Virus record (IMG/VR): IMGVR_UViG_3300035181_000357
Coordinates: 62,001-126,000 of that record
DNA: 64,000 bases
Reading direction: 5' to 3' (one strand)
Made by a program: the position numbers and the translations under genes. This document shows positions 1 to 64,000 of this stretch, one piece after another. The notes under the pieces are model-generated. The model ran no database searches. It had not been told where the DNA came from and saw only the letters and a program-made list of their open reading frames with translations. Within the stretch, counting starts at the first letter, position 1, and the number at the start of each line of letters is the position of its first letter.

Positions 1-342
1 CCACTGGCCGAATCCACCATTCTGAACCTGATAATGAAGCTTGGCGAGTGCAAACAACATCTTATGGGTATCGGAAGGAAGCTGCTTAAGCATCTCCTGC
101 ATACTTTTATCACCCATCTGTTGCCAGTTCTTGTGAATCTCGCTGAGGGCCTTCTGAAGATAATCTTCATAGAACCCTGCGAACTTCGCATGAGGATTTA
201 CAGCCTTAGACGATACAGGCTTCTCACGACCTTCTAGACCACGGTCTACAGAACCATCACTGGTTTCCTTTGCTTTCAGATGCTCGAAAGCTTCCGATGC
301 AACAACGGTCTTAAATATATCTGCGGATAGTTTGTGACGCAT
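1..342 (-). CDS. Partial ORF (runs off window) with DUF4375/DMP19-like motif
   Basis: Not in ORF track. ATG at 342 gives MRHKLSADIF...ALAKLHYQVQNGGFGQW; QVxNGGFxQ resembles the DUF4375 motif. Confidence 0.5.
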   Translation of the reverse strand, partial: MRHKLSADIFKTVVASEAFEHLKAKETSDGSVDRGLEGREKPVSSKAVNPHAKFAGFYEDYLQKALSEIHKNWQQMGDKSMQEMLKQLPSDTHKMLFALAKLHYQVQNGGFGQW

Positions 343-370
343 ATTATCAGTCCTTGAAGAAGTAAGAGAT

Positions 371-568
371 TTAGTCTAGGATTAGATCGTTTGGATCCCA
401 AGACTGTTTGTCATCAGAAGATAACACTTCATCTAATACACCTAGAAACTCTTCGTGATCCTTGAAAGCAACATCACTGTGACCTTTGTCAGTAGCAGCA
501 GTCTTTCCCTGTGCACTAGCATAGAGTCTGTTTAGAATAGTTGCATCTGGTTCTTGAATTTTAGCCAT
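371..568 (-). CDS. Small acidic hypothetical protein, probably virion-associated
   Basis: 65 aa, GGAG RBS, upstream ACTT promoter-like motif. Confidence 0.6.
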   Translation of the reverse strand: MAKIQEPDATILNRLYASAQGKTAATDKGHSDVAFKDHEEFLGVLDEVLSSDDKQSWDPNDLILD

Positions 569-634
569 GGTTATTTCTCCGAATAGTTATACCATCAATT
601 AAAGTTCTGGAAGTCTAAATTGTATTTATTATGA

Positions 635-1414
635 CTAATGCGACTTCACAGGAGTTGTTCGTTCTACGACCTTTTCTTCTACCTCTACGGGTTTCTTTAC
701 TACCTTCTTTTTCTTCTCTGGAACAGGTTTTTCTTCTACAGGCTCTTCCACTTCTTCCACTACTGGTATCTCTTCGATAGGCTCTTCTACAGGAGGGGGT
801 TGTTCTACTAATTTCTCTTTTACGACAGGCTTGTTAATCTCAACAATTTCGTCGTCATCATCCTCAATAGGTTTGATAGTCGGAACCGTGTCATCATAAC
901 GCTCTAACGTCTTCTCCACATTCTTATCCTTGAATTTCTCTAACAGCCTCTTTAGAAATGGATTTACTCTATCACTAACGATTTTGAGGTGTTTACAGAT
1001 TACGAACTGGAATCGTCTTGGATCAGTTGGAGCCTGATACTTATCTCGGGGAGTTCCTTCTAATGAGTCTCCTTGACCTAAGTTCCATTGTGCTCCCCAA
1101 TATAAGAAAGCTGGACAGCTACAACTGACTTTAACATCTAGATCTTTGATTGTAGATTTGTCAACAACCTGAGCCGTATCAAATCTGATTAATACAGTGT
1201 GGCCTCTGGGGTCAGAATCTTTCTCTTTGCATTTTACTTTGTATGTTAGTAGCATCTCATCAAGATCTACATTCTTAACAGACATATTACAGTTCTTAGC
1301 CTTAGCTACTGAGAAATCAGAAGTTAGTTGAACCAGATCTTTGATACTAAAAGCCACTTTATACCGGGATTGAGCTACCCAGTCACCGACTTTTGTTGTA
1401 ATCCAGACACTCAT
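635..1414 (-). CDS. SWIM-type zinc-finger protein with Glu/Pro/Lys-rich tail
   Basis: VSCSCPAF...ICKHL (CxC-xn-CxH). Confidence 0.7.
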   Translation of the reverse strand: MSVWITTKVGDWVAQSRYKVAFSIKDLVQLTSDFSVAKAKNCNMSVKNVDLDEMLLTYKVKCKEKDSDPRGHTVLIRFDTAQVVDKSTIKDLDVKVSCSCPAFLYWGAQWNLGQGDSLEGTPRDKYQAPTDPRRFQFVICKHLKIVSDRVNPFLKRLLEKFKDKNVEKTLERYDDTVPTIKPIEDDDDEIVEINKPVVKEKLVEQPPPVEEPIEEIPVVEEVEEPVEEKPVPEKKKKVVKKPVEVEEKVVERTTPVKSH

Positions 1415-1473
1415 CTAACCCACCTATTAAATCGGCCTTCATATAGAAGGCCGAAATCCCAAAGCTATCTGAA

Positions 1474-1884
1474 TTACTTCTTCTTTGGGCGACCACCACG
1501 TTTTACGACGGCTTCAGTCTTAGCTTCTTCAGTGGTTTCTGTTTCAACTTCTTCAGTATTTTCGCCAACTTCTTCAACTTCTTCAGTGGTTTCATCTTCA
1601 ACCTCAACGACAGGAACGACGGAATCCACAGCAGGAACGACGACGGTCTCTACAACAACCTCAGGAGTCTTTACAGGCTCTTTAGATGCGGTCTTTAACC
1701 AGCCCTTCTCTTCCATTGAATCAACTGCGACATTTCTAATTTGGAATTGGGTTAGAAGATTATCTTCTCTATATACCACTAGGCTTTCTGTATCGGCATT
1801 GTAGACACAAGTATCTCCAACCTTTGACTGATAGCTGTGGTCCGTGAATGCTACAGAATATGCGAACGTATAAGATTTCATCAT
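1474..1884 (-). CDS. Hypothetical protein, acidic C-terminus ending KRGGRPKKK
   Basis: ORF with GGAG RBS in head module. Confidence 0.6.
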   Translation of the reverse strand: MMKSYTFAYSVAFTDHSYQSKVGDTCVYNADTESLVVYREDNLLTQFQIRNVAVDSMEEKGWLKTASKEPVKTPEVVVETVVVPAVDSVVPVVEVEDETTEEVEEVGENTEEVETETTEEAKTEAVVKRGGRPKKK

Positions 1885-1944
1885 GGTTACTCCATTTATA
1901 TAATATAATACTCTACACTTATATGTACGTAAGTCATTTAATAT

Positions 1945-1970
1945 AAAAGGCTCTCCGAAGAGAGCCTTTT
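1945..1970 (-). terminator. Rho-independent terminator after major capsid gene
   Basis: AAAAGGCTCTC-TTCG-GAGAGCCTTTT on minus strand (cUUCGg loop). Confidence 0.9.
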
Positions 1971-1989
1971 AAGTTTGCTTAATCAGGGA

Positions 1990-2901
1990 TTAAGGACGAG
2001 TGATGACGCAACGGCTGACAGCTGAAGGGTTGAATACGAGGAATCCAAGGTTCTCGAATACAGCGAATCCAATCTGACGGAGGTCAGGACGATCAGCAGA
2101 CATAACGGTTAGAGGAATACGCTCAGGAATTACGCCGAGGAATTCTGCATCACCTAGGATGTATACTGTGCTTGCTGGTACTTTTCTGCTCTGTAGGATA
2201 GTGGCACCCCATACATAGCCCATAACACCAGTCTTTAGTAACTTACGCTCAGTCTCACGATCGACGGTTGCATCGGTCCACTTACGTAGATCGGTGTAAT
2301 CACGAGGATTCATGAATACGAAGGCGACACTAATGTCGTGGCGTTCTACAAGTCCATAAGCATCAGCTAACTTAGCTGGAGTAACGGCACCAGAGATGGC
2401 GACGTCAGGGTTGTAGATAGGATCAGTTTCCGTAGCACCTGCAGCAAGGGCAGCGGCAGCGATGGCATTGAAGAGACCGAAGACATAGTTATCTTCCTCG
2501 GCACCAACCTCAGCCTTAGCTAAGTTTAGTGAACGCTCTACGATGTCAAATCTACGCTCCTTGATCTGCGTGATAGGAATCATTGGGTTGCTGGTGATAT
2601 CGAAAGTAGGAACTGTTACTCTCTTAGGCTTGGTGACATTCATGATGTCTCCGCCTTCTTCACCGACTACGAAGGCCTGCACGAAGGAGCGACCAGTTTC
2701 GTCGAATTCCTTGTCGTAGATTGGTAGAGCACCTTCAGGAAGGGTCTCGACCATTAGAGCCTTACGAGCGATGCTCATGTAGTCTCTACGTCTACGGAGT
2801 GAAGGTCCTAGGGCTGCTGCTAGCTTCTGACGTCCACCAGGGGACTTAAGAAGAAGACCTAGCTGAGCCATCTGCTGTTGAGTGCGTGATAGTGTTCTCA
2901 T
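1990..2901 (-). CDS. Major capsid protein (HK97-fold type)
   Basis: 303 aa, highly expressed codon bias, GGAG(A)GG RBS, last in protease-scaffold-decoration-capsid order; motifs LPEGALPIYD, FMNPRDYTDLRKW, GYVWGATILQS. Confidence 0.8.
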   Translation of the reverse strand: MRTLSRTQQQMAQLGLLLKSPGGRQKLAAALGPSLRRRRDYMSIARKALMVETLPEGALPIYDKEFDETGRSFVQAFVVGEEGGDIMNVTKPKRVTVPTFDITSNPMIPITQIKERRFDIVERSLNLAKAEVGAEEDNYVFGLFNAIAAAALAAGATETDPIYNPDVAISGAVTPAKLADAYGLVERHDISVAFVFMNPRDYTDLRKWTDATVDRETERKLLKTGVMGYVWGATILQSRKVPASTVYILGDAEFLGVIPERIPLTVMSADRPDLRQIGFAVFENLGFLVFNPSAVSRCVITRP

Positions 2902-2913
2902 CTTGACCTCTCC

Positions 2914-3423
2914 TTAGAATAGCATAGCGACACCAAGCCAAGGCTCAGTACCGGTAGGAATGTGAGTGCAGATACCTGCGTTAAGAGCACCTACAGCCTT
3001 GTCGGTGGTCCAAGTGCCAGGAGCAGCAGTTGTTCCATCGCCAGCGTAAAGTAGAGCACCTACGGTATAAGCAACGGTTGGGGTAGTTTCATAAACGAGG
3101 TTGTTGGTACCCTCATTAGAAACCTTTATTTTAGCAAAAGCACGTACGACTGGGGTCTTCTTGGATCCAGAGGGTCCGATTGACTCAGCATAGTTACCAG
3201 CACCATTGATCAGAACACCGTAAGGGGTCTGGTTGGCACCGTTGCATGGTACTACTACAACACCACGACCAGCGGTCATTGAGGTGTAGAGAGCCATGAT
3301 CTTACCACCGTAGTAGCCAGCGGCCTTGAGGACGCCTTGATCTACAGCAGGATCACCAGTTAAGAGGACGTCTGGGGAGACAGTACCATCATTCTGGCCA
3401 TAGTATTCGAATTCCATTGACAT
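2914..3423 (-). CDS. Capsid decoration/cement protein
   Basis: 169 aa Gly/Thr-rich beta protein directly upstream of the capsid gene in the same operon. Confidence 0.6.
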   Translation of the reverse strand: MSMEFEYYGQNDGTVSPDVLLTGDPAVDQGVLKAAGYYGGKIMALYTSMTAGRGVVVVPCNGANQTPYGVLINGAGNYAESIGPSGSKKTPVVRAFAKIKVSNEGTNNLVYETTPTVAYTVGALLYAGDGTTAAPGTWTTDKAVGALNAGICTHIPTGTEPWLGVAMLF

Positions 3424-3580
3424 GGAAAACTCCTTTTATATTTTGATGGGTCCGAACAGCCGAGATGGCGAGTTCTACATAGACTCATCGATTCATAATT
3501 AGAACATGAAGTAATTTTTATATTATTTTTACGTAAACGCATTGTTACTAGTTCTACGAAAATGATAAAGCCTGTATAGT

Positions 3581-3605
3581 AAAAAGGGGACCGAAGTCCC
3601 CTTTT
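3581..3605 (-). terminator. Rho-independent terminator after scaffold gene
   Basis: AAAAGGGGAC-TTCG-GTCCCCTTTTT. Confidence 0.9.
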
Positions 3606-3625
3606 CATGGTAAAAACATTATCGA

Positions 3626-4876
3626 TTATTCATCACCAAACAGTGCTTTAGCGATCGATTCAGCTTCAGAAGCGATCTTAGCCTTAGGAGCTACATCGCC
3701 TAGCGACTTAACAGGCTTTCCGCCCTTAGCACGTACTACAGTCTTAGGCTGAAGGCTAGCGGCCTTGGCAGTCTTAGGTGCCTCGAACTCAGGCTGTGTG
3801 TCGCGTTCCTGAACCATTACCTTCTCATCAAGGCCATTCAATAACTCGTGTAGGATACTGTCCTCGTGGTCGGTATCGAAATCACGATCTTCAGCAAAGT
3901 CAGCTTCAAATTCTTTAGCAGCCTCGCCTGGTTTGATGACATCAGATGCGCGACGCATTAGGCCACCGATTTGGTCTTCCTCGTTATCTTCAGCACTGGC
4001 AAAGAAAGTGGCAGCATCAGAAACAGAAGCTATTTCAGCATCAGCATCGGTATCAAGAGAAGCTTCCATGGTTTCTACAGAAGATGGACCAAAGAATCCA
4101 TGCTCATCCTGCTCAGCTTCGTCGGCTTCTAGGTTGGGGATTAATTCAGAATCGTCGTCCCAATCCACATCGATATTGAACTGCTCGTCGTGAACATCTT
4201 CCTCATGAGCGAGATTCATTCTCTTCTCACCAGCGACTTCATCATTAAAGGCAGCATTGATGTTTAGTTCAGCTTCCTGAGTATTCATGATTTCTCTTTC
4301 GAGCTCAGAAATAGCAGTTTCGGCCTGGTCAATCTTGTTGTGGAGTTCAACCTTGCTCTCAGCAGGAATTACAGGCTCAGAGGAGGGCATATCAGCTGGT
4401 GCAGGGGGTAGATCAGATCCACCGTCCATATCTTTTACTGGAACTTCGTCAACTGGAGCATCCTCAGCAGGAGCATCTTCGGCTGGAACGTCGTCAGCCT
4501 TCTTCTTCTTTGCCTTGGCGACCTTGGATGGATCCTCAGTCTTTAGCTCTTTAGCCACCTCTTTGTCTAACTTGGAGAGTAAAGACTCATCTTCCATTAG
4601 ATCGTTTAGAGAAATCTTATGGACATCCTCTAACTTCTCAGCCAACTTAGTATAGTTAGCGCTGATAGCCGTTTGTTTGAGGGCAGCGGTCAAGATCCTA
4701 GTCCCGGCTGTCATCAATGAGCTAGCCAACTTCTCCTGAGCTTCAGCTGGAGCACCAGGTAGCATAGTCTTGGCGATGGTCCAGGCTGCAGCTACCTTCT
4801 GTTGGGCAGATTTTCTGGCTTTTCCAGACTTCTTTTCCTGCAAACGGGCTGCAATTCTATTTCTTAGGTTTGACAT
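3626..4876 (-). CDS. Probable capsid scaffolding/core protein
   Basis: Acidic, coiled-coil, low complexity, between protease and capsid genes. Confidence 0.6.
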   Translation of the reverse strand: MSNLRNRIAARLQEKKSGKARKSAQQKVAAAWTIAKTMLPGAPAEAQEKLASSLMTAGTRILTAALKQTAISANYTKLAEKLEDVHKISLNDLMEDESLLSKLDKEVAKELKTEDPSKVAKAKKKKADDVPAEDAPAEDAPVDEVPVKDMDGGSDLPPAPADMPSSEPVIPAESKVELHNKIDQAETAISELEREIMNTQEAELNINAAFNDEVAGEKRMNLAHEEDVHDEQFNIDVDWDDDSELIPNLEADEAEQDEHGFFGPSSVETMEASLDTDADAEIASVSDAATFFASAEDNEEDQIGGLMRRASDVIKPGEAAKEFEADFAEDRDFDTDHEDSILHELLNGLDEKVMVQERDTQPEFEAPKTAKAASLQPKTVVRAKGGKPVKSLGDVAPKAKIASEAESIAKALFGDE

Positions 4877-4949
4877 ATCTTTGTTCCTTTCAGAGTCCCT
4901 GTGGATTTTGAACCTTATTACTAATGAATGGTTAAGTCAGAATTTATAT

Positions 4950-5858
4950 TTATTTGAACATAGAGTTCAAAGCAGCGACATCTTTATTAGTCACCATATT
5001 ATCGTTAGAAAGTCTATTATTTATTTCTTTACCAGATGCAGCTTTAGCGATCTTATCGCTTAAGTCCTTAGCAGACTTAGGATTTACAGATGGACCGGAC
5101 CATTCATTTGCGATAATGCCTCTGTTAACAGCTCCAGGGAATGCTGGAGTTTCGACCCAGGAGGCTTCAATGAATGTTACACCACCATTTGGTAGTGATT
5201 TGTGTCCACATAGTTCAGCTACGCGTCTAGCGATACCATCGTCATCTGGTAGAAATTGACCCTTATGCCTAGATAGGTGATAACAATTTGTATCACCTTC
5301 TTTAACTTGATGTCCACAATATGAACAGATTACGACATCTGTAACACAACCCATAGACATGTATCTCACGTCACCAGTTCTGATCTCAGATACTAGGTCT
5401 TCATGCTCTAAAGCAGTAGCAACCAGCAGATCACAGAAATAAACCCAGGTTTCTGGACCAGCAATCTGAATCTTTCTCAGGATAGAATCAACAATAGTTC
5501 CTTTTGATTCTTTTGTATTCTGATAATGCTCTAAGAAATTAAATGAGCCTACGAACGATCTGTGACTTAATCTCAGTACTTCATTCTCCCAGGCATCATC
5601 ATTGTTATTTACAAGGTGAGATGTTTCAGGTTTGATGTACCAATCGTATGGGTCGGATTCTGTCATTACAGAAGCCATAATAGTGCAGTGTGATAAAAGA
5701 TACTTCTTCTCGTTAGGGAGACCAGCAGTCTTCATCATCGATGTTCTTATTCTATCACCATGTAGATTCTGCCAATCTCTCAGAGAGAAGATAGGATCAG
5801 CTACTTTTGCTGCAGATGACTTTTTAATTTTACCCTTGTATAGATCCATGATATCCAT
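4950..5858 (-). CDS. Prohead maturation protease with Cys/His-rich insertion
   Basis: FLEH, YMSMGC, CSYCG...CYH, FIEASWVETPAFPGA resemble HK97-type protease His/Ser and E-x-S-x-V-x-x-P-A motifs; head-module position. Confidence 0.7.
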   Translation of the reverse strand: MDIMDLYKGKIKKSSAAKVADPIFSLRDWQNLHGDRIRTSMMKTAGLPNEKKYLLSHCTIMASVMTESDPYDWYIKPETSHLVNNNDDAWENEVLRLSHRSFVGSFNFLEHYQNTKESKGTIVDSILRKIQIAGPETWVYFCDLLVATALEHEDLVSEIRTGDVRYMSMGCVTDVVICSYCGHQVKEGDTNCYHLSRHKGQFLPDDDGIARRVAELCGHKSLPNGGVTFIEASWVETPAFPGAVNRGIIANEWSGPSVNPKSAKDLSDKIAKAASGKEINNRLSNDNMVTNKDVAALNSMFK

Positions 5859-6718
5859 TATTTCCTTCCCATGAACATAGGTAATCTCTTAGAAGATTCC
5901 TTCTTAGTATCTGGGTCATATCTAATTTCATCTTTAATATCCTGATCCATATGGGTCTTCAGATCTTCCCTAGGAGGAAGTAGATCAGGACGTTTGTGTT
6001 GTTGAATCTCAGCAGATTTTAATTTTCTAGCGAAAGCATCAATGTCGGGAGCGTATTCATATTTAACACGAACTTCTCCACCAACCATCACCCAAAATGG
6101 GCCATCTTTCTTGTATTCGATGTCATAGTCATAATCACTGTCTTTAATTCTCTTTCTGAAATTAATTCTGGAACCCCCACCAATGGCTCGTGCATAACCA
6201 TTCTTTATGGCGACTGCACATAGCTCTTTTAGAGTGCCTTCAAACTTCTTAGGCATAGTAGCGAAAGCAGCTGTAGTAGGAGGATCTGGCATTACATGAT
6301 TCTCTTCTAATCCTCTTGAGAAGAATGGACTATCATTCCTATCGAAGTCCTTACGAGGTTCGTAAGTAGGTTTTCCGAGTTCTTCATTTACTGCATCGAG
6401 AGCTCTCTTCTGTTTAAGATGAGTGGCGAGGGCCATCTTGGCTCTCTTATTCTTCCAGAAACTGGAATAAGCACTTGTTTTAGGTTTAGATGCTTCTGCA
6501 TCTTTAACCCTCATCAGAGTTGCTTCATCATGTAGTTTCTTCATAATATTATAAATCTTATTCTCAAAGTCAACAAACATCTTTGTTAACTTGGGATCAT
6601 CAGCTGGAATCTCTGACATGACTTCTTTTCGGAGTCCCTCGATGAATGGCTGAAGGTGTTGTAGGGACAGGTCCCTAGCTTTATCCATGAAATTCTTCTT
6701 GGCTAGTTTGCTTCTCAT
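5858..6718 (-). CDS. Hypothetical head-module protein
   Basis: 286 aa ORF coupled (TAATG) to protease gene. Confidence 0.6.
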   Translation of the reverse strand: MRSKLAKKNFMDKARDLSLQHLQPFIEGLRKEVMSEIPADDPKLTKMFVDFENKIYNIMKKLHDEATLMRVKDAEASKPKTSAYSSFWKNKRAKMALATHLKQKRALDAVNEELGKPTYEPRKDFDRNDSPFFSRGLEENHVMPDPPTTAAFATMPKKFEGTLKELCAVAIKNGYARAIGGGSRINFRKRIKDSDYDYDIEYKKDGPFWVMVGGEVRVKYEYAPDIDAFARKLKSAEIQQHKRPDLLPPREDLKTHMDQDIKDEIRYDPDTKKESSKRLPMFMGRK

Positions 6719-6769
6719 AAATACCTATGTCATTACCTTAAGTGAATAGAAGTTAACACATGGATAGAA

Positions 6770-7156
6770 TTATACAGCGACATTCTTCTTTCTTCTAGAT
6801 TTAGCTCTAGCAGCAATCTTGGAGAAATCCTCAGGATGTGCTAGCGCATCCATTGCATCCATCTCAACAGTAGGATTATACATTGTATAACTACCACCAT
6901 GTCCAATAGCTAAATGGCACTCATTTTTACTCATATATAAAGTAATTAGATTTCTAACATCTAGCTCGAGTGCAGGAGCTATATTAAATGGAACCATATG
7001 ATGTACTTGCAGAAGAGTTGTAGATCCACAAACTGAACAACTAGAATGAGTCTTTAAGAATTTCTTTCTGACTCCATCCCATTTTGGTGATCTAGATATT
7101 TTCTTTATAGTTTCGCGAACTAGTGATTGTACTACGTTTAAGATGTGGGTTATCAT
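6770..7156 (-). CDS. HNH endonuclease
   Basis: CSVCG...LQVHHMVPF...NLITL...CHLAIGH. Confidence 0.85.
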   Translation of the reverse strand: MITHILNVVQSLVRETIKKISRSPKWDGVRKKFLKTHSSCSVCGSTTLLQVHHMVPFNIAPALELDVRNLITLYMSKNECHLAIGHGGSYTMYNPTVEMDAMDALAHPEDFSKIAARAKSRRKKNVAV

Positions 7157-7193
7157 TTGGTTATTCTATCCTCATTATATGTTTAAAAGTAAT

Positions 7194-7216
7194 AAAATAG
7201 CCTCCGAAGAGGCTAT
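7194..7216 (-). terminator. Terminator after tail tube gene
   Basis: ATAGCCTC-TTCG-GAGGCTAT followed by T-tract. Confidence 0.85.
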
Positions 7217-7235
7217 CTTTGAGGAGCTTGATTTA

Positions 7236-7910
7236 TTATACTTCGTTTGAGTATCTAATTGAACGACCAGTGACATCACTCTTGTTCAATCCAGAATCGA
7301 TGAATTCACCATAGACTGAACCAGCGATGTCGAATACATCAGATACGATAATTGTGCAATTCTCAGTTACTGCAGCCTGTTCGACCTGATACCCAGTAGA
7401 ATAATCGGTCATCCAGCAACCTTCATAAACAGTTACGATAGCATACAATCCAGGATTTCCTAGGTTGTTTAATCCACCCTCATTGTTAGTGACAATGGCA
7501 GGAGTTGCCTGATCTCTGTTGGTTGATTCAGATGCTAATTCAGAGAATACGATCTCAGTCTTGATATCAAATGGCCACTTGTGGTGCTTCAGAGAACGGA
7601 CGAGCCCACTAACACCAGCTTTGTAACCAAACTGCTGCATCAAGTTCTGAAGATACAGAGCAGTTCTATCAACAGTTAATGACATTGGATTCGTGACACC
7701 TGGAACTAGTTCAGCAACCTGATCACCGAAGCCTAGACCTCTAATGGTCTCAACGTTCCTGGATTCAGAAAGCTGGAAGCTACTGGTTACACCAATACGA
7801 GAGAATTTACCAACCCCAGCAGCATGACTGTACATTTTAAATCTTGTACTGACTACAGTCCTTGTCTGGGCACTGGCTCCTTGTCTATATAGATAGTTAT
7901 TTCCGGACAT
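7236..7910 (-). CDS. Tail tube protein
   Basis: SESRNVETIRGLGFGDQVAELVPG, LTVDRTALY, PFDIK, TVYEGCW typical of myophage tube proteins; downstream of sheath. Confidence 0.7.
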   Translation of the reverse strand: MSGNNYLYRQGASAQTRTVVSTRFKMYSHAAGVGKFSRIGVTSSFQLSESRNVETIRGLGFGDQVAELVPGVTNPMSLTVDRTALYLQNLMQQFGYKAGVSGLVRSLKHHKWPFDIKTEIVFSELASESTNRDQATPAIVTNNEGGLNNLGNPGLYAIVTVYEGCWMTDYSTGYQVEQAAVTENCTIIVSDVFDIAGSVYGEFIDSGLNKSDVTGRSIRYSNEV

Positions 7911-7968
7911 ATTTGTTACTCCTCACTAATAGCATTTACAAAATCATTGTTATAAAATGGATAGTTCA

Positions 7969-9999
7969 TTATTTCAACAACTGAGTTATTGGGGAACTCA
8001 GAACGAGTAGTGCTTCTACACCCAAGCAATTACTGATTGCTAACTGGGCTACCTGTGGGCTATAATTTGCAGCTAACAACGCAGCTTGTAGGTCTCCAAC
8101 GGTTCCTTCTTCCATCTTATCGACAGCAGAGAGGATGAATTCTTCAGCATTCTCTACGGTATCACCGTGAGATTCTGCAGTTGGGGCATCAGTCACAGCT
8201 TTGATCTCAACCGTTGAAGCATACTTGCTAGCTTCAAGCATTAGCTTGGTTGAATCTAAAGATGCATAGACAGCGTCATGCTCAGCATAGAAGGACTCAG
8301 TTCCTTGACCAGTAGTATCTACATTAGCAGCAGTATTACTGTCGGCAACATCAGCGTGATCATGAGTTCCATCACAGTCTTCACAGTCACCAGAGCATGC
8401 ATGCTTTGAACCAAACTTGCTTGACTCAAATTCATTGATCTTAATGAGGGCATCAACTAACAGATCTTTCACAGAGGATAGTTCTGGATAATTGGTGTAA
8501 TCTTCAGGAAGAGCAGTTGCCAGGCCATCGATTTCTTCTGGGGCCATAACTTCGACAACATGTTCAAACCCACCGTCTTCCATAGCAGCGTTAAATCTGC
8601 TAAAACTTCCTTTAATCCCCATACTCTTTAACACATCTTTATCAGCTTGATCGAATTGGAGATTGTCTTGTACAGCAGGTTCTGATACTCCGTTCTCATC
8701 GTACCCGCCTGCTGAGAAATAATTTTGAACTCCCCGTACTGCCATATCTCTGACATGAGTTCTTTCATCAGAGCCTTCTTCGAAATTGGATTCGGGAAAT
8801 AGCTCATCGATATACTTGTCTACAATAGCTTTTAATAACCTAGGATTCCAATTCCTTACTTCACTTAGTTTATGATCAATGAAGATAAAGTGTACGATAT
8901 CATGAGCATAGTCGTTGAGATCATCCATAGCAGCTTCTTTAGTAGCGACAACTTCTACTTCTTTAACACTACTCTCTCTGATCTTAGAGACATTCTCAGA
9001 TATCTGCTTAGTTCCAGTCTGAGCTAGCTTTAAAGCCTTATGTAGAACCTCATCCATCTGGAAATAGAGATCTTTTATTCCTTGCATCTCTTGTTGAGTT
9101 CCGAGTTTCTTCATAACGTCGCGAACTCTACCTAGGATCAAGGAACTAATGACATCTTCAATTTCCTTAGAGAAGGCCACTACTTGAGGAGCAGCAACTC
9201 TCATACTCTTACGCTTAGCTTTTTTCTTACCTTGGATTCCCATACCCCTTAACATCTCTTTATCAGAATCGTTAAAGACTACTTTTTCTTGTTCTTTAAC
9301 CCAATCAGGTTGCATATTGGGTAGATACGCAATGAAGTATCCTTCTGCTGGTTCCATACCGTAGTAGGCTCCAGCATCAGACTTTAATACAACCGTCCCA
9401 GATCCCGGATCAGTGAATACCTTTTCGACTAATTCACCGTCATTGATTAGATCAGGAGTTAATTCTATTAAGGGATCACCAACATTGAACTCTTCAGTAT
9501 CCAGATCAGCGGTCTTCTTACCTAGACCACGATTAGACATCTCGAGTTCACATGCTTTGATTTCTTCATACGCAGAATTATCACCCTTTTCAATCGCTTC
9601 TTCGGCAGCAGCATAACATTCAAATAACTCATCATCGGACAAGAGTGACATATCGTCTGACCCATATTTCTGAAGATCTTCCTCACCTTGATCAAAGGCA
9701 GAAGATGGATCATCCTGTGAATCCAGACCCAGGGAACTCTGTTTGAAGATCTTTTCGATACCTTGAGTCAGGGCATTGTCATTCAACATACCCTTTAACC
9801 ACTGTTCAACTTGCCCAGTCACGAGACTCCCTTTAGAACTACCACCAGCAGGAGTTTTAGCCAGCTCTTGTTGTAGTTTAGGGGCACCACCAGCAGATAG
9901 AGCATTTTCTAATTTGCTCTTATTCTGTCTCAGGTATGTTATAAGGTTCTTAATGGTTTCATCAGCGAAACCAGCTTCTTTGACACCGTTGATATCCAT
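7969..9999 (-). CDS. Large acidic modular virion (head-internal?) protein
   Basis: 676 aa; internal repeat F(N/D)xxDKxxLxxMGIxG twice. Confidence 0.55.
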   Translation of the reverse strand: MDINGVKEAGFADETIKNLITYLRQNKSKLENALSAGGAPKLQQELAKTPAGGSSKGSLVTGQVEQWLKGMLNDNALTQGIEKIFKQSSLGLDSQDDPSSAFDQGEEDLQKYGSDDMSLLSDDELFECYAAAEEAIEKGDNSAYEEIKACELEMSNRGLGKKTADLDTEEFNVGDPLIELTPDLINDGELVEKVFTDPGSGTVVLKSDAGAYYGMEPAEGYFIAYLPNMQPDWVKEQEKVVFNDSDKEMLRGMGIQGKKKAKRKSMRVAAPQVVAFSKEIEDVISSLILGRVRDVMKKLGTQQEMQGIKDLYFQMDEVLHKALKLAQTGTKQISENVSKIRESSVKEVEVVATKEAAMDDLNDYAHDIVHFIFIDHKLSEVRNWNPRLLKAIVDKYIDELFPESNFEEGSDERTHVRDMAVRGVQNYFSAGGYDENGVSEPAVQDNLQFDQADKDVLKSMGIKGSFSRFNAAMEDGGFEHVVEVMAPEEIDGLATALPEDYTNYPELSSVKDLLVDALIKINEFESSKFGSKHACSGDCEDCDGTHDHADVADSNTAANVDTTGQGTESFYAEHDAVYASLDSTKLMLEASKYASTVEIKAVTDAPTAESHGDTVENAEEFILSAVDKMEEGTVGDLQAALLAANYSPQVAQLAISNCLGVEALLVLSSPITQLLK

Positions 10000-10011
10000 C
10001 TAAATATCCTC

Positions 10012-10440
10012 TTATATAGTTCTATCAGATAACGATGTAAGAGAAGCAGGAGTTAGTGCTCTCAACGTTACCATCGCAGCCTGAATTCTATTGCCTATCT
10101 GTGTAGTGTAGTAGGTAGCAGCATGAACAGGATCTGCTGTGACCACATCTAGTGGTCCTAATTGTGCGGCAGTTTGGCCAGGAGCGGCCTGTGGGATAGC
10201 TTGGAAGAATCTTATTGCTTTAGAGCTCATTTCAGTAGTAAGTTTTACATAATAATCACTTGCAGTGGTATTGAAAGTGAAACCACTATCTATGAAAGTT
10301 CCCCCCAAGTTGATGAGGGGATCTCCGTAAGCAGCGATTCTTCGTTGATCATCAGCATCTGTGATATCACCAACAAATTTAGCATTCAGTTGAACACTTA
10401 CGATACTATTTTGATGAGATACTACTGGATGAACTAGCAT
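10012..10440 (-). CDS. Hypothetical structural protein
   Basis: GGAG RBS, co-transcribed after sheath. Confidence 0.6.
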   Translation of the reverse strand: MLVHPVVSHQNSIVSVQLNAKFVGDITDADDQRRIAAYGDPLINLGGTFIDSGFTFNTTASDYYVKLTTEMSSKAIRFFQAIPQAAPGQTAAQLGPLDVVTADPVHAATYYTTQIGNRIQAAMVTLRALTPASLTSLSDRTI

Positions 10441-10450
10441 GATCTACTCC

Positions 10451-13400
10451 TTAAGCCTTTGTGGTAACTTTGAGGGTTACGTTGATGTACAGTAGAGAGA
10501 AGACAGGCTTGAAGGCTACTGTGACATCTAGGACAGTAGGATCAGACTCGTTACGAGTAACTTGTAGACCCTTATAGGCTTCAATAATTTCTTGTTGAAC
10601 GAAGTTCTTCATGACAGAGTTCATCACGATCGTAACATCATTAACAAGAGCTCCGAGGTTCTTTCTTCCGATGAATTGATTGAGTTCCTTGCGGATCTTC
10701 TGTCTTACTTCATCAGAGATTGAGGTATTGGTTGGTTCCTGCGTGATAGGATTGCTCATATCAGTGGTTAGGTAGTGGCGAACAGTGAAGGCACCATTAT
10801 CCTCTATCAATACAGAGACTCCATCAGTTGCGATCTGATCCATGGTTGGATCGTCATATCTCTGGAGGAGACGCTCGAATCCGACCATCTTCTTACGAGT
10901 AAGAGTGGTAGCAGAATCGATTGCTGGATTGCCCTTCATACCTGCCATTGCAGCAGCTAGGAACTCACCACCAACAGCGTACTCAGAAGACTTACCATCA
11001 ACTTCTAGGCTGATGATTGCACCTGCTGGATATACAGCGACGACACGCTCTGACTTGATACTTTGAGCTCTTGATCTTGCATCTACTGGAGAAGTTCCAG
11101 TGCTGAAGCCTACAAAGCCCATAGCCTCTCCCTTATTACGAGGAGCAGCTTGTGTATTGAGGTGCTTGGCTAAGAATTGTTGAACACTCTTCTCAGTGTT
11201 TAAAGGCACAATAACAGAAGCCTTTGTGGTTCCACCAGTGATTGGACGAGCTAGAGAAGCAATACCATCGATGAAAGTCTGGTTAGATGCAATTGCTGAA
11301 CCAACTTGCTTCTTGAGCTGCATGCATCCGAGAGTGGTTGTACCATTCAGGACAGCAAGGCGAGCAGCGAGGGATAGCTTGTTTTCTACAGTAGGATTAC
11401 CATAAGCAGCATATACATCAGACAGGTTCGTGAAGATCTTTAACTCATAATCCTTATCGGTCTTTGCAGTCTTGAAGGATACATAGTAGAACTCACCAAC
11501 AGTTGGTTCTGCACCAGCCTTATTATAGGTGTTGATGAAGAGGTAATCATTTGCAGCCATTCCAAAGGTGGTCGATACCTTGGTACGGATACCAGGGATT
11601 GCAACAACTGGAACAGTAGAAGTGACATAGTGGACGCTCTTGCTTACGACGAATACTAGAGTGTCACCAGGAGCATAACGATAAGAGATTGGAGCGGTTA
11701 GACCATAGTCAGCAATGTTTGAGGCATTTGGATCCACGATCGTGACAGAGAATCCAGTGACAGAGTCGTTGTAAGTCTGACCGAGGTACCCGATACCAGC
11801 AGATCCACCAGTTACTAGGTTGGAAGATACAGTGTACTTGCTGCTGAATGCAGTATTTACATCAGGAGTACCACCAGCGAAGTTCAACTTAGCAGAAGTA
11901 GTAGCATTAGTAGAACCAGTACCAGTTAGTGTAGCAGTGATTAGTCCACCAGCAGTGGTTACTAGAGCACCAGCACCTAATGCAGCGTTTGCAGTGAAGA
12001 GGGCTACGATCTGGGTAAGGGTTCTTACAGTACCAGCACCATCAGTGATCTCTACAGAGACATCGTTACCAACGATAGTTAATGCAGCTGCATCTAATGT
12101 ATTTCCAGTGTTCTTGAACTGGATGGATACTGGAGTTACAGCAGAATCAAACTTATTGAATGTTCTGAAAGTGATACCAGTCTGAGCAGTAGTGTTAGTT
12201 GCCTGAGTTCCAGGAGTCTGAAGATAGCTCTCTCCAGTTGTAGCGAAGGTTAAGGTTACGACCTCTTCCTCGGCACCAGCAACAATCTTGGCATCAGAGA
12301 AAGTATTAGGCCACAGAATACCACCAGAGGAGGTGAAGACTGGGTCAGCTACAGTGTGAGTAGATTGATTGACAGTTGGGATCTGAAGATCGTTCTTATC
12401 CCAGATAGAGTAAGAACCCTGTCCGGTTACGCCAGGAACTTGTACCTTGACCTTGAACTTGTTATCAGCAAGACGAGACTTGAAGTATGTTACATAGACA
12501 CTTCCAGTTGCAGGAGGATTGAAGAGAGTTACTCTCTTATTTGCTCCATCAACTGAAGAGATGGTTACAGGAACTAGAGCAGCAGTTGGAGTAGCTCTGG
12601 TGTAGGCTTTTACATAAGCAGGATTATCGGTTACTCTTGATAGACCAGATCCAGTAGTAGGAGCATCCTTAAGAGTAAATACGTTGTTGATTCCATTCAC
12701 TGAACCAGTTGCTAACTCAAGGTAGACCTTATCATCCACGAGAGTGGCGATGATGTGAGAAGCATCGAAGGCGGTGAATCCACTAGATTGTAGACCAGCA
12801 GAAGCTGATACGGAAGCTCCCCACTGAATTTTATCACCCTCTAGGACATAGTCGATAGTGTTGATGAAGTCATCTCTATCAGGGGAGAATCCACACTTTA
12901 AGATCTCAGTAATATTTTCAGCAGGTAGGAAGTCGAAAGTATCCTGATAGGTGTTGGTGAAATAGGTAGTTAGTAAGGTCGAACCAAAAGCTACATCCCC
13001 ATTTAGAGTTATTAAACCATTTAAACCATCTACTGACGTAACACCAACGGCAGAACCGTTAACAGTTACTTTGACGTGAGCAGGGAGGTTGGTTACAACA
13101 CCACCGTTTGAACCATCTACGATAGGTAGGTTCTTGACCTTGAAGACCTTGCTAGTGCTCTGGCCTTCTCCACCAACGAATGGTGCAGAAGTAGCAGCGA
13201 CAGCAGCAGAACCACCACTAAGAGTGGCAGTTACCTGGATCAAACCACCAGAGGCAGTGATGATTCCAGTGTTGATTAAGGTAGCGAGTTCAGCGATAGT
13301 TCTATGAACAGGAACGGCAACGGTTCCCTTGACTAATTCGATTGAGATAACATCTGTACCCTGCCCACTGATGGCTAGAGTGTCAGATTTAGGAGCACCG

Positions 13401-13981
13401 AGGGTCTCAGTGAAAGCTACGGTAACATTATTCCCTGCGAAGCCTGGCTTCTCTAACTTGAGAGACAGGTTACCAGCCTGGGCTACTAGGGTTGCAAACT
13501 TAGGAATCTGGACGCTGAGATCTTCATCAGTTACTAAGTCATCACTTCTTTTGAAGAAGTAACTAGTTCTTAGATCAGAACCAGGGAGGAGAATAACATC
13601 GATTAGGAATTTTCCTGTGGCGCCATCTAAGGTCGAGACACTAATAGGATTCCCATCAACGGTTACAGAGATATCAGTTGGTGTGTTTGTAGTAGTTCCA
13701 CGACCATCCCCATTAACAATTGGGAAGTAGGCAACCTGGAATTCTCGCTTAACACCATCGACTTGGTCACTTAGATTTTCTAAGACCTTTCTGTCGTCTG
13801 ATGAAGAACTAGAACCTCTGTGGAGTTCCGCATTATTAGAGGTTTTAAATTCTTCTCCTTCTCCGAGAAGGACAGTGATACGAGCATCTCCGAAGAGTGA
13901 AGTACCAGCATCTTCGGTAGTAAGAGTAGTGTAGACACCGGGTTGGGCGTATTGATCAAAAAGAGCCATGCTTTTCTCCAT
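10451..13981 (-). CDS. Tail sheath protein with large repeated insertion domains
   Basis: N-terminal YAQPGVYT; C-terminal sheath signature (FLAAAMAG, FTVRHYLTT, FIGRKN, VTVAFKPVFSLLYINVT). Confidence 0.9.
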   Translation of the reverse strand: MEKSMALFDQYAQPGVYTTLTTEDAGTSLFGDARITVLLGEGEEFKTSNNAELHRGSSSSSDDRKVLENLSDQVDGVKREFQVAYFPIVNGDGRGTTTNTPTDISVTVDGNPISVSTLDGATGKFLIDVILLPGSDLRTSYFFKRSDDLVTDEDLSVQIPKFATLVAQAGNLSLKLEKPGFAGNNVTVAFTETLGAPKSDTLAISGQGTDVISIELVKGTVAVPVHRTIAELATLINTGIITASGGLIQVTATLSGGSAAVAATSAPFVGGEGQSTSKVFKVKNLPIVDGSNGGVVTNLPAHVKVTVNGSAVGVTSVDGLNGLITLNGDVAFGSTLLTTYFTNTYQDTFDFLPAENITEILKCGFSPDRDDFINTIDYVLEGDKIQWGASVSASAGLQSSGFTAFDASHIIATLVDDKVYLELATGSVNGINNVFTLKDAPTTGSGLSRVTDNPAYVKAYTRATPTAALVPVTISSVDGANKRVTLFNPPATGSVYVTYFKSRLADNKFKVKVQVPGVTGQGSYSIWDKNDLQIPTVNQSTHTVADPVFTSSGGILWPNTFSDAKIVAGAEEEVVTLTFATTGESYLQTPGTQATNTTAQTGITFRTFNKFDSAVTPVSIQFKNTGNTLDAAALTIVGNDVSVEITDGAGTVRTLTQIVALFTANAALGAGALVTTAGGLITATLTGTGSTNATTSAKLNFAGGTPDVNTAFSSKYTVSSNLVTGGSAGIGYLGQTYNDSVTGFSVTIVDPNASNIADYGLTAPISYRYAPGDTLVFVVSKSVHYVTSTVPVVAIPGIRTKVSTTFGMAANDYLFINTYNKAGAEPTVGEFYYVSFKTAKTDKDYELKIFTNLSDVYAAYGNPTVENKLSLAARLAVLNGTTTLGCMQLKKQVGSAIASNQTFIDGIASLARPITGGTTKASVIVPLNTEKSVQQFLAKHLNTQAAPRNKGEAMGFVGFSTGTSPVDARSRAQSIKSERVVAVYPAGAIISLEVDGKSSEYAVGGEFLAAAMAGMKGNPAIDSATTLTRKKMVGFERLLQRYDDPTMDQIATDGVSVLIEDNGAFTVRHYLTTDMSNPITQEPTNTSISDEVRQKIRKELNQFIGRKNLGALVNDVTIVMNSVMKNFVQQEIIEAYKGLQVTRNESDPTVLDVTVAFKPVFSLLYINVTLKVTTKA

Positions 13982-14066
13982 TTTCAGTTATACAACTAAG
14001 GTATATGAAATTCTAATCCTTCACTATAGATAAGGCGAAGTCATTATCTATCTGTTGTTGACCAAA

Positions 14067-14492
14067 TCAATCAACTGAAGATAACCAAGATCTAGACGCT
14101 TCTTTCCCTGGTTTAATTTTCTGGCCATCCTCTAAAGATTTAGAAACCTCGACTCTAGTTTCTAAATTTTCTTTTGTTACAGGTGCAAATTCTCCACGAG
14201 AAAGTTCAGATAACCCAACACTTCCAGTTTCCTTCCTGACTACATCTCTAGATGCTTGTCTATTATGGATATCCTGCCATCTGGCATCAGCATCTTTTCC
14301 TATGACATTATCGATTGGAGAATTATCCATTGAAGATCGGGACAATGAAACGCTGGTTGGGATAGATAACCTGTTTGCTCTAGTCTCTCCACATCTGGGG
14401 CAATTTAGAACCTCTGCAGATTTCTCTAAGCTGGGGTATATTTTCTCTATAAGAACGTTGCATTCCTTACAGGAATATTCAAAGATTGGCAT
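14067..14492 (-). CDS. FmdB-like zinc-ribbon protein
   Basis: MPIFEYSCKEC...CPRCG. Confidence 0.8.
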   Translation of the reverse strand: MPIFEYSCKECNVLIEKIYPSLEKSAEVLNCPRCGETRANRLSIPTSVSLSRSSMDNSPIDNVIGKDADARWQDIHNRQASRDVVRKETGSVGLSELSRGEFAPVTKENLETRVEVSKSLEDGQKIKPGKEASRSWLSSVD

Positions 14493-14504
14493 ATGTCACC
14501 TTAA

Positions 14505-16055
14505 TTAATAATATGATGTTAAGAATCTCGAACTACCATATGTAGTCCCAATAGGGTTGATACTAACCCTTTTATTGGGATATGAGTAATCAAAAGAGAC
14601 ATTTTCGATATCTATCGTGTCCAGTCTGGTGACAAGAGGCTTCTTGACTTCCCAGTCGGCTGCAGCAGAGATTGAGAGAGTTACAGTCTGGGTGGATAAA
14701 ATACCAGAACCATCCTTTTCTTCAGAATTCGTAGATCTAGAAGCTTCATATATTGTAAGACCACAGGTCTCCATCCTCTCTCGTCCAGAGACGAGGAGGT
14801 ACTCTTTTATCAGACCTGCTATCTCACTAGAAGTTCTCATATCATTAGTTCGAATATCAATGTCAAACCTAATATTCTCTTTTGAACCATAAATCTCATA
14901 AGTCTCGTTGACATATGGATATACAATCATAGCAGATTGATCACCTACTACAGTTTTGTCACCGATCACAACCATGATACCTGGTAGAAAATTAACATTG
15001 AGAGCATTCTTAGTTGCTTTTATCTCAAACTGGCCTAGATCTACTCTACACTCCCAGGACATATTATCTCCTGGTTGGAGTAGAGGATTTAAATACCATC
15101 TACCATCCAAGCCTGTTACTAGATCTGAATATGTGTAAGTTTTCCCACTGGCTACTGCTTTAAACTGTTCAGTCTGGATCGTTTGACCAGGAACCAGTTC
15201 AAAATTTATAGAATTCTCGGATGCTATATAACCAGCAGCATTAGGATCTCGCTTGAAAGTTCCCACCATTCTTAACTTTTGATTAGCTGGAGTCCAATTT
15301 GACAAAACAATATCACTTCCAGATATTCGATAATCTAGATCTCGCCTTAGGATATAATCGTCTTGATCAACAACTTCGAACTGAATATAACTTGTATCTG
15401 GTAGTTTTAGTACTTGAACGCCTGATACCGTAGCTTCTGTGATCGTTGGTTCTTCGTGAAGTTCTACCCAATAATCTATTAAAGGAATTAAATTTGAATC
15501 ATTACTTATCTTGTATAACGAAACGATGTCTTTATATACATTTATATAAATTCTATCATTTGCCACACAATACTCTCCAGCATTCATATTTCGAACACCG
15601 ACATCTGTGGATGGGATAGCTGCATTTAGTTTTATGAATGTACCAACTGCATTAGTTACTTTTCCGTAGACCCATTTCATCTTTTCACATGTGATGACGA
15701 CAGAGCGATTGGCCTCATCCACTGAATCTAGATTAAAGTAGTAGATGCCAGATTCTGGATCTTTAAGAGTTTTGTCAATCTCCTGGATATGTTCTATGAA
15801 TAGACCATCTTTATCTTCTAGCTTTGCAGCTACCACCCTACCTTGTTGTGTCGCCATATAATGATCTGAGGACAGGCGATTACCATCTGAGGTTGGGTTC
15901 TTTATGATTATTTCCAAGTCGTTGTAACGCATCATAGTAGCGAAATATGAGCCTATTTCTCCACCTAGCTCCCTAAATCTTGGGTGCTTTGCTACTACGC
16001 TCCTCAATTCCCTGATTAAGAAGGAATCGAGGTTGATATCGGTAAGCTCAACCAC
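14505..16055 (-). CDS. Neck/tail-completion-like structural protein
   Basis: Upstream of sheath; C-terminal IRFDIDIRTND...EIAGLIKEYL resembles tail-terminator folds. Confidence 0.45.
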   Translation of the reverse strand: MVELTDINLDSFLIRELRSVVAKHPRFRELGGEIGSYFATMMRYNDLEIIIKNPTSDGNRLSSDHYMATQQGRVVAAKLEDKDGLFIEHIQEIDKTLKDPESGIYYFNLDSVDEANRSVVITCEKMKWVYGKVTNAVGTFIKLNAAIPSTDVGVRNMNAGEYCVANDRIYINVYKDIVSLYKISNDSNLIPLIDYWVELHEEPTITEATVSGVQVLKLPDTSYIQFEVVDQDDYILRRDLDYRISGSDIVLSNWTPANQKLRMVGTFKRDPNAAGYIASENSINFELVPGQTIQTEQFKAVASGKTYTYSDLVTGLDGRWYLNPLLQPGDNMSWECRVDLGQFEIKATKNALNVNFLPGIMVVIGDKTVVGDQSAMIVYPYVNETYEIYGSKENIRFDIDIRTNDMRTSSEIAGLIKEYLLVSGRERMETCGLTIYEASRSTNSEEKDGSGILSTQTVTLSISAAADWEVKKPLVTRLDTIDIENVSFDYSYPNKRVSINPIGTTYGSSRFLTSYY

Positions 16056-16067
16056 TTGGTTACTCCT

Positions 16068-16418
16068 TTACTCCGTTGGAGCAAGCGCAGGAACAACCTG
16101 AATGACTGGGTAAACCCACATGTCGATGGTCTCTCTGATCCTCTGCTGAGGAATAGTGGCCTCTTCTCTGGGATACCATACGTTTCTAATTCGGCACAAT
16201 CCTGCACCCTCAGCAGGTAATGATTCTACTTGCCAGCTACTACCATCTTTAGCCTGGAATATTGCACCAGGTACGAAATATGTATAAAAAGCGTGATCAC
16301 CACCAACTGGAGACATAGAATCTGGGGAATTTGCGTCAGGCTTTGAAGGGCCTAGAGTTAACTCTACTGGCTCTAAACCAGCGACAGATACAAGCGATGC
16401 TAATAGATTCTTTTTCAT
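16068..16418 (-). CDS. Hypothetical protein
   Basis: GAGG RBS, upstream ACTT motif. Confidence 0.6.
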   Translation of the reverse strand: MKKNLLASLVSVAGLEPVELTLGPSKPDANSPDSMSPVGGDHAFYTYFVPGAIFQAKDGSSWQVESLPAEGAGLCRIRNVWYPREEATIPQQRIRETIDMWVYPVIQVVPALAPTE

Positions 16419-16448
16419 TTAGATGTCCTCATAATATAAGGTAGAAGT

Positions 16449-16721
16449 TTACACACTTGGGAGAACAACCGGAGTTTCTGTAGCCTCGATATCGAAGTCC
16501 TCGACGAAATTGAGTAATGTCTCTCTGATTTGACCATCTAGGATCAGAGGTTGAAGCTGCCCATACCTGTCAACAGGGGTGGAGTACATGTAACAATGGA
16601 GTGTTGTCCCTGTGTCAACGATATGAGAGATAGATGACATATTGATATAAACATTATTGCCATTCTTATCTTTACCTAAGTCAACCAGGTGGGGCATCAT
16701 CCCGATAAACGCATTAGCCAT
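16449..16721 (-). CDS. Hypothetical protein
   Basis: AGGAG RBS, 90 aa. Confidence 0.6.
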   Translation of the reverse strand: MANAFIGMMPHLVDLGKDKNGNNVYINMSSISHIVDTGTTLHCYMYSTPVDRYGQLQPLILDGQIRETLLNFVEDFDIEATETPVVLPSV

Positions 16722-16722
16722 T

Positions 16723-18927
16723 CTATCTCCTAGATTTTATCAATTTCGATTTTCTATTAAATTTCTGTTCATCTTTATTTATATGATTCTTAATCAGGGC
16801 CATGAAATCGCTAAATATCTCAGGATCTTGATATCTGTAGGACAGATAGCTGTTAAAGGCAGCTGAGTTATTAGATAGCTCTATATACTTAGATTTTTCT
16901 ATCAATTCTAGAATATCTTCATCTGTGTACCCAACATTTCTCAATTCAGATACGGCCTCACGAGCATAGGCATGCATCTCTTCCGGAAGTTCGAAGTAGT
17001 AACCCTCATTACGGGCCTCTAAGTATTCTTCATCCAAAAGAGTCTTACCTTCATCATGATCCTTCTGATGTTGAAGTTCATGAGATAGGTATTCCTCCAC
17101 CCCATCCTGGAACTGATTCCATCCTTCGAAAGTAGACAGTTTCCCTCTCTTAGTTGGATCTATATATAATATGACCCACCTGTTCTTTACCTGAATCTTT
17201 GCACTATCTAAGAATCCTTTATTTGGACCAGTATGTGCTTTCCTGACCTCTAACTTGGATATACCAACAACAGGCTTCATCCCTTGTAAAATTGCGTTAA
17301 GATCCTTCATAAACTCTATATTGGATTTCTTAGATGCTCTTACGATCTGATTCTTGACCTTGGCAAGGAAGATATGAATATCTTCTGCGAAAGAGGCTAT
17401 CTTTACCTTTGTGATACCTTTATCTCCACCAGCACTAAATTCAGCATCTTTTATCTTGAGATCCTTATCCTTAAACAAGTCTGGGAATTTCTTTATATAT
17501 TTATCAGCTAACCCTGGTTTTAGATATGCAATAGTTAGATGTGGACTATACTTTGGAAATTTGCTGACATTATCTGGATAAAGTTCTTTCAGTGTCTTTT
17601 CTGTATCTACTAGTTCCTTAGATTTCTCTATCTTTATAATCAGGACGTCCCTGCCATCATTTTCAAACTTATTCAGACCCTCTAAAGTTACTGTCTTTAA
17701 CCCAGATTCTTTAACTGCTTTTTCGAGGCGTCCATCATCTTCCTTTTCAAGAATGCCATACAAGAGAGTGATATGAGTCTGGTCTTCCACACCCTCTTCA
17801 TCCAAATCTTCTTTATCTATATTAGCTTTAATGAAATCTTGAATAGACTTAGTTATATCATCGTCTAATGTCAACTGTGTATTGGAATACTTATACTCTA
17901 CACCTTTCTTTGCTGTCTTAACACTTTTACCTGTCACTTCTCGAGCTCCATACTTTTCTTTAAAAGTCTTCAATTCATCTCGATCTATCGTAACAGCTAT
18001 CTCAGTCTCACCCATATCTCGTAACACAGCCCAACGATGACGACCATCTCCAAACATGATATTCTTACTAGGAGTCAATCCAAGATTAGGAGGATCAATA
18101 GGAGTTTCAGGGTAATCTACCAGCCACTGTTTAAATTTCTGATATCTAGTACCGATAGCAGCACCAGATCCATTCTCTCCTACATAGAAATTCTCATCTT
18201 TTGAATAAGAGGCTTCCACTTTCTTGACATCTACTATAACCCGGATCTCATCTCTGCGGGGGATTCTTGGTTGATATGTTTGAGAACTCATCTTAGTAAG
18301 GGCTTCAGATACCAGCTTCAGGAACTGTTTTTGTACTTTAGGAGATGCTTCATTAATGTAGTGATTCATCCCGTTATCAATTTTTGCAATCTCAGATCTA
18401 TTCAACATACTGTTGATATCTCTACCATCTCCCATAGCTTTATCACGAAGGATCTTTGCAACTTCATAAGCATGGGCAGCTATTTCCTGAGTGTCTTTAT
18501 AATAATCAGCTTCTGATCCTTTATCCTTTGGTGTTCTTGCGACAGTTTCTAGATCCAACCATGAGTATTTATATCTATCCACTAGGGGTTTATTAGCCAG
18601 CGCTACATTAGCCATCTGTCCAATATGTACAATCTCGTGATATATAGTCTTTCTAAGGTTTTCACCCTCTAACTCATCTTTTATCTCTATGATATATCTA
18701 AAGACTCTTTCTTTACCACCAGTTGCAAAAGCACGGGCAACACCTGCGTAGTCTATCCCTTTTATGAATTCTACTTTTGATCCTTTATCAACAACGTAGT
18801 CTTGCTCTGCCATCATTTCTTTCAGATTCTTATCTATAGAGTCTCTAATCATCTTTGGGTTTGAATAGTCACTAATAGTATTTATGACTCTGTTAGTAAA
18901 TTTATTAGTCCTGTCTGCTAGTCTCAT
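16723..18927 (-). CDS. Polyvalent protein: HExxH zincin, ParB/Srx-like, 2H phosphoesterase (Acb1/2'-5' RNA ligase-like), second HExxH zincin
   Basis: YHEIVH...EIAAHA; FGDGRHRWAVL; THITLLYG and SPHLTIAY; SHELQH...EMHAYA. Confidence 0.75.
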   Translation of the reverse strand: MRLADRTNKFTNRVINTISDYSNPKMIRDSIDKNLKEMMAEQDYVVDKGSKVEFIKGIDYAGVARAFATGGKERVFRYIIEIKDELEGENLRKTIYHEIVHIGQMANVALANKPLVDRYKYSWLDLETVARTPKDKGSEADYYKDTQEIAAHAYEVAKILRDKAMGDGRDINSMLNRSEIAKIDNGMNHYINEASPKVQKQFLKLVSEALTKMSSQTYQPRIPRRDEIRVIVDVKKVEASYSKDENFYVGENGSGAAIGTRYQKFKQWLVDYPETPIDPPNLGLTPSKNIMFGDGRHRWAVLRDMGETEIAVTIDRDELKTFKEKYGAREVTGKSVKTAKKGVEYKYSNTQLTLDDDITKSIQDFIKANIDKEDLDEEGVEDQTHITLLYGILEKEDDGRLEKAVKESGLKTVTLEGLNKFENDGRDVLIIKIEKSKELVDTEKTLKELYPDNVSKFPKYSPHLTIAYLKPGLADKYIKKFPDLFKDKDLKIKDAEFSAGGDKGITKVKIASFAEDIHIFLAKVKNQIVRASKKSNIEFMKDLNAILQGMKPVVGISKLEVRKAHTGPNKGFLDSAKIQVKNRWVILYIDPTKRGKLSTFEGWNQFQDGVEEYLSHELQHQKDHDEGKTLLDEEYLEARNEGYYFELPEEMHAYAREAVSELRNVGYTDEDILELIEKSKYIELSNNSAAFNSYLSYRYQDPEIFSDFMALIKNHINKDEQKFNRKSKLIKSRR

Positions 18928-18979
18928 TTATTCACCTAAATTAGATTTCAAAAATCTATTTATCACCAGACATCTAGTT

Positions 18980-19303
18980 TCATCCAATCAGCTTATTTAT
19001 GTCTACCATGAAATTTTTATTGTTCTTTAAAGTGGTTAATTCATCTCGCAGATCATGAATTTCTTTAGATTTCTTATCATTATCATGTATAGCTGCTTCA
19101 TATATAGCCACGATCTCTTTGTAATTATGATCTAACAGTTCCAGGGCAAACATCAGATCGTCTTTCTTCTTTCCCTGCTTATCTAATTCAACAGATATAT
19201 AATCTAGCAGACAATATATACAAGCCTCATGTCCTTTATAAAACATCTGCTCGTCTAGGACACGCCTCGTACATGTCTTACATATAGCTACCTTGGAGTA
19301 CAT
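18980..19303 (-). CDS. Zinc-finger/coiled-coil hypothetical protein
   Basis: CKTC...CIYC then heptad-rich helix. Confidence 0.6.
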   Translation of the reverse strand: MYSKVAICKTCTRRVLDEQMFYKGHEACIYCLLDYISVELDKQGKKKDDLMFALELLDHNYKEIVAIYEAAIHDNDKKSKEIHDLRDELTTLKNNKNFMVDINKLIG

Positions 19304-19306
19304 ATA

Positions 19307-20011
19307 TTAACTTAATGCCAGGTACTTCGATACAGTGAGGAGTTTTTGAGTCATCCATAATTTGAAGAATTCACCGAACGAATTAACTTGGTATGTAGTA
19401 GTTACAGGTTGATTCCATACTTCAGTGGCAATGTCCTGTTTATCTGCAGGGGATATTGGGTATGTGGTTGGTAACTGTGTATTCTGTATAGTATCCAACT
19501 TCGCACCAGCTGTACCAACAGTTCCGAATTGAGCCAGAATTGCATTCCAGACGGCCTGAGCATTCTGTTCTGCAGTAGGAGCTGAAGAGGCTACAGGCAT
19601 AACGATAGATTCTGCCTTTACGGGGACGATTCGGGTAACAGAGATATTCCAATCGGCTACTGTAGGTACTAACGGGTCTTGATTATCATCCGTTAGAATA
19701 ATCCCAGTTATAGTTAATTTATGGTTACCTTCAAAGGGGCGAATTCTCCAACCATTCGTTAAGAAATAATAAGGAGTAATGACGTTTGTTGCATCAATAG
19801 GATCCCCACCGATAACTTTTAAGGCTTGGGGAAACTTCATATTATCTATTTGTTCAACCCAGCGTTTCCAGGCTGAATAGATATCTCTTTGAACATCTAT
19901 AACAGTCTCTCCATAGTTAATCAAGATGAGTTTGTTAGTCCCATCAAAAGTAACCTTAATGGGGTCTAACCACGCATCCCAAAATCCGTAGTTGACCGAT
20001 GATAGACTCAT
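19307..20011 (-). CDS. Structural protein of fibre/appendage cluster
   Basis: KVTFDGTNKLI...DIYSAWKRW; operon context. Confidence 0.5.
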   Translation of the reverse strand: MSLSSVNYGFWDAWLDPIKVTFDGTNKLILINYGETVIDVQRDIYSAWKRWVEQIDNMKFPQALKVIGGDPIDATNVITPYYFLTNGWRIRPFEGNHKLTITGIILTDDNQDPLVPTVADWNISVTRIVPVKAESIVMPVASSAPTAEQNAQAVWNAILAQFGTVGTAGAKLDTIQNTQLPTTYPISPADKQDIATEVWNQPVTTTYQVNSFGEFFKLWMTQKLLTVSKYLALS

Positions 20012-20015
20012 TAGC

Positions 20016-21605
20016 TTATCTCAATTCTTTCCAACTTAGAGAGCCACTATTTACAACTGGGCTACCATCTATTTTACTAGCCACTATAATCCAGGGGTAA
20101 GAGGGAGTTCCGTCAGCATTAGTAATAATTCCTTCGTCATTGTTATTAAAGAAATTACGAAGGTTAAAGGAATGAGCACCAGCGTCAGCAAAATGAGAAA
20201 AATACAGCCATGAATCTGCGTCTGGTATGGCAGCAGTAGCAGCAGTGTCTATCTCCATAGCGGTATTATTGGCAATAGTAGAAGCCCAAGTATCCCCCAC
20301 TAGAGTAGTAGGCCAATAAAAATCCAACCTAACAGTCCCACCAGAGACATAGCAATTATATTCTTCTGGGTAGGAGTTCACTGGATTACGCCTCCCTCCA
20401 TACAAAGTCTTAGCTCTAATTGAAATTAGAGGCATGTTGTCACCAGTTATGACTTTTGAAGGATGTAAAGCCGAATTTCTGTAGTAGGTGTAGTCAATTA
20501 GACCATCACATTTAACTACTAAACAAGTTAAACGAAGTTGAGTGATAGTTCCAGTAGCAGCAGTATTGAAGTTTTCTGCACGAACTGGTAACGAACCTGA
20601 CTTCATATAGGGGTAGGTATTTTTTCCAGAATTTTGGAATTCGTGGATCACAACACGAGAACCATCGGGACCAATGATACCCAAACGAACTTTACCAGCC
20701 CCTAGCCACTGTAAGTCAATAAAGTAGACTATGGCTTTGTTCCAGGTGATGTTAACACCCGAGAGTCCGGTGCCATCAAGTTTATCAACATTCCAATCTG
20801 CTTGAGGCACTCTTTGAGTGGTGCCTAGGGTTGAGCTTCGCAGACACACATAGACCATTGTGTCTTTCATTTCAAAATAGATACCATCGTTTTCATCAAA
20901 GAAGCCTATGCGTCTGGTGTTACCTACAACTCCAGTATCACTTAAAGCAGCCGACATAATAATAGTGGTTCCATTTCCAGGCCAATAGTAATGACATTTA
21001 TTAGAGGTTCTAATTACAGAATCCCCACTGGCGGCAGAGCATGTCATGTCTACCGTGGAGGTTACCGGATTATATTCTTCAGTGGCTGATCCTGTAATCA
21101 CAGTAGAAAATAGATCAAAACCACCATCTGAGGAGAATTCGTATACTCCAATAGTGCTTGGGTCAGAAACTTTTTGACCACCAAAGGCATCGAATAAGGG
21201 AGAACCCTCGGAGAACCTAACGCTGGCAGCACCTTTGACATCCACATGCTGACCGTAAAGGGGGTTATTATCTCCCATGATTTGAGTTCTGGATACATAT
21301 AAAGGTGTCCCGGTGCCAATAACTGTAGCAGTTCCAGGAGGAGTAATACCAACGAAAGTAAGAGTTTCAACATTAACTACAGCCTCTGGTGCTTCATGAT
21401 AAATTTTAACATATACGGCCCCAGATACAGCATCAACTGGGACGACCTTTACTACTTCTCCCAACAGACCTGAAACACTGCCAGTTACAACATCACCTAA
21501 CTGAATATCTCCTGTTAAGTTATTATAGTCGATGTCTAAATAGCAACCAGCAGCGAGCATCTTGCCAGTGCCATCAGGTGGTATTCTAATATGAGATTGT
21601 GACAT
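20016..21605 (-). CDS. Beta-rich structural protein (lectin-like fibre/appendage component)
   Basis: 529 aa, DLQWLGAGKVRLG-type motif, beta-rich; context. Confidence 0.5.
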   Translation of the reverse strand: MSQSHIRIPPDGTGKMLAAGCYLDIDYNNLTGDIQLGDVVTGSVSGLLGEVVKVVPVDAVSGAVYVKIYHEAPEAVVNVETLTFVGITPPGTATVIGTGTPLYVSRTQIMGDNNPLYGQHVDVKGAASVRFSEGSPLFDAFGGQKVSDPSTIGVYEFSSDGGFDLFSTVITGSATEEYNPVTSTVDMTCSAASGDSVIRTSNKCHYYWPGNGTTIIMSAALSDTGVVGNTRRIGFFDENDGIYFEMKDTMVYVCLRSSTLGTTQRVPQADWNVDKLDGTGLSGVNITWNKAIVYFIDLQWLGAGKVRLGIIGPDGSRVVIHEFQNSGKNTYPYMKSGSLPVRAENFNTAATGTITQLRLTCLVVKCDGLIDYTYYRNSALHPSKVITGDNMPLISIRAKTLYGGRRNPVNSYPEEYNCYVSGGTVRLDFYWPTTLVGDTWASTIANNTAMEIDTAATAAIPDADSWLYFSHFADAGAHSFNLRNFFNNNDEGIITNADGTPSYPWIIVASKIDGSPVVNSGSLSWKELR

Positions 21606-21616
21606 TCCTTATCCTC

Positions 21617-21943
21617 TTAAATTTCTTGTTTAGTAAATGCTGTTGGTTCGTGAATAAATATCCCCTTGGCCTGGGCCTGGGGGTCATAATATCCATCCCA
21701 CTGTTCTCGTAGGATAGGTCTAACTATATCCACACTACTAATATCCCAGTCAAAAGTCATATGTTCAAGGTTGTAGAAATTTGGAACACTTGGTTGGATT
21801 AATTCCCATAGAGACTTGGCCAAGACCTCATCATCATCGTTCTCAAACGCAAATCCACCACGAAGTCTGAGTAGGAGACCACGTACTTTATTTCTGTTTA
21901 ATTGCCCAGTTGCAAGGGCTTGCATCGCGAGGTCATTACTCAC
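21617..21943 (-). CDS. Hypothetical protein
   Basis: AGGAG RBS with GTG start. Confidence 0.6.
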   Translation of the reverse strand: MSNDLAMQALATGQLNRNKVRGLLLRLRGGFAFENDDDEVLAKSLWELIQPSVPNFYNLEHMTFDWDISSVDIVRPILREQWDGYYDPQAQAKGIFIHEPTAFTKQEI

Positions 21944-21986
21944 TTTAATTCTCCTACACTCACTAAAGATCTTAGAAGTCTATAAA

Positions 21987-22014
21987 TAAAAGGGTGGGGA
22001 CGATACCCCACCCT
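21987..22014 (-). terminator. Terminator after 822-aa fibre-like gene
   Basis: AGGGTGGGG-loop-CCCCACCCT then TTTT on minus strand. Confidence 0.85.
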
Positions 22015-22033
22015 CTATGATACTCGTTATTCT

Positions 22034-24502
22034 TTAGATAATCTTATAAGTACGTTCTAGAGCGGACACGAGTGAGAAGTTAATACCCTTTGCTCTTGTA
22101 ATCGTACCAGTGGAAATAACATACTGTGCAGTGGTAGTACCAATTGCCACAATAGTGACAGCTGCGGTTGTACCAGGAGTACGTCCACCCTGAACATTAC
22201 CATCGTAGTCGAAAGTGAATGACACAGAAGAACCACTAGGTGACTGAGGTACAGAACCTGTGATATCTGCGGTAGAACCATCTTTGACGATGATAGCAAG
22301 AGGAGTTCCAAAGTCTTGACCACCAGTTGTGGTAGTGAAGAACATGGTGTACTTAGCAGAAGTATCGGTAGACAAGTTGGAGTTGAAGTTGATAGTACCT
22401 GCTGCTACATATGGGTATGAGCGAGATCCACCAGATGCATCCTTGAACACAGTGTTATTGATATCATTGGAGTTCAAGTTATCGATGTGGAGATTGTTGG
22501 TCAAGCCGTTAGGAGCGGTGTATGACATGAGCAAGTCGGTAATGTCACCACGAGAGGTTCCAACACCCCAATCAATATCTCCAGTCTGACGAAGCTGGTG
22601 CTGAATGAATTGGTAGCAGTCAGCGGCTAAAGCACCGTTACCAGTGAGCTTCCAGTTGAAGGAGTATACCACACTGTTAATGGTTCTCTTGAAACCAGCG
22701 TTAGCCGTAAAGGAGGTTCCTGCAATAGCTGTCGGGCCTTCGTTTACGATTGTGTCAGTAGCGATGAAGGTGAGAGTTGTAGTCCCAACAGTAGCAACAG
22801 TGAACGAACCGTTGTTTGAGGCCGTTCCGGTAATAGTAAATACATCACCAATTGCAACGCCATCACCAGAGAACGAACCGGACTGACGAGTTAAGGTCTT
22901 GCTTGCTCCGGTGAATTGGTAAGTGGTTCCAAAAGAGGAGAGGGTTCTAGCAGTCTTCATATACTGAAGATACATTCCAGGCTTAACTACAGAGAATGAC
23001 ACAGAAGATTGAGTAGTGAATTGAAGATCAGTGGTATTTAGTGTTAAGACAGTTGCAGATGTCACAGAATTAACAGTATACACGCCAGTGAATGCACCAG
23101 ATGTAATAAGTACCAGATCGTTAGGAGCAACACCAGCAGTAGTGAAGTTAGAAGAAGCAGAAGTTAGAGTACCTGCAACACCAGTTGTATTGGCCAGAGC
23201 ACCATCAGCTGCAGTTCTTGTAGTTCCAGTTAGGAAATAATATGGAGTGGTTACAGTGAATGTAACGCCAGATGCAGTACCGAAAGTGGTGAATTCAAAG
23301 TTACTAGCTAAAGTTATCTGAGTAGCAGAATCCACGGTGAGGATGGTGTAGGTTCCTACAGTACCACCAGCGGTGATCTGAAGACTATCCCCAGGAGCAC
23401 AACCAGCAGCAACGAATGCACCAGTAGCAGAAGTGAACTGAGCAGTACCATTGACCTGAACACCATCTGTCTTCTGAGTTACAATAGTCCTAACACCACG
23501 GAAGGTACTGGTACCCAAAATCTGACCATCTGTAGCAGTAATAGCGGTATCCGTTGCGTGGGCAAGAGGGAATCGATATGCCTGATAGGTCATCGTGCTG
23601 ACACCGATGTCCCCAATGGTTGACTGTGCGTACGATCTGCCTTTCTTACGAGCGAAGAGCTTTAAGTAGGTTCTGTAATCTGTTGGATTGTTGTAGGTTT
23701 GAATTGGTTCATTCACAACACCCTTGAAGGTCAAGTTAGCAGGAGTTGTGGTAGCAGAAGTCTGCTGGAAATAAACCTGAGTATCCGTATCAAGATAACC
23801 CAAGGTGATAATACCAGACCATTCCTTATTCGTAGTACCGTTTAGAATCTTTTCAGACCAACCAGCGGTACGAATCTTACGTCTTGTGTAGTTATCTTTA
23901 TATGCCCAAGCATCGTGGGATGCACCACCACCTATTTCGAACTGCTCAGGAGTGATAGGTTCATATGGGAATACGTGGCGGATAGTGTTGTCAGAATATC
24001 CAGTAACACCATTCATGGTATCAGCTAGCCACTGACCCTTTGAATAAGAATACAGACACTGCTCGGTCAAGCCATCACGGATAACACCAGTTGCAAGACC
24101 TGACCCAGACTGGTCAGCTGTGTTCGAACCATCCTTGTGTACTTCGTATACTACGACAGCTGTTTCTCCCACGAAGCCAGTGAAGTCAATCCAAGTAGCA
24201 TCTGAATTTGTCTTAAGGGTCAGAACGGTAGCAGCGACAGTCTTAACTACATAGTGTCCAGCATCGTTACCAGACTTGATGACTAAGATGTCACCGACAG
24301 CCACAGGAGTCGTAGTGAACGCCCCAGTGGTATCTGTAAATGTAATACCTGCCGCAGTCGTGGCGTTGCCAGCTGCTGTCGCCTTGTTGGCACCTGGAGA
24401 AGCCACGAGAGCTCCGACAGGATAGGTAGATACCTTCTCTTGTTTAAGGTTGTATACTACTTGATTTCTGTCAAGTAGGGAAATATCGGTAATTACAGCC
24501 AT
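22034..24502 (-). CDS. Large Thr/Gly-rich virion fibre/appendage protein with repeated beta modules
   Basis: About four copies of F...(G/N)D.L.I.(S/A/G)G...G.(Y/F).V..V...T.LT(L/F); highly expressed codon bias. Confidence 0.6.
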   Translation of the reverse strand: MAVITDISLLDRNQVVYNLKQEKVSTYPVGALVASPGANKATAAGNATTAAGITFTDTTGAFTTTPVAVGDILVIKSGNDAGHYVVKTVAATVLTLKTNSDATWIDFTGFVGETAVVVYEVHKDGSNTADQSGSGLATGVIRDGLTEQCLYSYSKGQWLADTMNGVTGYSDNTIRHVFPYEPITPEQFEIGGGASHDAWAYKDNYTRRKIRTAGWSEKILNGTTNKEWSGIITLGYLDTDTQVYFQQTSATTTPANLTFKGVVNEPIQTYNNPTDYRTYLKLFARKKGRSYAQSTIGDIGVSTMTYQAYRFPLAHATDTAITATDGQILGTSTFRGVRTIVTQKTDGVQVNGTAQFTSATGAFVAAGCAPGDSLQITAGGTVGTYTILTVDSATQITLASNFEFTTFGTASGVTFTVTTPYYFLTGTTRTAADGALANTTGVAGTLTSASSNFTTAGVAPNDLVLITSGAFTGVYTVNSVTSATVLTLNTTDLQFTTQSSVSFSVVKPGMYLQYMKTARTLSSFGTTYQFTGASKTLTRQSGSFSGDGVAIGDVFTITGTASNNGSFTVATVGTTTLTFIATDTIVNEGPTAIAGTSFTANAGFKRTINSVVYSFNWKLTGNGALAADCYQFIQHQLRQTGDIDWGVGTSRGDITDLLMSYTAPNGLTNNLHIDNLNSNDINNTVFKDASGGSRSYPYVAAGTINFNSNLSTDTSAKYTMFFTTTTGGQDFGTPLAIIVKDGSTADITGSVPQSPSGSSVSFTFDYDGNVQGGRTPGTTAAVTIVAIGTTTAQYVISTGTITRAKGINFSLVSALERTYKII

Positions 24503-24541
24503 GGATTATCCCTCGTTCAGTAAGTTAATAAAAGTCTGTTT

Positions 24542-26281
24542 TTAAATTGCTTTATAGACTCGGTCTGTATTGAATGCAACGGGGAACGATTGTGTAGCAT
24601 TATATAGTTTCAGCCCAGATAAGTAAACGACACCCCAAGATTGATGAATGATATTTATACTGACATTCTTATCCGTCCCGGGATAATCGAAGCTATATAC
24701 CCACGACGTTCCTGTATTAGTGTCCTCAGACAAGATGACATTTGCATTATCATTATCTAACAGAGCGAGGTGGCACCCAGTAGGTAATCCAGTCAATGTG
24801 ATAGATGGTGTGAAAGTATTTTCAACGCTAAATCTTATGTTGAAATCTAGTCCAGACCATCCACTAACACCTACACTATTTACCGTAGCACCTGCAGCGG
24901 TCTCAGCACCAGAGCACAACGCTATACCCTCTCCTTCTCGGAGTACAAGCGGAGCATACTGGCCTTTAATAATAGATAAGTTGTGAGACAACTGAGAAGC
25001 TAGTGTTCCTGGTGTACTATACCCCCAGAAAGCAGTATCTTGTCTCTTAAATGCAGAAGCCTCAGGGAACATAGCCATATACATAGGACCGATAAAGTCC
25101 TTGGTATTTAAGTATGATAGACCAGGAGGAATAGTCGTTGCACCAGGTGATGAGGCTGCAATATAGCTGACAGGAACTCCCTGAGGTAATATTGGGGTAT
25201 TTGTGAATACACTACATACCGCATTAGTTAATGTTGCAGAAGTTGAGTCGTTTGCAAACACCTGAGCAGTTATATTTCTATTTGTGTCATTATACGTAGA
25301 AGCATCCACTGATGCAATAGGTACAACCTGGAGATAAGCAGTATCATATGTTCCGACCTCTGAAACATCAACATTCTCTATATGGATTACCTGCCCAGAT
25401 CCTGTTGGATTATTGATAGCAAACACAGCATTTCTCTCACCAGTGAGATATGTGTAGAATTCCATCTTATACGTTCTATTTGGTGTCCCTTCTACGATCA
25501 GATCTACTGACACGAACATTGGGAAAGAATCATGGATAAAGTCTACGAATACAGCTACCTGTTCGTTAGCTCTAACGACTATGGACTGACATGCTGTATG
25601 GACAGAAGAATCAAATATTGAACCTGTTGCTGAGTCCTTACCTCTTAGATATCCATAATTTACTGCTGGATATGACTGTGACGTACTAGTCAGCAGCGTC
25701 TTTGTGACACTAGATACAGCGAAACATTTAATAGTAGATAGTACTCCAGTAGATGCACCCGAAGTGGGTAGAGGCTTTGTCAAAGTAAATGTAGTAGCTG
25801 CATTAGAAGCTATCTCCCAGATTCCTACATTTCCTGTTATACCTCTAAAATATCTTTGAGCATCTCTATGTTCATTGGTTGTCCATGCTGGCGTCTGAGC
25901 TGCTACTGTGTATGGACCTGCGGATGCCGCTGTTGCAGTATAAGACAGAATAGCTCCGACGTCAACAAACACGGGTGTGAAACTAGAATCAGTTGATAGG
26001 ATAACTGTTGCTGGCCATGTTGCTTGGGAATCACAGGGTACAGGAGTCAATACCTGACCACCACCAAGGCCCGTAACAGGACCGATCCTGAAACGAGTAG
26101 GTGGTTTGAGATTGGTGTTTGCAGTCTGTGTATAACCAAATCTGGTATTATTCTGTACCTCTATGGAATGAATATTTATCTTCTTTCCACTACCTGTTTT
26201 ATTTGCGATAGCTAGAATAGCGTTCCCACTACTGGCCCAGCCAGCAGCTTTAGTACAGAGATGATAGTATTGTTTAGCCAT
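24542..26281 (-). CDS. Structural protein carrying two copies of the tandem-paralog domain
   Basis: AIANKTGSGKKINI/AINNPTGSGQVIHI and SIVVRANEQ/PLVLREGEG match the five adjacent small genes. Confidence 0.6.
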   Translation of the reverse strand: MAKQYYHLCTKAAGWASSGNAILAIANKTGSGKKINIHSIEVQNNTRFGYTQTANTNLKPPTRFRIGPVTGLGGGQVLTPVPCDSQATWPATVILSTDSSFTPVFVDVGAILSYTATAASAGPYTVAAQTPAWTTNEHRDAQRYFRGITGNVGIWEIASNAATTFTLTKPLPTSGASTGVLSTIKCFAVSSVTKTLLTSTSQSYPAVNYGYLRGKDSATGSIFDSSVHTACQSIVVRANEQVAVFVDFIHDSFPMFVSVDLIVEGTPNRTYKMEFYTYLTGERNAVFAINNPTGSGQVIHIENVDVSEVGTYDTAYLQVVPIASVDASTYNDTNRNITAQVFANDSTSATLTNAVCSVFTNTPILPQGVPVSYIAASSPGATTIPPGLSYLNTKDFIGPMYMAMFPEASAFKRQDTAFWGYSTPGTLASQLSHNLSIIKGQYAPLVLREGEGIALCSGAETAAGATVNSVGVSGWSGLDFNIRFSVENTFTPSITLTGLPTGCHLALLDNDNANVILSEDTNTGTSWVYSFDYPGTDKNVSINIIHQSWGVVYLSGLKLYNATQSFPVAFNTDRVYKAI

Positions 26282-26284
26282 AGA

Positions 26285-26821
26285 TTACGCCAGACTTGAC
26301 CAGAATTCACAGTAGACATCTACAGTACCGACACCAGATGATACACCAGCAGCAGTAACAGCCAGACCTTCATTTGTATTCAAGACAATTGGTTCAATGT
26401 TTGTATCTCCATATCCAGAGTCCCATAGGATACTAAATTGGGGCATAGCCAGGAGGTTCTCAACCTTAGAAGCCGAGTTGATCATCTCATCTCCAGACCA
26501 TATAATCTGTCTGAATGTATCTACGAGAGTCACAGATGTTGAAGTAGCAGTAGCACAAGTGACACTTAAAGCATTAGTAAGGGCTAGTGTATCATGTTGA
26601 ATAGGGACAATGGCAGTACCAGAAGCCTGGTCAGTTGTGAATCTTCCAAGGGATACTGTCTGGAATACTCCAGTTACAACTGCCACACCCGTATTCTGTA
26701 ACCACACTCTGGTCACATTCAATTTCATAGTGGCATGTGTATTGTATATTTTAAATAACGTTTTAGCTGCAGCTGATGTTGGCATTGCAACAGCAGAGGC
26801 AACAGCAGTAAATGTTCTCAT
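26285..26821 (-). CDS. Tandem paralog 5 (beta-sandwich-like structural subunit)
   Basis: RVWLQN, PIQHD, WSGDE, WDSGYGDTNIEPIVL..NEG. Confidence 0.65.
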   Translation of the reverse strand: MRTFTAVASAVAMPTSAAAKTLFKIYNTHATMKLNVTRVWLQNTGVAVVTGVFQTVSLGRFTTDQASGTAIVPIQHDTLALTNALSVTCATATSTSVTLVDTFRQIIWSGDEMINSASKVENLLAMPQFSILWDSGYGDTNIEPIVLNTNEGLAVTAAGVSSGVGTVDVYCEFWSSLA

Positions 26822-26830
26822 TCTATCTCC

Positions 26831-27385
26831 TTAGGTTGCGGTAATGGTGCATTCAACGACAATATCAACGGTACTGGCACCAAAAACTCCAGCATTTAGA
26901 GAATAGATTCGTATACCTTCTCCAGCCGTTCTGAGGACGATAGGTTCTATTGTAGTGTCACCATATCCTGAGTCCCATATGTAGTTCAAAGCAGGTAAAG
27001 TCTGCAATTCATCAACAGTCAGGGATGCAGATGTTGGTTCATCGTTTGATCTAGTCCAAGTCTTCAGCACACCTAAGGAATTAACACCTGTTAACGTAAT
27101 AGCGACATTCCCGTTTAGACATGTGATACCAGATGGAACTGCAGCAGATGCCGTATTATGTTTGATAGCTGCTGTCGTAGTACCACCTGCTGGAGCTGAT
27201 CCTCCTATACGTTCTAGAACGTAGGTTCCAAAGCCACCTGTAACAGAAGCCGTACTGGAACTAGTCATCCAAATTCTATATATACGAACGACGTTAGCCG
27301 ATGCAAGATTATTCAGAGTGAACATAGTTTTGTTGATTGCTTGGACACAAGCTGGAGCTCGATAACAATAAGTTGCGTTAGCCAT
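26831..27385 (-). CDS. Tandem paralog 4
   Basis: IYRIW, GGT..KHN, SNDEP, WDSGYGDTTIEPIVLR. Confidence 0.65.
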   Translation of the reverse strand: MANATYCYRAPACVQAINKTMFTLNNLASANVVRIYRIWMTSSSTASVTGGFGTYVLERIGGSAPAGGTTTAAIKHNTASAAVPSGITCLNGNVAITLTGVNSLGVLKTWTRSNDEPTSASLTVDELQTLPALNYIWDSGYGDTTIEPIVLRTAGEGIRIYSLNAGVFGASTVDIVVECTITAT

Positions 27386-27387
27386 AT

Positions 27388-27963
27388 TTACACCATCTCA
27401 AATTCTATAAAGAAGTCAGCAGATCCAACAGGAGCTGTTAAAACAGGTGATGCTACTTGGGTCCAGGCAGAATCACATATTATCCCCATACCATAGCCTT
27501 CTCTTAATATATAGGGTTCTACAGTAGTGTTTGTATAAGACCAGGAGTTATTTATGCACATATTTAGGGCAGGGACCGTCTCCCATTCATCTATACCAGA
27601 AGATCCTAAAGTTGCGTTACCTTCTGAGGCGATCGGTTCATCAGAAGACCATAAAAATTGTTTAAATAGACGATCTTTTGTATAGTTAAGACCCTGGCTA
27701 CATACTAAGGCAGCAGGGGTATTTGGGCTAATAGAATCGTGCTTCAATGCAGGAACTGCCAAGCCTCCAGATCCTGTTGAGAATCTCCAGATACTCATTC
27801 TATTTAAGAGATTCAAAGACTGAGCTACCGTCTGATTATTCAGGATCCAAGCTCTGTACACTTTTATAGTAACACCAGACCCAACACCATTATAGAGACC
27901 GAGCATACATTTGTCTTGTACGAAGGCGACACCATTGGCAGCAATAGTATAGTAGTTAGCCAT
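27388..27963 (-). CDS. Tandem paralog 3
   Basis: VYRAW, KHDS, WSSDEP, EPYILREGYG. Confidence 0.65.
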   Translation of the reverse strand: MANYYTIAANGVAFVQDKCMLGLYNGVGSGVTIKVYRAWILNNQTVAQSLNLLNRMSIWRFSTGSGGLAVPALKHDSISPNTPAALVCSQGLNYTKDRLFKQFLWSSDEPIASEGNATLGSSGIDEWETVPALNMCINNSWSYTNTTVEPYILREGYGMGIICDSAWTQVASPVLTAPVGSADFFIEFEMV

Positions 27964-28508
27964 TAAGTCACCGTGAATTCACAGAAGATATCGACCATAC
28001 CAGCATTAGCAGGGGCAGTGGCTGTTAAACCAACATTCTGAACTATCATACAAACAGTTTGTCTCAACACCAAGGGTTCAACATTCATGTCATTATATGA
28101 GGTATCCCAAAGAACGTTCCAAGCTCCTGGGAGTTGAAGAACAGCGGGTAATGCTGTCTGGACAGCTGGTTGGTTGTTTGTCCATACTCGTCTTCTGAGA
28201 ATAACAGCTGTACCTGAAGTAATCGTTTCTTTAGAAGCACAGATTATACCGGAAGGGAAAGCTGCATTAGTCGAGTCCATACTGACTGGAGTCCACAGCA
28301 TGCTGTTAGATACGTATGTTGGGGCCACGTTACGAGTTAATGTCAGGATATTCTGAGAAGCTGTTGTTGGTGTTACTTCATTATTCTGAATCCAGATACG
28401 GTAAATACTTACAATAGATGTAGCGTTATTATTGTATATTGAAAACAAGCTCTCGTTAGCAAGAGCCAGAGGAACTCCAGTTGCTTGTACCTGCCAAGTA
28501 GCTGCCAT
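27963..28508 (-). CDS. Tandem paralog 2 (start revised to ATG 28508)
   Basis: MAATW start in TAATG overlap; IYRIW, WDTSY..MNVEPLVLR. Confidence 0.65.
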   Translation of the reverse strand: MAATWQVQATGVPLALANESLFSIYNNNATSIVSIYRIWIQNNEVTPTTASQNILTLTRNVAPTYVSNSMLWTPVSMDSTNAAFPSGIICASKETITSGTAVILRRRVWTNNQPAVQTALPAVLQLPGAWNVLWDTSYNDMNVEPLVLRQTVCMIVQNVGLTATAPANAGMVDIFCEFTVT

Positions 28509-29044
28509 TAGATTATTGTACACTCCAGAAATAGATCAGCTTGTCCAATAGAACCACCTGTGTTGATAACTCCTAGACCCTCACCTGGACGGAGTACAAT
28601 AGGTTCGGTATTTGGATCGGCATAACCTAGGGAAAAGATCTGTCCGAATGGTAGGAATATTTCAAATTCATCCAAGGTCGCAGCTGTAGTACCAGAGGCG
28701 TTGGATGGTTCATCTGTTGACCAGATAACCCTCTTATACAAGGAGGTTGCTGTGAAGCTCATATTCGTACCACTGATGACACCAGAGGCTGCAATACCAG
28801 TACGAGCGGTTGAAGCTGAATCATGTGCTACAGGTGTAATAGTAGTACCACCAGAAGCAGCAGTCAACTTTCTAATCTCAAGATTCGTGAGTACCCCAGT
28901 AACAGTTACCAATTGATTATTTAGGCACCAGATTCTATATACTCGGATAACCAACCCAGAAGCTGCTTCATTGAATATGCCTACCATACACTTGTTGGCT
29001 GCAAATGCGATATTCTGAGCTGGAATTGTGTACGTTGCTGCCAT
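28508..29044 (-). CDS. Tandem paralog 1
   Basis: MAATY, VYRIW, GGT..PVAHDS, WSTDEP, EPIVLRPGEG. Confidence 0.65.
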   Translation of the reverse strand: MAATYTIPAQNIAFAANKCMVGIFNEAASGLVIRVYRIWCLNNQLVTVTGVLTNLEIRKLTAASGGTTITPVAHDSASTARTGIAASGVISGTNMSFTATSLYKRVIWSTDEPSNASGTTAATLDEFEIFLPFGQIFSLGYADPNTEPIVLRPGEGLGVINTGGSIGQADLFLECTII

Positions 29045-29074
29045 TAAAAGCCTCTAATGAAATGTCTAAAAGTC

Positions 29075-29416
29075 TTAAAAATAAGTTAGATTTAGGTGGT
29101 TGTCCCAGGTTTTATCGAAGATTCCATTCCCAGCAGCCCACTCTATGATTGCGTCGCCATCAGTTGCCATCGTTATTCTCTTGATACGCCAGCTAGCGAC
29201 ATTTGAAGCAGTTCCTGCAAGAGCCTCACCAATATAGATCAGAGTGTCTCCAACCATATCTACTCTCTTTGAGAAGGATTGTGGAGGAGCTCCACCACCA
29301 AAGTCAACGATGGGTAAGCCTGAAGCTGGATCTACCACTGAGATGGCTAAGAAAGCCTCTTCTCCAGCCTGAATCGTCTTTATAGGCCTTCCATGTGCAT
29401 CAACTAATGTAGCCAT
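29075..29416 (-). CDS. Small fibre-cluster protein (start revised to ATG 29416)
   Basis: GAGGA RBS before MATLVD; YIGEA..G.....WRIKRI motif. Confidence 0.6.
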   Translation of the reverse strand: MATLVDAHGRPIKTIQAGEEAFLAISVVDPASGLPIVDFGGGAPPQSFSKRVDMVGDTLIYIGEALAGTASNVASWRIKRITMATDGDAIIEWAAGNGIFDKTWDNHLNLTYF

Positions 29417-29456
29417 TACTTTCCTCAGTAACAAGGAAGAAAGTCTGAATGTCTAA

Positions 29457-29484
29457 TAAAATGGTCCGGATTTCTCCGGACCAT
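29457..29484 (-). terminator. Terminator separating early cluster from late structural genes
   Basis: ATGGTCCGGA-GAAA-TCCGGACCAT followed by TTT. Confidence 0.85.
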
Positions 29485-29506
29485 CTCCAGGTGTCTCCTG
29501 AACTTA

Positions 29507-29731
29507 TTAGCCTACGATCTCGTTGAAGAGGGTGTAGGTCTTGGTGCGAGCAGTGGTCTCAGCATAGCGAGTACCATCAAGCTTGCGGACGGTGCCCTTG
29601 CGAGCAGCTTCCATAGCAGCTACGACTACGTTGTAGCGAGCCTCAGGATTACGACGCTGGCGGCTGGGAATTGCAGAGACAGCCTTGGTAACGAAAGTTC
29701 TTAGATCGACGCTCTTACGCTTTGTGGACAT
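29507..29731 (-). CDS. Small basic protein (74 aa)
   Basis: AGGAGG RBS before ATG 29731 (MSTKRKSVD...); strong codon bias. Confidence 0.7.
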   Translation of the reverse strand: MSTKRKSVDLRTFVTKAVSAIPSRQRRNPEARYNVVVAAMEAARKGTVRKLDGTRYAETTARTKTYTLFNEIVG

Positions 29732-29802
29732 GAGTCCTCCTATAGGTTTGGTCCTCTTGGATGTCGGACCAGTTGTTGATACTCTTGGTTCCTTTAATAT
29801 AT

Positions 29803-29828
29803 AAATATGCCCTGCAAACAGGGCATAC
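29803..29828 (-). terminator. Probable terminator hairpin
   Basis: TATGCCCTG-4 nt-CAGGGCATA inverted repeat. Confidence 0.7.
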
Positions 29829-29846
29829 TTTTCTTGGTTAGCCGAA

Positions 29847-30284
29847 TTACTCAGCGACCAACCTGTAGGTCTTACCATCGAGTTCCACGGCTTCGCCAGC
29901 GAGTAGCTTGCGGCTGGTGACCGAGTTGATGGGGTTCTTTGAACGAGGCCCACGATCAGGCTTCTGGATCTCGATGCCGAGCTCGGTGCCAACCACAGCA
30001 TTGAGCTTCTCGATTGCACCGAGATACTTGTTGGTGTTCACGTAGCCCTGAATCTCTTCAAGATTGACCAGACGGCGAACGTGGAAGAAGTTGTTGAAGC
30101 CGAACTTGATGCATAGCTCGTCGAGGTCTTCACGAGAGGCATCGGGACCAATCGAAGCCAGAAGAGTGGTCTTGATTGCCTTCAAACGCTTCTTGATCTC
30201 GGTCATCTCAGGCTCGACCTTGAGCTTTACGACCTTCTCGGCCTTGATCTTTACAGCCTTCTCAGGCTTTACTTCAGTCGTCAT
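29847..30284 (-). CDS. Basic hypothetical protein, possible DNA-binding/early protein
   Basis: GAGGAG RBS; N-terminal K/E/V repeats; strong codon bias. Confidence 0.65.
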   Translation of the reverse strand: MTTEVKPEKAVKIKAEKVVKLKVEPEMTEIKKRLKAIKTTLLASIGPDASREDLDELCIKFGFNNFFHVRRLVNLEEIQGYVNTNKYLGAIEKLNAVVGTELGIEIQKPDRGPRSKNPINSVTSRKLLAGEAVELDGKTYRLVAE

Positions 30285-30345
30285 GTTTTCTCCTCAAGAA
30301 AGCCCGACGTGGGCACCTGCATTTATTGAACTATCTTACCAAGGA

Positions 30346-30696
30346 TTACTTGGCTCGAACAATTCTACTTACGATTCCTCGATCCTTCAACATGCGGACG
30401 CATGTCTCAGCAGCGGATAGATCACCAGTGAAGAAATGGTTATCCACCAGTGCCATTCCATTCTCTCGACCATCGATCAGATCCTTAGATCTCTTAAGGC
30501 CGAGAGTCTCACCAGGGTAAAACCCTGTATATACCTCACGGAGATCCTTGATGGCCTGAAGCTTGTTAGGGCCATCGAAAGGATCGATGACCACAGACAC
30601 TCTTGGGTTTTCTTGGCCGACTGGCTCACCAGGACCATCGATCTTCCCAGTGGACATGGTTAGAGTCCATCCAAAGATTTCGAGGTTAAATTTCAT
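30346..30696 (-). CDS. Ribosomal protein bL12 (L7/L12) C-terminal-domain-like protein
   Basis: GPNKLQAIKDLRE...LGLKRSKDLIDG...AETCVRMLKDRG aligns by eye with bL12 GANKVAVIKAVR..LGLKEAKDLVES..AEALKKALEEAG. Confidence 0.7.
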   Translation of the reverse strand: MKFNLEIFGWTLTMSTGKIDGPGEPVGQENPRVSVVIDPFDGPNKLQAIKDLREVYTGFYPGETLGLKRSKDLIDGRENGMALVDNHFFTGDLSAAETCVRMLKDRGIVSRIVRAK

Positions 30697-30883
30697 TGAA
30701 AAACTCCTTATCTTCAGAGGTCTGGATCAAGGCATTAATCCCAACCTTCAAACGTTCTGAAACAGTCCCAGTCCATACTCCTGGAGTAGTTGGGAACATT
30801 GAGGCGAGTCTGTTGGCGATCTCATAACACTTAATGAAATCAGCTCGAACTTCATTCAGTTCCTGAATTGTCGGTTCTGACAT
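30686..30883 (-). CDS. Small hypothetical protein
   Basis: GGAGGT RBS. Confidence 0.65.
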   Translation of the reverse strand: MSEPTIQELNEVRADFIKCYEIANRLASMFPTTPGVWTGTVSERLKVGINALIQTSEDKEFFNEI

Positions 30884-30901
30884 GCTACCTCCATCAACCT
30901 G

Positions 30902-31138
30902 TTACCTGTCTTTTTCTGAATCAGACAACAGAGCGAAGCCTATACCATTCTTTCTCAGGGTATCCAGGGCGAGATCATTGACCATTCGCACGTTGAATCC
31001 CCTGGAATTGGCTACAGAAGCCATTTCAGCACCTTCAGGCATCTTAATCTTTGCAGGATAAGAGCCATAGGGGAACTTGTTGGACTCCGAAAACAGCTCC
31101 AGAAACAGTCTATAGTCCTGGATTGCGATGGTTTTCAT
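30902..31138 (-). CDS. Small hypothetical protein
   Basis: GGAGG RBS. Confidence 0.65.
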   Translation of the reverse strand: MKTIAIQDYRLFLELFSESNKFPYGSYPAKIKMPEGAEMASVANSRGFNVRMVNDLALDTLRKNGIGFALLSDSEKDR

Positions 31139-31188
31139 AGAGCCTCCAGACTAGATTACTTGGTTATCGACCCAGTGAGTAACTTTTT

Positions 31189-31938
31189 TTAAGACCAGAT
31201 AACACCTAACTTAATGAGTGTCTGGTATTGATCACAAGATCCTGATTTCCATAGACTTAATGCTTTTACCGTCTTAAGAACTACTGAGTTATTGAATTTA
31301 CATGACTTAAGCCATTTGAACTTAGAACTGCTACATCCAGTGGACTTAGCTTTTTGCCATTCATCTGTCTGGCTATAGATAAACCAGGTCATCTCTTGAT
31401 ATAGATACTCGAGCCTGCGCGTTACATTATCCCCGGTATGGATCCAGGTAAAAGGGTGTTCCCATAGATTGGTTTTCTTATAATAAATTTTGGTGTCAGA
31501 CAATGTCCACATAGTGTCATACAAGAGAGTCTCAAGGTCATCACGGTCTCTATATGCCACGAAATCACCAAGTGAATCCATTGTCTTCTTGTCGAGTTCC
31601 TGATGAAGTGAACTAGCAGCCTTACGAAGAATACAATTTAATGCGGCAGACCTCTTGGTCACAGGTTTGTTAGACCAGATTGTTATTCTACTTACTGTAT
31701 CTTCAGATACATCTAGGAGATCCCGATCCAGAACTAGTATTGTATTGTCTTTGATCTTGAATATATCTTCATCCACTAACTTGGTATCACAGGTTTCTAT
31801 AGTCTGAGGACCATGATGAACTTCCAATTCTTTCTTTAGAAATTCTACCTGTAACTCATTTGATCCAACTACCAAATTTCTAGACTTTGGATGTTTCCTA
31901 TCTAGAATCAGTGGTATCTGTGGGTAATCTCTTATCAT
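31189..31938 (-). CDS. Hypothetical protein
   Basis: 249 aa ORF overlapping HAD gene stop (ATGA). Confidence 0.55.
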   Translation of the reverse strand: MIRDYPQIPLILDRKHPKSRNLVVGSNELQVEFLKKELEVHHGPQTIETCDTKLVDEDIFKIKDNTILVLDRDLLDVSEDTVSRITIWSNKPVTKRSAALNCILRKAASSLHQELDKKTMDSLGDFVAYRDRDDLETLLYDTMWTLSDTKIYYKKTNLWEHPFTWIHTGDNVTRRLEYLYQEMTWFIYSQTDEWQKAKSTGCSSSKFKWLKSCKFNNSVVLKTVKALSLWKSGSCDQYQTLIKLGVIWS

Positions 31939-32837
31939 TCACTTCTCTTGGTCCAGGAATGCACAAAGGATGGCACCTTCTTTAGATACTGTTCTCTAGT
32001 ATCCTGTACTTCCTTTTCCTTGATTCGCAGAATCTCATTCGAGATCATTTTAGCTCGTTCTAACAACCAGATTCCTGTAGTATGATCGAGATTGTAATTA
32101 GCAACCCCAATCCCACTGAGACGACCATCCTGTCTAATGGTTTCGAGTTGATCTAACTGGGCTGGCTCAAGAGGATTGAAGACTCCCCAGGTATCACCAC
32201 CCTTACCTTTGACCAGATTGAAGGCCGGAATGTCTGAAGCACCATCCCCAACATACACCATATGCTTATAACTAATCCTTCGATCTGTCGTACCAACTGG
32301 TGGGAAATAATCAAAGCCCAGGACATTACAACCTCTAGCTAACCAATCGATGATGTTACACTTATGAACTGCTGAAACAGTATTCTGAATGTTCCAGATC
32401 GGATAGGATCTGTCAAACTCACAAGAGTATACACCACTACAGAAATCATAGATAGGAGTTCCTTTTATGACTTCCTTCAAACCAGAACTTACGATATATA
32501 CTTCTATGTACTTGATTTCTCGCAACTTCTTAAATAACTCTACCACACCAGGATACAAGGGGACTTGTAGCCCAATGTCTTCGAGATCCAGATCCTTAAA
32601 TCCAGGAAGATCTAGGAGAGAGTACATATAGGCGAGTTCAAAATTAGGTGTAGTATTAAGTTTGGACGCTGTCTCCAGGGCTCGTCCATTTGTTTCTGTC
32701 CAGAACTTCTTCTCATCCACATTCAAGGCCTTAAAGATAGGTGCCTGCATATAAAGAGGAGACAGAGTCTTATCAAAATCGAAAATAAATGCACCAACCT
32801 GGTTACCTCCCCAGATCGGCTTCTGTTCTAACGTCAT
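31935..32837 (-). CDS. HAD-superfamily hydrolase/phosphatase
   Basis: FDFDKTL (motif I), IVSSG (II), YVGDGASD (IV). Confidence 0.85.
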   Translation of the reverse strand: MTLEQKPIWGGNQVGAFIFDFDKTLSPLYMQAPIFKALNVDEKKFWTETNGRALETASKLNTTPNFELAYMYSLLDLPGFKDLDLEDIGLQVPLYPGVVELFKKLREIKYIEVYIVSSGLKEVIKGTPIYDFCSGVYSCEFDRSYPIWNIQNTVSAVHKCNIIDWLARGCNVLGFDYFPPVGTTDRRISYKHMVYVGDGASDIPAFNLVKGKGGDTWGVFNPLEPAQLDQLETIRQDGRLSGIGVANYNLDHTTGIWLLERAKMISNEILRIKEKEVQDTREQYLKKVPSFVHSWTKRSE

Positions 32838-33800
32838 TTAGTGCCTCCCTATCCAATATATAACAAGTATAATTGGGACGAATACGACCAGCCAATGTAT
32901 GAGTCCTGCTCCATCCCCCTTTAACTGATTCTCTAGCTCTTTCTTTCGTTCTTTCCTTGCTTTTTCCTCAAAGAAAATCTTATCCGAATTCCCTTTAGAG
33001 GGATACGACCCATGATACCTAGTTTTCCAGGCTCTTTCGAGATCTTCTACTAACCTGTCTCTGATTTCTTTGCCTGTTTGTACCGAATTGATGAGAATTA
33101 GGTGGGGAGTGCACATATCAGTTACGAGTCTATCTAGCAACTCATAGTTTCCGATGTTTTGATCATATAATTTCGAAGATTTCGACTCTCGTTCGATTAT
33201 ACAGCCAGCAAGCCAGCCTAAGCTAGTCCCCAACTGTATGACTAACTGTTCTAACAGATATGAACCAGATTCAAAGAAACCGAACATTCTTTTAACGAGA
33301 TACTGATAGAACTCATAATCTTCCATCTTAGAAAGATTACCTTCTGGAGTATCTATGTACCTAAAATTACGAGCAGCAGACAAGAGAGATACGAACATCT
33401 TATAGGTTGATTCATCATCTTTTGGTGCTGCTTCTAACGCTTGGTCGAGGCGTTTGAATCTATCGAACTCCTCAAACATCTGGGATGTTGGTGATCGATC
33501 CCTGCCTATCTGTCTCCAGCCTTGCTTGAGGTGGAGTAGGAGATCCCAATACGCCACTTCCGGTGAACTATGAAAGGTCTTAAGTAGAGGACAGAGATTG
33601 ATCCATGCCTCTTCATAATCATTCTTTTTATCGTAGAATTCTACCCAAAAGAAATTGTTACCGAGATGTGTTCCTACCATATTATGGTAGAATCTAGAAT
33701 CACAGCTCGTACATCTCAGAAATCCTGAGTATACTTTTAGATCTGAACTACCACAAGAAGAACAAACGAGTTTTTCCATGACTACACCTTTCGTAGTCAA
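32838..33800 (-). CDS. Zinc-ribbon protein with C-terminal transmembrane helix
   Basis: CSSCG...CTSC; C-terminal LIHWLVVFVPIILVIYWIG. Confidence 0.6.
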   Translation of the reverse strand: MTTKGVVMEKLVCSSCGSSDLKVYSGFLRCTSCDSRFYHNMVGTHLGNNFFWVEFYDKKNDYEEAWINLCPLLKTFHSSPEVAYWDLLLHLKQGWRQIGRDRSPTSQMFEEFDRFKRLDQALEAAPKDDESTYKMFVSLLSAARNFRYIDTPEGNLSKMEDYEFYQYLVKRMFGFFESGSYLLEQLVIQLGTSLGWLAGCIIERESKSSKLYDQNIGNYELLDRLVTDMCTPHLILINSVQTGKEIRDRLVEDLERAWKTRYHGSYPSKGNSDKIFFEEKARKERKKELENQLKGDGAGLIHWLVVFVPIILVIYWIGRH

Positions 33801-33807
33801 TTACCCT

Positions 33808-34503
33808 TTATTCTTCAGATTTAGGTAAGTTCTCTGCAGCGTTTTGAATCTGACTGTGTTCCATAATGTTAATCACTGCATCTACAGCAGCTAGATGATT
33901 AATAGTTCCTAGACCAACCTGGGTGATCTGAACACTATCGTTACCAGCTTTTTCTACTAACTCATTGGCTAACAAGGCCCGGATAAGAATAGTTATTGCT
34001 ATTGTTACTATCTTTTTCTTTTCATCTGCTGGGAACAACAAGACATTACCTGCTTCATCCCGCTTATCTATTGACAGAAAATGATCAACGGCAGCATATA
34101 ATGACTCCTCTTTAGGATCAGCAATCTCTGTCAAAGCGAGATAGGTTAGTGCACTGGCCGAATCACCATCGATCCCAGGAAGAATCCGTACGATCGCTCC
34201 TGTGGTAGTAGCACCTAGAATGTGTGCAACCTTGAAAGATGATCCAATATCATACATATCCTGGAGTGTTGGATCATTGAGGTGTTGTAGGATCGTAGGA
34301 GCTAGTGCTTTCTCTTTAAGAATAGCACAGACTCTTAGCCTAACAGCCTCTAGGGATTCTTTAGAAGGATTACCATCTAGACCCAGTATCATAGGACCAG
34401 AACTGATTCTACGAATCTCGTCACCAATATTCTTGATGCTATCTTTGAAGATATTGATAATCGTAGTTACTTTTTCTTTGGGTAGAGTTAGAGTAGGTTC
34501 CAT
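33808..34503 (-). CDS. Hypothetical protein
   Basis: 231 aa, GGAG RBS. Confidence 0.6.
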   Translation of the reverse strand: MEPTLTLPKEKVTTIINIFKDSIKNIGDEIRRISSGPMILGLDGNPSKESLEAVRLRVCAILKEKALAPTILQHLNDPTLQDMYDIGSSFKVAHILGATTTGAIVRILPGIDGDSASALTYLALTEIADPKEESLYAAVDHFLSIDKRDEAGNVLLFPADEKKKIVTIAITILIRALLANELVEKAGNDSVQITQVGLGTINHLAAVDAVINIMEHSQIQNAAENLPKSEE

Positions 34504-34525
34504 GTATTCTCCAAGTCAATGATAC

Positions 34526-34834
34526 TTAAATCGCTTGGAGATTCTTCAATCTAGCTCGTACGAAATTGATAACCCTGCCTGGAGTATCAAAGACATCATA
34601 TACAGATCCAACCCTGGAAAAGAAATAATCGTCAGAATATATAGATACTATCCAAGATTGGTTACCAATCAACCCATCTATCCTGAGATTTGGAATTCCT
34701 CGTTTAGATGTAGACCATGAGATAATGAATTCGTCTCCAACATGTTCAGATATCATGTCTAGAGTACGAATTATCATCGCTTCAGAAGGTCCTTTAGACC
34801 TTCCTAGGTGATTAGCTAACCTTCCCCTTAACAT
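34526..34834 (-). CDS. Hypothetical protein
   Basis: 102 aa ORF in operon. Confidence 0.5.
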   Translation of the reverse strand: MLRGRLANHLGRSKGPSEAMIIRTLDMISEHVGDEFIISWSTSKRGIPNLRIDGLIGNQSWIVSIYSDDYFFSRVGSVYDVFDTPGRVINFVRARLKNLQAI

Positions 34835-35360
34835 TATCTCTTATCTCACTAAGCTCTTCAGTATGACTTAACATTAGTAAATTGTCATCAGGACAGATAG
34901 TTCTTTTCTTCATAGAACATGACATCTCAATGGTCTTCGGTAGTCCGATGTGGGCAAATACACATACAGATTTATACATGTCGAAAATGTCATCAGATGA
35001 TAAGAATTTGTGATTATAATTTAATATTAATCTCGCATCCACTTTTCTGGTTTGAAATCCATATTCTGTGTCTTTACTAGATACCAAGATTGCAGTACAT
35101 AGATAGGCTCCAGGAAATTCTTTAGCCATCTCAAACACGAATTCTGTAAGATTATATTCTTTAGAGAGTGGGTCACGAAGGAGTTGAGTGTAGGCTTCTA
35201 CATAATCTGTGTCAACGACAGTGGCATATTGAACTCTCTGCTCTTTCCACTTGTGGTGTACGAACGAGGTTTTCCGATAACTCGGACCAACTCTCGCGAG
35301 AGAATCGATTACATTTAATGTTTTAAGATTATGACTGCTCATATTTAACTCAAATCTCAC
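34812..35360 (-). CDS. Hypothetical protein
   Basis: 182 aa ORF in operon. Confidence 0.55.
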   Translation of the reverse strand: MRFELNMSSHNLKTLNVIDSLARVGPSYRKTSFVHHKWKEQRVQYATVVDTDYVEAYTQLLRDPLSKEYNLTEFVFEMAKEFPGAYLCTAILVSSKDTEYGFQTRKVDARLILNYNHKFLSSDDIFDMYKSVCVFAHIGLPKTIEMSCSMKKRTICPDDNLLMLSHTEELSEIRDNVKGKVS

Positions 35361-35451
35361 TTATAGATTATAAAAACTCAAAGATCCTCATAGGTAAGAA
35401 GAGTCTAGAAGCTTGGAAAGTTCGTAAAAGCAGAAAAGAAGAGACTAAGTA

Positions 35452-36933
35452 CTAAAGATCCTCTATGATGTCATCCACGATTCTATCATCTTTTGAATGT
35501 CTTCTTAAGTTAGATACATACCCAACAGCACAATTGATGGCGTTCTTATGGGGTTTAATTACATCTGATCGTCGAGACTTGGCCGTACCCATAACAATCT
35601 GCCCATCAGCCATCAAATCATCGTCTAGGAATACATACAACATAGTATCTACAGACTTGTCGAACTCGGAGTACATGTACACACCTGACATGTCCCAACG
35701 ACCTTCATTCTTAGCTGCCTCATCATATCCATCTCTATTTCCCTGAACAGGAGTGAGGACCAGGATCCCCTCTCCACCACGGAAGTTGAGGGCAAACCGC
35801 TTGGCATCCTTGATATTAGCTTCATGCTTTTCTTTGTCACTACCCCAACCACTTGTGTCACAGATAGTCAGGTAGTCGAGAAGGAAGATATCGATCGGGG
35901 TTATTCTATCGGTTACTTCTGCGATAGTCTTGATAGCCTCGAAAGTCATACCTTCTGTTGGTTGCCTGATTATGATCTTGCCTGGAAGATTTTCGAGATC
36001 TGGAAGGACTTCATTGAATAAGAAATCTTCTTCGGCCTTGGTCATCAGACCATCTTCAAAAGACTTTGTTGTGATACTGAATTGTTGTCCCCACTTAGGA
36101 TGGTGGGAGTGGATTATAGCATAGTAATATAATTCTTCTTCAAATTTCTGTTCAAGAGAAACGTGAAGAGTGTTGAATCCCATCAACGCTGCATTGTATA
36201 CCCAGGATCTACAGAAGCTCGTCTTTCTTTGTCCAGCAAACCCTAGGACACCGACCAATTGACCTTTCTTAAAGCTGATCATCTCGTCGATTGTATCAAT
36301 CCCACATTTGATCTTCTTTTTATTTGAGTCTTGTCTTTTCACAGATTCGTAGTAGTCTTTTAGGAACTGTGTTGACTCTTGTACAGATCCATGGGTCTTC
36401 GTATCAGAAGTTACAACACCACCAGCATCGAGTTTCTGGATAAAATACCGGATAGCATCATCCGGTCCCTTGAGATTTTCTGTTACTTTACCACGCCGGA
36501 CTTCAACCCCTACAGAATTGATAACCTTAACATTTGTGACCAATTCATCGAGTCTATATCTCTTGGCTTCTTCAGCTTTTCTATTTAGAAGAGCACCGAG
36601 ATCTTCTTGGGCATGTTGTCTCAAGCCATCTTTGAGACCCTTGTATTCATTTAGAGCATCTTCAACTTCTGGTGCTGGATTTGAATCCAACCAGTCTTCA
36701 ATGATGTCTAGAGATGGTGCTTCTTGATTGGTAATCCAATGATCATGAATAATCCCAAGAAGGGTTGGTTCCACTCCGAGCAATACATTCTTAAGAATGC
36801 TGATCTCAGATGTGAGCCACATACAAGCATTTCTAGCTTTGTTGGCTTCATCAATACCACTCTGTCTTAAGAAGCTGTGAAATAAGCTCCAGAATGTTGT
36901 AGTGATCTGATAGTTACGATCTTTACTTGCCAT
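35452..36933 (-). CDS. dnaB: Replicative DnaB-like helicase
   Basis: GIDTIDE, Walker A-like GFAGQRKT, HVSLE, LDYL, QGNR, DKSVD, AKSR. Confidence 0.85.
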   Translation of the reverse strand: MASKDRNYQITTTFWSLFHSFLRQSGIDEANKARNACMWLTSEISILKNVLLGVEPTLLGIIHDHWITNQEAPSLDIIEDWLDSNPAPEVEDALNEYKGLKDGLRQHAQEDLGALLNRKAEEAKRYRLDELVTNVKVINSVGVEVRRGKVTENLKGPDDAIRYFIQKLDAGGVVTSDTKTHGSVQESTQFLKDYYESVKRQDSNKKKIKCGIDTIDEMISFKKGQLVGVLGFAGQRKTSFCRSWVYNAALMGFNTLHVSLEQKFEEELYYYAIIHSHHPKWGQQFSITTKSFEDGLMTKAEEDFLFNEVLPDLENLPGKIIIRQPTEGMTFEAIKTIAEVTDRITPIDIFLLDYLTICDTSGWGSDKEKHEANIKDAKRFALNFRGGEGILVLTPVQGNRDGYDEAAKNEGRWDMSGVYMYSEFDKSVDTMLYVFLDDDLMADGQIVMGTAKSRRSDVIKPHKNAINCAVGYVSNLRRHSKDDRIVDDIIEDL

Positions 36934-37052
36934 TTAATTCTTCCCTCTTAACTATGATACATGATCGAGTCTTCATCGAATTATAGAACACCTAGAACAG
37001 CAGAACACAATGCTAAAATATCTATTGGACTACAGGGGCAGGTTATCGAAAA

Positions 37053-38657
37053 TTAAGGATGATATACTATTGAATCCATCCACCACTTCGGAAGAATAGA
37101 GTTCGCTTTAGCTAAAAAGAAAGAGAAATCACTATCTAATACATATGTAATGGCATAATCATCACCAGACCTTATCGAACGACCAGTAGCCTGAACCATT
37201 GTTAAAGCTGTCTGCCAAGTATACCAACTCGGGTCTCTAGCCATCCTGGCCTTTATAAATTTGTCGCCCAGGTATGGAAATGGTAATTTGATGATCACTT
37301 GAAACCGACTTAAGTCGTCTTTAAGATCTAATCCCTCTGTCATAGAAGGACTCAACAAAATTGTTGGATCTTCTGAATTTGTGTGATGTATAATCGTCTC
37401 AGTTCTGTCAAAAGAGGAGTGTACTAACAGCCTTGACCCATGTTTTGTGTTCATGAAGTGTTCTTGCACAATCTTCTGAATCTTATAACTCTGGCAATGG
37501 ATAATACCCTTCTCACCTTCATGTTTGGTTAGGATTTTCTCCAGCATCTTGAGCATCTTTGGTATTGTGTGCTCTTGATGTGCCATAGACATCTTACCTG
37601 TGGGATAAAAATGGATCAGCCTGTTCTCTACAGGGAAATCTGATTCAAGCCTGAGGAATCCTGCTTGAGACATATCAATACCTAGATTTCTTGCGAACGT
37701 TTTCTTATCCAGAATGGTTGCAGACATCATTAGAATTCTCTTACCACTATTGAACAAAAGTTCTTCACTGAACATAGCAGCAGTTAGTGGCTTAACAAAA
37801 AGGGATCCAGTCTTCTCGTCTGAGTATACAAACCAATCTTCAGGATTAGTCTCTTTGATCCTTCGAACTTTGCATAGATATTTATCTAGAGCATCGTGCT
37901 TTCTAGATATGGCAATCGCTGCATCTCTGTCATCATGTGATGCCATAGACATCTCTGCTTCTAATCTCTCTTCTTCTATCTTTCCAGCAGGTAAGAATTT
38001 AGACTCCAACCAATCAAATGCTTCCTTGATCTGGCCTTCCTGAAAGAATGGAAGATCTAGATCTAATCCTTCCGCACGAGATCTAGAGATTTCTATATCA
38101 GCAAACCCAAGGATCTCCTTCTCTGCATTGTGGGCCTCGTCTACAATAACAGATTGCCTCTTTCGAAGAGATTTCACATATCTATTATCATTCAAGAAAT
38201 AACTGAAATTTGTAACACCGATTTGACTAGACATGAAGATATTCTTAGCTCTTTTATATGGACAAGCGTACCCACAAGGTTCTCCATATACAGCTTTATT
38301 TAATTTTCCACCACTACTACAGTCGGTCTCCCACTCATCACACCAATAGTTCCCTGCACCCTTGACCTCTACGAGACCTTTCTGTTCAAAGTCACGGAGA
38401 TACTGAGCCTGGAGAGTCTTCTGTGTCGTCAGGATATACCCACCTGGTTGGGTTCCAGGGTCTGTCATTGCGCGACACCAACTGGCCATAGCCCAGGCTA
38501 TACCTGATTTACCGACACCTGTTGGCAACTCTAACAAGATGAATTTCTTATTGAGTTGTTCCGCTTTCATAATAGCTTCTAATGCTCTCTTCTGAGGAGC
38601 ACGGATAGTCTCAAATGGAAAATGGTCTTCGATTTGAAGACTCTGATTATATTCCAT
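37053..38657 (-). CDS. DinG/XPD-family SF2 helicase
   Basis: Q-motif, LPTGVGKS, Cys cluster, DEAH, MSAT, EGLD, QATGRSIRSGDD. Confidence 0.9.
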   Translation of the reverse strand: MEYNQSLQIEDHFPFETIRAPQKRALEAIMKAEQLNKKFILLELPTGVGKSGIAWAMASWCRAMTDPGTQPGGYILTTQKTLQAQYLRDFEQKGLVEVKGAGNYWCDEWETDCSSGGKLNKAVYGEPCGYACPYKRAKNIFMSSQIGVTNFSYFLNDNRYVKSLRKRQSVIVDEAHNAEKEILGFADIEISRSRAEGLDLDLPFFQEGQIKEAFDWLESKFLPAGKIEEERLEAEMSMASHDDRDAAIAISRKHDALDKYLCKVRRIKETNPEDWFVYSDEKTGSLFVKPLTAAMFSEELLFNSGKRILMMSATILDKKTFARNLGIDMSQAGFLRLESDFPVENRLIHFYPTGKMSMAHQEHTIPKMLKMLEKILTKHEGEKGIIHCQSYKIQKIVQEHFMNTKHGSRLLVHSSFDRTETIIHHTNSEDPTILLSPSMTEGLDLKDDLSRFQVIIKLPFPYLGDKFIKARMARDPSWYTWQTALTMVQATGRSIRSGDDYAITYVLDSDFSFFLAKANSILPKWWMDSIVYHP

Positions 38658-39858
38658 CTATCACCTGTTGGAGTCTGGACAGTACCAGATTGTTAAACTG
38701 TTCTCCACCAGAATACTTATGTAATAATCCTCGCTGCCACATTACGAGCTGTTTATAGAGATCAGGATTATCTTCTACAGCCTGGATCTTCAGATGAAGT
38801 TCTGCAGCGGTTTCAACTCTAGTAAAATGATTCTTGGGAATATAATGACCATCTGAGTCCATGTTATGATCTGTGAAGAATACTACATCGTTTCTCCAGA
38901 AGTGGAATAGCTTAGGAGTAGCCCAGCCTGGATGAATTGGAAGAGCGAAGCCATACTTACCTTCAGACAGAGTTCTTTGGTAGAGCTCAGCTCCTTTAAT
39001 AGGACCTAGATATCTTGGATCGTTTTCTTTCTTCTTCCACTCACCATATATCTTCAACTGATCTGGCCCCCAAGGAAGAGGGTCGATTAGTTTAGTGAAT
39101 TGTTTGCTTCTCCAGCTAGTCAGCTCATGTTGAGTGATCGTGAAGAAATCTGCTTTATCCTTTATGGGACCGTCTTTGGGAGGAAGAGCATACTCGTACG
39201 TTCCTAGGAATTCCATATAACCAAACTCGGTCTTAAACTCTAACATCTTTTCCGATTTGTCATGAGCATACCCAGATTTTAGAGAAAGAGTATCCCCATC
39301 CTTGAAGCCTAATGCAATATCTGGTGTCTTAGTAAAGTCCCTACACATAAGAGGGTTTCTAGGATCCATGTAAGTCCAAACCCAAGGCTTGTGTTGGTGA
39401 TATTCGAGAGTGTCTGCATTGGGAGTCCAATATCTCCAGAATCTTGGTAATGCCTTCCCTCTGATATCCTCAGGTTGTTTTAGGATTGGATTTGGAGTGT
39501 CTGTACATGGCCCACCGATGATGAAGATTGCATCAGCAGCTTCTGCGATAGCATGGACTCTCTTTCTCTTCTCATCATCCCAACCTGTGAACACACCATT
39601 CTCATCCAAGTTGATGTACTCTTCATAAGAGTAACGAAGATTACCTGACCATTCTGTCTCCATCTGTTCTTTGGATATTCTAGCTTTTGAAATATAATCA
39701 AATTGGATATCAGGGTTCTTATCACGGAGAGCTCTAAGCATATTTATATTGGGATTCTCCATCCCCTTATCTCTGTCGGGGTCGGCAAATTGTAACACTT
39801 TTCCGATACGCATTATAGCTACTTTATTCAATTTGGCCACTGGTGACACCCTCATCAT
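38647..39858 (-). CDS. GT-B glycosyltransferase, T4 beta-glucosyltransferase-like
   Basis: N-terminal KVAIMRIG, YMDPR, C-terminal WATPKLF...D..MD....RVETAAELHLKIQAVEDNPDLYKQLVMWQRGLL parallels the T4 BGT C-terminus. Confidence 0.6.
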   Translation of the reverse strand: MMRVSPVAKLNKVAIMRIGKVLQFADPDRDKGMENPNINMLRALRDKNPDIQFDYISKARISKEQMETEWSGNLRYSYEEYINLDENGVFTGWDDEKRKRVHAIAEAADAIFIIGGPCTDTPNPILKQPEDIRGKALPRFWRYWTPNADTLEYHQHKPWVWTYMDPRNPLMCRDFTKTPDIALGFKDGDTLSLKSGYAHDKSEKMLEFKTEFGYMEFLGTYEYALPPKDGPIKDKADFFTITQHELTSWRSKQFTKLIDPLPWGPDQLKIYGEWKKKENDPRYLGPIKGAELYQRTLSEGKYGFALPIHPGWATPKLFHFWRNDVVFFTDHNMDSDGHYIPKNHFTRVETAAELHLKIQAVEDNPDLYKQLVMWQRGLLHKYSGGEQFNNLVLSRLQQVIDGI

Positions 39859-39904
39859 GGATTGGAGAATCCTAACTCCTATTTCCCATCATAGAGGTAA
39901 TACT

Positions 39905-40045
39905 TTGATAGAGATAGGGATCTATAGAATACGTCTGGTTATAGATAATAGGATTTATATTGGGAGTACAGGAAATAAGCGAGGTTTTAAAGGAGATTGA
40001 AAAATCAGCTGCTAAAGAAACATGGAGATTGAAGAGAGAATATAA
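39905..40045 (+). pseudogene. Truncated GIY-YIG homing endonuclease relic
   Basis: AGAGGT RBS, TTG start, IGIYRIRLVIDNRIYIGSTGNKRGFKG then TGA at 39998-40000. Confidence 0.75.
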
Positions 40046-40318
40046 TTATACGATCTGGAATACTCTACCAGAAGGGAATTCTACCCTCTTCCGTATTCCT
40101 TGAACCCACCAAGCCTTGTATCCAGAAGAATCCGATATAGCTGGACCATCTTCCCTATGGAATACTCCATTTAGATACCAGGCTTCTGATCCATCACTAC
40201 ATTTTAAAGCAGGACCGTCTTCTTTATGTAGCTTTCCTTCGTCATAGAATTCTTCCCTAGTAACAGGTAATCTGGTATTGGGATCTCGATAAGTGTTAAC
40301 CAATAGTAAACCAACCAT
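40046..40318 (-). CDS. Small protein with two H(R/K)EDGPA repeats
   Basis: GKLHKEDGPA...WYLNGVFHREDGPA...WWVQG. Confidence 0.75.
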   Translation of the reverse strand: MVGLLLVNTYRDPNTRLPVTREEFYDEGKLHKEDGPALKCSDGSEAWYLNGVFHREDGPAISDSSGYKAWWVQGIRKRVEFPSGRVFQIV

Positions 40319-40601
40319 TATCCCACCGGATAGCCTTGGTTCCTTCAGATGTCTCTACTTCTATATATCCACTAGAATAGGAATCGATTACAGACTTTTC
40401 ATTTTGTGGACCTGGGTCATACTCACCTTTGAGCATAACATCATTAACTTTTAGGATTGATATACCATCTATCAACCCCAGGAGTTTACTCCAATCAGAT
40501 TGGTTATCTTTTAACCACTGCTCGTGTTTCTTTACTCGTCTATCATCATCATACAAGCCAAGACCTTCTGTTACTTCAAAGTCTTCTTCCCTGATCTTCA
40601 C
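40296..40601 (-). CDS. Hypothetical protein
   Basis: 101 aa ORF in operon. Confidence 0.55.
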   Translation of the reverse strand: MKIREEDFEVTEGLGLYDDDRRVKKHEQWLKDNQSDWSKLLGLIDGISILKVNDVMLKGEYDPGPQNEKSVIDSYSSGYIEVETSEGTKAIRWDNGWFTIG

Positions 40602-40816
40602 TTAGATTCCTTTTTAAGTAATTTTGAGATGAAAGCGAATTCATCATCCAACTTTCCTTCATCGGCCTGGAGATTCACTTTATTATTCTCAGGAGTAATA
40701 CCTAGTCCTGGTTCATCCGCAATATAATTTCTATTGGGATCGTCGTGTGTAGGTTCTTCCTGGTAACCATAGGCTTTCTTACCTCGGCCTCCAGAACCAC
40801 AATTTGCAGCAGCCAT
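40598..40816 (-). CDS. Small hypothetical protein
   Basis: 72 aa ORF in operon. Confidence 0.55.
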   Translation of the reverse strand: MAAANCGSGGRGKKAYGYQEEPTHDDPNRNYIADEPGLGITPENNKVNLQADEGKLDDEFAFISKLLKKESK

Positions 40817-40821
40817 ATTTA

Positions 40822-43534
<2,713 letters not shown>

Positions 43535-43585
43535 TTAGTCTCCTATGACACTTAATAGATACTCCTTTTTATCAGGTTCAGCTAA

Positions 43586-43610
43586 TAAAATGCCCCATTT
43601 CTGGGGCATT
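43586..43610 (-). terminator. Terminator after nrdJ
   Basis: AATGCCCCA-GAAA-TGGGGCATT then T-tract. Confidence 0.85.
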
Positions 43611-43633
43611 CTTTCAGTAAGAATCAGGTATAA

Positions 43634-45547
43634 TTACGAAAGCTCACATGTTCCTGAACTACAAGCAAGTTCCCTTGCTGGTTCGGTATGATCCTCAGCT
43701 TCATAGATGAACAACTTACTGAAGTCGATTACAGGCAGTTCAGATGCCAACTTTTCATACATAGCGTCGTTGATCTCTTCATATGGAGCCTGTTCATAAA
43801 CATGATCAGATGCTGGTAAGAAACTGATACCATTTACATTATCAAAGTTTCTGTAAACCCAAGCACCAACCTCTAACCACTCTTCATCCTTAACATAGAT
43901 GGTGATGGATGGATTATGTTCTGCCCAGAAGTTGTTGTAGATAGCATACAACTCCAGTTGATCAACAGCAGACTTCGAACCCTTGAATACAGCACCATCA
44001 GGGGATTTGATTGGGAAGCTGAATACGACAGTATTTGGACTCACCTTGTCCACCTCATGGGGGATTCCACTGTCAATCAAGAGTTGAGTCAGGGGATCTT
44101 TCTTATCACCACGAACTCGTCTGATATACTTTGGTGCCCAACGATCATGAATACCAGAAGCTGACCCAACTAGCTGTGAACTATTTCCCTCTGGCTTCAC
44201 ACAAGTGATCGCAGCAGCAGGATTGATTCCGAGTGCTTCAGCATACACCTTATTAATCTCAACGGCGTACTGTCTGGCTACTTCTAAGAAATCTGAGAGT
44301 TCTTTTGAAGGGGTTGACATGAACTTGTTGTCACAGATCCCATTGAGACTTACACCAAGGAGTCTCTCTTCCTCACACTTCTTCTTCCAGGACTTTCTTA
44401 GATACTTGAAATCAGTGAGGGTAGATTGAAGAGTACCGATGATGGTTGCAATTCTGATCTTCTTTAGGATGGATTCCTTGGTGTCTTCAGATCTTAGGAT
44501 TACAGAACTAAGGTTACAGAACTCACCACCACCATCACCAGAAGCTAGAAGAATTTCTCCACATGGATTCGTCCCGAATTCCTGGTCTGGGTCACGACGG
44601 CCATACTTCTTAGCTTTCTTGACTGCAGCTACTCTGTTGAAGATACCACGTTCTCCAGAACGAGACTCGATGAGGGAAGTGAATTCCTTCAAGAAGATAT
44701 CCATTGTTGGACGCTCAGTGTAAACAGCAGAGTTATTAGCAAACGATCTATTTGGCTTCTCTACGTACCATTGACCAGTCTTAGCACTTCTCATACGATC
44801 ATCAGATAGATTTGATAGAGAGATAAGAGCTGCTCTACGGACACCACCAGCAACAGTACAAGCCGATATATTACATACGAGATCGTGACACTCTAAGGAA
44901 TTTAACTTCCTACCAGCAGCTTTCTGGAACAGAGCAACACAGTAGTGGAATAACTTGTCGAGAGGCTCTGGACCAGATGCTCTTCCTCCGAAGGTCTTCA
45001 AGATAGAACCAGCAGGACGAACCTCAGTAGTATCCCAACTTGGGATTCTACCAGCGTATAGGAGAGAAATTAGTTCCTGGAAAGCAACACACCAACCAAG
45101 TCTGGAATCCTTAACCTTAATAACAATGTCAGTAGGGAAGAATTCTTCAGAGATTACAGGAAGTTTGTTGACATACTGTCGCTCACAACTAAATCCGACA
45201 CCAGTTCCGTGCATGTTGATATACATGATCTCACTGAACACACGAGGATCATCAATAGCTGTATACGAACAGTTGTAACCACCGATGTGAGCCTTTTCTA
45301 ATGCTTTACCTGCAGTCATCAGTGAACGCATACTTGGCATAACATTCATCGTTGTTATATTATTTCTAAGTTCTTCACGAATCTCTTCGCGAGAAAGGCC
45401 TTCTGCTTGCTCAGGAATCTTATCAGAAAAGAATTCAACGTACCTATCTACTGTTTCTTCCCAGGTCTCACGTCTCTTTTTCTTATCATTCCAACGAGCA
45501 TATCGGCTCTGATGAATATATGTTTGGTATTGTGACAAAGAATTCAT
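43634..45547 (-). CDS. nrdJ: Class II (B12-dependent) ribonucleotide reductase
   Basis: RRETW, MPSMR, YNCS, GVRRAA, TNPCGEI, CNL, TCVKPEG, C-terminal ACSSGTC; no beta-subunit gene adjacent. Confidence 0.9.
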   Translation of the reverse strand: MNSLSQYQTYIHQSRYARWNDKKKRRETWEETVDRYVEFFSDKIPEQAEGLSREEIREELRNNITTMNVMPSMRSLMTAGKALEKAHIGGYNCSYTAIDDPRVFSEIMYINMHGTGVGFSCERQYVNKLPVISEEFFPTDIVIKVKDSRLGWCVAFQELISLLYAGRIPSWDTTEVRPAGSILKTFGGRASGPEPLDKLFHYCVALFQKAAGRKLNSLECHDLVCNISACTVAGGVRRAALISLSNLSDDRMRSAKTGQWYVEKPNRSFANNSAVYTERPTMDIFLKEFTSLIESRSGERGIFNRVAAVKKAKKYGRRDPDQEFGTNPCGEILLASGDGGGEFCNLSSVILRSEDTKESILKKIRIATIIGTLQSTLTDFKYLRKSWKKKCEEERLLGVSLNGICDNKFMSTPSKELSDFLEVARQYAVEINKVYAEALGINPAAAITCVKPEGNSSQLVGSASGIHDRWAPKYIRRVRGDKKDPLTQLLIDSGIPHEVDKVSPNTVVFSFPIKSPDGAVFKGSKSAVDQLELYAIYNNFWAEHNPSITIYVKDEEWLEVGAWVYRNFDNVNGISFLPASDHVYEQAPYEEINDAMYEKLASELPVIDFSKLFIYEAEDHTEPARELACSSGTCELS

Positions 45548-45705
45548 GTGTATAGTTCTCCTATCAGCTTTGCTGATTCTGTTAAATAGTATAAAGGGTT
45601 AATACCCCGATCACGCTTAGGTTAATGAGTAGTTGGAACTTTTCATTTAGATCCGTTATCGATGTTTTATGTTGACTAACTACAGTATTTATGTACATCA
45701 TAATA

Positions 45706-46617
45706 CTACTGCAGTTCTTCAGAAATATCATACGTTTCTGGGACAGAATCTTGAACCCTTATCTCTTCCAACTCTACTCTCTGGAGTAATGAAATACCAG
45801 AAGTATCTGAATTTGCACTTGAATCAAAAATTTGATCGATGATCCTTTTCTCTTCTCTTATAAAAGATGTCTCCATCAAAACCGGATCATCCTCTAAGAA
45901 GGATAGAGCTCTTAGACCACATCGCAGACTGTGATACTTCTTGTCATCACCACAACAGGTTTCTAACTCTTCCATGAAACCTTCTGCATCCTCTTTTGTC
46001 TTAGCTAGGAAAGTCATCCCAACCTTTCTACCATCCTCTATAATCTTATACTTTAACCACGACGTATCCATCGTAGTTATCCTTTGGGATTCCAGGATCT
46101 CAAACTGTTCCCTGATTCTTTCTCTTATAATATCTGAAGTGGAATGCATATACATCTCAGATGGGATAGGAGGATTCTTTGCCTGAACTTTCTTCAATTG
46201 GAGAATCAAAGAATATGTGTCTACCAGAGTTGGATCTTGATCTTTTGGTAAATTCTTTATCTCGAAAGAGAGTCTTGATTCCAACTCTTCCCTTGTCAAG
46301 AACAATAGAAGCATATCTCTTCGAAGTCTTGCATTAGGAAAGTCATACAAGTCATTAAATCTAGAGACTAGCTTATCTCTAACATCTTCTAGAGTTTTCT
46401 TTAGAAGACTACTATTTTTCAGTAGTAATTTTCGTCTATAGATTAGGTCATTTACTTTTGGAAATACGACATCTCGATAGTGAAGAGCTACACATTGAAG
46501 TGTTGTCTCTTTTATCTCTTTGCCTGAATCTAACCTAAATCTCAAACCAAACCTCTTCCTACTTAATACGGGATTAAGTATGACCTGTAGTACAAATTTA
46601 ATCGATTCAAACCTCAC
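45706..46617 (-). CDS. Orphan protein directly downstream of the structured RNA; candidate partner of the TnpB-like locus
   Basis: 303 aa, basic N-half, acidic C-terminus; no confident family. Confidence 0.55.
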   Translation of the reverse strand: MRFESIKFVLQVILNPVLSRKRFGLRFRLDSGKEIKETTLQCVALHYRDVVFPKVNDLIYRRKLLLKNSSLLKKTLEDVRDKLVSRFNDLYDFPNARLRRDMLLLFLTREELESRLSFEIKNLPKDQDPTLVDTYSLILQLKKVQAKNPPIPSEMYMHSTSDIIRERIREQFEILESQRITTMDTSWLKYKIIEDGRKVGMTFLAKTKEDAEGFMEELETCCGDDKKYHSLRCGLRALSFLEDDPVLMETSFIREEKRIIDQIFDSSANSDTSGISLLQRVELEEIRVQDSVPETYDISEELQ

Positions 46618-46626
46618 AATTTTAAA

Positions 46627-46846
46627 CTCTGAAGACCAGAGATTGCCTAGTATGCACCCAAGAGATAAGTCTCGGGGTTATTGATCAAACCCAGCTGGCT
46701 CACATACGTGGCCACTGTAAAGCCGCAGCAGCTTGGGAAAGAATCAACGATACAGACTTGTTGATTCCAACCACCTCCTTAGATACCACTCTTGGATATC
46801 CTCAGTTTGTTTAACTGAAACTTTGAATAAAGGAGACTCAATAACC
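46627..46846 (-). ncRNA. Multi-stem structured RNA (about 220 nt)
   Basis: Nested helices: 46676-84/46838-46, 46775-80/46830-35, 46741-48/46760-67, 46690-96/46730-37 plus small hairpins; G-U pairs favour minus strand. Confidence 0.65.
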
Positions 46847-46857
46847 AAATGGATCGT

Positions 46858-46877
46858 TTATTATGATTATTGTTATT
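46858..46877 (-). repeat. 20-nt exact copy of 48246-48265 (candidate guide)
   Basis: TTATTATGATTATTGTTATT on + strand at both positions. Confidence 0.95.
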
Positions 46878-46965
46878 TTCTTTCGACGTTGCGTTTGGGA
46901 CAAAGTCCTCAGCAGAACCAAGGATGAGTAGAGGGAGGCACCTTAGGTGCTTCTAATTCTGCATA
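46878..46965 (-). ncRNA. Candidate omegaRNA-like scaffold overlapping the 3' end of the TnpB-like gene
   Basis: GCAGAATTAG/TTGGTTCTGC stem enclosing GCACC-TAA-GGTGC, then GGAC-TTT-GTCC, then the 20-nt repeat. Confidence 0.45.
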
Positions 46966-48075
46966 TCCTAGTTCCATACACGAAGAAGCTAGAACCTGAC
47001 TTCTAAGCCTGTTCTTTCCTCTTCGTTTTGAGATGATACCAGTATCCTGGATAATCTTAAACGCGATAGCACCTTCCGCCTGTCGCGATCTCCCAATCCT
47101 TTTGATGATCATATCGATATCGTCAAGATTGTTCTTAGTGTCTTTCTTATGTTTACTAAGGAAGACGAATCTACAATTCTTAGAAATCTCTTTAAAAAGA
47201 GAATTAAGATACTTGTAGTGGTTCTTTCGAACCCTATCTGCTTTGACACTGATCTCTAATTCCTTACCGGTATCGAGGCTCAGAACCTTTATACTTAGAT
47301 GATCGTTGTCAGCAGCAATACCAATATCTAAGGAACCAGAAGGTGTAGTATCAGTTGCTTCGACGGATTTCAAGACCATATAATAATATCTGTGATCTCG
47401 TCTTACAACCTTTATACTCTTAACATCTGCCTTTTTAATACTGGATGGTATGGTTACAGAAGTTTTTAATTTCTGTAACCTGGTTTCTAGTTCTTTTATC
47501 AGGTTCTTGGTCTTGGTCTCATATCTACTAAATGTGATATGGATAGGATCTTCATCCTCTTCATAATCCCAAGACATCTTACTCAATCTCGAGGTCTCTA
47601 ATTCAGTCTTCGATTTCAATTCCATGCTAATCTTACTAAGTTTATTCTGTAAGATTCGTCTCGTTTTCCCAGTGGCTACATCAGAACGTTCCTGGTTTCG
47701 CTTCATTTCATAGCGTCTCTTGTTTTCGATTCGCTTCAGATTCAGATATTCGGTTTCAAGTTTCGTGTTCAGAGTTTTTAGTCTTTTGTCTGTTTTCGGT
47801 CGCAGGTGTCGTTGGGTGAGTTTACGTTTACGTTGGTAGTCTTTCAGGCATATCTCGACGATCTCTCTATCCCGTACTAACATGGAGGCTACATCTATGC
47901 ATAGCGCATTGGGTTCAGAAGAAAAAGATTCGGGGGTTAGGTTCTGGATTCGGCCACCAGAAGCGTCTATACCCACTAGACAATTCCACACCATTCTGTA
48001 GATCAAGAACTGCTGACCATAGTCGCCAGTTCTAACAAATGATCTTCTTACAACAGATGACATGAACAATCTCAC
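46909..48075 (-). CDS. Probable nuclease-dead TnpB/Cas12f-derived protein
   Basis: 388 aa, very basic; RMVWN helix, KSIKVVRRDHRYYYMV, DIGIAA..LSLDTGK, HYKYLNSLFKEISKNCRFVFLS, RSQVLASSCMELG..EAP occur in TnpB order with RuvC D/E/D apparently replaced. Confidence 0.5.
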   Translation of the reverse strand: MRLFMSSVVRRSFVRTGDYGQQFLIYRMVWNCLVGIDASGGRIQNLTPESFSSEPNALCIDVASMLVRDREIVEICLKDYQRKRKLTQRHLRPKTDKRLKTLNTKLETEYLNLKRIENKRRYEMKRNQERSDVATGKTRRILQNKLSKISMELKSKTELETSRLSKMSWDYEEDEDPIHITFSRYETKTKNLIKELETRLQKLKTSVTIPSSIKKADVKSIKVVRRDHRYYYMVLKSVEATDTTPSGSLDIGIAADNDHLSIKVLSLDTGKELEISVKADRVRKNHYKYLNSLFKEISKNCRFVFLSKHKKDTKNNLDDIDMIIKRIGRSRQAEGAIAFKIIQDTGIISKRRGKNRLRSQVLASSCMELGYAELEAPKVPPSTHPWFC

Positions 48076-48137
48076 AAGTTAGGAACTGATACACTCAAGG
48101 TCAAGTAAATTCTTAATTCTACAAGAAGTTATCGATA

Positions 48138-48412
48138 TCCTGTATAGTAAGAACAACAAGGATGACCGTAACCTGTAACAACCTGTATTCTTAATAATTA
48201 TAATAGATAACTGATAATAAGTAACAATTATAACTTATAATGATGTTATTATGATTATTGTTATTAGGAATTAAGGACATGTTGTACACCTGTATCTAAT
48301 TGTTGTTGTAGCTGACAGGTTGTGTTCTCAATTTTGGACAATTTATACTTTCTGAATCATGTTTTTAAAGTCTCTCTATTACCAGGTACTTAAGAACACT
48401 TCATACACAGGT
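48138..48412. promoter_or_regulatory. Divergent control region and candidate replication origin
   Basis: Only strand switch in the window; about 80-nt AT-rich core 48187-48266; ACCTGT at 48171, 48181, 48288 and inverted ACAGGT at 48315, 48407. Confidence 0.55.
48246..48265. repeat. 20-nt exact copy of 46858-46877 (candidate target)
   Basis: Identical 20-mer, same orientation. Confidence 0.95.
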
Positions 48413-48458
48413 ATAAAATTAGGATTTAGAACTTGTCACCTTATTGAAGAGGTGACCT

Positions 48459-48929
48459 ATGTGGTTTGTATCGATCCTAAATTTCATGAAGCCAAAGATG
48501 CCTGAGTTCATTAAGAAAGCTTTCTTTGAAGATGATGGTAAGACTGTTTCGAGTTCCCGACTTATGGGAGGTCTGACCTTCGCTGTCCTACACTTCTGTA
48601 ACGTGACCTTGGTCGGAGCTATTTCGTGGGGGATCTGGTCGGTGATCAAGATTCATCCTATTGACAATATGGCTCTCACTTCTTTACTAGGTTCCATAAA
48701 GTACCTAGCTCTGTTATACCTAATCTTGGCTGCAACTGCTCTAGCCTTGTATGGTATCAACATCTGGAAGTATGTGTCTGCCATCAAGAATGGTTTGAAT
48801 AATGACGTCGATGGTTTAGAGGAAGAAGTGACTAAGACTTCTACCCAGGTTGAATCTACAAAGACTGTGACAACTCCTACCAAAGCTCCTGAAGTTCAGG
48901 TAGAGAAACCAACAAAAGACGATTTGTAG
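48459..48929 (+). CDS. Holin-like membrane protein
   Basis: SSSRLMG followed by two hydrophobic helices and a charged tail. Confidence 0.55.
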   Translation: MWFVSILNFMKPKMPEFIKKAFFEDDGKTVSSSRLMGGLTFAVLHFCNVTLVGAISWGIWSVIKIHPIDNMALTSLLGSIKYLALLYLILAATALALYGINIWKYVSAIKNGLNNDVDGLEEEVTKTSTQVESTKTVTTPTKAPEVQVEKPTKDDL

Positions 48930-48959
48930 ACCTATCAACCTTATTAATTAAGGTGACAG

Positions 48960-49424
48960 ATGGCTATTGCCAGAAAACGTGATGACAATCTTATCGAAAT
49001 CCTGATAGGGAAAGATCTATATGTTTTTAAATCTCTGTCTTGGTTGGATGAGATGGTTGTTAAAGAAGTTGATGGTATTTCCAGAGAACGTCAGTTGATG
49101 GCTAGAGCAACCATATCTGTCTCAAACAACCTGACCTTCACTTATGAAGAGAAACTGAAACTGATGAGAGCTATCCCACTCGCTATCTTTAAAAGAGTGT
49201 ATACTATCTATAAGGCTTTAGAGGCTGATGGTAGAAGACCATTTAAAACCATCCACTTATATATTGCACCAGAAGTCACTAAAGTCTTGGGAAAGATCAA
49301 GATGGAAGACGAGGATATGGAAGAGACTCTGAATGCTGTCTTTGGAGACGATGAGGCTGAGGTCCGAGAAACTGAGGAACTAATTCTTAAGAATTCTGGG
49401 TTGAAGGGAGCCACAAAAATCTAA
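48960..49424 (+). CDS. Probable tail assembly protein
   Basis: Upstream of tape measure; context only. Confidence 0.45.
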   Translation: MAIARKRDDNLIEILIGKDLYVFKSLSWLDEMVVKEVDGISRERQLMARATISVSNNLTFTYEEKLKLMRAIPLAIFKRVYTIYKALEADGRRPFKTIHLYIAPEVTKVLGKIKMEDEDMEETLNAVFGDDEAEVRETEELILKNSGLKGATKI

Positions 49425-50482
49425 TGGCTACTGCTGGTACTCAATTAATGGAGAAGATTAACAGTGGAGAGATTCAAACTGTTAAATCAGGTGTAACCAA
49501 GAAGATAAGACAAGATGTATCATCTGTCTTCGAAGAGATACTGGGAGTAGGAGCGAGAATTCGTCCTATCCTCTTAGATGGGTCTAGGATAGGGTGGATT
49601 CGTGGCCTTAGTGTTAACGAGAGAAAGTTGCTGGCCTCTTGGTTTAATGATCAGAATGAGTTAATAACTCAAGCTCTAGTATACTCTACATCGTTATCGA
49701 AAGAAGATATAGTTAATCTAAACTCATATGAATTTAGATCCTTGTTAAGACTAGCCAACATAATGAGCACAGCAGATGTCAGCCTGTACCCATACCTAGT
49801 TCCATATACTTCCACATCTAGTTCAGATGATTTGTGGCGAGCCTGTGGTTGTATAGTTCCTCAGTTCCTGAATAAAGATATAACTATGCCAGATAGTAAA
49901 ACTATACGAATACTGTGTAACTCTGATCATAGTAGATTCTGGGCAAGTCTATGCAGCAAAAGGGACCAAGCCTCTTCTGAATTATCCGGGAATTATGATG
50001 CAGCTATGGTAGCTGGTGCTATGGTGGGTAAGAGTGTTCAGAAGTATATAACTAATCTAAATAAGAGAGCCTTGTTGTTAGAGATAAATTCTGATAATCC
50101 ATGGAAGAACATCTCTACAATAGACCAGGCAGATTCCCTAGATCTGAATGATGGATGGGGCCACGCACATGAGGATTCGTCGGAAGCTGGCCTCTTAAGA
50201 GAAGGTGAAGGTATGGTTGGGTTTGATAAACACGAACAATTCATGGAAACATTCTACGATCAGTATATGAATAGGCAGCAAAAGAAGACTGAAATAACTA
50301 AAAGAACCGAACAAGGGTTAATAGATGAGGTATCATCTATTATGACTGAAAAAGAAGTACAAGCTAGAGAACGAGATGTAGATAAAGAAAGTTCTAGAAT
50401 AAGACAGATGGCAGTAGATGAAGCTTCTAGTGCCTCAGATCGTATGGAACAAAAAGATAACATGACTTTCATTGTAGACTAA
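49424..50482 (+). CDS. Probable tail assembly protein
   Basis: TAATG-coupled; context. Confidence 0.45.
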   Translation: MATAGTQLMEKINSGEIQTVKSGVTKKIRQDVSSVFEEILGVGARIRPILLDGSRIGWIRGLSVNERKLLASWFNDQNELITQALVYSTSLSKEDIVNLNSYEFRSLLRLANIMSTADVSLYPYLVPYTSTSSSDDLWRACGCIVPQFLNKDITMPDSKTIRILCNSDHSRFWASLCSKRDQASSELSGNYDAAMVAGAMVGKSVQKYITNLNKRALLLEINSDNPWKNISTIDQADSLDLNDGWGHAHEDSSEAGLLREGEGMVGFDKHEQFMETFYDQYMNRQQKKTEITKRTEQGLIDEVSSIMTEKEVQARERDVDKESSRIRQMAVDEASSASDRMEQKDNMTFIVD

Positions 50483-50492
50483 AGGAAATTAA

Positions 50493-51065
50493 ATGGAAAC
50501 TACACCACTAAGAACGTTAGACGATATAATCAATGATCTTCAAGGTTTTGGTATAGCCGAATCTGAGGACATAATCTCCTTAAATGTAAATAACAGAACT
50601 GTACAACTTAGAATTAAGAATCTCCCAACAGAGGAAGAGATCAATTCTCTTCTAGCTGCAGAAGAGTTTAAAGGGCATATGTGGGTCCAGAGAATCCGAG
50701 CTGAGATCCTGTCCAGATCCATATCTTGGATGAATGGAGTGGTGGTCACAGGAACTGAATACGTAGCACACCCTCTCCGTGATAAGATATCTGTAAACAT
50801 AAGAGTGGCTTTACGAGATGTTCTCTTAACTTGGGGTGTTGAGACTATCTCAATTCTCTGGAAGATCCTGATGGTCCATAACCAAAAGATCGAAGATAAT
50901 CTTATCGAATCATTCCCTGATACAGTCATAATGACTAATTTCGAGCAGAGATTCTTCCAACAGACTATGAAGGAATTGGAAGAAGCCCATAGAGGCGTAC
51001 TGGATGCTGTAGTGTCAGACACCTTAGTAGACACTATCGATGATCTCAAGAAGGGTGATCAATAA
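50493..51065 (+). CDS. Tail assembly chaperone-like protein
   Basis: Immediately before tape measure; LRIKNLPTEEE, EILSRSISWMNG. Confidence 0.5.
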   Translation: METTPLRTLDDIINDLQGFGIAESEDIISLNVNNRTVQLRIKNLPTEEEINSLLAAEEFKGHMWVQRIRAEILSRSISWMNGVVVTGTEYVAHPLRDKISVNIRVALRDVLLTWGVETISILWKILMVHNQKIEDNLIESFPDTVIMTNFEQRFFQQTMKELEEAHRGVLDAVVSDTLVDTIDDLKKGDQ

Positions 51066-51124
51066 ATAACAGGAACGAGATTCTATGCCTCTGTAATGCA
51101 GAGGCATATTAATAGAGGTTTAGA

Positions 51125-54370
<3,246 letters not shown>

Positions 54371-55987
54371 ATGGCCACAAAATCTGTAAAGACGAGCGAT
54401 CTAGATATTTATATAACAGAAGCCTGTAAGACAGGTGCTAAAGAAGTAACAGCTAAAGTCTTAAAAGCAACTCTGTCTGGTGAACAGAATTTATCTGGGA
54501 GTAATGTAGTATATAATCCTGCCTCCAACAGTTCTGGGGCCTGGGGCCTCGCCCAGATGAAGGATCAGGCACTATTATCCTGTGGTCCTAGAGTTCTAGG
54601 GTATGGTCCTAAAGAGAATCCACCAGAACAGACCTATATGGATGCTCTTCATAAAGCTGCAGCAGAACCAAAGACTGCTATAAAGTTAATGAAAGCATAT
54701 TTAGATGCTGAGATTCCTGGTATAAAAGGATCTTTAAAAGGTGTTAAGTATGATAGTAACGATATAGGAGCTATCGTAGCTGGATCATACAATCTCGGTG
54801 CCTCAGAGAATAAAAAGGCTATCCTAGCGTCTATAGCTAATGGTAGATTTAATAAAGATGCATATTACCAAAATTACTATAACACCCTAAATCCAGCTGA
54901 TAGAAGTCAATCGAATGTTAACAGAGTTAGAAAAGCTGGAGGAGATTTACCAACCAACGTCCCTTATACAGCTAAAGCTACTAATCTCATGGAGATAGAA
55001 AAGGGGAGAGCTGCAAATTATATAGCTAATGTAGATTTTCTATCAGATACTGTGTCTAATGGTGCATTATCAGAGATGCCTTCTTTAATAATCGAAGAGG
55101 GACTAGACAGTAAACCATGGTATGATGATAGAGAGTTGACAACAGGTAATAGAAACCTTAAACTAATATCAACACCAGCCTGGTTTGAGATAAATCTAAA
55201 ACAAGATATAAAAAGTAGTAATAGGTTAAAGTATAACAATGATGTAGTTAAGGTTAAGCTTAATGTAAGTTTATCAGAAGTACAGGTCTCTCTCGCTCAT
55301 GTTATAAACAATAGACACTCTAGAACTGGATTCCATGTAACATTATGGGGGCAGGAACCAGATACTATATCTGCTTCTGGATCAACGGGTGTCTTTATGA
55401 ATTTCTTTGGTCTCGCGAACTTGATGAGTGAGGAGGGAGTTATGAATAGGTCTGAATTAGAGGATGCTTTTTTATACGATTCAGACAATAACAAAAATCC
55501 AGCAAATAAAGCAAATAAAGGTGTGTACCAGAGAACAGTATCTCTAGAAAACCAACCTCTTAGGATAGCTGCTCAGGAGGCATTTATAGAGATGTTAAGC
55601 CTGTTTAAGAATAATGGAATCACAAGATTTCACCCTGAAATAGTGAATAGAATATATCCACAGAATAAGCAGGGAAATGGTGGTGTGGTTAGTGGGGAAG
55701 CCTCTAGAACATCTGCTAAAGAACCTATGAATCCCTGGTCAAAAGCAATAGGTATGTCTTTCACCCAAGCAACCAACAGATCCAATGATGTCATGACCAG
55801 GGGATACGTAGTATTTAAGTATAAGAACAAGACGTACCTTGGATACTTTAAAGATATAAATTTTGAAATGGATTCCAATAATCCGTTCCGTTGGAATTTC
55901 AATTTCACATTTCAGGTAGAGAGATCTCTGTCTACTACATTCTTTTTACCAAACCTCAGCAGCGGGTTTGATAGTAATTTTGGATAA
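54371..55987 (+). CDS. Lytic-transglycosylase-like N-domain fused to tube-initiator/hub-like C-domain
   Basis: SGEQN, GAWGLAQM, AGSYNLG; C-terminal TYLGYF...PFRWNFNFTF. Confidence 0.65.
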   Translation: MATKSVKTSDLDIYITEACKTGAKEVTAKVLKATLSGEQNLSGSNVVYNPASNSSGAWGLAQMKDQALLSCGPRVLGYGPKENPPEQTYMDALHKAAAEPKTAIKLMKAYLDAEIPGIKGSLKGVKYDSNDIGAIVAGSYNLGASENKKAILASIANGRFNKDAYYQNYYNTLNPADRSQSNVNRVRKAGGDLPTNVPYTAKATNLMEIEKGRAANYIANVDFLSDTVSNGALSEMPSLIIEEGLDSKPWYDDRELTTGNRNLKLISTPAWFEINLKQDIKSSNRLKYNNDVVKVKLNVSLSEVQVSLAHVINNRHSRTGFHVTLWGQEPDTISASGSTGVFMNFFGLANLMSEEGVMNRSELEDAFLYDSDNNKNPANKANKGVYQRTVSLENQPLRIAAQEAFIEMLSLFKNNGITRFHPEIVNRIYPQNKQGNGGVVSGEASRTSAKEPMNPWSKAIGMSFTQATNRSNDVMTRGYVVFKYKNKTYLGYFKDINFEMDSNNPFRWNFNFTFQVERSLSTTFFLPNLSSGFDSNFG

Positions 55988-55990
55988 CTT

Positions 55991-57001
55991 ATGTTAAGCC
56001 ATGATCAAGATACCAGAAATATCATAAATTCTATGGATTCGTTGGAGAATATAAACATTCTACCAACTAGAGGAGAGAATAAAATTCTCCCACTAGCCAT
56101 AGATAAATCTGTATTTCCAACTACAATCTCAGGAGCAGCAGGAATACCTCCAGACTTTAATTTTAGAGATTCTTTAGATGAGTTAGACTTCGCCTCTTCT
56201 AAAGCAAGAATAACCCTTACAGATTATATAACCATAAAGGTTAATAATAGAAAAGCAGCAAACGGGGATCCTTTCGTCTTTAGATTTTTAATAAATCCTG
56301 AATCTCTAAATATAAACAGGTCATCAGTGGATGGGCAAACCATGACTCGAGCTGGGTGGCAATTTGGTGTCTGGGGAGAGGACTTCATAAAGATTAGTGG
56401 TAAAGGAACGACAGCTGGGCAATACTTTGCTAGAACCCTAACTGATGGATATGGGGAATACACCTTGTCTTATAGAAATCTCCTGGCGTTCATGACTCTG
56501 TTTGAGAACAATGGGTATTGGTTTGAGGGAGAAAGTCCTTTCGATAATGGTCCTCTTGCCTCTGATCTCCTGAGAAGGAGAATAAAGAAGCATTCTGATG
56601 TAGTGTTCTCAGTTGGAAATTTCATATGGAATGGGATGTTTCAAAGTTTAACTGTCTCAGATACTGCAGATACACCATATTTCAATACTTTCAGTTTCAA
56701 TTTTATAGCCTGGAAAGAGCGATATAGAGGTAGTAGTCCTTGGTTAGACAGTACAGAATCAAATCTATATCGGGGACACGCATACGAAGCAGGATATAAG
56801 AATAAGAGTATATCTGAGTCTGGTGGTAGTCAGCAAGGGAATGTATTAAACAATGCCGTAGATTCTACACCAAGTTCACTATCATCTAGTAGTAACCAAA
56901 CATCTTATGGATTATCTGGAACAGATCAAAAGATAACTCTGGGGCAACTTCAAACACCACCCCTTTTAGATATCACAAGACAACTTAATGGTGGGAAATG
57001 A
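55991..57001 (+). CDS. Tube-initiator/baseplate centre protein
   Basis: FLINPESL, WGEDFIKISGKGTT, WNGMFQSLTV...PYFNTFSFNF; paralogous to the preceding C-domain. Confidence 0.6.
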   Translation: MLSHDQDTRNIINSMDSLENINILPTRGENKILPLAIDKSVFPTTISGAAGIPPDFNFRDSLDELDFASSKARITLTDYITIKVNNRKAANGDPFVFRFLINPESLNINRSSVDGQTMTRAGWQFGVWGEDFIKISGKGTTAGQYFARTLTDGYGEYTLSYRNLLAFMTLFENNGYWFEGESPFDNGPLASDLLRRRIKKHSDVVFSVGNFIWNGMFQSLTVSDTADTPYFNTFSFNFIAWKERYRGSSPWLDSTESNLYRGHAYEAGYKNKSISESGGSQQGNVLNNAVDSTPSSLSSSSNQTSYGLSGTDQKITLGQLQTPPLLDITRQLNGGK

Positions 57002-59322
57002 CTAATATAAGAAATATATCACAAACCCATATGGAACGGGATATTGTTAAGACAGCTCCAGATATGGTTGTATATATAGATGATTATCCTTTTATAGAAA
57101 ATCCATATATAGGGGACTCTGGTACATCTGTAAACTTCAATGACTTCATAACTACAATCACAGGCCATTGTGATTGTGATTCCCTTATTCCAACAGCCAG
57201 TATTGTTCTATCAGTTCCTAATCATTTTAATTATCTGTTTCTAGCTCCTGGTGGAAACAAGATTCTGGCTACAATGTCAATAATCAAAATATTCTCGAAA
57301 GGATATTATTTTGATGATGATGGGAATACAGTGTATCACAGAGTATTCTATGGCTTAATAGATTCTGTTGGATATTCATACACTGGAACTACTCTACAAA
57401 TAACGATAGGATGTAAGGGTATAATGCGTTTGTTTGAACTTATTCAGACAAATGTGGCCCCAGGTGCAGCAAACTTCGCCGTATTAGCTGGTAAATCATA
57501 TTTAGTACCATTCAGAACTAAAGATTATGATAAATCTGCCTTAGCAATCATATATAAGAGTATATTTAGAGATCTAAATGCAGATGAGATTGCAGGAGCA
57601 CTTCCTGATGTTACTCTCCAGAGGAGTATATCAACAAACGCTTTGGATACTAGAATGACCAATAGTACACTCGTTTCTATGGTGAAGAATAGATACATCT
57701 TAAGATGGGCCCCTGTGATGTCTGAGATAAAAGCTGCCACCAGAATATTTGGTTGGGATTATGAGCTTGAGAAGAGGGATAAGAAGACAAAGGAATTATC
57801 TAATCTTCCAGATGCAAAAGAAATGGCTGAAGCATCTTTTATTCATCAAACCGATTCAGTGTCTAAATACCTACCAGATTATGCGATTGGAAATATCACG
57901 CTTCTACAATCTAAAATTGTAACAAAATTAGAGAGAATATCATCAATGTCTGGTGTGATTGGGTATGAAGCATATCAAGATCTAAATGGTAATATCATAT
58001 TTAAGCCACCTCTCTATAATCTAGATGTTACTAACACTACAGCAATAGATGAATCTAAGAATCCTTTCATTATAAATCTTGATGAGATCATAGATGAGAG
58101 TGAACAAGAAGATGAACAAGCTATCCGAGCCACGAGAGTAACTGTGAAGGGGCAACCTTGGGGTGCTCTCCTCCAAGAGAGTTATAATCAGAGTATATTA
58201 CCTGGTGTGTCGTCATACACCGATATGAATCTGTTTGCTAAATTTGGTATGAGAGAAGAACCAATCAAAGAGATATCCTGGCTAAAGGAAGACAACAGAG
58301 TCAACTATGCCTATGCCATCTCTGAAATGTTTAGAATGAATAGAGCATATAGAACCTACAGATTCTCTATTCCTATGAGACCTGAAATGAAGGTTGGGTT
58401 CCCTTGTTATATCAAACATCATGATATGTATGGGTACACAAGAAACATATCCTGGAGTTACACGGTTGGTGGAACAGCAACAATGAGCGTAACCTTGGAC
58501 TCTCTAAGAAGAAGAGTGTTGGTTCCAATAGAGGTTAAGAATTCTGATGGTACAACTGTAACTGAGTATAAGAGCATTCCAAATCTAGTATCTAAGTTCT
58601 CAAAGAAAGCTAAGAAGCCTAAAGAAAATGTATCCCCAACTGAAGCTGCGGTAGATGAGCGTGGGAAGGTCCTAGCTTATGGTACTGGTAAAGATTCTAA
58701 GAAAGTACCAGATTCTCAGGCAGAGATCGTGATAGATGATAGGAATCATAATGATTATGAGGATCTTATCGTAGTACAGACAAGAGTCCCAGATAGCGGA
58801 GAGTCCTGGCTTATTGGTGAGGATGAAGATAATTTCTTCGTACACGAGAGAAAATGTGATACTACATATCTCAAGGCTTTGAGTGACAAACAACCATTCA
58901 CTGATAATAATGGGTATGAATTATATGGGCCCTTCCCATGGGGACGTTGGGTTACACTAGAATCTGCAATAGGAATATTTACTCTATCGTTGACAGAGCA
59001 GAAGAATAACAATACTGAATCCTGGATCGTATCAGATGCTGTTAGTTTGAGTATGATACTTCTAGGTTCCTTCAATCCAGATATTGCAAATCTAAAAGGT
59101 GAAATAGCTAAGAAGACAGAAGAAGATATAAAGAAGTTATCAGGGTATAACGTAACTAAATTCACTATCAATGCTTCTAAATATGATTCGCAGGACAATA
59201 AAGATGGTCCTAAGTCACTAAATCCTGATGGTCCATCTTTCATCCCTAAAACCGAAAATAGAGATGTATATAAAGAACCATTGAATACCATTAAAAACAC
59301 ATTTATATGGCCTAAACTATGA
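56998..59322 (+). CDS. Baseplate hub protein
   Basis: YEAYQDLNGNIIFKPPLY, IPMRPEMKVGFP; position. Confidence 0.65.
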   Translation: MTNIRNISQTHMERDIVKTAPDMVVYIDDYPFIENPYIGDSGTSVNFNDFITTITGHCDCDSLIPTASIVLSVPNHFNYLFLAPGGNKILATMSIIKIFSKGYYFDDDGNTVYHRVFYGLIDSVGYSYTGTTLQITIGCKGIMRLFELIQTNVAPGAANFAVLAGKSYLVPFRTKDYDKSALAIIYKSIFRDLNADEIAGALPDVTLQRSISTNALDTRMTNSTLVSMVKNRYILRWAPVMSEIKAATRIFGWDYELEKRDKKTKELSNLPDAKEMAEASFIHQTDSVSKYLPDYAIGNITLLQSKIVTKLERISSMSGVIGYEAYQDLNGNIIFKPPLYNLDVTNTTAIDESKNPFIINLDEIIDESEQEDEQAIRATRVTVKGQPWGALLQESYNQSILPGVSSYTDMNLFAKFGMREEPIKEISWLKEDNRVNYAYAISEMFRMNRAYRTYRFSIPMRPEMKVGFPCYIKHHDMYGYTRNISWSYTVGGTATMSVTLDSLRRRVLVPIEVKNSDGTTVTEYKSIPNLVSKFSKKAKKPKENVSPTEAAVDERGKVLAYGTGKDSKKVPDSQAEIVIDDRNHNDYEDLIVVQTRVPDSGESWLIGEDEDNFFVHERKCDTTYLKALSDKQPFTDNNGYELYGPFPWGRWVTLESAIGIFTLSLTEQKNNNTESWIVSDAVSLSMILLGSFNPDIANLKGEIAKKTEEDIKKLSGYNVTKFTINASKYDSQDNKDGPKSLNPDGPSFIPKTENRDVYKEPLNTIKNTFIWPKL

Positions 59323-61571
59323 AATTCATAAATCTATCACAACGATTATCCCCCTTAGAACACACTGTAGAAGATGTTCGTTATGGTATATTTATAGGTC
59401 AAGTCGAGTTCGTAGATTATGAAAAACAGATTCTAGCTGTGCGAGATATCACTACTGGAATCTTGTATGAGAGAGTAGAAGTTCAACCTGCTTCATCCAG
59501 TTCTACAGACCATACAGATACTACTATTCCTTTAGAGGGTTCTAAATGTATCTGTTGTAATATATCTGCTACCAATGGATTTATTAAGGTTGCTGTAATA
59601 CAGTGGCTCCTAACAGCTACAAAATTAGGGTTAAATGGAATCTCATATAGAGATTCTAACAATCCTAAGGGATATAATCTCAGAAGACGTTATATCTATA
59701 GAAAGGGATACCCAGGACAACATGTAGTCAGTTTATCTGGTGGATATGCCGAATTAGAAGACTTGGGCTGGGACAGACAAGGTGAAGACCTGTCTAGAGA
59801 CCATTTAGACACATTCAGAAGAGTCAGAACCCAGACAGCAGGAACGCATTTTCAGGTAGATGAATCCGGTCTACAGATAAGTGGAGAGATTCTAAGACCA
59901 GGTTCAGACATACCTACCAAAGTTCTACCAGATGGGACATTAATTCAGTCTCTACATCTTAAAACTGGGGACAGATTCGCTGATGGTTCAGCAATGAATA
60001 TCCCTGTGGTAGAGAGACTGGAGAGGACACAGGAGTATGGTCTAGGTTATCCAGTCCCACAGGAGGTTCTAGATTCAGCAGAGTTCTTAGGAGTCCTCGG
60101 GATCAATGAAGCACCATTCGCTAAGACATCTGTAGCTAACAACCTTGATGACCAGAGTTATGTGAATAACCAGGCAGTAGATGCTCCATATGACAACGAT
60201 GAGAAACCTCTCAGACCATTTGAAAAAGATGGCGTTTCGTATAGACGAAAAGGGTTCATTGTAGAATCTGTTAAAGGAACGTTAGTAGGATATAACGCTT
60301 TCGATAAATCTACATATGGCCAAATCCTAAAACCTACGTTATTCCCACACACCCAAGCTGGTAGATTCTCAACATCTCTTGAATCTGGGTATCTACCTGT
60401 CAACAAGTCAGCCGATGAAGTAGAGTCTGTCTTAGCATCTAGTGCATTTAGTCTAAGATTCCCATACGAGTACAATACAACCAGATTCGATATCACAAAA
60501 GAGGGTATGGTCCAATTCGAAATAGGATCCACACTTCCTAAAGAGAATATCCCAATTGATTCCTCTACATATGAACACCCTCACGGTGCAGGTCGTTCTA
60601 TGGAGGGGCACTTCCTAGGTTCGGTTAAACTCGTCGTAGGAAAGAACAGAGATGAAGAAGAGTCGCTCGACATCGCGACACTAGGACAAGTAGTACTCCG
60701 CCTAGGTTCTGATGACACTAGTCTCCCACAAACACGTAGAGATGTGCATACCCAGATTAGATCAAAGATGGATTCTATTCTAGGCCGTGACCTACAATTC
60801 TGGAAGAAGCCAAAGAACGACAAGACAGGAGATGCTGGAAGCCTGGAAAATAAATCTGCGTTTGAAAAAGTTAGTCTCCGTGGTGCATTTGATGGTGGTA
60901 CTATTCTTCGTCTAGGTGCTAGAGATCCTGGAGCATTAAGAAAGCATCTCCGAAATGGTTATACTGACGCTAAGGGTGTTACAGAGTCTCCAAACGACGA
61001 GAATAGAAAAGATTCTAGAACTGATGGTCGTGTAACCTATGGATCAGGAGATAGCCTTTATGCTTTCCATGATCTGACACAGGCAGGTAAATCTAAGTAT
61101 AGTAAATCTCCATACTTCTGGTCGGATTCTCCAATAACTAATATGGACCGTCATGGTCTGTCCTTGGATGTTCATGCTGTAAGAGATATCTTACTCCGTA
61201 TTGGGAAGAATCCAGACTCTGGTCAATCCCTTGCTATCGATCTTGGTGGTGGTATGGTAGCATACCTCGGTAAAGATAAGCAAAGTAGATCGATCACAGC
61301 ATCATTAGATGGTGGTGCTGAGATAACCATCAAAGCAAACACAGATGGCCATGCTCTTCAACTAGAGATAGATGGCAATGTAAATATCTATTGTAAAGGC
61401 CATTGGCATCAGGTAGTTACAGGTGACTATTATGTAGAATCCAACAACTCAACTGCTATAACTAATATAGAACACATCGTTAAAGCTACTAATATCAGAG
61501 AATCTGCTGGTGTACAACATGTCACAGAAGCGATAGATATAGTAAATAATCAGGGATTATATAAGAGTTAA
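59319..61571 (+). CDS. Baseplate spike-like protein
   Basis: N-terminal OB-like IGQVEFVDYE...IPLEGS; C-terminal beta-helix-like repeats (IDGNVNI..KGHWHQVVTGDY). Confidence 0.55.
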   Translation: MKFINLSQRLSPLEHTVEDVRYGIFIGQVEFVDYEKQILAVRDITTGILYERVEVQPASSSSTDHTDTTIPLEGSKCICCNISATNGFIKVAVIQWLLTATKLGLNGISYRDSNNPKGYNLRRRYIYRKGYPGQHVVSLSGGYAELEDLGWDRQGEDLSRDHLDTFRRVRTQTAGTHFQVDESGLQISGEILRPGSDIPTKVLPDGTLIQSLHLKTGDRFADGSAMNIPVVERLERTQEYGLGYPVPQEVLDSAEFLGVLGINEAPFAKTSVANNLDDQSYVNNQAVDAPYDNDEKPLRPFEKDGVSYRRKGFIVESVKGTLVGYNAFDKSTYGQILKPTLFPHTQAGRFSTSLESGYLPVNKSADEVESVLASSAFSLRFPYEYNTTRFDITKEGMVQFEIGSTLPKENIPIDSSTYEHPHGAGRSMEGHFLGSVKLVVGKNRDEEESLDIATLGQVVLRLGSDDTSLPQTRRDVHTQIRSKMDSILGRDLQFWKKPKNDKTGDAGSLENKSAFEKVSLRGAFDGGTILRLGARDPGALRKHLRNGYTDAKGVTESPNDENRKDSRTDGRVTYGSGDSLYAFHDLTQAGKSKYSKSPYFWSDSPITNMDRHGLSLDVHAVRDILLRIGKNPDSGQSLAIDLGGGMVAYLGKDKQSRSITASLDGGAEITIKANTDGHALQLEIDGNVNIYCKGHWHQVVTGDYYVESNNSTAITNIEHIVKATNIRESAGVQHVTEAIDIVNNQGLYKS

Positions 61572-61573
61572 AT

Positions 61574-64000
61574 ATGGCAGATCAAATATTCCCAGTGAAA
61601 GTCCAAAAAGCTATAACCAGACTTCAACCTCCTGGTAGACCAGATATAGAGGCTACATTCCATAACTCTATGGAACAGGGGAGATTCTTAGAACGTCCTC
61701 TTGGTGACGCTATGTCTCAGTTAAAAGAGAGACAAAAAGATCTCCAAGAGAAGATTGACCAATATATGAATATGAACAAACTAGCTAATGATGGACAGTT
61801 TCCGGATTCTATTCGACCAGCCAAGTATGTTAAAGATGCTGTAGATATAGTAAAAGAAATACAGAAGTATACTCAAGAAGTTCTAAATGTAGTAAAAGCG
61901 ATAAACGAGACAATAGGAATGTATGTTTCGTTAAAGAATAATCTACAGGGTTATTTTCAAGAACGAATAAATGCACTAGCTACTCTCCTAAATGAGATAT
62001 GTAACTTCAATCTCCCATCTCTCCCATCTATTCCTAATTTCTTCGGGAACTTCACATTTGATGGGTTCAAATTCCCTAAAGGGCAGTTCACTTTTAAACT
62101 ATCTTTCGATAAGAATTTTGCGTTTGGACAATGCCGTCTTCGTGGTGGAGATATAGACATCTTCAGAAATTATCCAAAGACGATGGATTGGAATGGTATC
62201 CCATGCACTATCCCAGTCTACAGACCACCCCTTAGTGGTTATATCTATGTCAACGGGACTCCACAAAATGTTGGAACCATAAAAGATACCCCATACTATA
62301 CAGATTTTGACCCAAATACAGATTTCTATTCTGGATCAGGGTTCCCTGATCCTACTAAGATTGTTAGTGACTACCATATGGCAGTCGATCTCTATATTGA
62401 GAGGTTGGCTTCTCTAACAGAAATAATTTTCCCGATCCAGAATGTAGTAGATTCAAACTATGACCCAAATCTAATGGCTGGGTGGTTGATCTTAATCTCT
62501 AAGAACAGAAGTTTAAGACAAGGGCAGTGGCTACCTAGATTTCAAGAGTGTTATGACCAGTTTGTAGCTCCGTCTATCGCATACATAGAAACCAATGGTA
62601 TCGTCTGGAATAACAAACTAAATGGCCCTGGTCCTCGTGCTGGAGACATAAATATTCCACTGATTCCAATCTTGAAGAGTGGGAATGCTACAAGAGTAGG
62701 ACAGATACTCTGGATGTTGACGTTCCTGGAAACAGGGCTGATTGGGTATAATAGAAACAAGAATTTTGATATTTATCAGCTACAGACTGGTACAGATTTA
62801 GACTCTATGGTCAAGAACTACCTAGATCCTATAACAGGGGAGTCCACAGATTATGTACAGTACACAAGCAGCATCTCTGAGACTCTCGTTATCGCTTTAG
62901 ATTCTGGAGGCAAAGCACAGTATCCAACATCTATAGCAGTACCAAGACCACTATACAATACACTAGTATCTGTCATAACTAAGCTATCTGTTAAAATAGA
63001 TCAGGTTCCAACCTTCATAAGTCAGAGGCCAAAGTACAGATATGTGTATAGTAATTTCGGTGAACAAATAATCCTAGACAAATACTCTCAATACTGGAGG
63101 GAATTGGCTGATAACTGGAACACTCTAATAAGTTCAAATGATTATAATTCTAAATTCTTATTATCATATGAACAAGCTATTGAAGAGACGATAGATCCGC
63201 TGGGTACCAGGGTACTAGCTGCTACTATAAATCTAGATTGTGATACAAGATCCCATACCTGGACTCCAGCAACATACAAGCTACCAATTTTCATACAAGA
63301 TCCCCTAGAATTATACCCACCAACCAATGTAGTACCCAACGATGCAGCCTGGATCGGGGATGAACTTATAGAGGATAAGTATCTGTTGAGAGCGGATATT
63401 CAAGGTCTAGATCTAAATACAAAAATGACTATGATGCAGCTTAATAGAGCGTATAGTGTTCTACGCTCAAATACACAACAGATGATACAAGCGATCGATG
63501 CAACCATATCTGGAGCGAGTACGAGTTCTGTATCTGGGTTTAGTTATTCCCTTGAAACTCAGATAAATGATATACCACAGATAGGTTCAGATCTAGAATT
63601 TACAGTGATGGATTTTGATCAGAGTAACTACTATACGAATGGTGTTTCTTTCAAAATCACTAATCCAGGTGCCTACTCCTTGTCTACAAGTGTTACATTC
63701 CCAAATACAGATGTGGGAGTTAGAACTGTAACTGTGATCAAGAATGGTACTCAAATTCTAGATACAAAGCAATCCACACCAGGATCTGGTCCTGTAACAA
63801 TAGATCTTAATTTCACAGCTGATCTGCTAACAAATGATCAAATAAAAGTCAGAGTAACACATAGTTGCTTGGTACCACAAGATATTTCTGTTGCCTCATT
63901 TATAGGAACTCTGATTGGATCTGTTGGGGCAGTATCTCCAGGTCCTGGAACGACTACTACAACAGCTACTCAATTCACCATAATCACAACATCTACAATA
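61574..64000 (+). CDS. Partial baseplate/tail protein with C1q-like domain near the window end
   Basis: Not in ORF track (no stop in window). MADQIFPVKV...; near 63530-63920 LEFTVMDFDQSNYY..SFKITNPGAYSL...IKNG...NDQIKVRV. Confidence 0.6.
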   Translation, partial: MADQIFPVKVQKAITRLQPPGRPDIEATFHNSMEQGRFLERPLGDAMSQLKERQKDLQEKIDQYMNMNKLANDGQFPDSIRPAKYVKDAVDIVKEIQKYTQEVLNVVKAINETIGMYVSLKNNLQGYFQERINALATLLNEICNFNLPSLPSIPNFFGNFTFDGFKFPKGQFTFKLSFDKNFAFGQCRLRGGDIDIFRNYPKTMDWNGIPCTIPVYRPPLSGYIYVNGTPQNVGTIKDTPYYTDFDPNTDFYSGSGFPDPTKIVSDYHMAVDLYIERLASLTEIIFPIQNVVDSNYDPNLMAGWLILISKNRSLRQGQWLPRFQECYDQFVAPSIAYIETNGIVWNNKLNGPGPRAGDINIPLIPILKSGNATRVGQILWMLTFLETGLIGYNRNKNFDIYQLQTGTDLDSMVKNYLDPITGESTDYVQYTSSISETLVIALDSGGKAQYPTSIAVPRPLYNTLVSVITKLSVKIDQVPTFISQRPKYRYVYSNFGEQIILDKYSQYWRELADNWNTLISSNDYNSKFLLSYEQAIEETIDPLGTRVLAATINLDCDTRSHTWTPATYKLPIFIQDPLELYPPTNVVPNDAAWIGDELIEDKYLLRADIQGLDLNTKMTMMQLNRAYSVLRSNTQQMIQAIDATISGASTSSVSGFSYSLETQINDIPQIGSDLEFTVMDFDQSNYYTNGVSFKITNPGAYSLSTSVTFPNTDVGVRTVTVIKNGTQILDTKQSTPGSGPVTIDLNFTADLLTNDQIKVRVTHSCLVPQDISVASFIGTLIGSVGAVSPGPGTTTTTATQFTIITTSTI

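What the first reader, a model, noticed from the sequence alone, without database searches (positions are those of the whole stretch)
16723..18927. Late-expressed polyvalent protein with Acb1-like 2H phosphoesterase, ParB-like domain and two zincins
Four domains in one chain within the structural gene block. The 2H domain has both HxT motifs (HITL, HLTI), the fold of T4 Acb1, which degrades CBASS cyclic oligonucleotides. Zincin, ParB and 2H domains are common in phage polyvalent conflict proteins. Inference: a packaged, injected anti-defence payload.
Basis: partly seen in the sequence, partly recalled or inferred. Interest (0 to 1): 0.65.

Follow-up and report, generated by a model that had tools for sequence, protein, structure and literature searches.

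The report
Four-module polyvalent protein of a jumbo phage
This is a real 734-residue phage gene that strings four conflict-type enzyme modules together and sits at the head of the tail-gene block. It is a new member of the already described "polyvalent protein" class. Its delivery inside the virion and its anti-CBASS activity remain untested.

Summary
Window 16723-18927 (-) is one intact 734-aa ORF with a good ribosome-binding site. It is near-identical, with no indels, in four sediment or microbial-mat metagenomes.

It has four modules:
- **N-terminal zincin-like module:** H97-E98-x-x-H101 plus E148.
- **2H phosphoesterase:** H385-x-T and H463-x-T. Pfam 2_5_RNA_ligase2 scores above its cut-off.
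- **C-terminal zincin-like module:** a paralogue of the first, with H616-E617-x-x-H620 plus E650.

The gene directly precedes conserved tail genes of a roughly 300-kb jumbo myovirus. Three related phages carry differently assembled multi-domain proteins in the same slot. The ParB and 2H modules recur in giant proteins that also carry ART-PolyVal, GNAT or portal domains.

It is therefore a phage-type polyvalent protein in the sense of Iyer et al. 2017.

"Acb1-like" is supported only as remote homology. The family profile's best solved match is the cGAMP-cleaving 2H PDE-9 (E 4e-9). The domain itself scores below Pfam's Acb1 cut-off and lacks Acb1's lid residues.

Late expression, packaging, injection and cyclic-nucleotide cleavage remain inferences.

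Verdict: new member of a known kind, moderate interest.

The parts
16723..18927 (-). Whole ORF, 734 aa (84 kDa), stop codon included: the polyvalent protein (P0001).
   Evidence: It is intact and near-identical in four metagenome runs. Its SNPs are 6 synonymous and 6 conservative.
18932..18937 (-). Shine-Dalgarno AGGTGA, 4 nt upstream of the ATG at 18927.
18283..18927 (-). Module 1, residues 1-215: zincin-like metallopeptidase module (Nz). It is a paralogue of module 4.
   Evidence: Alignment A1. 48% identical to the N-terminus of P0003. ESM Atlas neighbours are the same viral clusters of about 225 aa that module 4 hits, then Peptidase_M78, SprT and DA1.
18625..18639 (-). HExxH motif of module 1 (H97 E98 I V H101). 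The putative third ligand, E148, lies downstream.
17914..18282 (-). Module 2, residues 216-338: Osa/PFIN-like ParB/Srx-fold domain.
18034..18048 (-). D294-G-R-H-R298, the ParB/Srx active-site arginine motif.
   Evidence: G, R, H and R are invariant in 53 sequences.
17392..17913 (-). Module 3, residues 339-512: 2H phosphoesterase, LigT/Acb1-like.
   Evidence: PF13563 scores 38.9-42.8 bits against a cut-off of 27. Family profile against PDB: 2H PDE-9 (9q2g) at E 4e-9. hhalign against T4 Acb1 gives 91.8%.
17767..17775 (-). First HxT motif (H385 I T387).
   Evidence: Invariant H, nearly invariant T in 86 homologues. Aligned to T4 Acb1 H44/T46.
17533..17541 (-). Second HxT motif (H463 L T465).
   Evidence: Invariant H and T in 86 homologues. 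Aligned to T4 Acb1 H113/T115.
16726..17391 (-). Module 4, residues 513-734: second zincin-like module (Cz). It is the only module conserved at this slot in all three closest relatives, and it ends in a basic tail.
   Evidence: AF2 pLDDT 87, pTM 0.78. Homologous to P0003 and P0008. BFVD matches to stand-alone phage proteins of 200-240 aa at E 1.6e-4.
17068..17082 (-). HExxH motif of module 4 (H616 E617 L Q H620). The putative third ligand, E650, is at 16978-16980.
16449..16721 (-). Next gene (90 aa). Its AGGAGA ribosome-binding site lies inside the 3' end of the polyvalent ORF and its ATG follows the stop after 1 nt. It is the first of the conserved run: 90 aa, 116 aa, 516-aa tail-terminator homologue, Zn ribbon, sheath.
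   Evidence: 63-76% identical in L002, L003 and L004.
21989..22016 (-). Strong terminator-like hairpin (11 bp, 7 GC) upstream. No terminator-like site lies between it and the tail genes, so the polyvalent gene probably shares a transcript with them.
   Evidence: a consensus scan only.

Best explanation
The gene encodes a phage-type polyvalent protein, a single chain that carries several independent conflict enzymes.

**Shown here**
- The chain has four modules: zincin-like, Osa-like ParB/Srx, 2H phosphoesterase, zincin-like.
- It is the first gene of the conserved tail/head module of a roughly 300-kb jumbo myovirus, and it is translationally coupled to the next tail-module gene.
- Related phages carry differently assembled multi-domain proteins in the same slot.
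- Close relatives of its 2H module are covalently fused to portal proteins.

**Inferred**
- It is made together with virion proteins, packed into the particle and released into the cell with the DNA.
- One or both zincin modules cut the chain into separate enzymes, or help load it into the virion. The C-terminal one is the constant part of the slot.
- The 2H module hydrolyses nucleotide second messengers of host immunity (CBASS-type cyclic di- or trinucleotides, possibly others) by the metal-independent HxT/HxT mechanism.
- The ParB/Srx module acts as an NTP-dependent nuclease, nickase or NTPase on host or rival DNA.

**My odds for each layer**
- Architecture: about 0.95.
- Polyvalent-protein class: about 0.85.
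- Virion delivery: about 0.55.
- 2H acting on immune nucleotide signals: about 0.45.
For: **Architecture**

**Class**
- The 2H and ParB modules have 3718 database relatives at E<=0.001. Among the top 150, 41 of the 110 proteins with the 2H domain and 27 of the 52 with the ParB domain are 600 aa or longer.
- Of 27 large relatives, 5 carry ART-PolyVal, 4 GNAT, 2 InPase, 2 Phage_portal, 2 Portal_Mu and 2 ddrB-ParB. LPD38, LPD1, NUDIX and a tail lysozyme each occur once.
- P0075 is Portal_Mu + LPD1 + 2H. P0127 is Portal_Mu + ART + 2H. P0145 is Phage_portal + 2H.
- The same three module types recur in other orders in P0010 and P0011.

**Slot**
- P0003 (868 aa: Nz + 2H + insert + Cz + putative methyltransferase) and P0008 (402 aa: Cz + putative methyltransferase) sit directly before the same conserved 90-aa, 116-aa, 516-aa, Zn-ribbon and sheath genes.
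- Tunturi_5 gp321 (SprT-like + 2H + ART x3 + GNAT + DUF3990) lies between the head-tail connector and the tail terminator.

**Coupling to tail genes**

**2H specificity lead**
- The best solved relative of the family profile is 2H PDE-9 (9q2g, E 4e-9).
- That enzyme cleaves 3'3'-cGAMP and groups structurally with T4 Acb1 (bioRxiv 10.1101/2025.08.21.671373).
- 75 of 86 family members match Pfam Acb1 at E<0.001.

**Concept and precedents**
- Iyer et al. 2017 (PMC5512222) describe MPTase, ParB and 2H modules in phage polyvalent proteins next to late genes.
- They cite P1 DdrB and DarA, T4 Alt and the N4 virion RNA polymerase as packaged examples.
Against: - There is no expression or virion-proteome evidence. 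No RNA run holds the phage, and the Tunturi paper has no proteomics.
- All genes from about 48 kb down to position 1 are on one strand, replication genes included. Orientation alone therefore does not separate early from late.
- The 2H domain scores below Pfam's Acb1 cut-off, and LigT-like RNA-end enzymes score nearly as well.
- Acb1's Y12, E141 and W147 lid are not conserved.
- Doherty et al. found whole structural groups of viral 2H enzymes with no activity on any tested messenger.
- The zincin assignment rests on motifs and topology. No match to a solved zincin is significant.
- T4 Acb1 itself is not reported as packaged in the paper I read (PMC9117128).
Confidence: 0.55

Rival explanations
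1. Same architecture, but not a virion cargo. The protein acts as a cytoplasmic multi-enzyme made during infection. It would work in the producing cell, like stand-alone Acb1, to keep abortive-infection signalling silent while particles assemble.
For: - 47 of the 110 proteins with this 2H domain, and 16 of the 52 with this ParB domain, are short stand-alone proteins.
- T4 acb1 (57B) is also encoded beside structural genes (ipI, 57A, gene 3) without being reported as packaged (PMC9117128).
- There is no packaging evidence here.
Against: - Portal fusions of closely related 2H domains place that clade physically in virions.
- The syntenic Tunturi_5 protein carries Alt-like ART-PolyVal domains.
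- The gene is tightly coupled to tail genes.
Confidence: 0.28
2. The 2H module works on RNA, not on immune nucleotide signals. It could be a 2',3'-cyclic phosphodiesterase that heals tRNA or mRNA cut by host anticodon nucleases or HEPN RNases, or it could itself be a Usb1-like RNase. The rest of the chain is as described.
For: - The best Pfam family is the LigT-type 2_5_RNA_ligase2, and PHROG 755 is named 'RNA ligase'.
- Archaeal LigT-like structures 2fyh and 1vdx score E 1.7e-7 and 3.1e-7.
- Iyer et al. give RNase action as their first alternative.
Against: - No RNA ligase or polynucleotide kinase was noticed next to the gene. Iyer et al. note that polyvalent-type 2H domains never associate with RNA ligases.
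- The top solved match is a cGAMP-cleaving enzyme.
Confidence: 0.25
3. It is primarily a morphogenetic or structural protein of the head-tail junction. The conserved C-terminal HExxH module would be an assembly protease or a non-catalytic virion component, and the ParB and 2H modules would be dispensable passengers.
For: - Only the C-terminal module is conserved at the slot in P0001, P0003 and P0008.
- Weak BFVD matches include proteins annotated 'structural protein' in Serratia phage BF and Cellulophaga phage phi4:1.
- The gene lies immediately before the tail-terminator block.
Against: - The catalytic residues of all four modules are intact and conserved.
- Tunturi_5's slot protein shares only the 2H module detectably.
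- The module also exists as free phage proteins of about 225 aa.
Confidence: 0.12

Closest known systems
Phage-type polyvalent proteins (Iyer, Burroughs, Anand, de Souza & Aravind 2017, J Bacteriol; PMC5512222), e.g. phage P1 DdrB
   Same: - Several unrelated enzymatic modules sit in one chain.
- Zincin-like peptidase modules lie between the other domains. Iyer et al. report that about 8% of MPTase-bearing polyvalent proteins have more than one.
- ParB-superfamily and 2H modules are both listed as phage-specific components.
- The gene lies next to virion genes.
   Different: - The ParB module is Osa/PFIN-like by structure. It shows no detectable similarity to P1 DdrB (hhalign probability 0.3%) or to Pfam ddrB-ParB.
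- The zincin family matches no Pfam model, and it does not match DdrB's peptidase.
- At 734 aa it is small for the class.
Tunturiibacter phage Tunturi_5 gp321 (PP885688, annotated 'MutT/NUDIX hydrolase')
   Same: - It occupies the syntenic slot upstream of the tail terminator and sheath in the closest cultured relative. Sheath identity is 43% and major head protein identity is 66%.
- It starts with an HExxH (SprT-like) module and has a 2H module.
   Different: - It is 1362 aa and carries three ART-PolyVal stretches, a GNAT and a DUF3990.
- It has no Osa-like ParB and no second zincin.
- Only the 2H region aligns (28% identity).
Acb1 / 2H PDE-9 (anti-CBASS 2H phosphodiesterases; Hobbs et al. 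2022, PMC9117128; Doherty et al. 2025, bioRxiv 10.1101/2025.08.21.671373)
   Same: - It has the 2H core with the HxT/HxT tetrad.
- The family profile hits PDE-9 (9q2g) at E 4e-9 and T4-type Acb1 (7t26) at 3.7e-6.
- Aromatic residues stand at the positions of T4 W74 and F107.
   Different: - It is embedded in a multi-domain chain rather than being a free protein of about 150 aa.
- It scores below Pfam's Acb1 cut-off.
- No counterpart of Y12, E141 or the C-terminal lid W147 is found.
- Its substrate is unknown.
Osa (IncW plasmid fertility-inhibition factor; PDB 4o7k/4ovb; Pfam PFIN PF22162)
   Same: - Osa is reported to have ATPase and DNase activity (cited in PMC5512222).
   Different: - Sequence identity is only 11%.
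- P0001 does not reach Pfam PFIN. Relatives reach E 6e-4 and 5e-3 only.
- The setting is a phage, not a plasmid. Osa's known target is a type IV coupling protein (PMC5696584).

Membership tests
Phage-type polyvalent protein (Iyer et al. 2017) | Two or more unrelated effector or enzymatic domains in one polypeptide. | tested here: met
   Four modules of three fold types.
Phage-type polyvalent protein (Iyer et al. 2017) | Built from the class's recurrent module set (zincin MPTase hub, ParB, 2H and others), shared with other polyvalent proteins. | tested here: met
   Homologous modules occur in proteins of up to 3995 aa that also carry ART-PolyVal, GNAT, InPase, LPD38, LPD1 or portal domains. The triad recurs in P0010 and P0011.
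Phage-type polyvalent protein (Iyer et al. 2017) | The gene lies with phage late or virion genes. | tested here: met
   It lies directly upstream of the tail-terminator homologue, sheath, tube, protease and major head protein and is coupled to the next gene.
Phage-type polyvalent protein (Iyer et al. 2017) | The protein is packed in the virion and transferred to the host with the DNA. | not testable with these tools
   The only indirect evidence is portal fusions of related 2H domains. No proteome or RNA data exist.
2H phosphoesterase superfamily, LigT-like (Pfam PF13563) | Score above the curated cut-off, and two HxT/S motifs. | tested here: met
   38.9 and 42.8 bits against a cut-off of 27. 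H385-x-T387 and H463-x-T465; both His and T465 invariant, T387 nearly invariant, in 86 homologues.
Acb1 anti-CBASS nuclease (Pfam PF23474) | Score above Pfam's gathering cut-off (27 bits). | tested here: not met
   16.2 bits on the whole protein and 19.8 bits on the domain alone. Some relatives pass: P0012 at 30.6, P0075 at 39.9 and P0062 at 39.7 bits.
Acb1 anti-CBASS nuclease (Pfam PF23474) | Catalytic HxT/HxT tetrad aligned with T4 H44/T46/H113/T115. | tested here: met
   hhalign probability 91.8%, E 7e-7 over 78 columns. MAFFT alignment A6 agrees.
Acb1 anti-CBASS nuclease (Pfam PF23474) | Base-stacking residues Y12, W74, F107 and W147, the adenine-reading E141, and the C-terminal lid 145-152 (Hobbs et al. 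2022). | tested here: inconclusive
   Phe stands at the W74 and F107 positions. Nothing corresponds to Y12, E141 or W147 in A6. The ends of the domain align poorly, and PDE-9 shows that the lid can be N-terminal.
Acb1 anti-CBASS nuclease (Pfam PF23474) | Cleaves CBASS cyclic di- or trinucleotides and rescues a phage from CBASS. | not testable with these tools
   This needs a biochemical and plaque assay.
ParB/Srx superfamily, Osa/PFIN-like | ParB/Srx fold. | tested here: met
   [not shown]
ParB/Srx superfamily, Osa/PFIN-like | Conserved active-site arginine motif (the G-x-x-R / DGxHR type). | tested here: met
   [D/N]-G-R-H-R, with G, R, H and R invariant in 53 sequences. It aligns to SbnI's D-G-V-H-R.
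ParB/Srx superfamily, Osa/PFIN-like | Recognised by a Pfam ParB-type model (ParBc, PFIN or ddrB-ParB). | tested here: not met
   No such hit for residues 215-345 at E up to 5. Relatives P0053 and P0013 hit PFIN at E 6e-4 and 5e-3, below the cut-off.
DdrB-like ParB (phage P1 DdrB type) | Detectable homology to the P1 DdrB ParB domain. | tested here: not met
   hhalign of A4 against P1 DdrB gives probability 0.3%. A single-sequence template gives low power.
Zincin-like metallopeptidase (MPTase of polyvalent proteins) | HExxH on one helix plus a Glu on the next helix as third ligand. | tested here: met
   H97/E98/H101 + E148 and H616/E617/H620 + E650. These are invariant across the two modules and seven homologous segments.
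Zincin-like metallopeptidase (MPTase of polyvalent proteins) | Core topology: N-terminal helix, three-stranded sheet, HExxH helix, Glu helix (as defined in PMC5512222). | tested here: met
   DSSP on the AF2 model of module 4 gives H24-42, E46-51, E61-67, E72-77, H88-113 (HExxH at 104-108) and H136-152 (Glu at 138). Module 1 was not folded.
Zincin-like metallopeptidase (MPTase of polyvalent proteins) | Significant sequence or structure match to an established zincin family. | tested here: inconclusive
   - Foldseek against selecase: E 0.2, probability 0.75.
- BFVD shows an IrrE, SprT and M48 theme at E about 0.1.
- hhalign to the Tunturi SprT-like region covers only 18 columns, probability 13.6%.
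- There is no Pfam hit.

The most novel reading that the evidence does not exclude
The slot at the head of the tail operon in this jumbo-phage group may be a swappable cargo cassette. In this reading, a constant zincin module loads and later releases whatever enzymes are fused to it. Here it would deliver a ready-made Acb1/PDE-9-type phosphodiesterase and an Osa-like nuclease into the cell together with the DNA. CBASS-type signalling would then be blunted from the first second of infection, before any phage gene is expressed.
Probability: 0.3. Interest if true: 0.65.

Novelty: new member of a known kind. Interest (0 to 1): 0.42.

Why it matters
Known anti-CBASS nucleases act after they are expressed in the infected cell. 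A virion-delivered one would work before host signalling starts. Iyer et al. predicted this in 2017, but I found no experiment that shows it.

This locus offers a compact four-module test case. It also offers a natural comparison series, because four related phages carry different module sets in the same slot.

Two module families seen here are widespread in phages yet matched no Pfam model at significance in my scans:
- the Osa-like ParB/Srx domain, which occurs in polyvalent proteins and as free proteins of about 125 aa;
- the HExxH...E module of about 220 aa, which also exists as free phage proteins.

One annotation also looks incomplete. Tunturi_5 gp321, labelled 'MutT/NUDIX hydrolase', has the domain content of a polyvalent protein.

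Tried and rejected
1. **Composite alignments for folding.** Alignments of the whole protein or of two-domain pieces with cut-out homologous fragments (A2, A3) were misaligned by MAFFT. Zincin fragments and the first halves of 2H fragments were placed under the ParB region. I did not fold them. I folded only the ParB module (A4) and the C-terminal zincin module (A1).
2. **Link to Pfam LPD1.** Weak hits lie just after both HExxH motifs, but LPD1 is not found in the homologous segments of P0003, P0008, P0010, P0011, P0020 or P0057. Dropped.
3. **Word-indexed search with the zincin alignment.** No hits. The tool sees only proteins of 0.55-1.75 times the query length, so this says little. Stand-alone relatives appeared only in structure or embedding searches.
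4. **Nucleotide and single-sequence searches.** Megablast against phage genomes found nothing. phmmer of the whole protein against PDB sequences found nothing relevant.
5. **Relation to P1 DdrB.** Neither the ParB module nor the zincin module shows detectable similarity.
6. **Internal start at M213.** This was suggested by the 522-aa database entry P0002. There is no Shine-Dalgarno sequence before that ATG, and P0002 comes from a 5.5-kb contig. Rejected as a gene-calling artefact.
7. **Expression evidence.** No RNA run holds the phage. The reads tool gave only DNA contigs.
8. **Second copies in the genome.** No second copy of any module exists in the 210-kb record.
9. **Genetic code.** No alternative genetic code was used or needed.
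Full report
**What is there**

The window is part of a 210,611-bp viral record judged 69% complete, that is, a jumbo phage of roughly 300 kb. At 16723..18927 on the minus strand lies one ATG-to-stop ORF of 734 codons. An AGGTGA Shine-Dalgarno sequence precedes it by 4 nt. The next gene's ribosome-binding site (AGGAGA) lies inside the last codons of the ORF, and its ATG follows the stop after 1 nt.

The same DNA occurs in four sediment or microbial-mat metagenome runs. One of them may be the source of the record. In the others the gene is covered without any insertion or deletion. Its 12 differences are 6 synonymous and 6 conservative. The ORF is a real, selected gene.

**The four modules**

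- **Residues 339-512, 2H phosphoesterase.**
  - Pfam 2_5_RNA_ligase2 scores 38.9 bits on the whole protein and 42.8 on the domain, against a cut-off of 27. PHROG 755 also matches.
  - The two HxT motifs are at 385-387 and 463-465; both His and T465 are invariant, and T387 nearly so, in 86 homologues.
- **Residues 216-338, ParB/Srx domain.**
  - No Pfam model sees it.
  - An alignment of 53 homologues has an invariant G-R-H-R..D.G.
  - The AlphaFold model is confident, with pLDDT 93.5.
  - The family profile also touches SbnI by sequence at E 0.02.
- **Residues 1-215 and 513-734, two zincin-like modules.**
  - They are paralogues of each other. They align with seven homologous segments, and H-E-x-x-H, a Tyr and a downstream Glu are invariant. 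In P0001 these are H97/E98/H101/E148 and H616/E617/H620/E650.
  - The model of the C-terminal module (pLDDT 87, pTM 0.78) has helix, three strands, a long helix bearing HExxH, then a helix starting at the Glu.
  - This is exactly the zincin core as Iyer et al. define it.
  - The rows that cover the sheet-plus-HExxH region are nearly all zincins: selecase, abylysin, TTHA0227, HtpX, IrrE/PprI, ArdC, CapP, SPRTN, BepA and aminopeptidase N.
  - In the viral and ESM libraries both modules hit the same clusters of free phage proteins of about 225 aa (TM 0.7; BFVD E 1.6e-4). After those come SprT-like, Peptidase_M78, M48, DA1 and YgjP.
  - I take the zincin assignment as likely (about 0.8) but not proven.

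**Context**

Downstream on the same strand are a 90-aa gene, a 116-aa gene, a 516-aa homologue of the Tunturi_5 'tail terminator', a Zn-ribbon protein and a 1176-aa tail sheath. The tube, a virion protein, the head maturation protease and the major head protein follow. The major head protein is 66% identical to that of Tunturiibacter phage Tunturi_5.

Upstream are two small genes, a PHROG 'virion structural protein' and a weak tail-fibre match. A strong terminator-like hairpin lies at 22016-21989. No terminator-like site lies between it and the tail genes.

Replication helicases begin about 16 kb upstream, on the same strand. Orientation alone therefore does not prove late expression.

**The slot is variable**

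The closest database relatives lie in contigs with the same downstream genes, which are 55-79% identical. The protein in the slot differs in each:

| Protein | Length | Content |
|---|---|---|
| P0003 | 868 aa | N-zincin, 2H, an insert, C-zincin and a weak methyltransferase-like end; no ParB |
| P0008 | 402 aa | C-zincin plus the methyltransferase-like end only |

In Tunturi_5, a 308.7-kb cultured Acidobacteriota phage, the corresponding position holds gp321. It is 1362 aa and is annotated 'MutT/NUDIX hydrolase'. Pfam resolves it as SprT-like zincin, 2H, three ART-PolyVal stretches, GNAT and DUF3990. Only its 2H region aligns with P0001.

**The modules are polyvalent-protein modules**

An exhaustive search found 3718 relatives at E<=0.001. 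Nearly all match through the ParB or the 2H module. Among the best 150:
- 52 carry the ParB module and 110 carry the 2H module.
- 13 carry both, in either order.
- About a third to two-fifths are short free proteins.
- 27 of the 52 ParB-bearing proteins and 41 of the 110 2H-bearing proteins are 600 aa or longer, up to 3995 aa.

Of 27 large ones, 5 have ART-PolyVal, 4 GNAT, 2 InPase, 2 Phage_portal, 2 Portal_Mu and 2 ddrB-ParB. LPD38, LPD1, NUDIX and a tail lysozyme each occur once. P0075 is Portal_Mu + LPD1 + 2H. P0127 is Portal_Mu + ART-PolyVal + 2H. P0145 is Phage_portal + 2H. P0010 and P0011 combine this zincin family, the 2H and the Osa-like ParB in other orders.

This is the class described by Iyer et al. 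2017. They list zincin MPTases as the hub, sometimes in several copies interspersed with other domains. They list ParB and 2H as phage-specific modules, and they note 2H fusions to MuF or portal.

**How Acb1-like is the 2H module?**

For:
- The profile of 86 family members finds 'Anti-CBASS protein Acb1' 9q2g as its best solved relative (E 4.2e-9). It also finds 9q2y (8e-7) and T4-type Acb1 7t26 (3.7e-6).
- 9Q2G/9Q2Y is 2H PDE-9 of Doherty et al. It cleaves 3'3'-cGAMP and groups structurally with T4 Acb1, but it has an N-terminal lid.
- hhalign of the family against T4 Acb1 (gene 57B) gives 91.8% probability and aligns both HxT motifs.
- 75 of 86 members match Pfam Acb1 at E<0.001.

Against:
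- P0001's own score is 16-20 bits, below the cut-off of 27.
- Archaeal LigT-like proteins score almost as well (1.7e-7 and 3.1e-7).
- In my alignment only the W74 and F107 positions keep an aromatic residue. Y12, E141 and the lid W147 have no counterpart.
- Doherty et al. show that substrate range varies by structural group and that some groups cleave nothing on their panel.

The domain is therefore a catalytically intact 2H enzyme of an Acb1/LigT-like clade. Its substrate is open.

**Mechanism**

Shown: the architecture, the intact catalytic motifs, the position and coupling, the modular exchange at the slot, and the portal fusions of relatives.

Inferred: synthesis with virion proteins, packaging, delivery with the DNA, self-processing or loading by the zincins, signal degradation by the 2H module, and NTP-dependent nuclease or NTPase action by the ParB module. 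Precedents cited in PMC5512222 are P1 DdrB and DarA, T4 Alt and the N4 virion RNA polymerase. In the N4 polymerase, the region containing the MPTase is needed for encapsidation.

The C-terminal zincin is the constant element of the slot, which makes a loading or processing role attractive.

The rivals are:
- a non-packaged cytoplasmic enzyme;
- an RNA-end or RNase function for the 2H module;
- a mainly structural role.

**Comparison and novelty**

It is a member of the polyvalent-protein class by every feature I could test. It is not a demonstrable member of Pfam Acb1 or of the DdrB-type ParB family.

Its particular features are:
- an Osa-like rather than DdrB-like ParB/Srx module;
- a duplicated zincin family without a Pfam model;
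- its small size;
- its place in a visibly exchangeable slot.

That makes it a new member of a known kind.

**Limits**

- The host is unknown.
- There are no RNA or proteome data.

Noticed in passing
L005:3901-7989 (Tunturiibacter phage Tunturi_5, PP885688, gp321): The gene is annotated 'MutT/NUDIX hydrolase'. Pfam gives SprT-like zincin, 2H, three ART-PolyVal stretches, GNAT and DUF3990, with no NUDIX hit at E<=0.05. It looks like a polyvalent protein in the slot syntenic to the finding.
   Followed up: partly
L002:10001-12607, L003:6654-9260, L004:1310-2518: Three related contigs keep the downstream tail genes at 55-79% identity but carry different module sets in the slot. P0003 lacks the ParB module and gains an insert and a methyltransferase-like end. 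P0008 is only the C-terminal zincin plus that end. The basic tail that ends P0001 is the linker before the extra domain in both.
   Followed up: partly
window 10451-13981 (-): The tail sheath is 1176 aa. Only its last 350 residues or so match known sheath families (PHROG 2839; phage G, mycobacteriophages). The first 820 residues or so are shared only with Tunturi_5 and one uncultured 485-kb phage.
   Followed up: no
L006:1953-2411 (phage T4 gene 57B = acb1): T4 acb1 itself lies among virion-related genes: ipI, 57A, then gene 1 and the tail terminator gene 3. This is a loose positional parallel to the finding. It is still annotated 'RNA ligase' in the RefSeq record.
   Followed up: no
window 17914-18282 (-) and proteins P0007, P0022, P0031, P0053 and others: The Osa-like ParB/Srx domain with invariant G-R-H-R..D.G is abundant as free proteins of about 115-210 aa and inside giant proteins. 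In my scans it matched no Pfam model at significance, only sub-threshold PFIN hits.
   Followed up: partly
window 21989-22016 (-): A strong terminator-like hairpin (11 bp stem, 7 GC pairs, T-rich tail) lies between the 822-aa gene and the 108-aa gene. It may mark the start of the transcription unit that holds the polyvalent gene.
   Followed up: no
window about 48100-48460 and 48459-64000 (+): Gene orientation and GC skew switch near 48 kb. To the right lies a plus-strand block of large ORFs (1081, 538, 336, 774, 750 and more than 809 aa) that I did not annotate.
   Followed up: no
window 14067-14492 (-): A 141-aa protein with an N-terminal Zn-ribbon (PF09723, E 4.5e-9) sits between the tail-terminator homologue and the sheath. 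It is conserved in L002, L003, L004 and Tunturi_5. Its role in a tail module is unexplained.
   Followed up: no

What the first reader, a model, noticed from the sequence alone, without database searches (positions are those of the whole stretch)
45706..48412. Candidate self-targeting RNA-guided system at the phage strand switch (dead TnpB, guide, second RNA, partner gene, target in putative origin)
Seen, in minus-strand order: AT-rich divergent region containing site X (48246-48265); basic 388-aa gene; hairpins overlapping its 3' end; exact 20-nt copy of X 31 nt after the stop; a 220-nt multi-stem RNA; an orphan 303-aa gene. Established: TnpB omegaRNAs overlap the ORF 3' end and carry a 3' guide, and nuclease-dead TnpB derivatives (TldR) act as RNA-guided repressors. 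Inference: the phage has domesticated a dead TnpB that binds its own divergent control region. It could autoregulate, switch early/late transcription or, most novel, open an R-loop in the AT-rich unwinding element to initiate replication. The downstream RNA could recruit the second protein. I see no transposase nearby.
Basis: partly seen in the sequence, partly recalled or inferred. Interest (0 to 1): 0.9.

Follow-up and report, generated by a model that had tools for sequence, protein, structure and literature searches.

The report
Phage dead TnpB-like protein, self-matching guide
A 210-kb uncultured phage carries a nuclease-dead relative of the TnpB/Cas12f RNA-guided enzymes, and its 20-base guide exactly matches a site just upstream of its own gene; this match changes in step across seven related phages, so it looks like a virus regulating itself by RNA-guided DNA binding.

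Summary
The 20-nt sequence occurs exactly twice in the window. One copy lies in the AT-rich divergent region (48246-48265). The other lies 31 nt after the stop of the basic gene (46858-46877).

Six related metagenomic phage loci have the same layout. In each, the two copies are identical to each other over 20-25 nt. Five different sequences occur among the seven loci, so guide and target co-vary.

No sequence profile recognises the protein. A model of its shortest homologue gives only Cas12f, TnpB and dCas12f as top PDB matches, and viral TnpB-type "transposases" in BFVD. By motif alignment the second and third RuvC catalytic positions are not acidic in the window protein, and its zinc ribbon is lost.

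The guide sits 3' of covariation-supported stems that overlap the 3' end of the gene, as in TnpB and TldR. A TTCYY-like motif flanks the target in 6 of 7 loci. Directly 3' of the guide is a separate, strongly covarying RNA of about 235 nt, followed by a conserved acidic gene with no detectable relatives.

Best reading: a TldR-like RNA-guided DNA binder acting on the phage's own control region. Whether it represses, activates or primes replication is unresolved.

The parts
48246..48265 (-). Target site X: a 20-nt exact copy of the guide, in the AT-rich divergent intergenic region. No consensus RNA structure was found around it.
48266..48270 (-). Candidate TAM (TTCCT) directly 5' of X on the gene-A sense strand. 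The consensus is T(T/C)C(C/T)(T/C) in 6 of 7 loci and it is absent 5' of the guide copy.
   Evidence: The TAM function is inferred.
48284..48295 (-). Conserved block upstream of the TAM: ATACAATGGTAT-like (ATAC/GTAT inverted repeat) in most loci, ATACAGGTGTAC in the window. Possibly a protein-binding site.
   Evidence: Function unknown.
48197..48227 (-). Sigma-70-like leftward promoter candidate (TTGTTA-16-TATTAT, overlapping TATAAT). A TATAAT lies 34-49 nt after X in every locus.
   Evidence: This is a weak consensus match in AT-rich DNA, and the scan found no more such sites than in shuffles.
46909..48063 (-). Gene A: a basic 384-aa protein (the ORF extends to GTG 48075). Its family has a TnpB/Cas12f-like fold. 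By motif alignment, RuvC-I Asp is kept (D250), the RuvC-II and RuvC-III positions are Ser307 and Leu357, and the zinc ribbon is lost. A variable coiled-coil insert is present.
46898..47166 (-). Guide-RNA scaffold candidate overlapping the gene A 3' end. Three covarying stems lie at 47026-46898. Further nearly invariant predicted stems reach about 47166, where synonymous sites are unusually conserved.
46878..46897 (-). Conserved CCAAACGCA motif plus a variable purine-rich linker of 10-12 nt between the last scaffold hairpin and the guide.
46858..46877 (-). Guide: a 20-nt exact copy of X, 31 nt after the gene A stop.
46611..46846 (-). A structured RNA of about 235 nt directly 3' of the guide. 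A closing helix encloses two sub-domains, followed by two further stem-loops. It matches no Rfam family.
45706..46545 (-). Gene B: a conserved acidic 279-aa protein (the ORF extends to 46617), always next in line in the 7 loci. No family, structure or phage-isolate match.

Best explanation
Gene A encodes a vertically inherited, nuclease-dead descendant of a TnpB/Cas12f-type RNA-guided protein.

Proposed mechanism:
1. Its guide RNA is made from the 3' end of its own gene: structured scaffold, short linker, then a 20-nt guide.
2. The ribonucleoprotein recognises the TTCYY-flanked site X in the phage's divergent control region. It forms an R-loop there and does not cut.
3. X lies 34-49 bp upstream of a conserved TATAAT, in the orientation TAM, target, gene A. 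Binding would therefore control the leftward promoter that drives gene A, the guide, the 235-nt RNA, gene B, ribonucleotide reductase and gyrase B. This is an autoregulatory loop at the strand switch.

I favour repression by occupancy, as in TldR or lambda Cro (a shut-off or feedback device), because it needs nothing beyond binding. RNA-guided activation, as in the dCas12f-sigmaE systems that target their own upstream region, is the live alternative. In that case gene B and/or the 235-nt RNA would be cofactors.

Shown here: the repeat and its co-variation, both RNA structures, the fold class of the family, and synteny. Inferred: loss of catalysis (motif alignment only), the TAM, binding, and any effect on transcription.
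For: Guide-target identity of 20-25 nt in 7 of 7 syntenic loci, with 5 distinct sequences. The matches are far above composition-matched shuffles. The scans returned only these two copies in the window and the source contig and no other near-match in the window.

Fold: the top PDB matches are Cas12f, TnpB, Cas12g and dCas12f. The top BFVD matches are TnpB-type transposases. There is a faint TIGR01766 TnpB-related match at the expected place. The secondary-structure order is beta-hairpin, b1(DIG)-b2-b3-a-b4-a-(Zn ribbon)-a.

The RuvC-II and RuvC-III positions are not conserved acidic residues, and RuvC-I is Asn in P0006.

The scaffold stems covary. A covariance model built from 5 loci finds the two most distant loci independently, at E = 3e-8 and 5e-4.

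There is no consensus RNA structure around X, so X is the DNA target and not a second guide.

A TAM-like flank occurs at the target only.

Precedents: the TldR guide RNA is encoded downstream of tldR, with a scaffold of about 100 nt and a 3' guide (PMC10705468). dCas12f 'category III' loci have the target upstream of the locus and the guide RNA immediately downstream (PMC13472631).
Against: No sequence-level link to TnpB was found. Pfam, NCBIfam and PDB profile searches are negative, and hhalign against an InsQ-based mini-profile gives a probability below 1%.

The fold evidence rests on a medium-confidence model (pLDDT 65.5) of a distant homologue. TM-scores are only 0.23-0.32.

The window protein's own model (pLDDT 54) gives only generic RNase H-fold matches.

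The TAM motif is absent in L004.

The promoter assignments are consensus matches that are no more frequent than in shuffles, so the geometry argument is weak.

Canonical TnpB and Cas12f guide RNAs end at the guide. Here a large conserved RNA follows directly, and this model does not explain it.
Confidence: 0.6

Rival explanations
1. RNA-guided recruitment instead of repression. The gene A-guide complex marks X, and gene B and/or the 235-nt RNA bring in RNA polymerase (an RNA-specified promoter, as with dCas12f-sigmaE) or replication proteins (an R-loop in the AT-rich element acting as an origin).
For: The orientation TAM, X, gene A and the arrangement 'target upstream, guide downstream' match category III of PMC13472631. 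X lies upstream of the best -10 candidate and does not overlap it. The partner gene and the RNA are linked in 7 of 7 loci. The region next to X is 66-75% AT. Cumulative GC skew turns here.
Against: Gene B shows no sigma or any other signature. The GC-skew turn coincides with the switch in transcription strand, so it is not specific to an origin. The spacing from X to the start codon varies from 91 to 345 nt.
Confidence: 0.2
2. RNA-RNA antisense control. The single-stranded 20-25-nt segment between two structured RNA domains acts as a trans-acting small RNA. It pairs with a rightward transcript that reads through X. Gene A would be an RNA chaperone or unrelated.
For: Co-variation is explained equally well by this model. 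The best-scoring promoter-like site in the region is on the + strand (48175-48204, 10 of 12 matches) and would transcribe through X.
Against: The -35 hexamer of that + strand site is not conserved in the other loci. The conserved rightward promoter candidate (48390-48419) lies beyond X. This model leaves unexplained the TnpB-type fold of gene A, the TnpB-type placement of the guide, and the TAM-like flank.
Confidence: 0.1
3. The two copies are duplicate DNA signals (a promoter, operator or recombination core) read by a protein. They are kept identical by gene conversion or repeated duplication, and no RNA guide is involved.
For: The element is AT-rich and contains a -10-like CATAAT. One copy precedes gene A and the other precedes the 235-nt RNA and gene B.
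Against: A protein-read site does not need identity at all 20-25 positions with sharp borders. Conversion between 20-bp tracts in unrelated flanks is unlikely. The identity holds in 7 of 7 loci while the sequence drifts between loci. The scans returned only two copies in 210 kb.
Confidence: 0.05

Closest known systems
TldR (TnpB-like nuclease-dead repressors; fliC-, csrA- and oppF-associated clades)
   Same: A TnpB-type fold with a degraded RuvC site and loss of the zinc finger. The guide RNA is encoded at or after the 3' end of the gene with the guide at its 3' side. The target carries a 5' flanking motif near a promoter. There is no transposase, and some TldR clades are also phage-borne (PMC10705468, PMC13622181).
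   Different: Sequence profiles cannot detect it. It sits in the conserved core of large, apparently lytic phages and not in prophage cargo. It targets the phage's own control region and not a host gene. The match is 20-25 nt, against 9-16 nt in TldR. It has a coiled-coil insert. A 235-nt structured RNA and a conserved acidic gene follow the guide.
dCas12f-sigmaE RNA-guided transcription, category III (self-targeting loci)
   Same: A dead Cas12f/TnpB-fold protein with a target upstream of its own locus and the guide RNA immediately downstream. The target is oriented towards the gene. A conserved ncRNA is associated with guide-like sequence on the same strand (PMC13472631).
   Different: No sigma factor is recognisable here. 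The guide is longer. The flank is TTCYY-like, not 5'-G. The host is a phage genome and not Bacteroidota chromosomes. Here the ncRNA abuts the guide copy and not the target.
IscB/IsrB omega RNA
   Same: A guide placed at the 5' edge of a large multi-helix RNA that lies just upstream of a protein gene of about 280 aa.
   Different: Gene B has no RuvC, PLMP or bridge-helix signature. There is no Rfam HEARO match. The protein with the RNA-guided fold is gene A, which is of the TnpB type.
Lambda Cro and phi29 p4 (early regulators acting in a divergent control region)
   Same: The first gene of an early operon whose product acts on a site between divergent transcription units. This is an analogy of logic only.
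   Different: Those proteins read DNA directly. Here recognition would be by RNA-DNA pairing.

Membership tests
TnpB/Cas12f superfamily | Overall fold (WED/REC lobe plus a RuvC domain with a zinc ribbon) | tested here: met
   The P0006 model (pLDDT 65.5) has Cas12f, TnpB, Cas12g or dCas12f as its top 13 PDB matches, E 2e-7 to 1.2e-3. Its top BFVD matches are TnpB-type transposases, E down to 3e-9. Caveats: TM-scores are 0.23-0.32, and the window protein's own model is uninformative.
TnpB/Cas12f superfamily | Match to sequence profiles (Pfam OrfB_IS605 / OrfB_Zn_ribbon, NCBIfam TnpB models) | tested here: not met
   No Pfam, PHROG or PDB-sequence match. Only a sub-threshold TIGR01766 match, E = 0.12, in P0006. 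hhalign against InsQ and a 12-sequence TnpB profile gives a probability below 1%.
TnpB/Cas12f superfamily | Intact D-E-D RuvC triad | tested here: not met
   By motif alignment: position I is D250 (Asn in P0006). Position II is Ser307 (S/N/D/G across the family). At position III only P0006 keeps an Asp; the window protein has Leu357 there, two residues before the family-invariant Ser359. No structural superposition was available.
TnpB/Cas12f superfamily | Guide RNA scaffold overlapping the ORF 3' end with the guide on its 3' side | tested here: met
   Covarying stems lie at 47026-46898, followed by a linker and the 20-nt guide. The covariance model finds all 7 loci. No Rfam omega-RNA family matches.
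TnpB/Cas12f superfamily | Residence in an IS200/605 or IS607 element with TnpA | tested here: not met
   No transposase among the neighbours. The position is the same in 7 phage contigs, between the same flanking genes.
TldR | Two or more of the three RuvC residues mutated, often with zinc finger/C-terminal loss | tested here: met
   Positions II and III are lost in the window protein. The zinc ribbon is present only in P0006. This rests on motif-level alignment.
TldR | Guide matching a genomic site flanked by a TAM, at or near a promoter | tested here: inconclusive
   The match is proven. The TTCYY flank occurs in 6 of 7 loci. Promoter positions are consensus guesses only.
TldR | Represses transcription by RNA-guided occupancy | not testable with these tools
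   Needs ChIP-seq, RIP-seq and reporter assays.
dCas12f-sigmaE RNA-guided transcription | Genetically linked ECF sigma factor that the effector recruits | tested here: inconclusive
   Gene B is always linked but has no sigma or any other match.
dCas12f-sigmaE RNA-guided transcription | Target upstream of and oriented towards the regulated gene | tested here: met
   The order TAM, X, gene A holds in all loci, 91-345 nt before the start codon.
IscB/IsrB omega RNA system | Effector with an N-terminal RuvC-I, bridge helix and PLMP domain next to an RNA that carries the guide at its 5' end | tested here: not met
   The RNA geometry fits. Gene B lacks any such signature and there is no HEARO match.

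The most novel reading that the evidence does not exclude
The gene A-guide complex does not merely sit on X. Together with the acidic gene B protein and/or the 235-nt RNA that directly follows the guide, it recruits a polymerase to an otherwise signal-poor AT-rich site. The phage's early-to-middle transcription, or its replication start, would then be specified by an RNA-DNA match. This would be an RNA-programmed promoter or origin in a virus.
Probability: 0.2. Interest if true: 0.9.

Novelty: new variant of a known kind. Interest (0 to 1): 0.78.

Why it matters
RNA-guided transcription factors derived from TnpB and Cas12f were described only in 2023-2026. The clades characterised in the papers I read act on host or chromosomal genes.

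This would be a family that profile-based TnpB surveys are likely to miss, since no profile I tried detects it. It is fixed in the core genome of a clade of large phages and is aimed at the phage's own control region.

It offers:
- a natural case of viral self-regulation by RNA-DNA pairing;
- a compact (257-459 aa) and highly divergent scaffold;
- a long natural guide;
- two unexplained conserved partners, a 235-nt RNA and an acidic protein, which could reveal a new effector coupling.

The seven loci already supply natural 'reprogrammed' guide-target pairs, so the hypothesis is directly testable.

Tried and rejected
- **hhalign of the family alignment** against E. coli InsQ and against a 12-sequence TnpB profile built from viral contigs gave no significant hit.
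- **Homologue search with InsQ** was wasted. It returned only near-identical E. coli copies.
- **Re-search with the 7-sequence profile** found no new family members.
- **Collection scans.** The protein-pattern scan of IMG/VR returned only the source contig, and that of the metagenome contigs returned nothing. The RNA-pattern scans returned only the source contig and one chance hit, L151, which lies inside an unrelated ORF.
- **No cultured phage** carries gene A or gene B.
- **Reversed roles** (upstream copy as guide, downstream copy as target) were rejected. The 200 nt upstream of X have no consensus structure, 0 pairs.
- **Gene B as a paralogue of gene A** was rejected.
- **Gene B identity** was not found in the PDB, Pfam or NCBIfam.
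I computed the statistics in a script instead.
- **Synonymous-site test** was inconclusive for the three stems (0.51, against 0.44-0.51 elsewhere). It was raised (0.80) in codons 301-338, where further invariant stems are predicted.
- **Host inference from gyrase B** failed.
- **An internal promoter for the guide RNA** (47060-47033) exists only in the window sequence. Its -10 is not kept in the relatives.
Full report
**Setting.** The window is part of IMGVR_UViG_3300035181_000357, a 210.6-kb contig. It encodes a tail sheath, a major head protein, virion proteins, a DnaB-like helicase, another helicase, gyrase B and a ribonucleotide reductase. No deposited phage resembles it beyond short stretches of the ribonucleotide reductase gene. 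Transcription direction switches at 48076-48458. The minus-strand block begins with the two genes of the finding, followed by ribonucleotide reductase and gyrase B. The plus-strand block consists of unannotatable proteins.

The 20-mer AATAACAATAATCATAATAA (minus strand) occurs at 48246-48265 and 46858-46877, and nowhere else in the window at up to 3 mismatches. The collection scan returned one stretch of the source contig, holding just these two copies. No other near-match or seed match with a suitable flank exists in the window. The borders of identity are sharp, and the flanks are unrelated.

**Related loci and co-variation.** Homology searches found a very small family.
- Three relatives share 42-44% identity.
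- A profile search of 1.84 billion representative proteins added three distant ones: P0005, P0006 and P0007.
- All lie in the same place in large phage contigs: five leftward genes, the divergent gap, gene A, a non-coding stretch, gene B, then in six of the seven loci a ribonucleotide reductase, usually followed by gyrase B; L083 carries intein-containing genes at that position.

Every locus has an exact direct repeat, one copy upstream of gene A and one 31-60 nt after its stop. The repeat differs between loci:

| Locus | Repeat | Length (nt) |
|---|---|---|
| window, L001 | AATAACAATAATCATAATAA | 20 |
| L003 | AATAACAATAATCATAATAACA (the window 20-mer plus CA) | 22 |
| L004 | AATAATAATAATCATAATAAC | 21 |
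| L082 | AATAATAATAACAATAATAA | 20 |
| L083 | AATAATAACAATAATCACAAATAA | 24 |
| L084 | CTAATAATAATGATAATCATAACAA | 25 |

Composition-matched shuffles of the upstream region never give more than 12-15 nt of exact match. Two sites that stay identical to each other while drifting between genomes point to selection for complementarity. That means an RNA made from one copy recognises the other.

**Which copy is the guide.**
- The downstream copy is embedded in conserved, structured RNA.
- The 200 nt upstream of X give no consensus structure at all, 0 predicted pairs.
- 5' of the downstream copy, three stems overlap the last ~40 codons of gene A and end in a hairpin just after the stop.
- On five sequences, 84.5% of cells pair, against 39-44% when the partners are slid. 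10 of 39 pairs are compensatory.
- A covariance model built from those five sequences finds the two most distant loci on its own, at E = 3e-8 and 5e-4.
- On all seven loci, 22 of 39 pairs show compensatory change, against 8 or fewer when slid. That alignment is fitted to the model, so it leans towards the structure.
- Further upstream, to about 47166, more stems are predicted in sequence that is almost invariant. Synonymous sites there are unusually conserved, 0.80 against about 0.5 elsewhere.
- Between the last hairpin and the guide lie a conserved CCAAACGCA and a variable purine-rich linker.

This is the layout of TnpB and TldR guide RNAs, which have a scaffold over the ORF 3' end and the guide on the 3' side (PMC10705468).

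**The protein.**
- No Pfam, PHROG, NCBIfam or PDB-sequence match reaches significance.
- Profile-profile comparison with TnpB fails.
- A model of the window protein from four sequences is poor (pLDDT 54). It shows the order beta-hairpin, three strands beginning at the DIG motif, helix, strand, helix. Its Foldseek matches are only generic RNase H folds.
- A model of the shortest zinc-ribbon-bearing homologue, P0006, from seven sequences reaches pLDDT 65.5.
- Its top 13 PDB matches are all Cas12f, TnpB (ISFba1), Cas12g or dCas12f, with E from 2e-7 to 1.2e-3 and alignments of about 330-490 columns.
- Its top BFVD matches are TnpB-type 'transposases' of giant viruses and Campylobacter phages, with E down to 3e-9.
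- TM-scores are low (0.23-0.32), so this is a fold-class assignment and not a precise model.
- A faint TIGR01766 (TnpB-related) match falls on the expected strands.

In the family alignment the RuvC-I Asp is present in six of seven members and is Asn in P0006. The residue after strand 4 (RuvC-II) is S, N, D or G. At the start of the last helix, only P0006 keeps an Asp at the RuvC-III position. The window protein has Leu357 there, two residues before the family-invariant Ser359. Only P0006 keeps the CxxC...CxxxH ribbon. By the operational criterion used for TldR (two or more of the D-E-D residues lost), the window protein is nuclease-dead. This rests on motif alignment.

**The target.** On the gene-A sense strand, the five bases 5' of X read TTCCT, TTCCT, TCCCT, TTCTC, TTCTC and TTCCT in six loci. 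L004 differs. The guide copy is instead preceded by purines. This fits a 5' TAM that also spares the guide-encoding DNA. A TATAAT lies 34-49 nt after X in every locus, and a TTGTTA-16-TATTAT match lies at 48227-48200. In this AT-rich DNA such matches are no more frequent than in shuffles, so promoter positions remain guesses. The orientation TAM, X, gene A, with the guide immediately downstream of the gene, is the arrangement described as self-targeting 'category III' for dCas12f-sigmaE loci (PMC13472631).

**The extra parts.** Directly 3' of the guide lies an RNA of about 235 nt (46846-46611).
- A closing helix encloses two sub-domains, followed by two further stem-loops.
- It has 64 pairs with 94% of cells paired (35-46% when slid). 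28 pairs are compensatory, against 5 or fewer when slid and a shuffle maximum of 19.
- Folded as one 431-nt RNA from 47037 to 46607 (scaffold, guide and this RNA), the region has a z-score of -4.2 against shuffles.
- It matches no Rfam family.

Canonical TnpB and Cas12f guide RNAs end at the guide, so this RNA is unexplained. It could be released by trimming of a longer transcript, or it could be the leader of gene B. It could also be a cofactor. In the dCas12f systems, an ncRNA of unknown role has a 5' end that resembles the guide on the same strand.

Gene B is better conserved than gene A, at 45-63% identity. It is acidic (pI 5.2) and has no detectable relatives outside these loci. It is not a paralogue of gene A.

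**Interpretation.** The most economical reading is a TldR-like RNA-guided DNA-binding protein that acts on the phage's own divergent control region and so feeds back on its own operon. I lean to repression because it needs only binding. Three observations keep an activation or recruitment model open: X lies upstream of the best -10 candidate, the orientation points towards gene A, and two partners are conserved. An antisense RNA-RNA model explains the co-variation, but it does not explain the protein fold, the guide placement or the TAM-like flank. Duplicate protein-read signals do not explain identity at every one of 20-25 positions.

**Novelty.** The papers I found describe three characterised TldR clades (fliC-, csrA- and oppF-associated) and the Bacteroidota dCas12f-sigmaE systems. 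Searches for jumbo-phage or phage-genome dead TnpB found nothing like this. I rate it a new variant of a known kind.

Noticed in passing
window 46909-48075: The public gene call for this ORF is a 222-aa fragment (P0001) starting at an internal Met. Homologues show that the full ~384-aa protein is conserved from MSSVVRR (ATG 48063).
   Followed up: partly
window 47452-47480: A 13-bp inverted repeat (one mismatch; 3-nt spacer), GGTTACAGAAGTT/AATTTCTGTAACC, lies inside the variable coiled-coil part of gene A. It was scored as terminator-like on the + strand and was not reported in the other loci.
   Followed up: no
window 48284-48295; L003, L004, L082 and L084 at the equivalent place: An ATACAATGGTAT-like inverted repeat is conserved 15-25 nt upstream of the TAM-like motif. 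It could be the site of a conventional DNA-binding protein next to the RNA-guided target.
   Followed up: no
window 48390-48419 (+): TTAAGA-18-TAAAAT lies just before the first rightward gene. It overlaps blocks (CTTAAG, CAGGTAT) that are conserved in most of the seven loci, and it is the likely rightward promoter. X lies about 125 nt further from that gene.
   Followed up: partly
window 47050-47163: Synonymous sites of gene A codons 301-338 (the RQAEGAI...KIIQD region) are far more conserved (0.80) than elsewhere (about 0.5). The sequence is predicted to form stems, so there may be a joint protein and RNA constraint.
   Followed up: partly
window 46838-46846 versus 46866-46874: In the single-sequence fold, the 5' strand of the closing helix of the 235-nt RNA (GGUUAUUGA) pairs with part of the guide instead. 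This alternative pairing did not look conserved in L082.
   Followed up: partly
L003 10329-12972; L083 8302-12786; L084 10051-10824: The neighbouring replication genes are invaded in the relatives. There is an intein in gyrase B plus an inserted DUF7487 gene (L003), intein-containing genes at the position where the other loci carry the ribonucleotide reductase (L083), and a GIY-YIG/NUMOD3 homing endonuclease after the reductase (L084). The gene A module itself is never disrupted.
   Followed up: no
window 48459-61571 (+): A run of nine rightward genes (156 to 1081 aa) has no Pfam or PHROG match. The first five are conserved in order in the related loci. Their function is unknown.
   Followed up: no
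window 16723-18927: A 734-aa protein with an RNA ligase-like segment (phrog_755) lies among the structural genes.
   Followed up: no
window 43634-45547: The ribonucleotide reductase matches a phage PHROG strongly (E = 1e-163). It falls just below the Pfam cut-offs for the B12-dependent class II insertion and alpha domains.
   Followed up: no

Follow-up and report, generated by a model that had tools for sequence, protein, structure and literature searches.

What kind of RNA lies between two orphan genes in the genome of a giant phage, and is it part of an RNA-guided system? The question arises from a window of 64,000 nucleotides (positions 62,001 to 126,000 of IMG/VR record IMGVR_UViG_3300035181_000357), in which a sequence-only reading had flagged positions 46627-46846 as a multi-branched RNA located between two orphan genes, and had considered that an IscB/IsrB-style arrangement might place one guide between two scaffolds. 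The viral record is 210.6 kb long with an estimated completeness of 69%, and DNA of near-identical strains occurs in sediment and microbial-mat metagenomes. All genes surrounding the element are on the minus strand. In the direction of transcription, the order is a 388-aa ORF (48075-46909), a noncoding stretch, a second ORF, and then genes for class II ribonucleotide reductase and GyrB. Neither of the two ORFs matches Pfam or PHROGs.

A conserved, folded RNA on the gene strand

The proposed RNA is real. The helices listed in the sequence-only reading are present on the minus strand, where P1 is formed by GGTTATTGA (46846-46838) paired with TCAATAACC (46684-46676), and P2 is formed by GTCTCCTT (46837-46830) paired with AAGGAGGT (46780-46773). 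P2 encloses two hairpins (46818-46802 and 46801-46781). The variable hairpin P3, GAATCAAC/GTTGATTC, spans 46767-46741, whereas P5 and P6 are located at 46675-46658 and 46641-46627, respectively. Thus, P1 closes a junction composed of the P2 domain, P3, and the P4 arm, and P5 and P6 follow. Taken alone, however, the region folds only modestly better than shuffled sequences (z = −2.1), and therefore the evidence is comparative rather than thermodynamic.

Both flanking proteins have a few homologs, all encoded on large contigs of uncultured phages with the same gene order. This yields six distinct versions of the locus: the window, the related loci L003 (identical to L004), L005, L006, and L007, and the distant L075. 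The fold is kept in all six known relatives, all of which are uncultured jumbo phages. In a five-sequence alignment of syntenic relatives, RNAalifold predicts 64 base pairs, with 94.6% of cells paired and 28 pairs exhibiting changes on both sides. In contrast, 500 column shuffles give 10.2 ± 2.4 such pairs (maximum 20), and sliding the partners by 1-3 columns gives only 1-4. Although these counts derive from a family of only six members and are therefore small-sample, L075 and L007 folded individually adopt the same architecture with different helix sequences (P1 in L075 is GUUUAUC/GAUAAAC). The strand is also established, because 44 G-U cells would be A-C on the opposite strand and the consensus energy is −50.5 for the gene strand versus −33.3 for the antisense strand. 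DNA sequencing runs from near-identical strains show no variants in the structured RNAs or in the 20-nt boxes described below.

Several details of the original description require revision. First, the conserved register of the fourth arm is CAAGCT (46735-46730) paired with 46691-46686, plus an inner hairpin (46717-46692), rather than the proposed CCCAAGCTG/CAGCTGGG. Second, the structure runs about 16 nt further than the position 46627 given earlier. A covarying lower stem around P6 (P6a; 46651-46642 paired with 46620-46611) takes in the “next GTG” of that description at 46617, where the mechanical ORF starts, and which is therefore not a start codon. The element, hereafter called RNA-B, thus spans 46846 to about 46611 (236 nt, with nine helices). 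Third, the claim that such a density of helices occurs nowhere else in the window is not correct, because a second conserved structure lies about 150 nt upstream, inside the neighboring ORF.

In each of the six loci, the conserved coding frame of the downstream gene begins at a TTG or ATG codon preceded by a Shine-Dalgarno sequence. In the window, these are GGAAGAGG (46559-46552) and the TTG at 46545-46543, which give a 279-aa protein (45706-46545); the public gene call for this phage also uses the shorter form. RNA-B is followed by a variable spacer (46581-46610) for which no match to the phage genome was found, and then by a covarying hairpin (46580-46560) that abuts the Shine-Dalgarno sequence. 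No terminator-like site was found between RNA-B and the 279-aa gene, and thus RNA-B is taken to form the leader of this gene as well.

As had been proposed beforehand, the RNA was compared with known families. No Rfam family matched at gathering score across the whole window, and none matched RNA-B at E ≤ 10 in a search of 46450-47000, with HEARO, riboswitches, and ribozymes all covered. The permissive search yielded only chance-level hits outside the element. These include a subthreshold twister-P5 match (17.9 bits against a 37.6-bit gathering score, E 0.3) at 46927-46992 on the plus strand, opposite the upstream ORF, which overlaps a hairpin of the ORF-embedded RNA and which we treat as chance. 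No tRNA or tmRNA was detected. The similarity of TCAATAACCCC to IS200/IS605 ends and HEARO that had been proposed from sequence consequently has no computed support.

Pattern searches of IMG/VR proteins returned no additional family members, and an index of 5.8 billion clustered proteins and an exhaustive HMMER library search revealed only the six phage lineages. A scan of viral and metagenomic contigs with a conserved RNA motif produced 67 loci, but on nhmmer scoring all were chance hits outside the family. Elsewhere in these genomes, L005 carries an intein in GyrB and a DUF7487 gene inserted before gyrB (L005:11438-12972), and L075 carries inteins in genes at the ribonucleotide reductase position (L075:8302-12786), whereas the corresponding copies in the window have none. 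The relatives also share a divergently transcribed gene block that includes, at 51125-54370 on the plus strand of the window, a gene for a 1081-aa protein with a run of 11 glutamines near its N terminus, which looks like a tape-measure or internal virion protein.

A predicted TnpB-like protein, a second RNA structure, and a duplicated 20-nt box

The upstream gene (46909-48063) most likely encodes a 384-aa protein starting at ATG 48063 rather than at the GTG at 48075, because its homologs begin at MSxVVRRS. An existing gene call for this phage is a truncated 222-aa form (P0001). An AlphaFold model built from the six-sequence alignment has a pLDDT of 74.7 and shows an N-terminal strand, helices, a long helical hairpin, a beta sheet, and a C-terminal RNase H-like domain. 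Although the model rests on a shallow alignment, its architecture is consistently TnpB-like across five structure libraries. The predicted fold thereby fits the TnpB architecture of WED, REC, and RuvC domains, usually with a zinc finger. A Foldseek comparison with PDB placed Cas12f first and found RuvC-type domains, and TnpB is the best full-length match in PDB. AFDB clusters, ESM-Atlas structures, and BFVD returned IS605 OrfB, TnpB, Cas12f-TNB, or giant-virus “transposase” entries, again over the full length, and a language-model feature search independently pointed to the same families. In contrast, Pfam, PHROGs, and PDB sequence-profile searches of both flanking proteins and their families gave nothing meaningful.

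One distant family member (P0012) carries a CxxC...C..H zinc ribbon between the last strand and last helix of the RuvC domain, which is where the zinc finger of TnpB and Cas12f proteins sits. This feature is lost in five of the six members. In the family alignment, motif I is DIGIA in the window's protein, with D at the catalytic position (N in P0012), no conserved acidic residue follows strand 4 at the motif II position (S/N/S/S), and the motif III position is an invariant Ser. Thus, an intact D-E-D triad is not present and the nuclease is probably dead, although these equivalences were inferred from secondary structure and not from a residue-level superposition.

The 3′ part of this ORF is unusually conserved at the nucleotide level. 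Identity of codons at matching residues is 0.76-0.80 at residues 317-346, compared to about 0.35-0.55 over the first 300 residues. This stretch folds into a three-way junction (47094-47027) that is kept in all six genomes with compensatory changes, including in L075, where the encoded protein differs. Over the entire region 47094-46878 (minus strand), which we call scaffold A, five sequences give 63 pairs, of which 12 show double changes, compared to 6.7 ± 1.8 in shuffles and 2-4 in slid controls. This signal is weaker than that for RNA-B, as expected under coding constraint. Scaffold A also includes two long stems, a covarying hairpin next to the stop codon (46908-46898), the motif CCAAACGCAA (46898-46889), and an 11-nt linker. 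Scaffold A and RNA-B share no significant sequence similarity, and neither has a second copy in the 210-kb record.

A 20-nt box, AATAACAATAATCATAATAA (box 2; 46877-46858), lies between the two structured RNAs, 31 nt after the stop codon of the TnpB-like ORF. Its only other exact copy in the 210.6-kb record (box 1; 48265-48246, minus strand) is located 182 nt upstream of the TnpB-like start codon. Every relative carries a pair at the same two places, and the two copies are always identical to each other while their flanks are unrelated. The variants are AATAATAATAATCATAATAA in L006, AATAATAATAACAATAATAA in L007, and a 24-nt form with an insertion in L075. Among the six genomes, these make five or six changes, all present in both copies and none in only one. 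Only box 1 has a conserved 5′ flank (48266-48270), which reads TTCCT, TTCCT, TCCCT, TAATT, TTCTC, and TTCTC in the six genomes. In addition, all six genomes have a perfect TTATAAT 33-43 nt downstream of box 1 (about 48197-48203 in the window) within a very AT-rich stretch, where degenerate inverted copies of the box are also present in several relatives, and most have a TGnTATRAA-like element 15-16 nt upstream. These sequences may represent a promoter, an operator, or neither. A generic promoter scan did not exceed chance.

Box 2 is separated from P1 of RNA-B by a linker (46847-46857) whose length is 11-12 nt in five of six genomes and 8 nt in L075, while its sequence is only loosely kept. The distance from the scaffold-A motif to P1 is 42-43 nt in five of six genomes (39 nt in L007), whereas other noncoding spacers of the locus vary from 44 to 106 nt and from 91 to 346 nt. 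This argues that RNA-B is physically or functionally coupled to the unit containing the box rather than being an independent neighbor. Pairing of the box with the 5′ strand of P1 is possible in three genomes only, and we rejected it as coincidence. A search for the box in 185,579 species genomes returned 49 scattered hits with no common context, and thus no host target emerged.

Possible roles of the folded RNA

Our analysis establishes the fold and strand of RNA-B, the TnpB-like fold predicted for the upstream protein, the second structure embedded in its ORF, and the box pair whose copies change together. The mechanism that follows, including guide function, RNA and DNA binding, loss of nuclease activity, and gene regulation, is inferred from sequence and predicted structure. 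Our preferred, although tentative, explanation is that RNA-B belongs to a phage-domesticated, TnpB-derived (OMEGA-type) module. In this view, the operon is transcribed from the box-1 region, and scaffold A plus box 2 would form an omega-RNA-like guide RNA that is bound by the probably nuclease-dead TnpB-like protein. Box 2 would pair with box 1 in the module's own promoter region, with TTCCT as a TAM-like flank, and so would autoregulate the operon, whether negatively or positively, in the manner of TldR or dCas12f regulators. RNA-B would then be a 3′ structured extension of the guide RNA that also serves as leader of the always-adjacent 279-aa gene. It may delimit and protect the 3′ end of the guide, stabilize the downstream message, or, most likely, serve as a docking or regulatory platform linking the 279-aa protein to the complex. 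Guide RNAs that target the promoter of their own locus (PMC13472631) and phage-borne dead TnpB regulators (10.1101/2023.11.30.569447) provide precedents.

A further possibility, which we consider unlikely but which the data do not exclude, is that the locus produces a natural “scaffold RNA,” in which one transcript holds a 20-nt guide between two different structured domains. The ORF-embedded domain would load the dead TnpB-like protein, whereas RNA-B would recruit the 279-aa protein. Pairing of the guide with box 1 would then bring a second, unrelated effector to a defined DNA site. Such an RNA would be a natural counterpart of engineered aptamer-extended guide RNAs, with a layout not described for any TnpB, Cas12, or IscB system.

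The strongest competing explanation, although it also seems unlikely, is that RNA-B is itself the omega-RNA-like scaffold of the TnpB-like protein and carries a guide in the variable 30-40 nt after P6a. The box would then not be a guide but a dedicated promoter or operator, present once in front of the protein gene and once in front of the RNA gene, so that both are expressed together. Guide RNAs of TldR and dCas12f indeed lie just downstream of their genes (PMC13472631; 10.1101/2023.11.30.569447), RNA-B is large and multi-branched like omega RNAs, and the segment after P6a is the most variable part among distant relatives. Furthermore, P1 starts 11-12 nt after the box, which contains CATAAT, making a transcription start at the foot of P1 plausible. 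However, no target for the presumed 3′ guide was found in the 210-kb phage record or in the loci of the relatives, no conserved −35 element accompanies the box, and the promoter scan does not exceed chance. This reading also leaves the covarying ORF-embedded structure and the conserved stop-codon hairpin and motif unexplained, and a protein-read operator would have to coevolve perfectly at both copies.

Less likely still, RNA-B could be an ordinary cis-acting leader of the 279-aa gene that senses a ligand, protein, or temperature or stabilizes the mRNA, independently of the TnpB-like protein and the box. This would be consistent with its location directly upstream of that gene in all six genomes, the lack of an intervening terminator-like site, and the hairpin abutting the Shine-Dalgarno sequence. 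However, no Rfam riboswitch or leader matches, the predicted helices do not sequester the Shine-Dalgarno sequence, and the largely constant distance to the box and scaffold A points to coupling. The size of RNA-B is also much more than a stabilizer needs.

The IscB/IsrB-style interpretation, in which box 2 is a 5′ guide for RNA-B as the scaffold of the downstream protein, is not supported and we consider it very doubtful. The order of box, scaffold, and gene matches IscB loci and the distance from box to P1 is largely kept. However, there is no HEARO match, and the 279-aa protein has no RuvC, HNH, or PLMP signal, no Pfam, PHROG, PDB, or atlas relation, no RNase H-like strand order in its predicted secondary structure, and no confident fold (model pLDDT 45.6). 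In IscB and Cas9 the guide abuts the scaffold, whereas here 8-12 poorly conserved nucleotides intervene. Moreover, the conserved flank of box 1 is on the 5′ side, which is the TnpB/Cas12 polarity. Because TnpB uses a scaffold followed by a 3′ guide, the guide-like box by that polarity probably belongs to scaffold A and not to RNA-B as a 5′ guide. Thus, the sequence-only interpretation is partly supported: an OMEGA-type context and a guide-like element between two structured RNAs are present, but the OMEGA-like protein resembles TnpB. Finally, although the boxes flank the TnpB-like gene as direct repeats, a passive relic, such as a duplication made when this gene inserted, with RNA-B as an unrelated phage small RNA, is highly improbable because passive copies would drift apart, whereas every change is shared by both copies in six genomes and the locus is fixed in synteny.

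Relation to known RNA-guided regulators

The closest known systems are TldR proteins (TnpB-like nuclease-dead repressors) and their guide RNAs, including phage-borne fliC_P-tldR loci (10.1101/2023.11.30.569447; 10.64898/2026.09.22.753285). As in those systems, a predicted TnpB-type fold with a degenerate RuvC site is carried by a phage outside a transposon, a structured RNA adjoins the 3′ end of the gene, a guide-length sequence matches a putative promoter-region site with a conserved 5′ flank, and an accessory gene is co-conserved. However, there is no detectable sequence similarity to any TnpB or TldR profile, and the resemblance therefore rests on predicted fold and locus layout and not on placement in a described TldR clade (fliC_P, oppF, csrA). 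The host is a jumbo phage from sediment and microbial-mat metagenomes, the predicted target is the locus's own upstream region rather than a host gene, and a 236-nt structured RNA follows the putative guide.

Canonical TnpB-omega RNA systems of IS200/IS605 and IS607 elements (e.g., PDB 8h1j and 8exa) provide the best full-length structural match, and, as in those systems, a putative RNA scaffold overlaps the 3′ end of the ORF and is followed by a roughly 20-nt element at the guide position. In contrast, the phage locus has no TnpA and no transposon ends, the record contains no PF07282 match, and the locus is single-copy in 210 kb and occupies the same syntenic slot in six diverged phages, such that it is not a mobile IS element. 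The catalytic E and second D are absent, a second copy of the “guide” lies upstream of the gene, and sequence conservation at the scaffold-guide junction is weak.

The dCas12f-sigmaE RNA-guided transcription systems (PMC13472631) combine a dead miniature type V/TnpB-like protein, a single guide RNA, and a co-conserved partner protein, as is proposed for the phage locus. Some of those loci carry target sites upstream of themselves for autoregulation, and same-strand ncRNAs of unexplained role are associated with target sites there too. However, the 279-aa family gives no signal of an ECF sigma factor partner, with no sigma-70 region 2 or 4 hit, or any other hit, even at E ≤ 10, and those guide RNAs are 85-105 nt long and have no 3′ domain. 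IscB/IsrB systems with HEARO omega RNA share a large multi-helix RNA upstream of a gene with a guide-length element 5′ of it, and they differ in the protein, the covariance model, and the linker as described above.

Domesticated, nuclease-dead TnpB and Cas12f proteins have only recently been recognized as natural RNA-guided transcription factors, and the known examples come from bacteria and temperate phages and were found through sequence similarity to TnpB. The locus described here is best viewed as a very diverged phage form of TnpB-derived RNA-guided regulators, whose unusual feature is a second large structured RNA 3′ of the putative guide. It would extend this principle to a lineage of jumbo phages, with a protein so diverged that only its predicted fold and the layout of its RNA locus reveal the ancestry, and with six family members among 5.8 billion clustered proteins. 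It also offers a compact, self-contained test case, because the putative guide and target, the protein, a second large structured RNA, and a partner protein of no recognizable family all lie within 2.7 kb. If the guide is indeed flanked by two functional scaffolds, this is a new guide-RNA architecture and a possible natural route for recruiting effectors through RNA.

What the first reader, a model, noticed from the sequence alone, without database searches (positions are those of the whole stretch)
46858..48265. Exact 20-nt direct repeat linking the gene's downstream and upstream regions
TTATTATGATTATTGTTATT occurs at 46858-46877 and 48246-48265 with different flanks. The first copy is an isolated AT-rich island between structured elements, and 20 nt is guide length. 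On the minus strand the upstream copy is preceded by ...TAATTCCT (possible 5' TAM) and followed by CATCA. Caveat: the 20-mer is low complexity. Alternatives are a shared operator for the two genes or the boundary of an old insertion.
Basis: seen in the sequence. Interest (0 to 1): 0.75.

Follow-up and report, generated by a model that had tools for sequence, protein, structure and literature searches.

The report
Phage RNA-guided protein targeting its own genome
The 20-base repeat most likely marks the guide RNA and the DNA target of a previously unrecognised, probably cutting-dead relative of the TnpB/Cas12 RNA-guided nucleases, which a lineage of very large phages keeps aimed at the central control region of its own genome.

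Summary
The exact 20-mer lies at 46858-46877 and 48246-48265 and nowhere else in the 210-kb virus record.

Between the copies lies a 384-aa gene (46909-48063, minus strand) with no Pfam, PHROG or PDB sequence match. Its predicted fold is closest to ISDra2 TnpB (Z 11.8, full length).

Seven related jumbo-phage contigs, with proteins only 26-50% identical to this one, carry the gene at the same syntenic junction. Each has an exact 20-25-nt repeat in the same geometry: one copy 31-60 nt after the stop codon, one in the upstream divergent intergenic region. The repeat differs between five lineages, and both copies change together.

The downstream copy follows a structured RNA that overlaps the end of the gene and shows compensatory changes, like a TnpB omega-RNA. 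Only the upstream copy carries a 5' TTCYY-like motif (6 of 7 loci).

RuvC-II and RuvC-III carboxylates and the zinc finger appear lost. My best reading is a TldR-like, nuclease-dead, RNA-guided DNA binder that regulates the phage's own divergent control region.

Repression, activation and an origin role cannot be told apart here. A ~300-nt covarying RNA domain right after the guide is unexplained. No RNA data exist.

The parts
48266..48270 (-). Candidate TAM, 5'-TTCCT-3' on the minus (gene-sense, non-target) strand, immediately 5' of the target. The wider flank is TAATTCCT (48266-48273).
   Evidence: The 5' flanks of the upstream copy in the 7 loci are TTCCT, TTCCT, TCCCT, TAATT (L006, the exception), TTCTC, TTCTC and TTCCT. 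The 5' flank of the downstream (guide) copy is purine-rich and lacks the motif.
48246..48265 (-). Predicted DNA target (protospacer), AATAACAATAATCATAATAA on the minus strand, in the middle of the AT-rich divergent intergenic region 48064-48458.
   Evidence: It is an exact match to the guide and the only such site in the 210-kb record. It is the longest fully conserved block in an intergenic alignment with 60% mean identity. It co-varies with the guide in relatives.
48197..48204 (.). Palindromic ATTATAAT box, which reads as a TATAAT -10-like hexamer on both strands, 43 nt from the target. It sits inside a very AT-rich stretch (about 80% A+T by my count) with repeated TTAT[CT] units.
   Evidence: A TTATTATAAT-type box lies 54-71 nt from the target start in all 7 loci. 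The promoter scan flags it on both strands. Its function is inferred only.
46909..48063 (-). Gene for a 384-aa TnpB-fold protein, predicted nuclease-dead. The start is taken as the ATG at 48063 by alignment with homologues; the open frame runs up to a GTG at 48075.
   Evidence: No Pfam, PHROG or PDB sequence hit. AlphaFold2 model pLDDT 76.7. Best structural match among 48,161 PDB representatives is ISDra2 TnpB 8h1j_A, Z 11.8 with 258 residues aligned over residues 2-372; the other matches of about 250 residues or more are Fanzor2, Cas12f, ISFba1 TnpB, Cas12i and Cas12m (CasPi aligns 225). AFDB and ESM Atlas neighbours are IS605 OrfB / Cas12f1-like TNB proteins. The gene is syntenic in 7 related contigs.
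46878..47094 (-). Omega-RNA-like scaffold that overlaps the last ~185 nt of the coding sequence and runs 31 nt past the stop codon. It ends with a hairpin at the stop codon (~46893-46910), a conserved CCAAACGCAA motif and a ~10-nt variable linker. The 5' boundary is approximate.
   Evidence: The DNA is near-invariant, including third codon positions. Synonymous-codon identity is 0.73 at residues 321-352 against 0.34-0.61 elsewhere. The RNAalifold structure has 67 pairs, 14 with compensatory changes against 7.4+-1.8 in shuffles (0/500), and 89.5% of cells paired against ~42% when partners are slid. It is single-copy in the genome and weakly detectable at the syntenic place in L008 and L009.
46858..46877 (-). 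Predicted 20-nt guide, AAUAACAAUAAUCAUAAUAA as RNA, at the 3' end of the scaffold and 31 nt after the stop codon.
   Evidence: It is an exact copy of the target. The same position relative to the stop codon (31-60 nt) and to the scaffold holds in all 7 loci.
46558..46857 (-). Second, ~300-nt structured RNA domain that starts ~12 nt after the guide. It is closed by the helix GGTTATTGA/TCAATAACC and ends in a terminator-like hairpin (46627-46641) followed by TTTAAAA (46620-46626). Its role is unknown and it may or may not belong to the guide RNA.
   Evidence: RNAalifold on 5 loci gives 72 pairs, 33 with compensatory changes against 13.2+-2.6 in shuffles (0/500), and 92.4% of cells paired against ~40% when slid. 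Invariant G-U pairs place it on the gene-sense strand. No Rfam family matches. It is short or absent in L009.
45706..46545 (-). Conserved downstream neighbour gene (~280 aa; probable TTG start at 46545 behind a GAAGAGG ribosome-binding site), always adjacent and possibly co-transcribed. Function unknown.
   Evidence: Present in all 7 loci at 45-63% identity and found only in this phage lineage. No Pfam or PHROG hit. AlphaFold2 pLDDT is 52, which is uninformative. The start was re-derived from conserved N-terminal translation in L003, L007 and L009.

Best explanation
The two 20-mers are the guide and the DNA target of a domesticated TnpB-family RNA-guided protein kept by a lineage of jumbo phages.

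How I think it works:
- The 384-aa gene (46909-48063, minus strand) encodes a TnpB-fold protein.
- Its transcript carries an omega-RNA-like scaffold that overlaps the 3' end of the coding sequence and ends, 31 nt past the stop codon, in the 20-nt guide (46877->46858).
- The ribonucleoprotein recognises the single matching site in the phage's own genome (48265->48246), which is flanked 5' by a TTCCT-type TAM. That site lies in the AT-rich divergent intergenic region between the leftward replication/nucleotide-metabolism genes and the rightward operon.
- The protein appears to have lost the RuvC-II Glu, the RuvC-III Asp and the zinc-finger/TNB domain. I therefore expect it to bind without cutting and, most likely, to regulate transcription there as the known TldR repressors do. 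It could control its own operon or the divergent one.

Shown here: the repeat, its uniqueness in the genome, its co-variation in relatives, the fold, and the RNA covariation.
Inferred: that the RNA is made and bound, that the motif is a TAM, that the protein is nuclease-dead, and the regulatory outcome.
For: 1. In 7 of 7 related contigs (proteins 26-50% identical, same synteny) an exact 20-25-nt direct repeat links a site 31-60 nt after the stop codon to the upstream divergent intergenic region. The next-best repeats are 11-14 nt.
2. The repeat sequence differs between five lineages, and both copies carry the same changes: 1 substitution in L006, 3 in L007, and several plus an indel in L008 and L009.
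3. The protein's best match among 48,161 PDB representatives is the ISDra2 TnpB-omegaRNA-DNA complex (Z 11.8, 258 aa over the full length). The other matches of about 250 residues or more are Fanzor2, Cas12f, ISFba1 TnpB, Cas12i and Cas12m (CasPi aligns 225). AFDB, ESM Atlas shape and ESM feature neighbours are IS605 OrfB / Cas12f1-like TNB proteins.
4. The scaffold has omega-RNA geometry. It overlaps the 3' end of the gene, has 14 compensatory pairs (0/500 shuffles reach this) and raised synonymous-site conservation, with the guide at its 3' end.
5. A TTCYY-like 5' flank occurs only at the target copy, in 6 of 7 loci.
6. The genome holds a single scaffold and a single target.
7. An intact TAM plus target in the phage's own genome would be self-destructive for an active nuclease. 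This fits the missing acidic residues at the end of strand beta4 (S303), the invariant Ser355 at the start of the last helix, and the absent zinc finger. One homologue, P0006, keeps a CxxC...CxxxH remnant exactly between beta5 and that helix.
8. There is precedent. TldRs are TnpB derivatives with degraded RuvC sites and C-terminal truncations that repress promoters (10.1101/2023.11.30.569447; 10.64898/2026.09.22.753285). dCas12f guide RNAs also auto-regulate their own operon (PMC13472631).
Against: - No RNA-seq run was listed, so the RNA, its ends and the guide length are not observed.
- There is no sequence-level link to TnpB. Foldseek E-values are weak and TM-scores are below 0.5, so homology rests on full-length structural alignment of a pLDDT-77 model built from only 7 sequences.
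- Catalytic-residue mapping comes from secondary-structure topology and motif position, not from a residue-level superposition. An invariant Glu330 and a conserved acidic residue at position 365 are unexplained.
- The TAM motif fails in L006.
- The target does not overlap an identified promoter. Promoters here are only consensus guesses.
- A large covarying RNA domain directly 3' of the guide has no counterpart in known TnpB or TldR guide RNAs, where the guide is the 3' end.
- The complex-prediction job was not folded and gives no evidence either way.
Confidence: 0.72

Rival explanations
1. Antisense RNA-RNA regulation without DNA targeting. The 20-mer in the minus-strand RNA pairs with a plus-strand transcript of the divergent operon whose 5' leader crosses 48246-48265. 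In this reading it acts as a trans-acting small RNA on that mRNA, affecting its stability or translation, and the protein is a chaperone or is irrelevant.
For: Co-variation of the two copies is explained equally well. The target lies at a fairly constant 170-237 nt from the divergent operon's start codon. The palindromic TATAAT box at 48197-48204 could drive plus-strand transcription through the site.
Against: It does not explain why a TnpB-fold protein is always encoded with the RNA. It does not explain why the 20-mer sits exactly at the 3' end of a scaffold overlapping that gene, or why a conserved motif flanks the DNA site on the TAM side. A better-conserved promoter-like element for the divergent operon lies downstream of the site (48390-48419), which would leave the site untranscribed on the plus strand.
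Confidence: 0.08
2. The repeats are the boundaries of a mobile or once-mobile insertion: an att-like core or a duplication made on insertion of the gene cassette. Excision and reintegration or gene conversion keeps them identical, and there is no guide function.
For: Direct repeats bracket a TnpB-like gene, and TnpB genes come from IS200/IS605 and IS607 elements (established knowledge). The arrangement may indeed descend from a transposon flank.
Against: The gene sits at the same syntenic site in every known relative, with no empty site. No recombinase or TnpA is nearby. IS200/IS605 elements make no target duplication (established knowledge). Contigs from four metagenomes show no excision joint or deletion form. 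After such deep divergence (26-50% protein identity, 60% intergenic identity), passive boundary repeats should have decayed independently, yet all stay exact while differing between lineages. Similarity stops sharply at the repeat ends, so there is little substrate for conversion.
Confidence: 0.07
3. Both copies are operators or binding sites for one sequence-specific DNA-binding protein of the phage or host, for example one that loops or co-regulates the two ends of the gene.
For: Two identical AT-rich sites bracket a gene in a regulatory region.
Against: Protein operators tolerate degeneracy. Here 20-25 nt are exact in 7 of 7 genomes while the sequence drifts between lineages, including an indel. 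The motif occurs only twice per genome. The downstream copy's fixed place behind a covarying RNA scaffold and the one-sided flanking motif are not expected for operators.
Confidence: 0.05
4. The protein is still an active RNA-guided nuclease that cuts the phage's own genome at the site on purpose, for example to start recombination-dependent replication or processing, or cuts co-infecting relatives (homing).
For: RuvC-I Asp246 is kept in 6 of 7 proteins. An invariant Glu330 and a conserved acidic residue at 365 exist. The site lies at the genome's cumulative GC-skew minimum.
Against: By topology, the RuvC-II position is Ser303 and the RuvC-III position is the invariant Ser355, and the zinc-finger/TNB domain is missing. 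An intact TAM plus target in the donor genome is incompatible with a homing logic. This is inference, with no assay.
Confidence: 0.06

Closest known systems
TldR (TnpB-like nuclease-dead repressors; fliC-, csrA- and oppF-associated clades; Wiegand et al., 10.1101/2023.11.30.569447; Xiao et al., 10.64898/2026.09.22.753285)
   Same: It is a TnpB-fold protein with a degraded RuvC site and a C-terminal truncation that removes the zinc finger. It has a single guide RNA encoded at and after the 3' end of the gene, with the guide at the scaffold's 3' side. It has one conserved genomic target with a 5' TAM in an intergenic regulatory region. It is non-mobile and vertically inherited. One TldR clade is also phage-borne.
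   Different: There is no detectable sequence similarity to TnpB or TldR families (Pfam negative). It is carried by large, apparently lytic-type jumbo phages from sediment and mat metagenomes rather than by prophages or bacteria. The target is in the phage's own genome, next to the gene itself, not in a host gene. The match is 20-25 nt, against 9-16 nt guides reported for TldRs. A variable coiled-coil of up to about 95 aa here (absent from three homologues, much longer in P0005) is inserted in the REC region. A ~300-nt structured RNA follows the guide. Overlap of the target with a promoter is not shown.
dCas12f-sigmaE RNA-guided transcription (PMC13472631)
   Same: It is a nuclease-dead miniature type V / TnpB-like protein with an omega-RNA-like guide RNA encoded downstream of the gene. 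That system's guide RNAs also target upstream of their own operon. The TAM-to-target direction points towards the gene, as an activator would require.
   Different: No sigma-factor gene is recognisable next to it; the conserved neighbour has no family hit and a poor model. The TAM is longer than the single G of that system. The conserved -10-like box lies 54-71 nt from the target start, which would put a start site further away than the fixed 46 bp from the TAM in that system.
Canonical TnpB / omega-RNA of IS200/IS605 (for example ISDra2, PDB 8h1j)
   Same: It is the best structural match. The RNA scaffold overlaps the 3' end of the gene, the guide is 3' of the scaffold, and the TAM is 5' of the target on the non-target strand.
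   Different: It is not in a transposon: there is no TnpA, no recognisable ends, a single copy and fixed synteny. The catalytic triad and zinc finger appear lost. The guide's target coexists intact in the same genome.
Cas9 autoregulation by long-form tracrRNA (cited in 10.1101/2023.11.30.569447)
   Same: An RNA-guided effector binds, without cutting, a site in the promoter region of its own operon.
   Different: It is a different protein family with a different mechanism of nuclease avoidance (a truncated guide rather than a dead active site).

Membership tests
TnpB / Cas12 superfamily (fold level) | WED-REC-RuvC bilobed architecture with an RNase-H-like RuvC domain at the C-terminus | tested here: met
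   AlphaFold2 model pLDDT 76.7 with N-terminal beta strand, helical REC, beta hairpins, then beta1-3/alpha/beta4/alpha/beta5/alpha. The top match among 48,161 PDB representatives is ISDra2 TnpB, Z 11.8 with 258 aa over residues 2-372. AFDB and ESM Atlas full-length neighbours are IS605 OrfB / Cas12f1-like TNB proteins.
TnpB (sequence families PF01385 OrfB_IS605, PF07282 Cas12f1-like_TNB) | Significant match to the family profiles | tested here: not met
   No Pfam hit for any of the 7 homologues even at E<=10, apart from a Zn-ribbon hit in one member. No PF07282 match in the whole virus record. A profile search of 1.84 billion representatives returned only the phage lineage itself plus coiled-coil noise.
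TnpB nuclease (active) | Intact RuvC D-E-D triad and zinc-finger/TNB domain | tested here: not met
   Asp246 on beta1 is kept in 6 of 7 proteins. The end of beta4 is Ser303 (acidic only in P0006). The start of the last helix is an invariant Ser355. There is no CxxC pair except a remnant in P0006. The mapping is by topology and motif position, so it is an inference.
TnpB / TldR guide RNA | Structured scaffold overlapping or following the 3' end of the gene, with the guide directly at its 3' side | tested here: met
   The scaffold has 67 pairs, 14 of them compensatory (0/500 shuffles reach this), and overlaps the last ~185 nt of the coding sequence. The guide lies 31-60 nt after the stop in all 7 loci. 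RNA expression and RNA ends were not observed.
TnpB / TldR targeting | Conserved TAM 5' of the target on the non-target strand, absent next to the guide-encoding DNA | tested here: inconclusive
   TTCYY-type flank in 6 of 7 loci, with L006 as the exception (TAATT). The guide-side flank is purine-rich. Seven loci are too few for a logo, and there is no binding assay.
IS200/IS605 or IS607 transposon | TnpA gene, transposon ends, multiple copies or variable location, empty sites in relatives | tested here: not met
   No TnpA or recombinase nearby. One copy of the scaffold and gene per genome. Identical synteny in all relatives. No empty site found. No excision joints in four metagenomes.
TldR (functional definition) | Target overlaps a promoter or 5' region so that binding blocks RNA polymerase | tested here: inconclusive
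   The target lies mid-way in the divergent intergenic region, 43 nt from a conserved palindromic TATAAT box here, with the box 54-71 nt from the target start across the 7 loci. Promoters and start sites are unknown, and there are no expression data.
dCas12f-sigmaE RNA-guided transcription | Genetic linkage to an ECF sigma factor that is recruited to the R-loop | tested here: inconclusive
   The always-adjacent neighbour gene has no sigma-70 family hit. ESM features are weak (0.83, DUF5986). The AlphaFold2 model is unusable (pLDDT 52).

The most novel reading that the evidence does not exclude
The ribonucleoprotein may not be a simple repressor. It may instead form an R-loop at the phage's main strand-switch point. 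That point is the global GC-skew minimum, is very AT-rich with short TTAT[CT] repeats, and sits at the head of the helicase / topoisomerase / ribonucleotide-reductase module. There it could trigger an event such as RNA-guided transcription initiation of the replication operon or licensing or priming of the replication origin. In this reading the ~300-nt covarying RNA fused 3' to the guide acts as a new processing, sensing or recruiting module. That would be an RNA-guided developmental or replication switch native to a lytic jumbo phage.
Probability: 0.2. Interest if true: 0.92.

Novelty: new variant of a known kind. Interest (0 to 1): 0.76.

Why it matters
Nuclease-dead TnpB and Cas12f derivatives that act as natural RNA-guided transcription factors were described only recently and in a few clades, all found by sequence similarity to TnpB.

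This family is invisible to sequence profiles. It sits in jumbo phages and aims its single guide at the phage's own central control region. If confirmed, it would matter in four ways:
- It would show that TnpB exaptation reaches further, into lytic-type large phages and into self-regulation, than profile-based surveys can see.
- It would give a compact effector with a 20-25-nt match: 384 aa here, and 257-323 aa in the homologues that lack the coiled-coil.
- It would provide a natural case for asking why a phage uses an RNA guide rather than a protein repressor at its early/late or origin junction.
- It would add a large new structured RNA attached to a guide.

The guide/target co-variation across lineages also offers ready-made compensatory-mutation experiments.

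Tried and rejected
Searches that found nothing:
- Sequence searches of the protein against Pfam, PHROGs and PDB, including a C-terminal-domain profile.
- tblastn and blastn against 50,697 phage records.
- Extra loci by DNA pattern and by degenerate peptide patterns in viral, metagenome and genome collections. The lineage is known only from the contigs reached through the protein databases.
- Rfam at gathering threshold and at E<=5: no family for either RNA domain. A weak Twister-P5 hit on the opposite strand (17.9 bits against a 37.6 threshold) was dismissed.
- tRNA scan: none found.
- RNA runs: none was listed.

Checks that were uninformative or could not be run:
- Foldseek against PDB alone was weak (best E 2e-3, RuvX/YqgF), so I relied on VIA-align and the AFDB and Atlas searches.
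- DNA contigs of four metagenomes show no joints and no variants in the guide or target.
- The protein + RNA complex job was accepted but not folded, so it is no evidence either way.
Residue-level mapping of the catalytic triad therefore remains topological.
- The neighbour gene's structure came out at pLDDT 52, so I made no fold search.
- Whole-contig counts of the guide in L003 and L005 were not possible because those records are not held.

Readings considered and rejected:
- IS110/bridge-RNA recombinase: only the RuvC-like domain matches, and there is no Tnp domain or bipartite loops.
- IscB/IsrB-type 5'-guide RNA serving the downstream gene: that protein is mostly helical, there is no HEARO hit, and the conserved flank is on the 5' side of the target.
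Full report
**Observation.** The 20-mer TTATTATGATTATTGTTATT is at window 46858-46877 and 48246-48265. Allowing 3 mismatches, it has only these two copies in the window; 0.02 are expected, and 0 of 100 shuffles gave two. It also has only these two copies in the whole 210,611-bp virus record that holds the window. The next-nearest site has 4 mismatches, and any seed of 11 nt or more from the TAM-proximal end occurs only at the two copies. The flanks differ, and on the minus strand the upstream copy is preceded by TAATTCCT.

**Setting.** The window is part of a jumbo-phage record that CheckV rates 69% complete.
- To the left, all on the minus strand, lie a class II ribonucleotide reductase, a GyrB-like topoisomerase, and DnaB-like and other helicases.
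- To the right, from 48459 on the plus strand, lies an operon of large unknown proteins. One homologue of these carries a faint tail tape-measure signal.
- The repeat brackets the first minus-strand gene at this divergence point, ORF 46909-48075.
- The upstream copy lies in the middle of the ~400-bp AT-rich divergent intergenic region.
- The cumulative GC skew of the whole record has its global minimum here.

**The gene.**
- The protein (384 aa from the ATG at 48063) has no Pfam, PHROG or PDB sequence match, even as a profile.
- The original gene call covered only 222 aa (P0001).
- ESM features pointed to IS605 OrfB / TnpB clusters.
- Only six homologue clusters exist in 5.8 billion and 1.84 billion-protein libraries: P0002-P0007, 26-50% identical in the multiple alignment.
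- An AlphaFold2 model from these seven sequences has pLDDT 76.7.
- In a Foldseek-independent scan of 48,161 PDB representatives, the best match is the ISDra2 TnpB-omegaRNA-DNA complex: 8h1j_A, Z 11.8, 258 residues aligned over model residues 2-372. The other matches of about 250 residues or more are Fanzor2, Cas12f, ISFba1 TnpB, Cas12i and Cas12m (CasPi aligns 225). The C-terminal domain alone matches RuvC, RuvX and poxvirus resolvases.
- AFDB clusters and ESM Atlas shape neighbours are again IS605 OrfB / Cas12f1-like TNB proteins over the full length, at TM 0.3-0.48. Foldseek against PDB alone was weak.
- I conclude the protein has the TnpB fold but lies outside any sequence-defined family.

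**Active site (inferred).** The C-terminal domain has RNase-H topology.
- Strand beta1 carries DIGIA, with Asp246 kept in 6 of 7 proteins.
- The end of strand beta4 (RFVFLS), where RuvC-II Glu sits in RuvC/TnpB, is Ser303. It is acidic only in P0006.
- The zinc-finger/TNB domain that TnpB inserts between beta5 and the last helix is missing. Only P0006 keeps a CxxC...CxxxH remnant exactly there.
- The last helix starts with an invariant Ser355 where TnpB has the Asp of DxNAA.
- This pattern of degraded RuvC and C-terminal truncation is how TldRs are described.
- An invariant Glu330 is unexplained. The mapping is topological, not a residue-level superposition.

**Comparative test.** All homologues sit at the same junction, with the same neighbours on both sides. 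In every one, the longest repeat involving the ~600 nt around the gene's 3' end is an exact 20-25-nt direct repeat. One copy lies 31-60 nt after the stop codon and the other lies in the upstream divergent intergenic region. The runner-up repeats are 11-14 nt. On the gene-sense strand the repeat reads:

| Locus | Repeat sequence |
|---|---|
| Window, L003, L005 | AATAACAATAATCATAATAA |
| L006 | AATAATAATAATCATAATAAC |
| L007 | AATAATAATAACAATAATAA |
| L008 | AATAATAACAATAATCACAAATAA |
| L009/L010 | CTAATAATAATGATAATCATAACAA |

So the two copies have changed together at least four times. The surrounding intergenic DNA is only ~60% identical even among the four closest genomes, and there the target is the longest invariant block.

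**RNA scaffold 5' of the guide.**
- The last ~185 nt of the coding sequence are almost invariant at the DNA level.
- Synonymous-codon identity peaks at 0.73 for residues 321-352, against 0.34-0.61 elsewhere.
- RNAalifold predicts a multi-helix structure from ~47094 to the stop codon. It ends in a hairpin at the stop, a conserved CCAAACGCAA motif and a ~10-nt variable linker before the guide.
- Of its 67 pairs, 14 show compensatory changes, against 7.4+-1.8 in shuffles (0/500). 89.5% of cells are paired, against ~42% when partners are slid. One caveat is that the structure was derived from these same sequences.
- The scaffold is single-copy in the genome and is weakly found at the syntenic spot in the distant L008 and L009.
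- This is the geometry of a TnpB omega-RNA: the scaffold overlaps the 3' end of the gene and the guide is at its 3' side.

**TAM.** The 5' flank of the target copy is TTCCT, TTCCT, TCCCT, TTCTC, TTCTC or TTCCT in six loci and TAATT in L006. The 5' flank of the guide copy is purine-rich and never carries the motif. This fits a 5' TAM that also spares the guide-encoding DNA, but seven loci are too few to be sure.

**What binding would do.**
- The target is 170-237 nt from the divergent operon's start codon and 91-345 nt from the gene's own start codon.
- A TTATTATAAT-type box lies 54-71 nt from the target start in all seven loci. In the window it is palindromic (48197-48204), so it is a -10-like hexamer on both strands.
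- Depending on which strand uses the box, the target is either just upstream of the -35 region of the gene's own promoter or ~35-55 nt into a plus-strand leader.
- The TAM-to-target direction always points towards the gene. In the dCas12f-sigmaE system this is the direction of RNA-guided transcription, which starts 46 bp from the TAM, and those guide RNAs also act on their own operon.
- The always-adjacent downstream gene (true start probably the TTG at 46545) is conserved at 45-63% and restricted to this lineage. It has no family hit and an unusable model, so a sigma-like partner can be neither shown nor excluded.
- The region after the target is about 80% A+T by my count, with repeated TTAT[CT] units, and lies at the GC-skew minimum, so an origin-related role also remains open.
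- I rank steric repression in the TldR manner first because it needs no extra partner.

**Unexplained second RNA domain.** Starting ~12 nt after the guide, window 46857->46558 folds into a ~300-nt structure. It is closed by GGTTATTGA/TCAATAACC and ends in a terminator-like hairpin (46627-46641) followed by a short T-run.
- It has 72 pairs, 33 of them compensatory, against 13.2+-2.6 in shuffles (0/500), and 92.4% of cells are paired.
- Many invariant G-U pairs place it on the gene-sense strand.
- It has no Rfam match and is short or absent in L009.
- Known TnpB, TldR and Cas12f guide RNAs end with the guide. This domain may define or protect the guide's 3' end, sense something, or be a separate RNA.

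**Rivals.**
- An antisense small-RNA/mRNA interaction explains the co-variation. It does not explain the TnpB-fold protein, the scaffold or the one-sided flank.
- An old insertion boundary or att core may be the origin of the arrangement. It does not explain exact identity kept across deep divergence. There is also no empty site, no recombinase and no excision joint in four metagenomes.
- A shared protein operator would not need 20-25 exact positions that drift in step.
- An active self-cutting nuclease conflicts with the inferred loss of two catalytic residues and the zinc finger.
- Chance is excluded by 7 of 7 replication.

**Limits.** No RNA run was listed. No cultured relative exists. The complex prediction was not folded. 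A profile-profile comparison with TnpB could not be set up.

**Verdict.** The locus is best described as a new, sequence-orphan, TldR-like branch of the TnpB superfamily, domesticated by a jumbo-phage lineage and aimed at the phage's own divergent control region. The regulatory outcome and the 3' RNA domain remain open.

Noticed in passing
window 46558-46857 (minus strand); L003:11191-11517, L005:11031-11364, L006:11164-11552, L007:3539-3845: A ~300-nt noncoding domain directly after the guide has very strong covariation: 33 of 72 pairs are compensatory. It ends in a terminator-like hairpin and has no Rfam family. It is short or absent in L009.
   Followed up: partly
window ~46000-48300 (G000:C1 ~108000-110300): The global minimum of cumulative GC skew of the 210-kb record coincides with this locus and with the switch of gene orientation. 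The DNA just after the target is about 80% A+T with repeated TTAT[CT] units, so it could be a replication origin.
   Followed up: partly
window 46909-48075: The public gene call for this ORF covers only the C-terminal 222 aa (P0001). Homologues show that the full 384-aa frame from the ATG at 48063 is the gene.
   Followed up: yes
window 45706-46617: The downstream neighbour's longest ORF starts at a GTG at 46617. Conserved translation in L003, L007 and L009, together with a GAAGAGG ribosome-binding site, points to a TTG start at 46545. Several public calls for homologues start about 35 codons too late.
   Followed up: partly
P0006 (L008:10001-10894), residues ~225-255: This is the only homologue that keeps a CxxC...CxxxH zinc-ribbon remnant, between beta5 and the last helix. 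It also has Asn instead of the RuvC-I Asp and an Asp at the RuvC-II position. It looks like an intermediate stage of decay.
   Followed up: partly
window residues ~100-198 of the protein (about 47470-47765): A long coiled-coil hairpin is inserted in the REC region. It varies in length and is absent from P0003, P0006 and P0007, so it is dispensable for the core fold.
   Followed up: no
L005:15438-19190; L008:12302-16786; L005:14329-15366; L006:17109-18824; L009:13101-13874: Related phages carry inteins in the GyrB-like and ribonucleotide-reductase-region genes. They also carry free-standing DUF7487 and GIY-YIG/NUMOD3 genes, likely homing endonucleases, in the same module. The window's GyrB-like gene (41105-43534) has no intein.
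   Followed up: no
window 48136-48147, 3568-3579 (minus strand) and G000 ~195300: The motif (T)TACTATACAGG occurs three times in the record. One copy is upstream of the TnpB-like gene and one directly follows a strong terminator-like hairpin. It may be a phage-specific promoter or start-site motif. TTAAGAAC also appears near both divergent gene starts.
   Followed up: partly
window 10451-13981: A 1176-aa protein whose C-terminal ~350 aa match a tail-sheath family. It lies in the same minus-strand block as the replication genes, so the leftward block is not purely a replication module.
   Followed up: no
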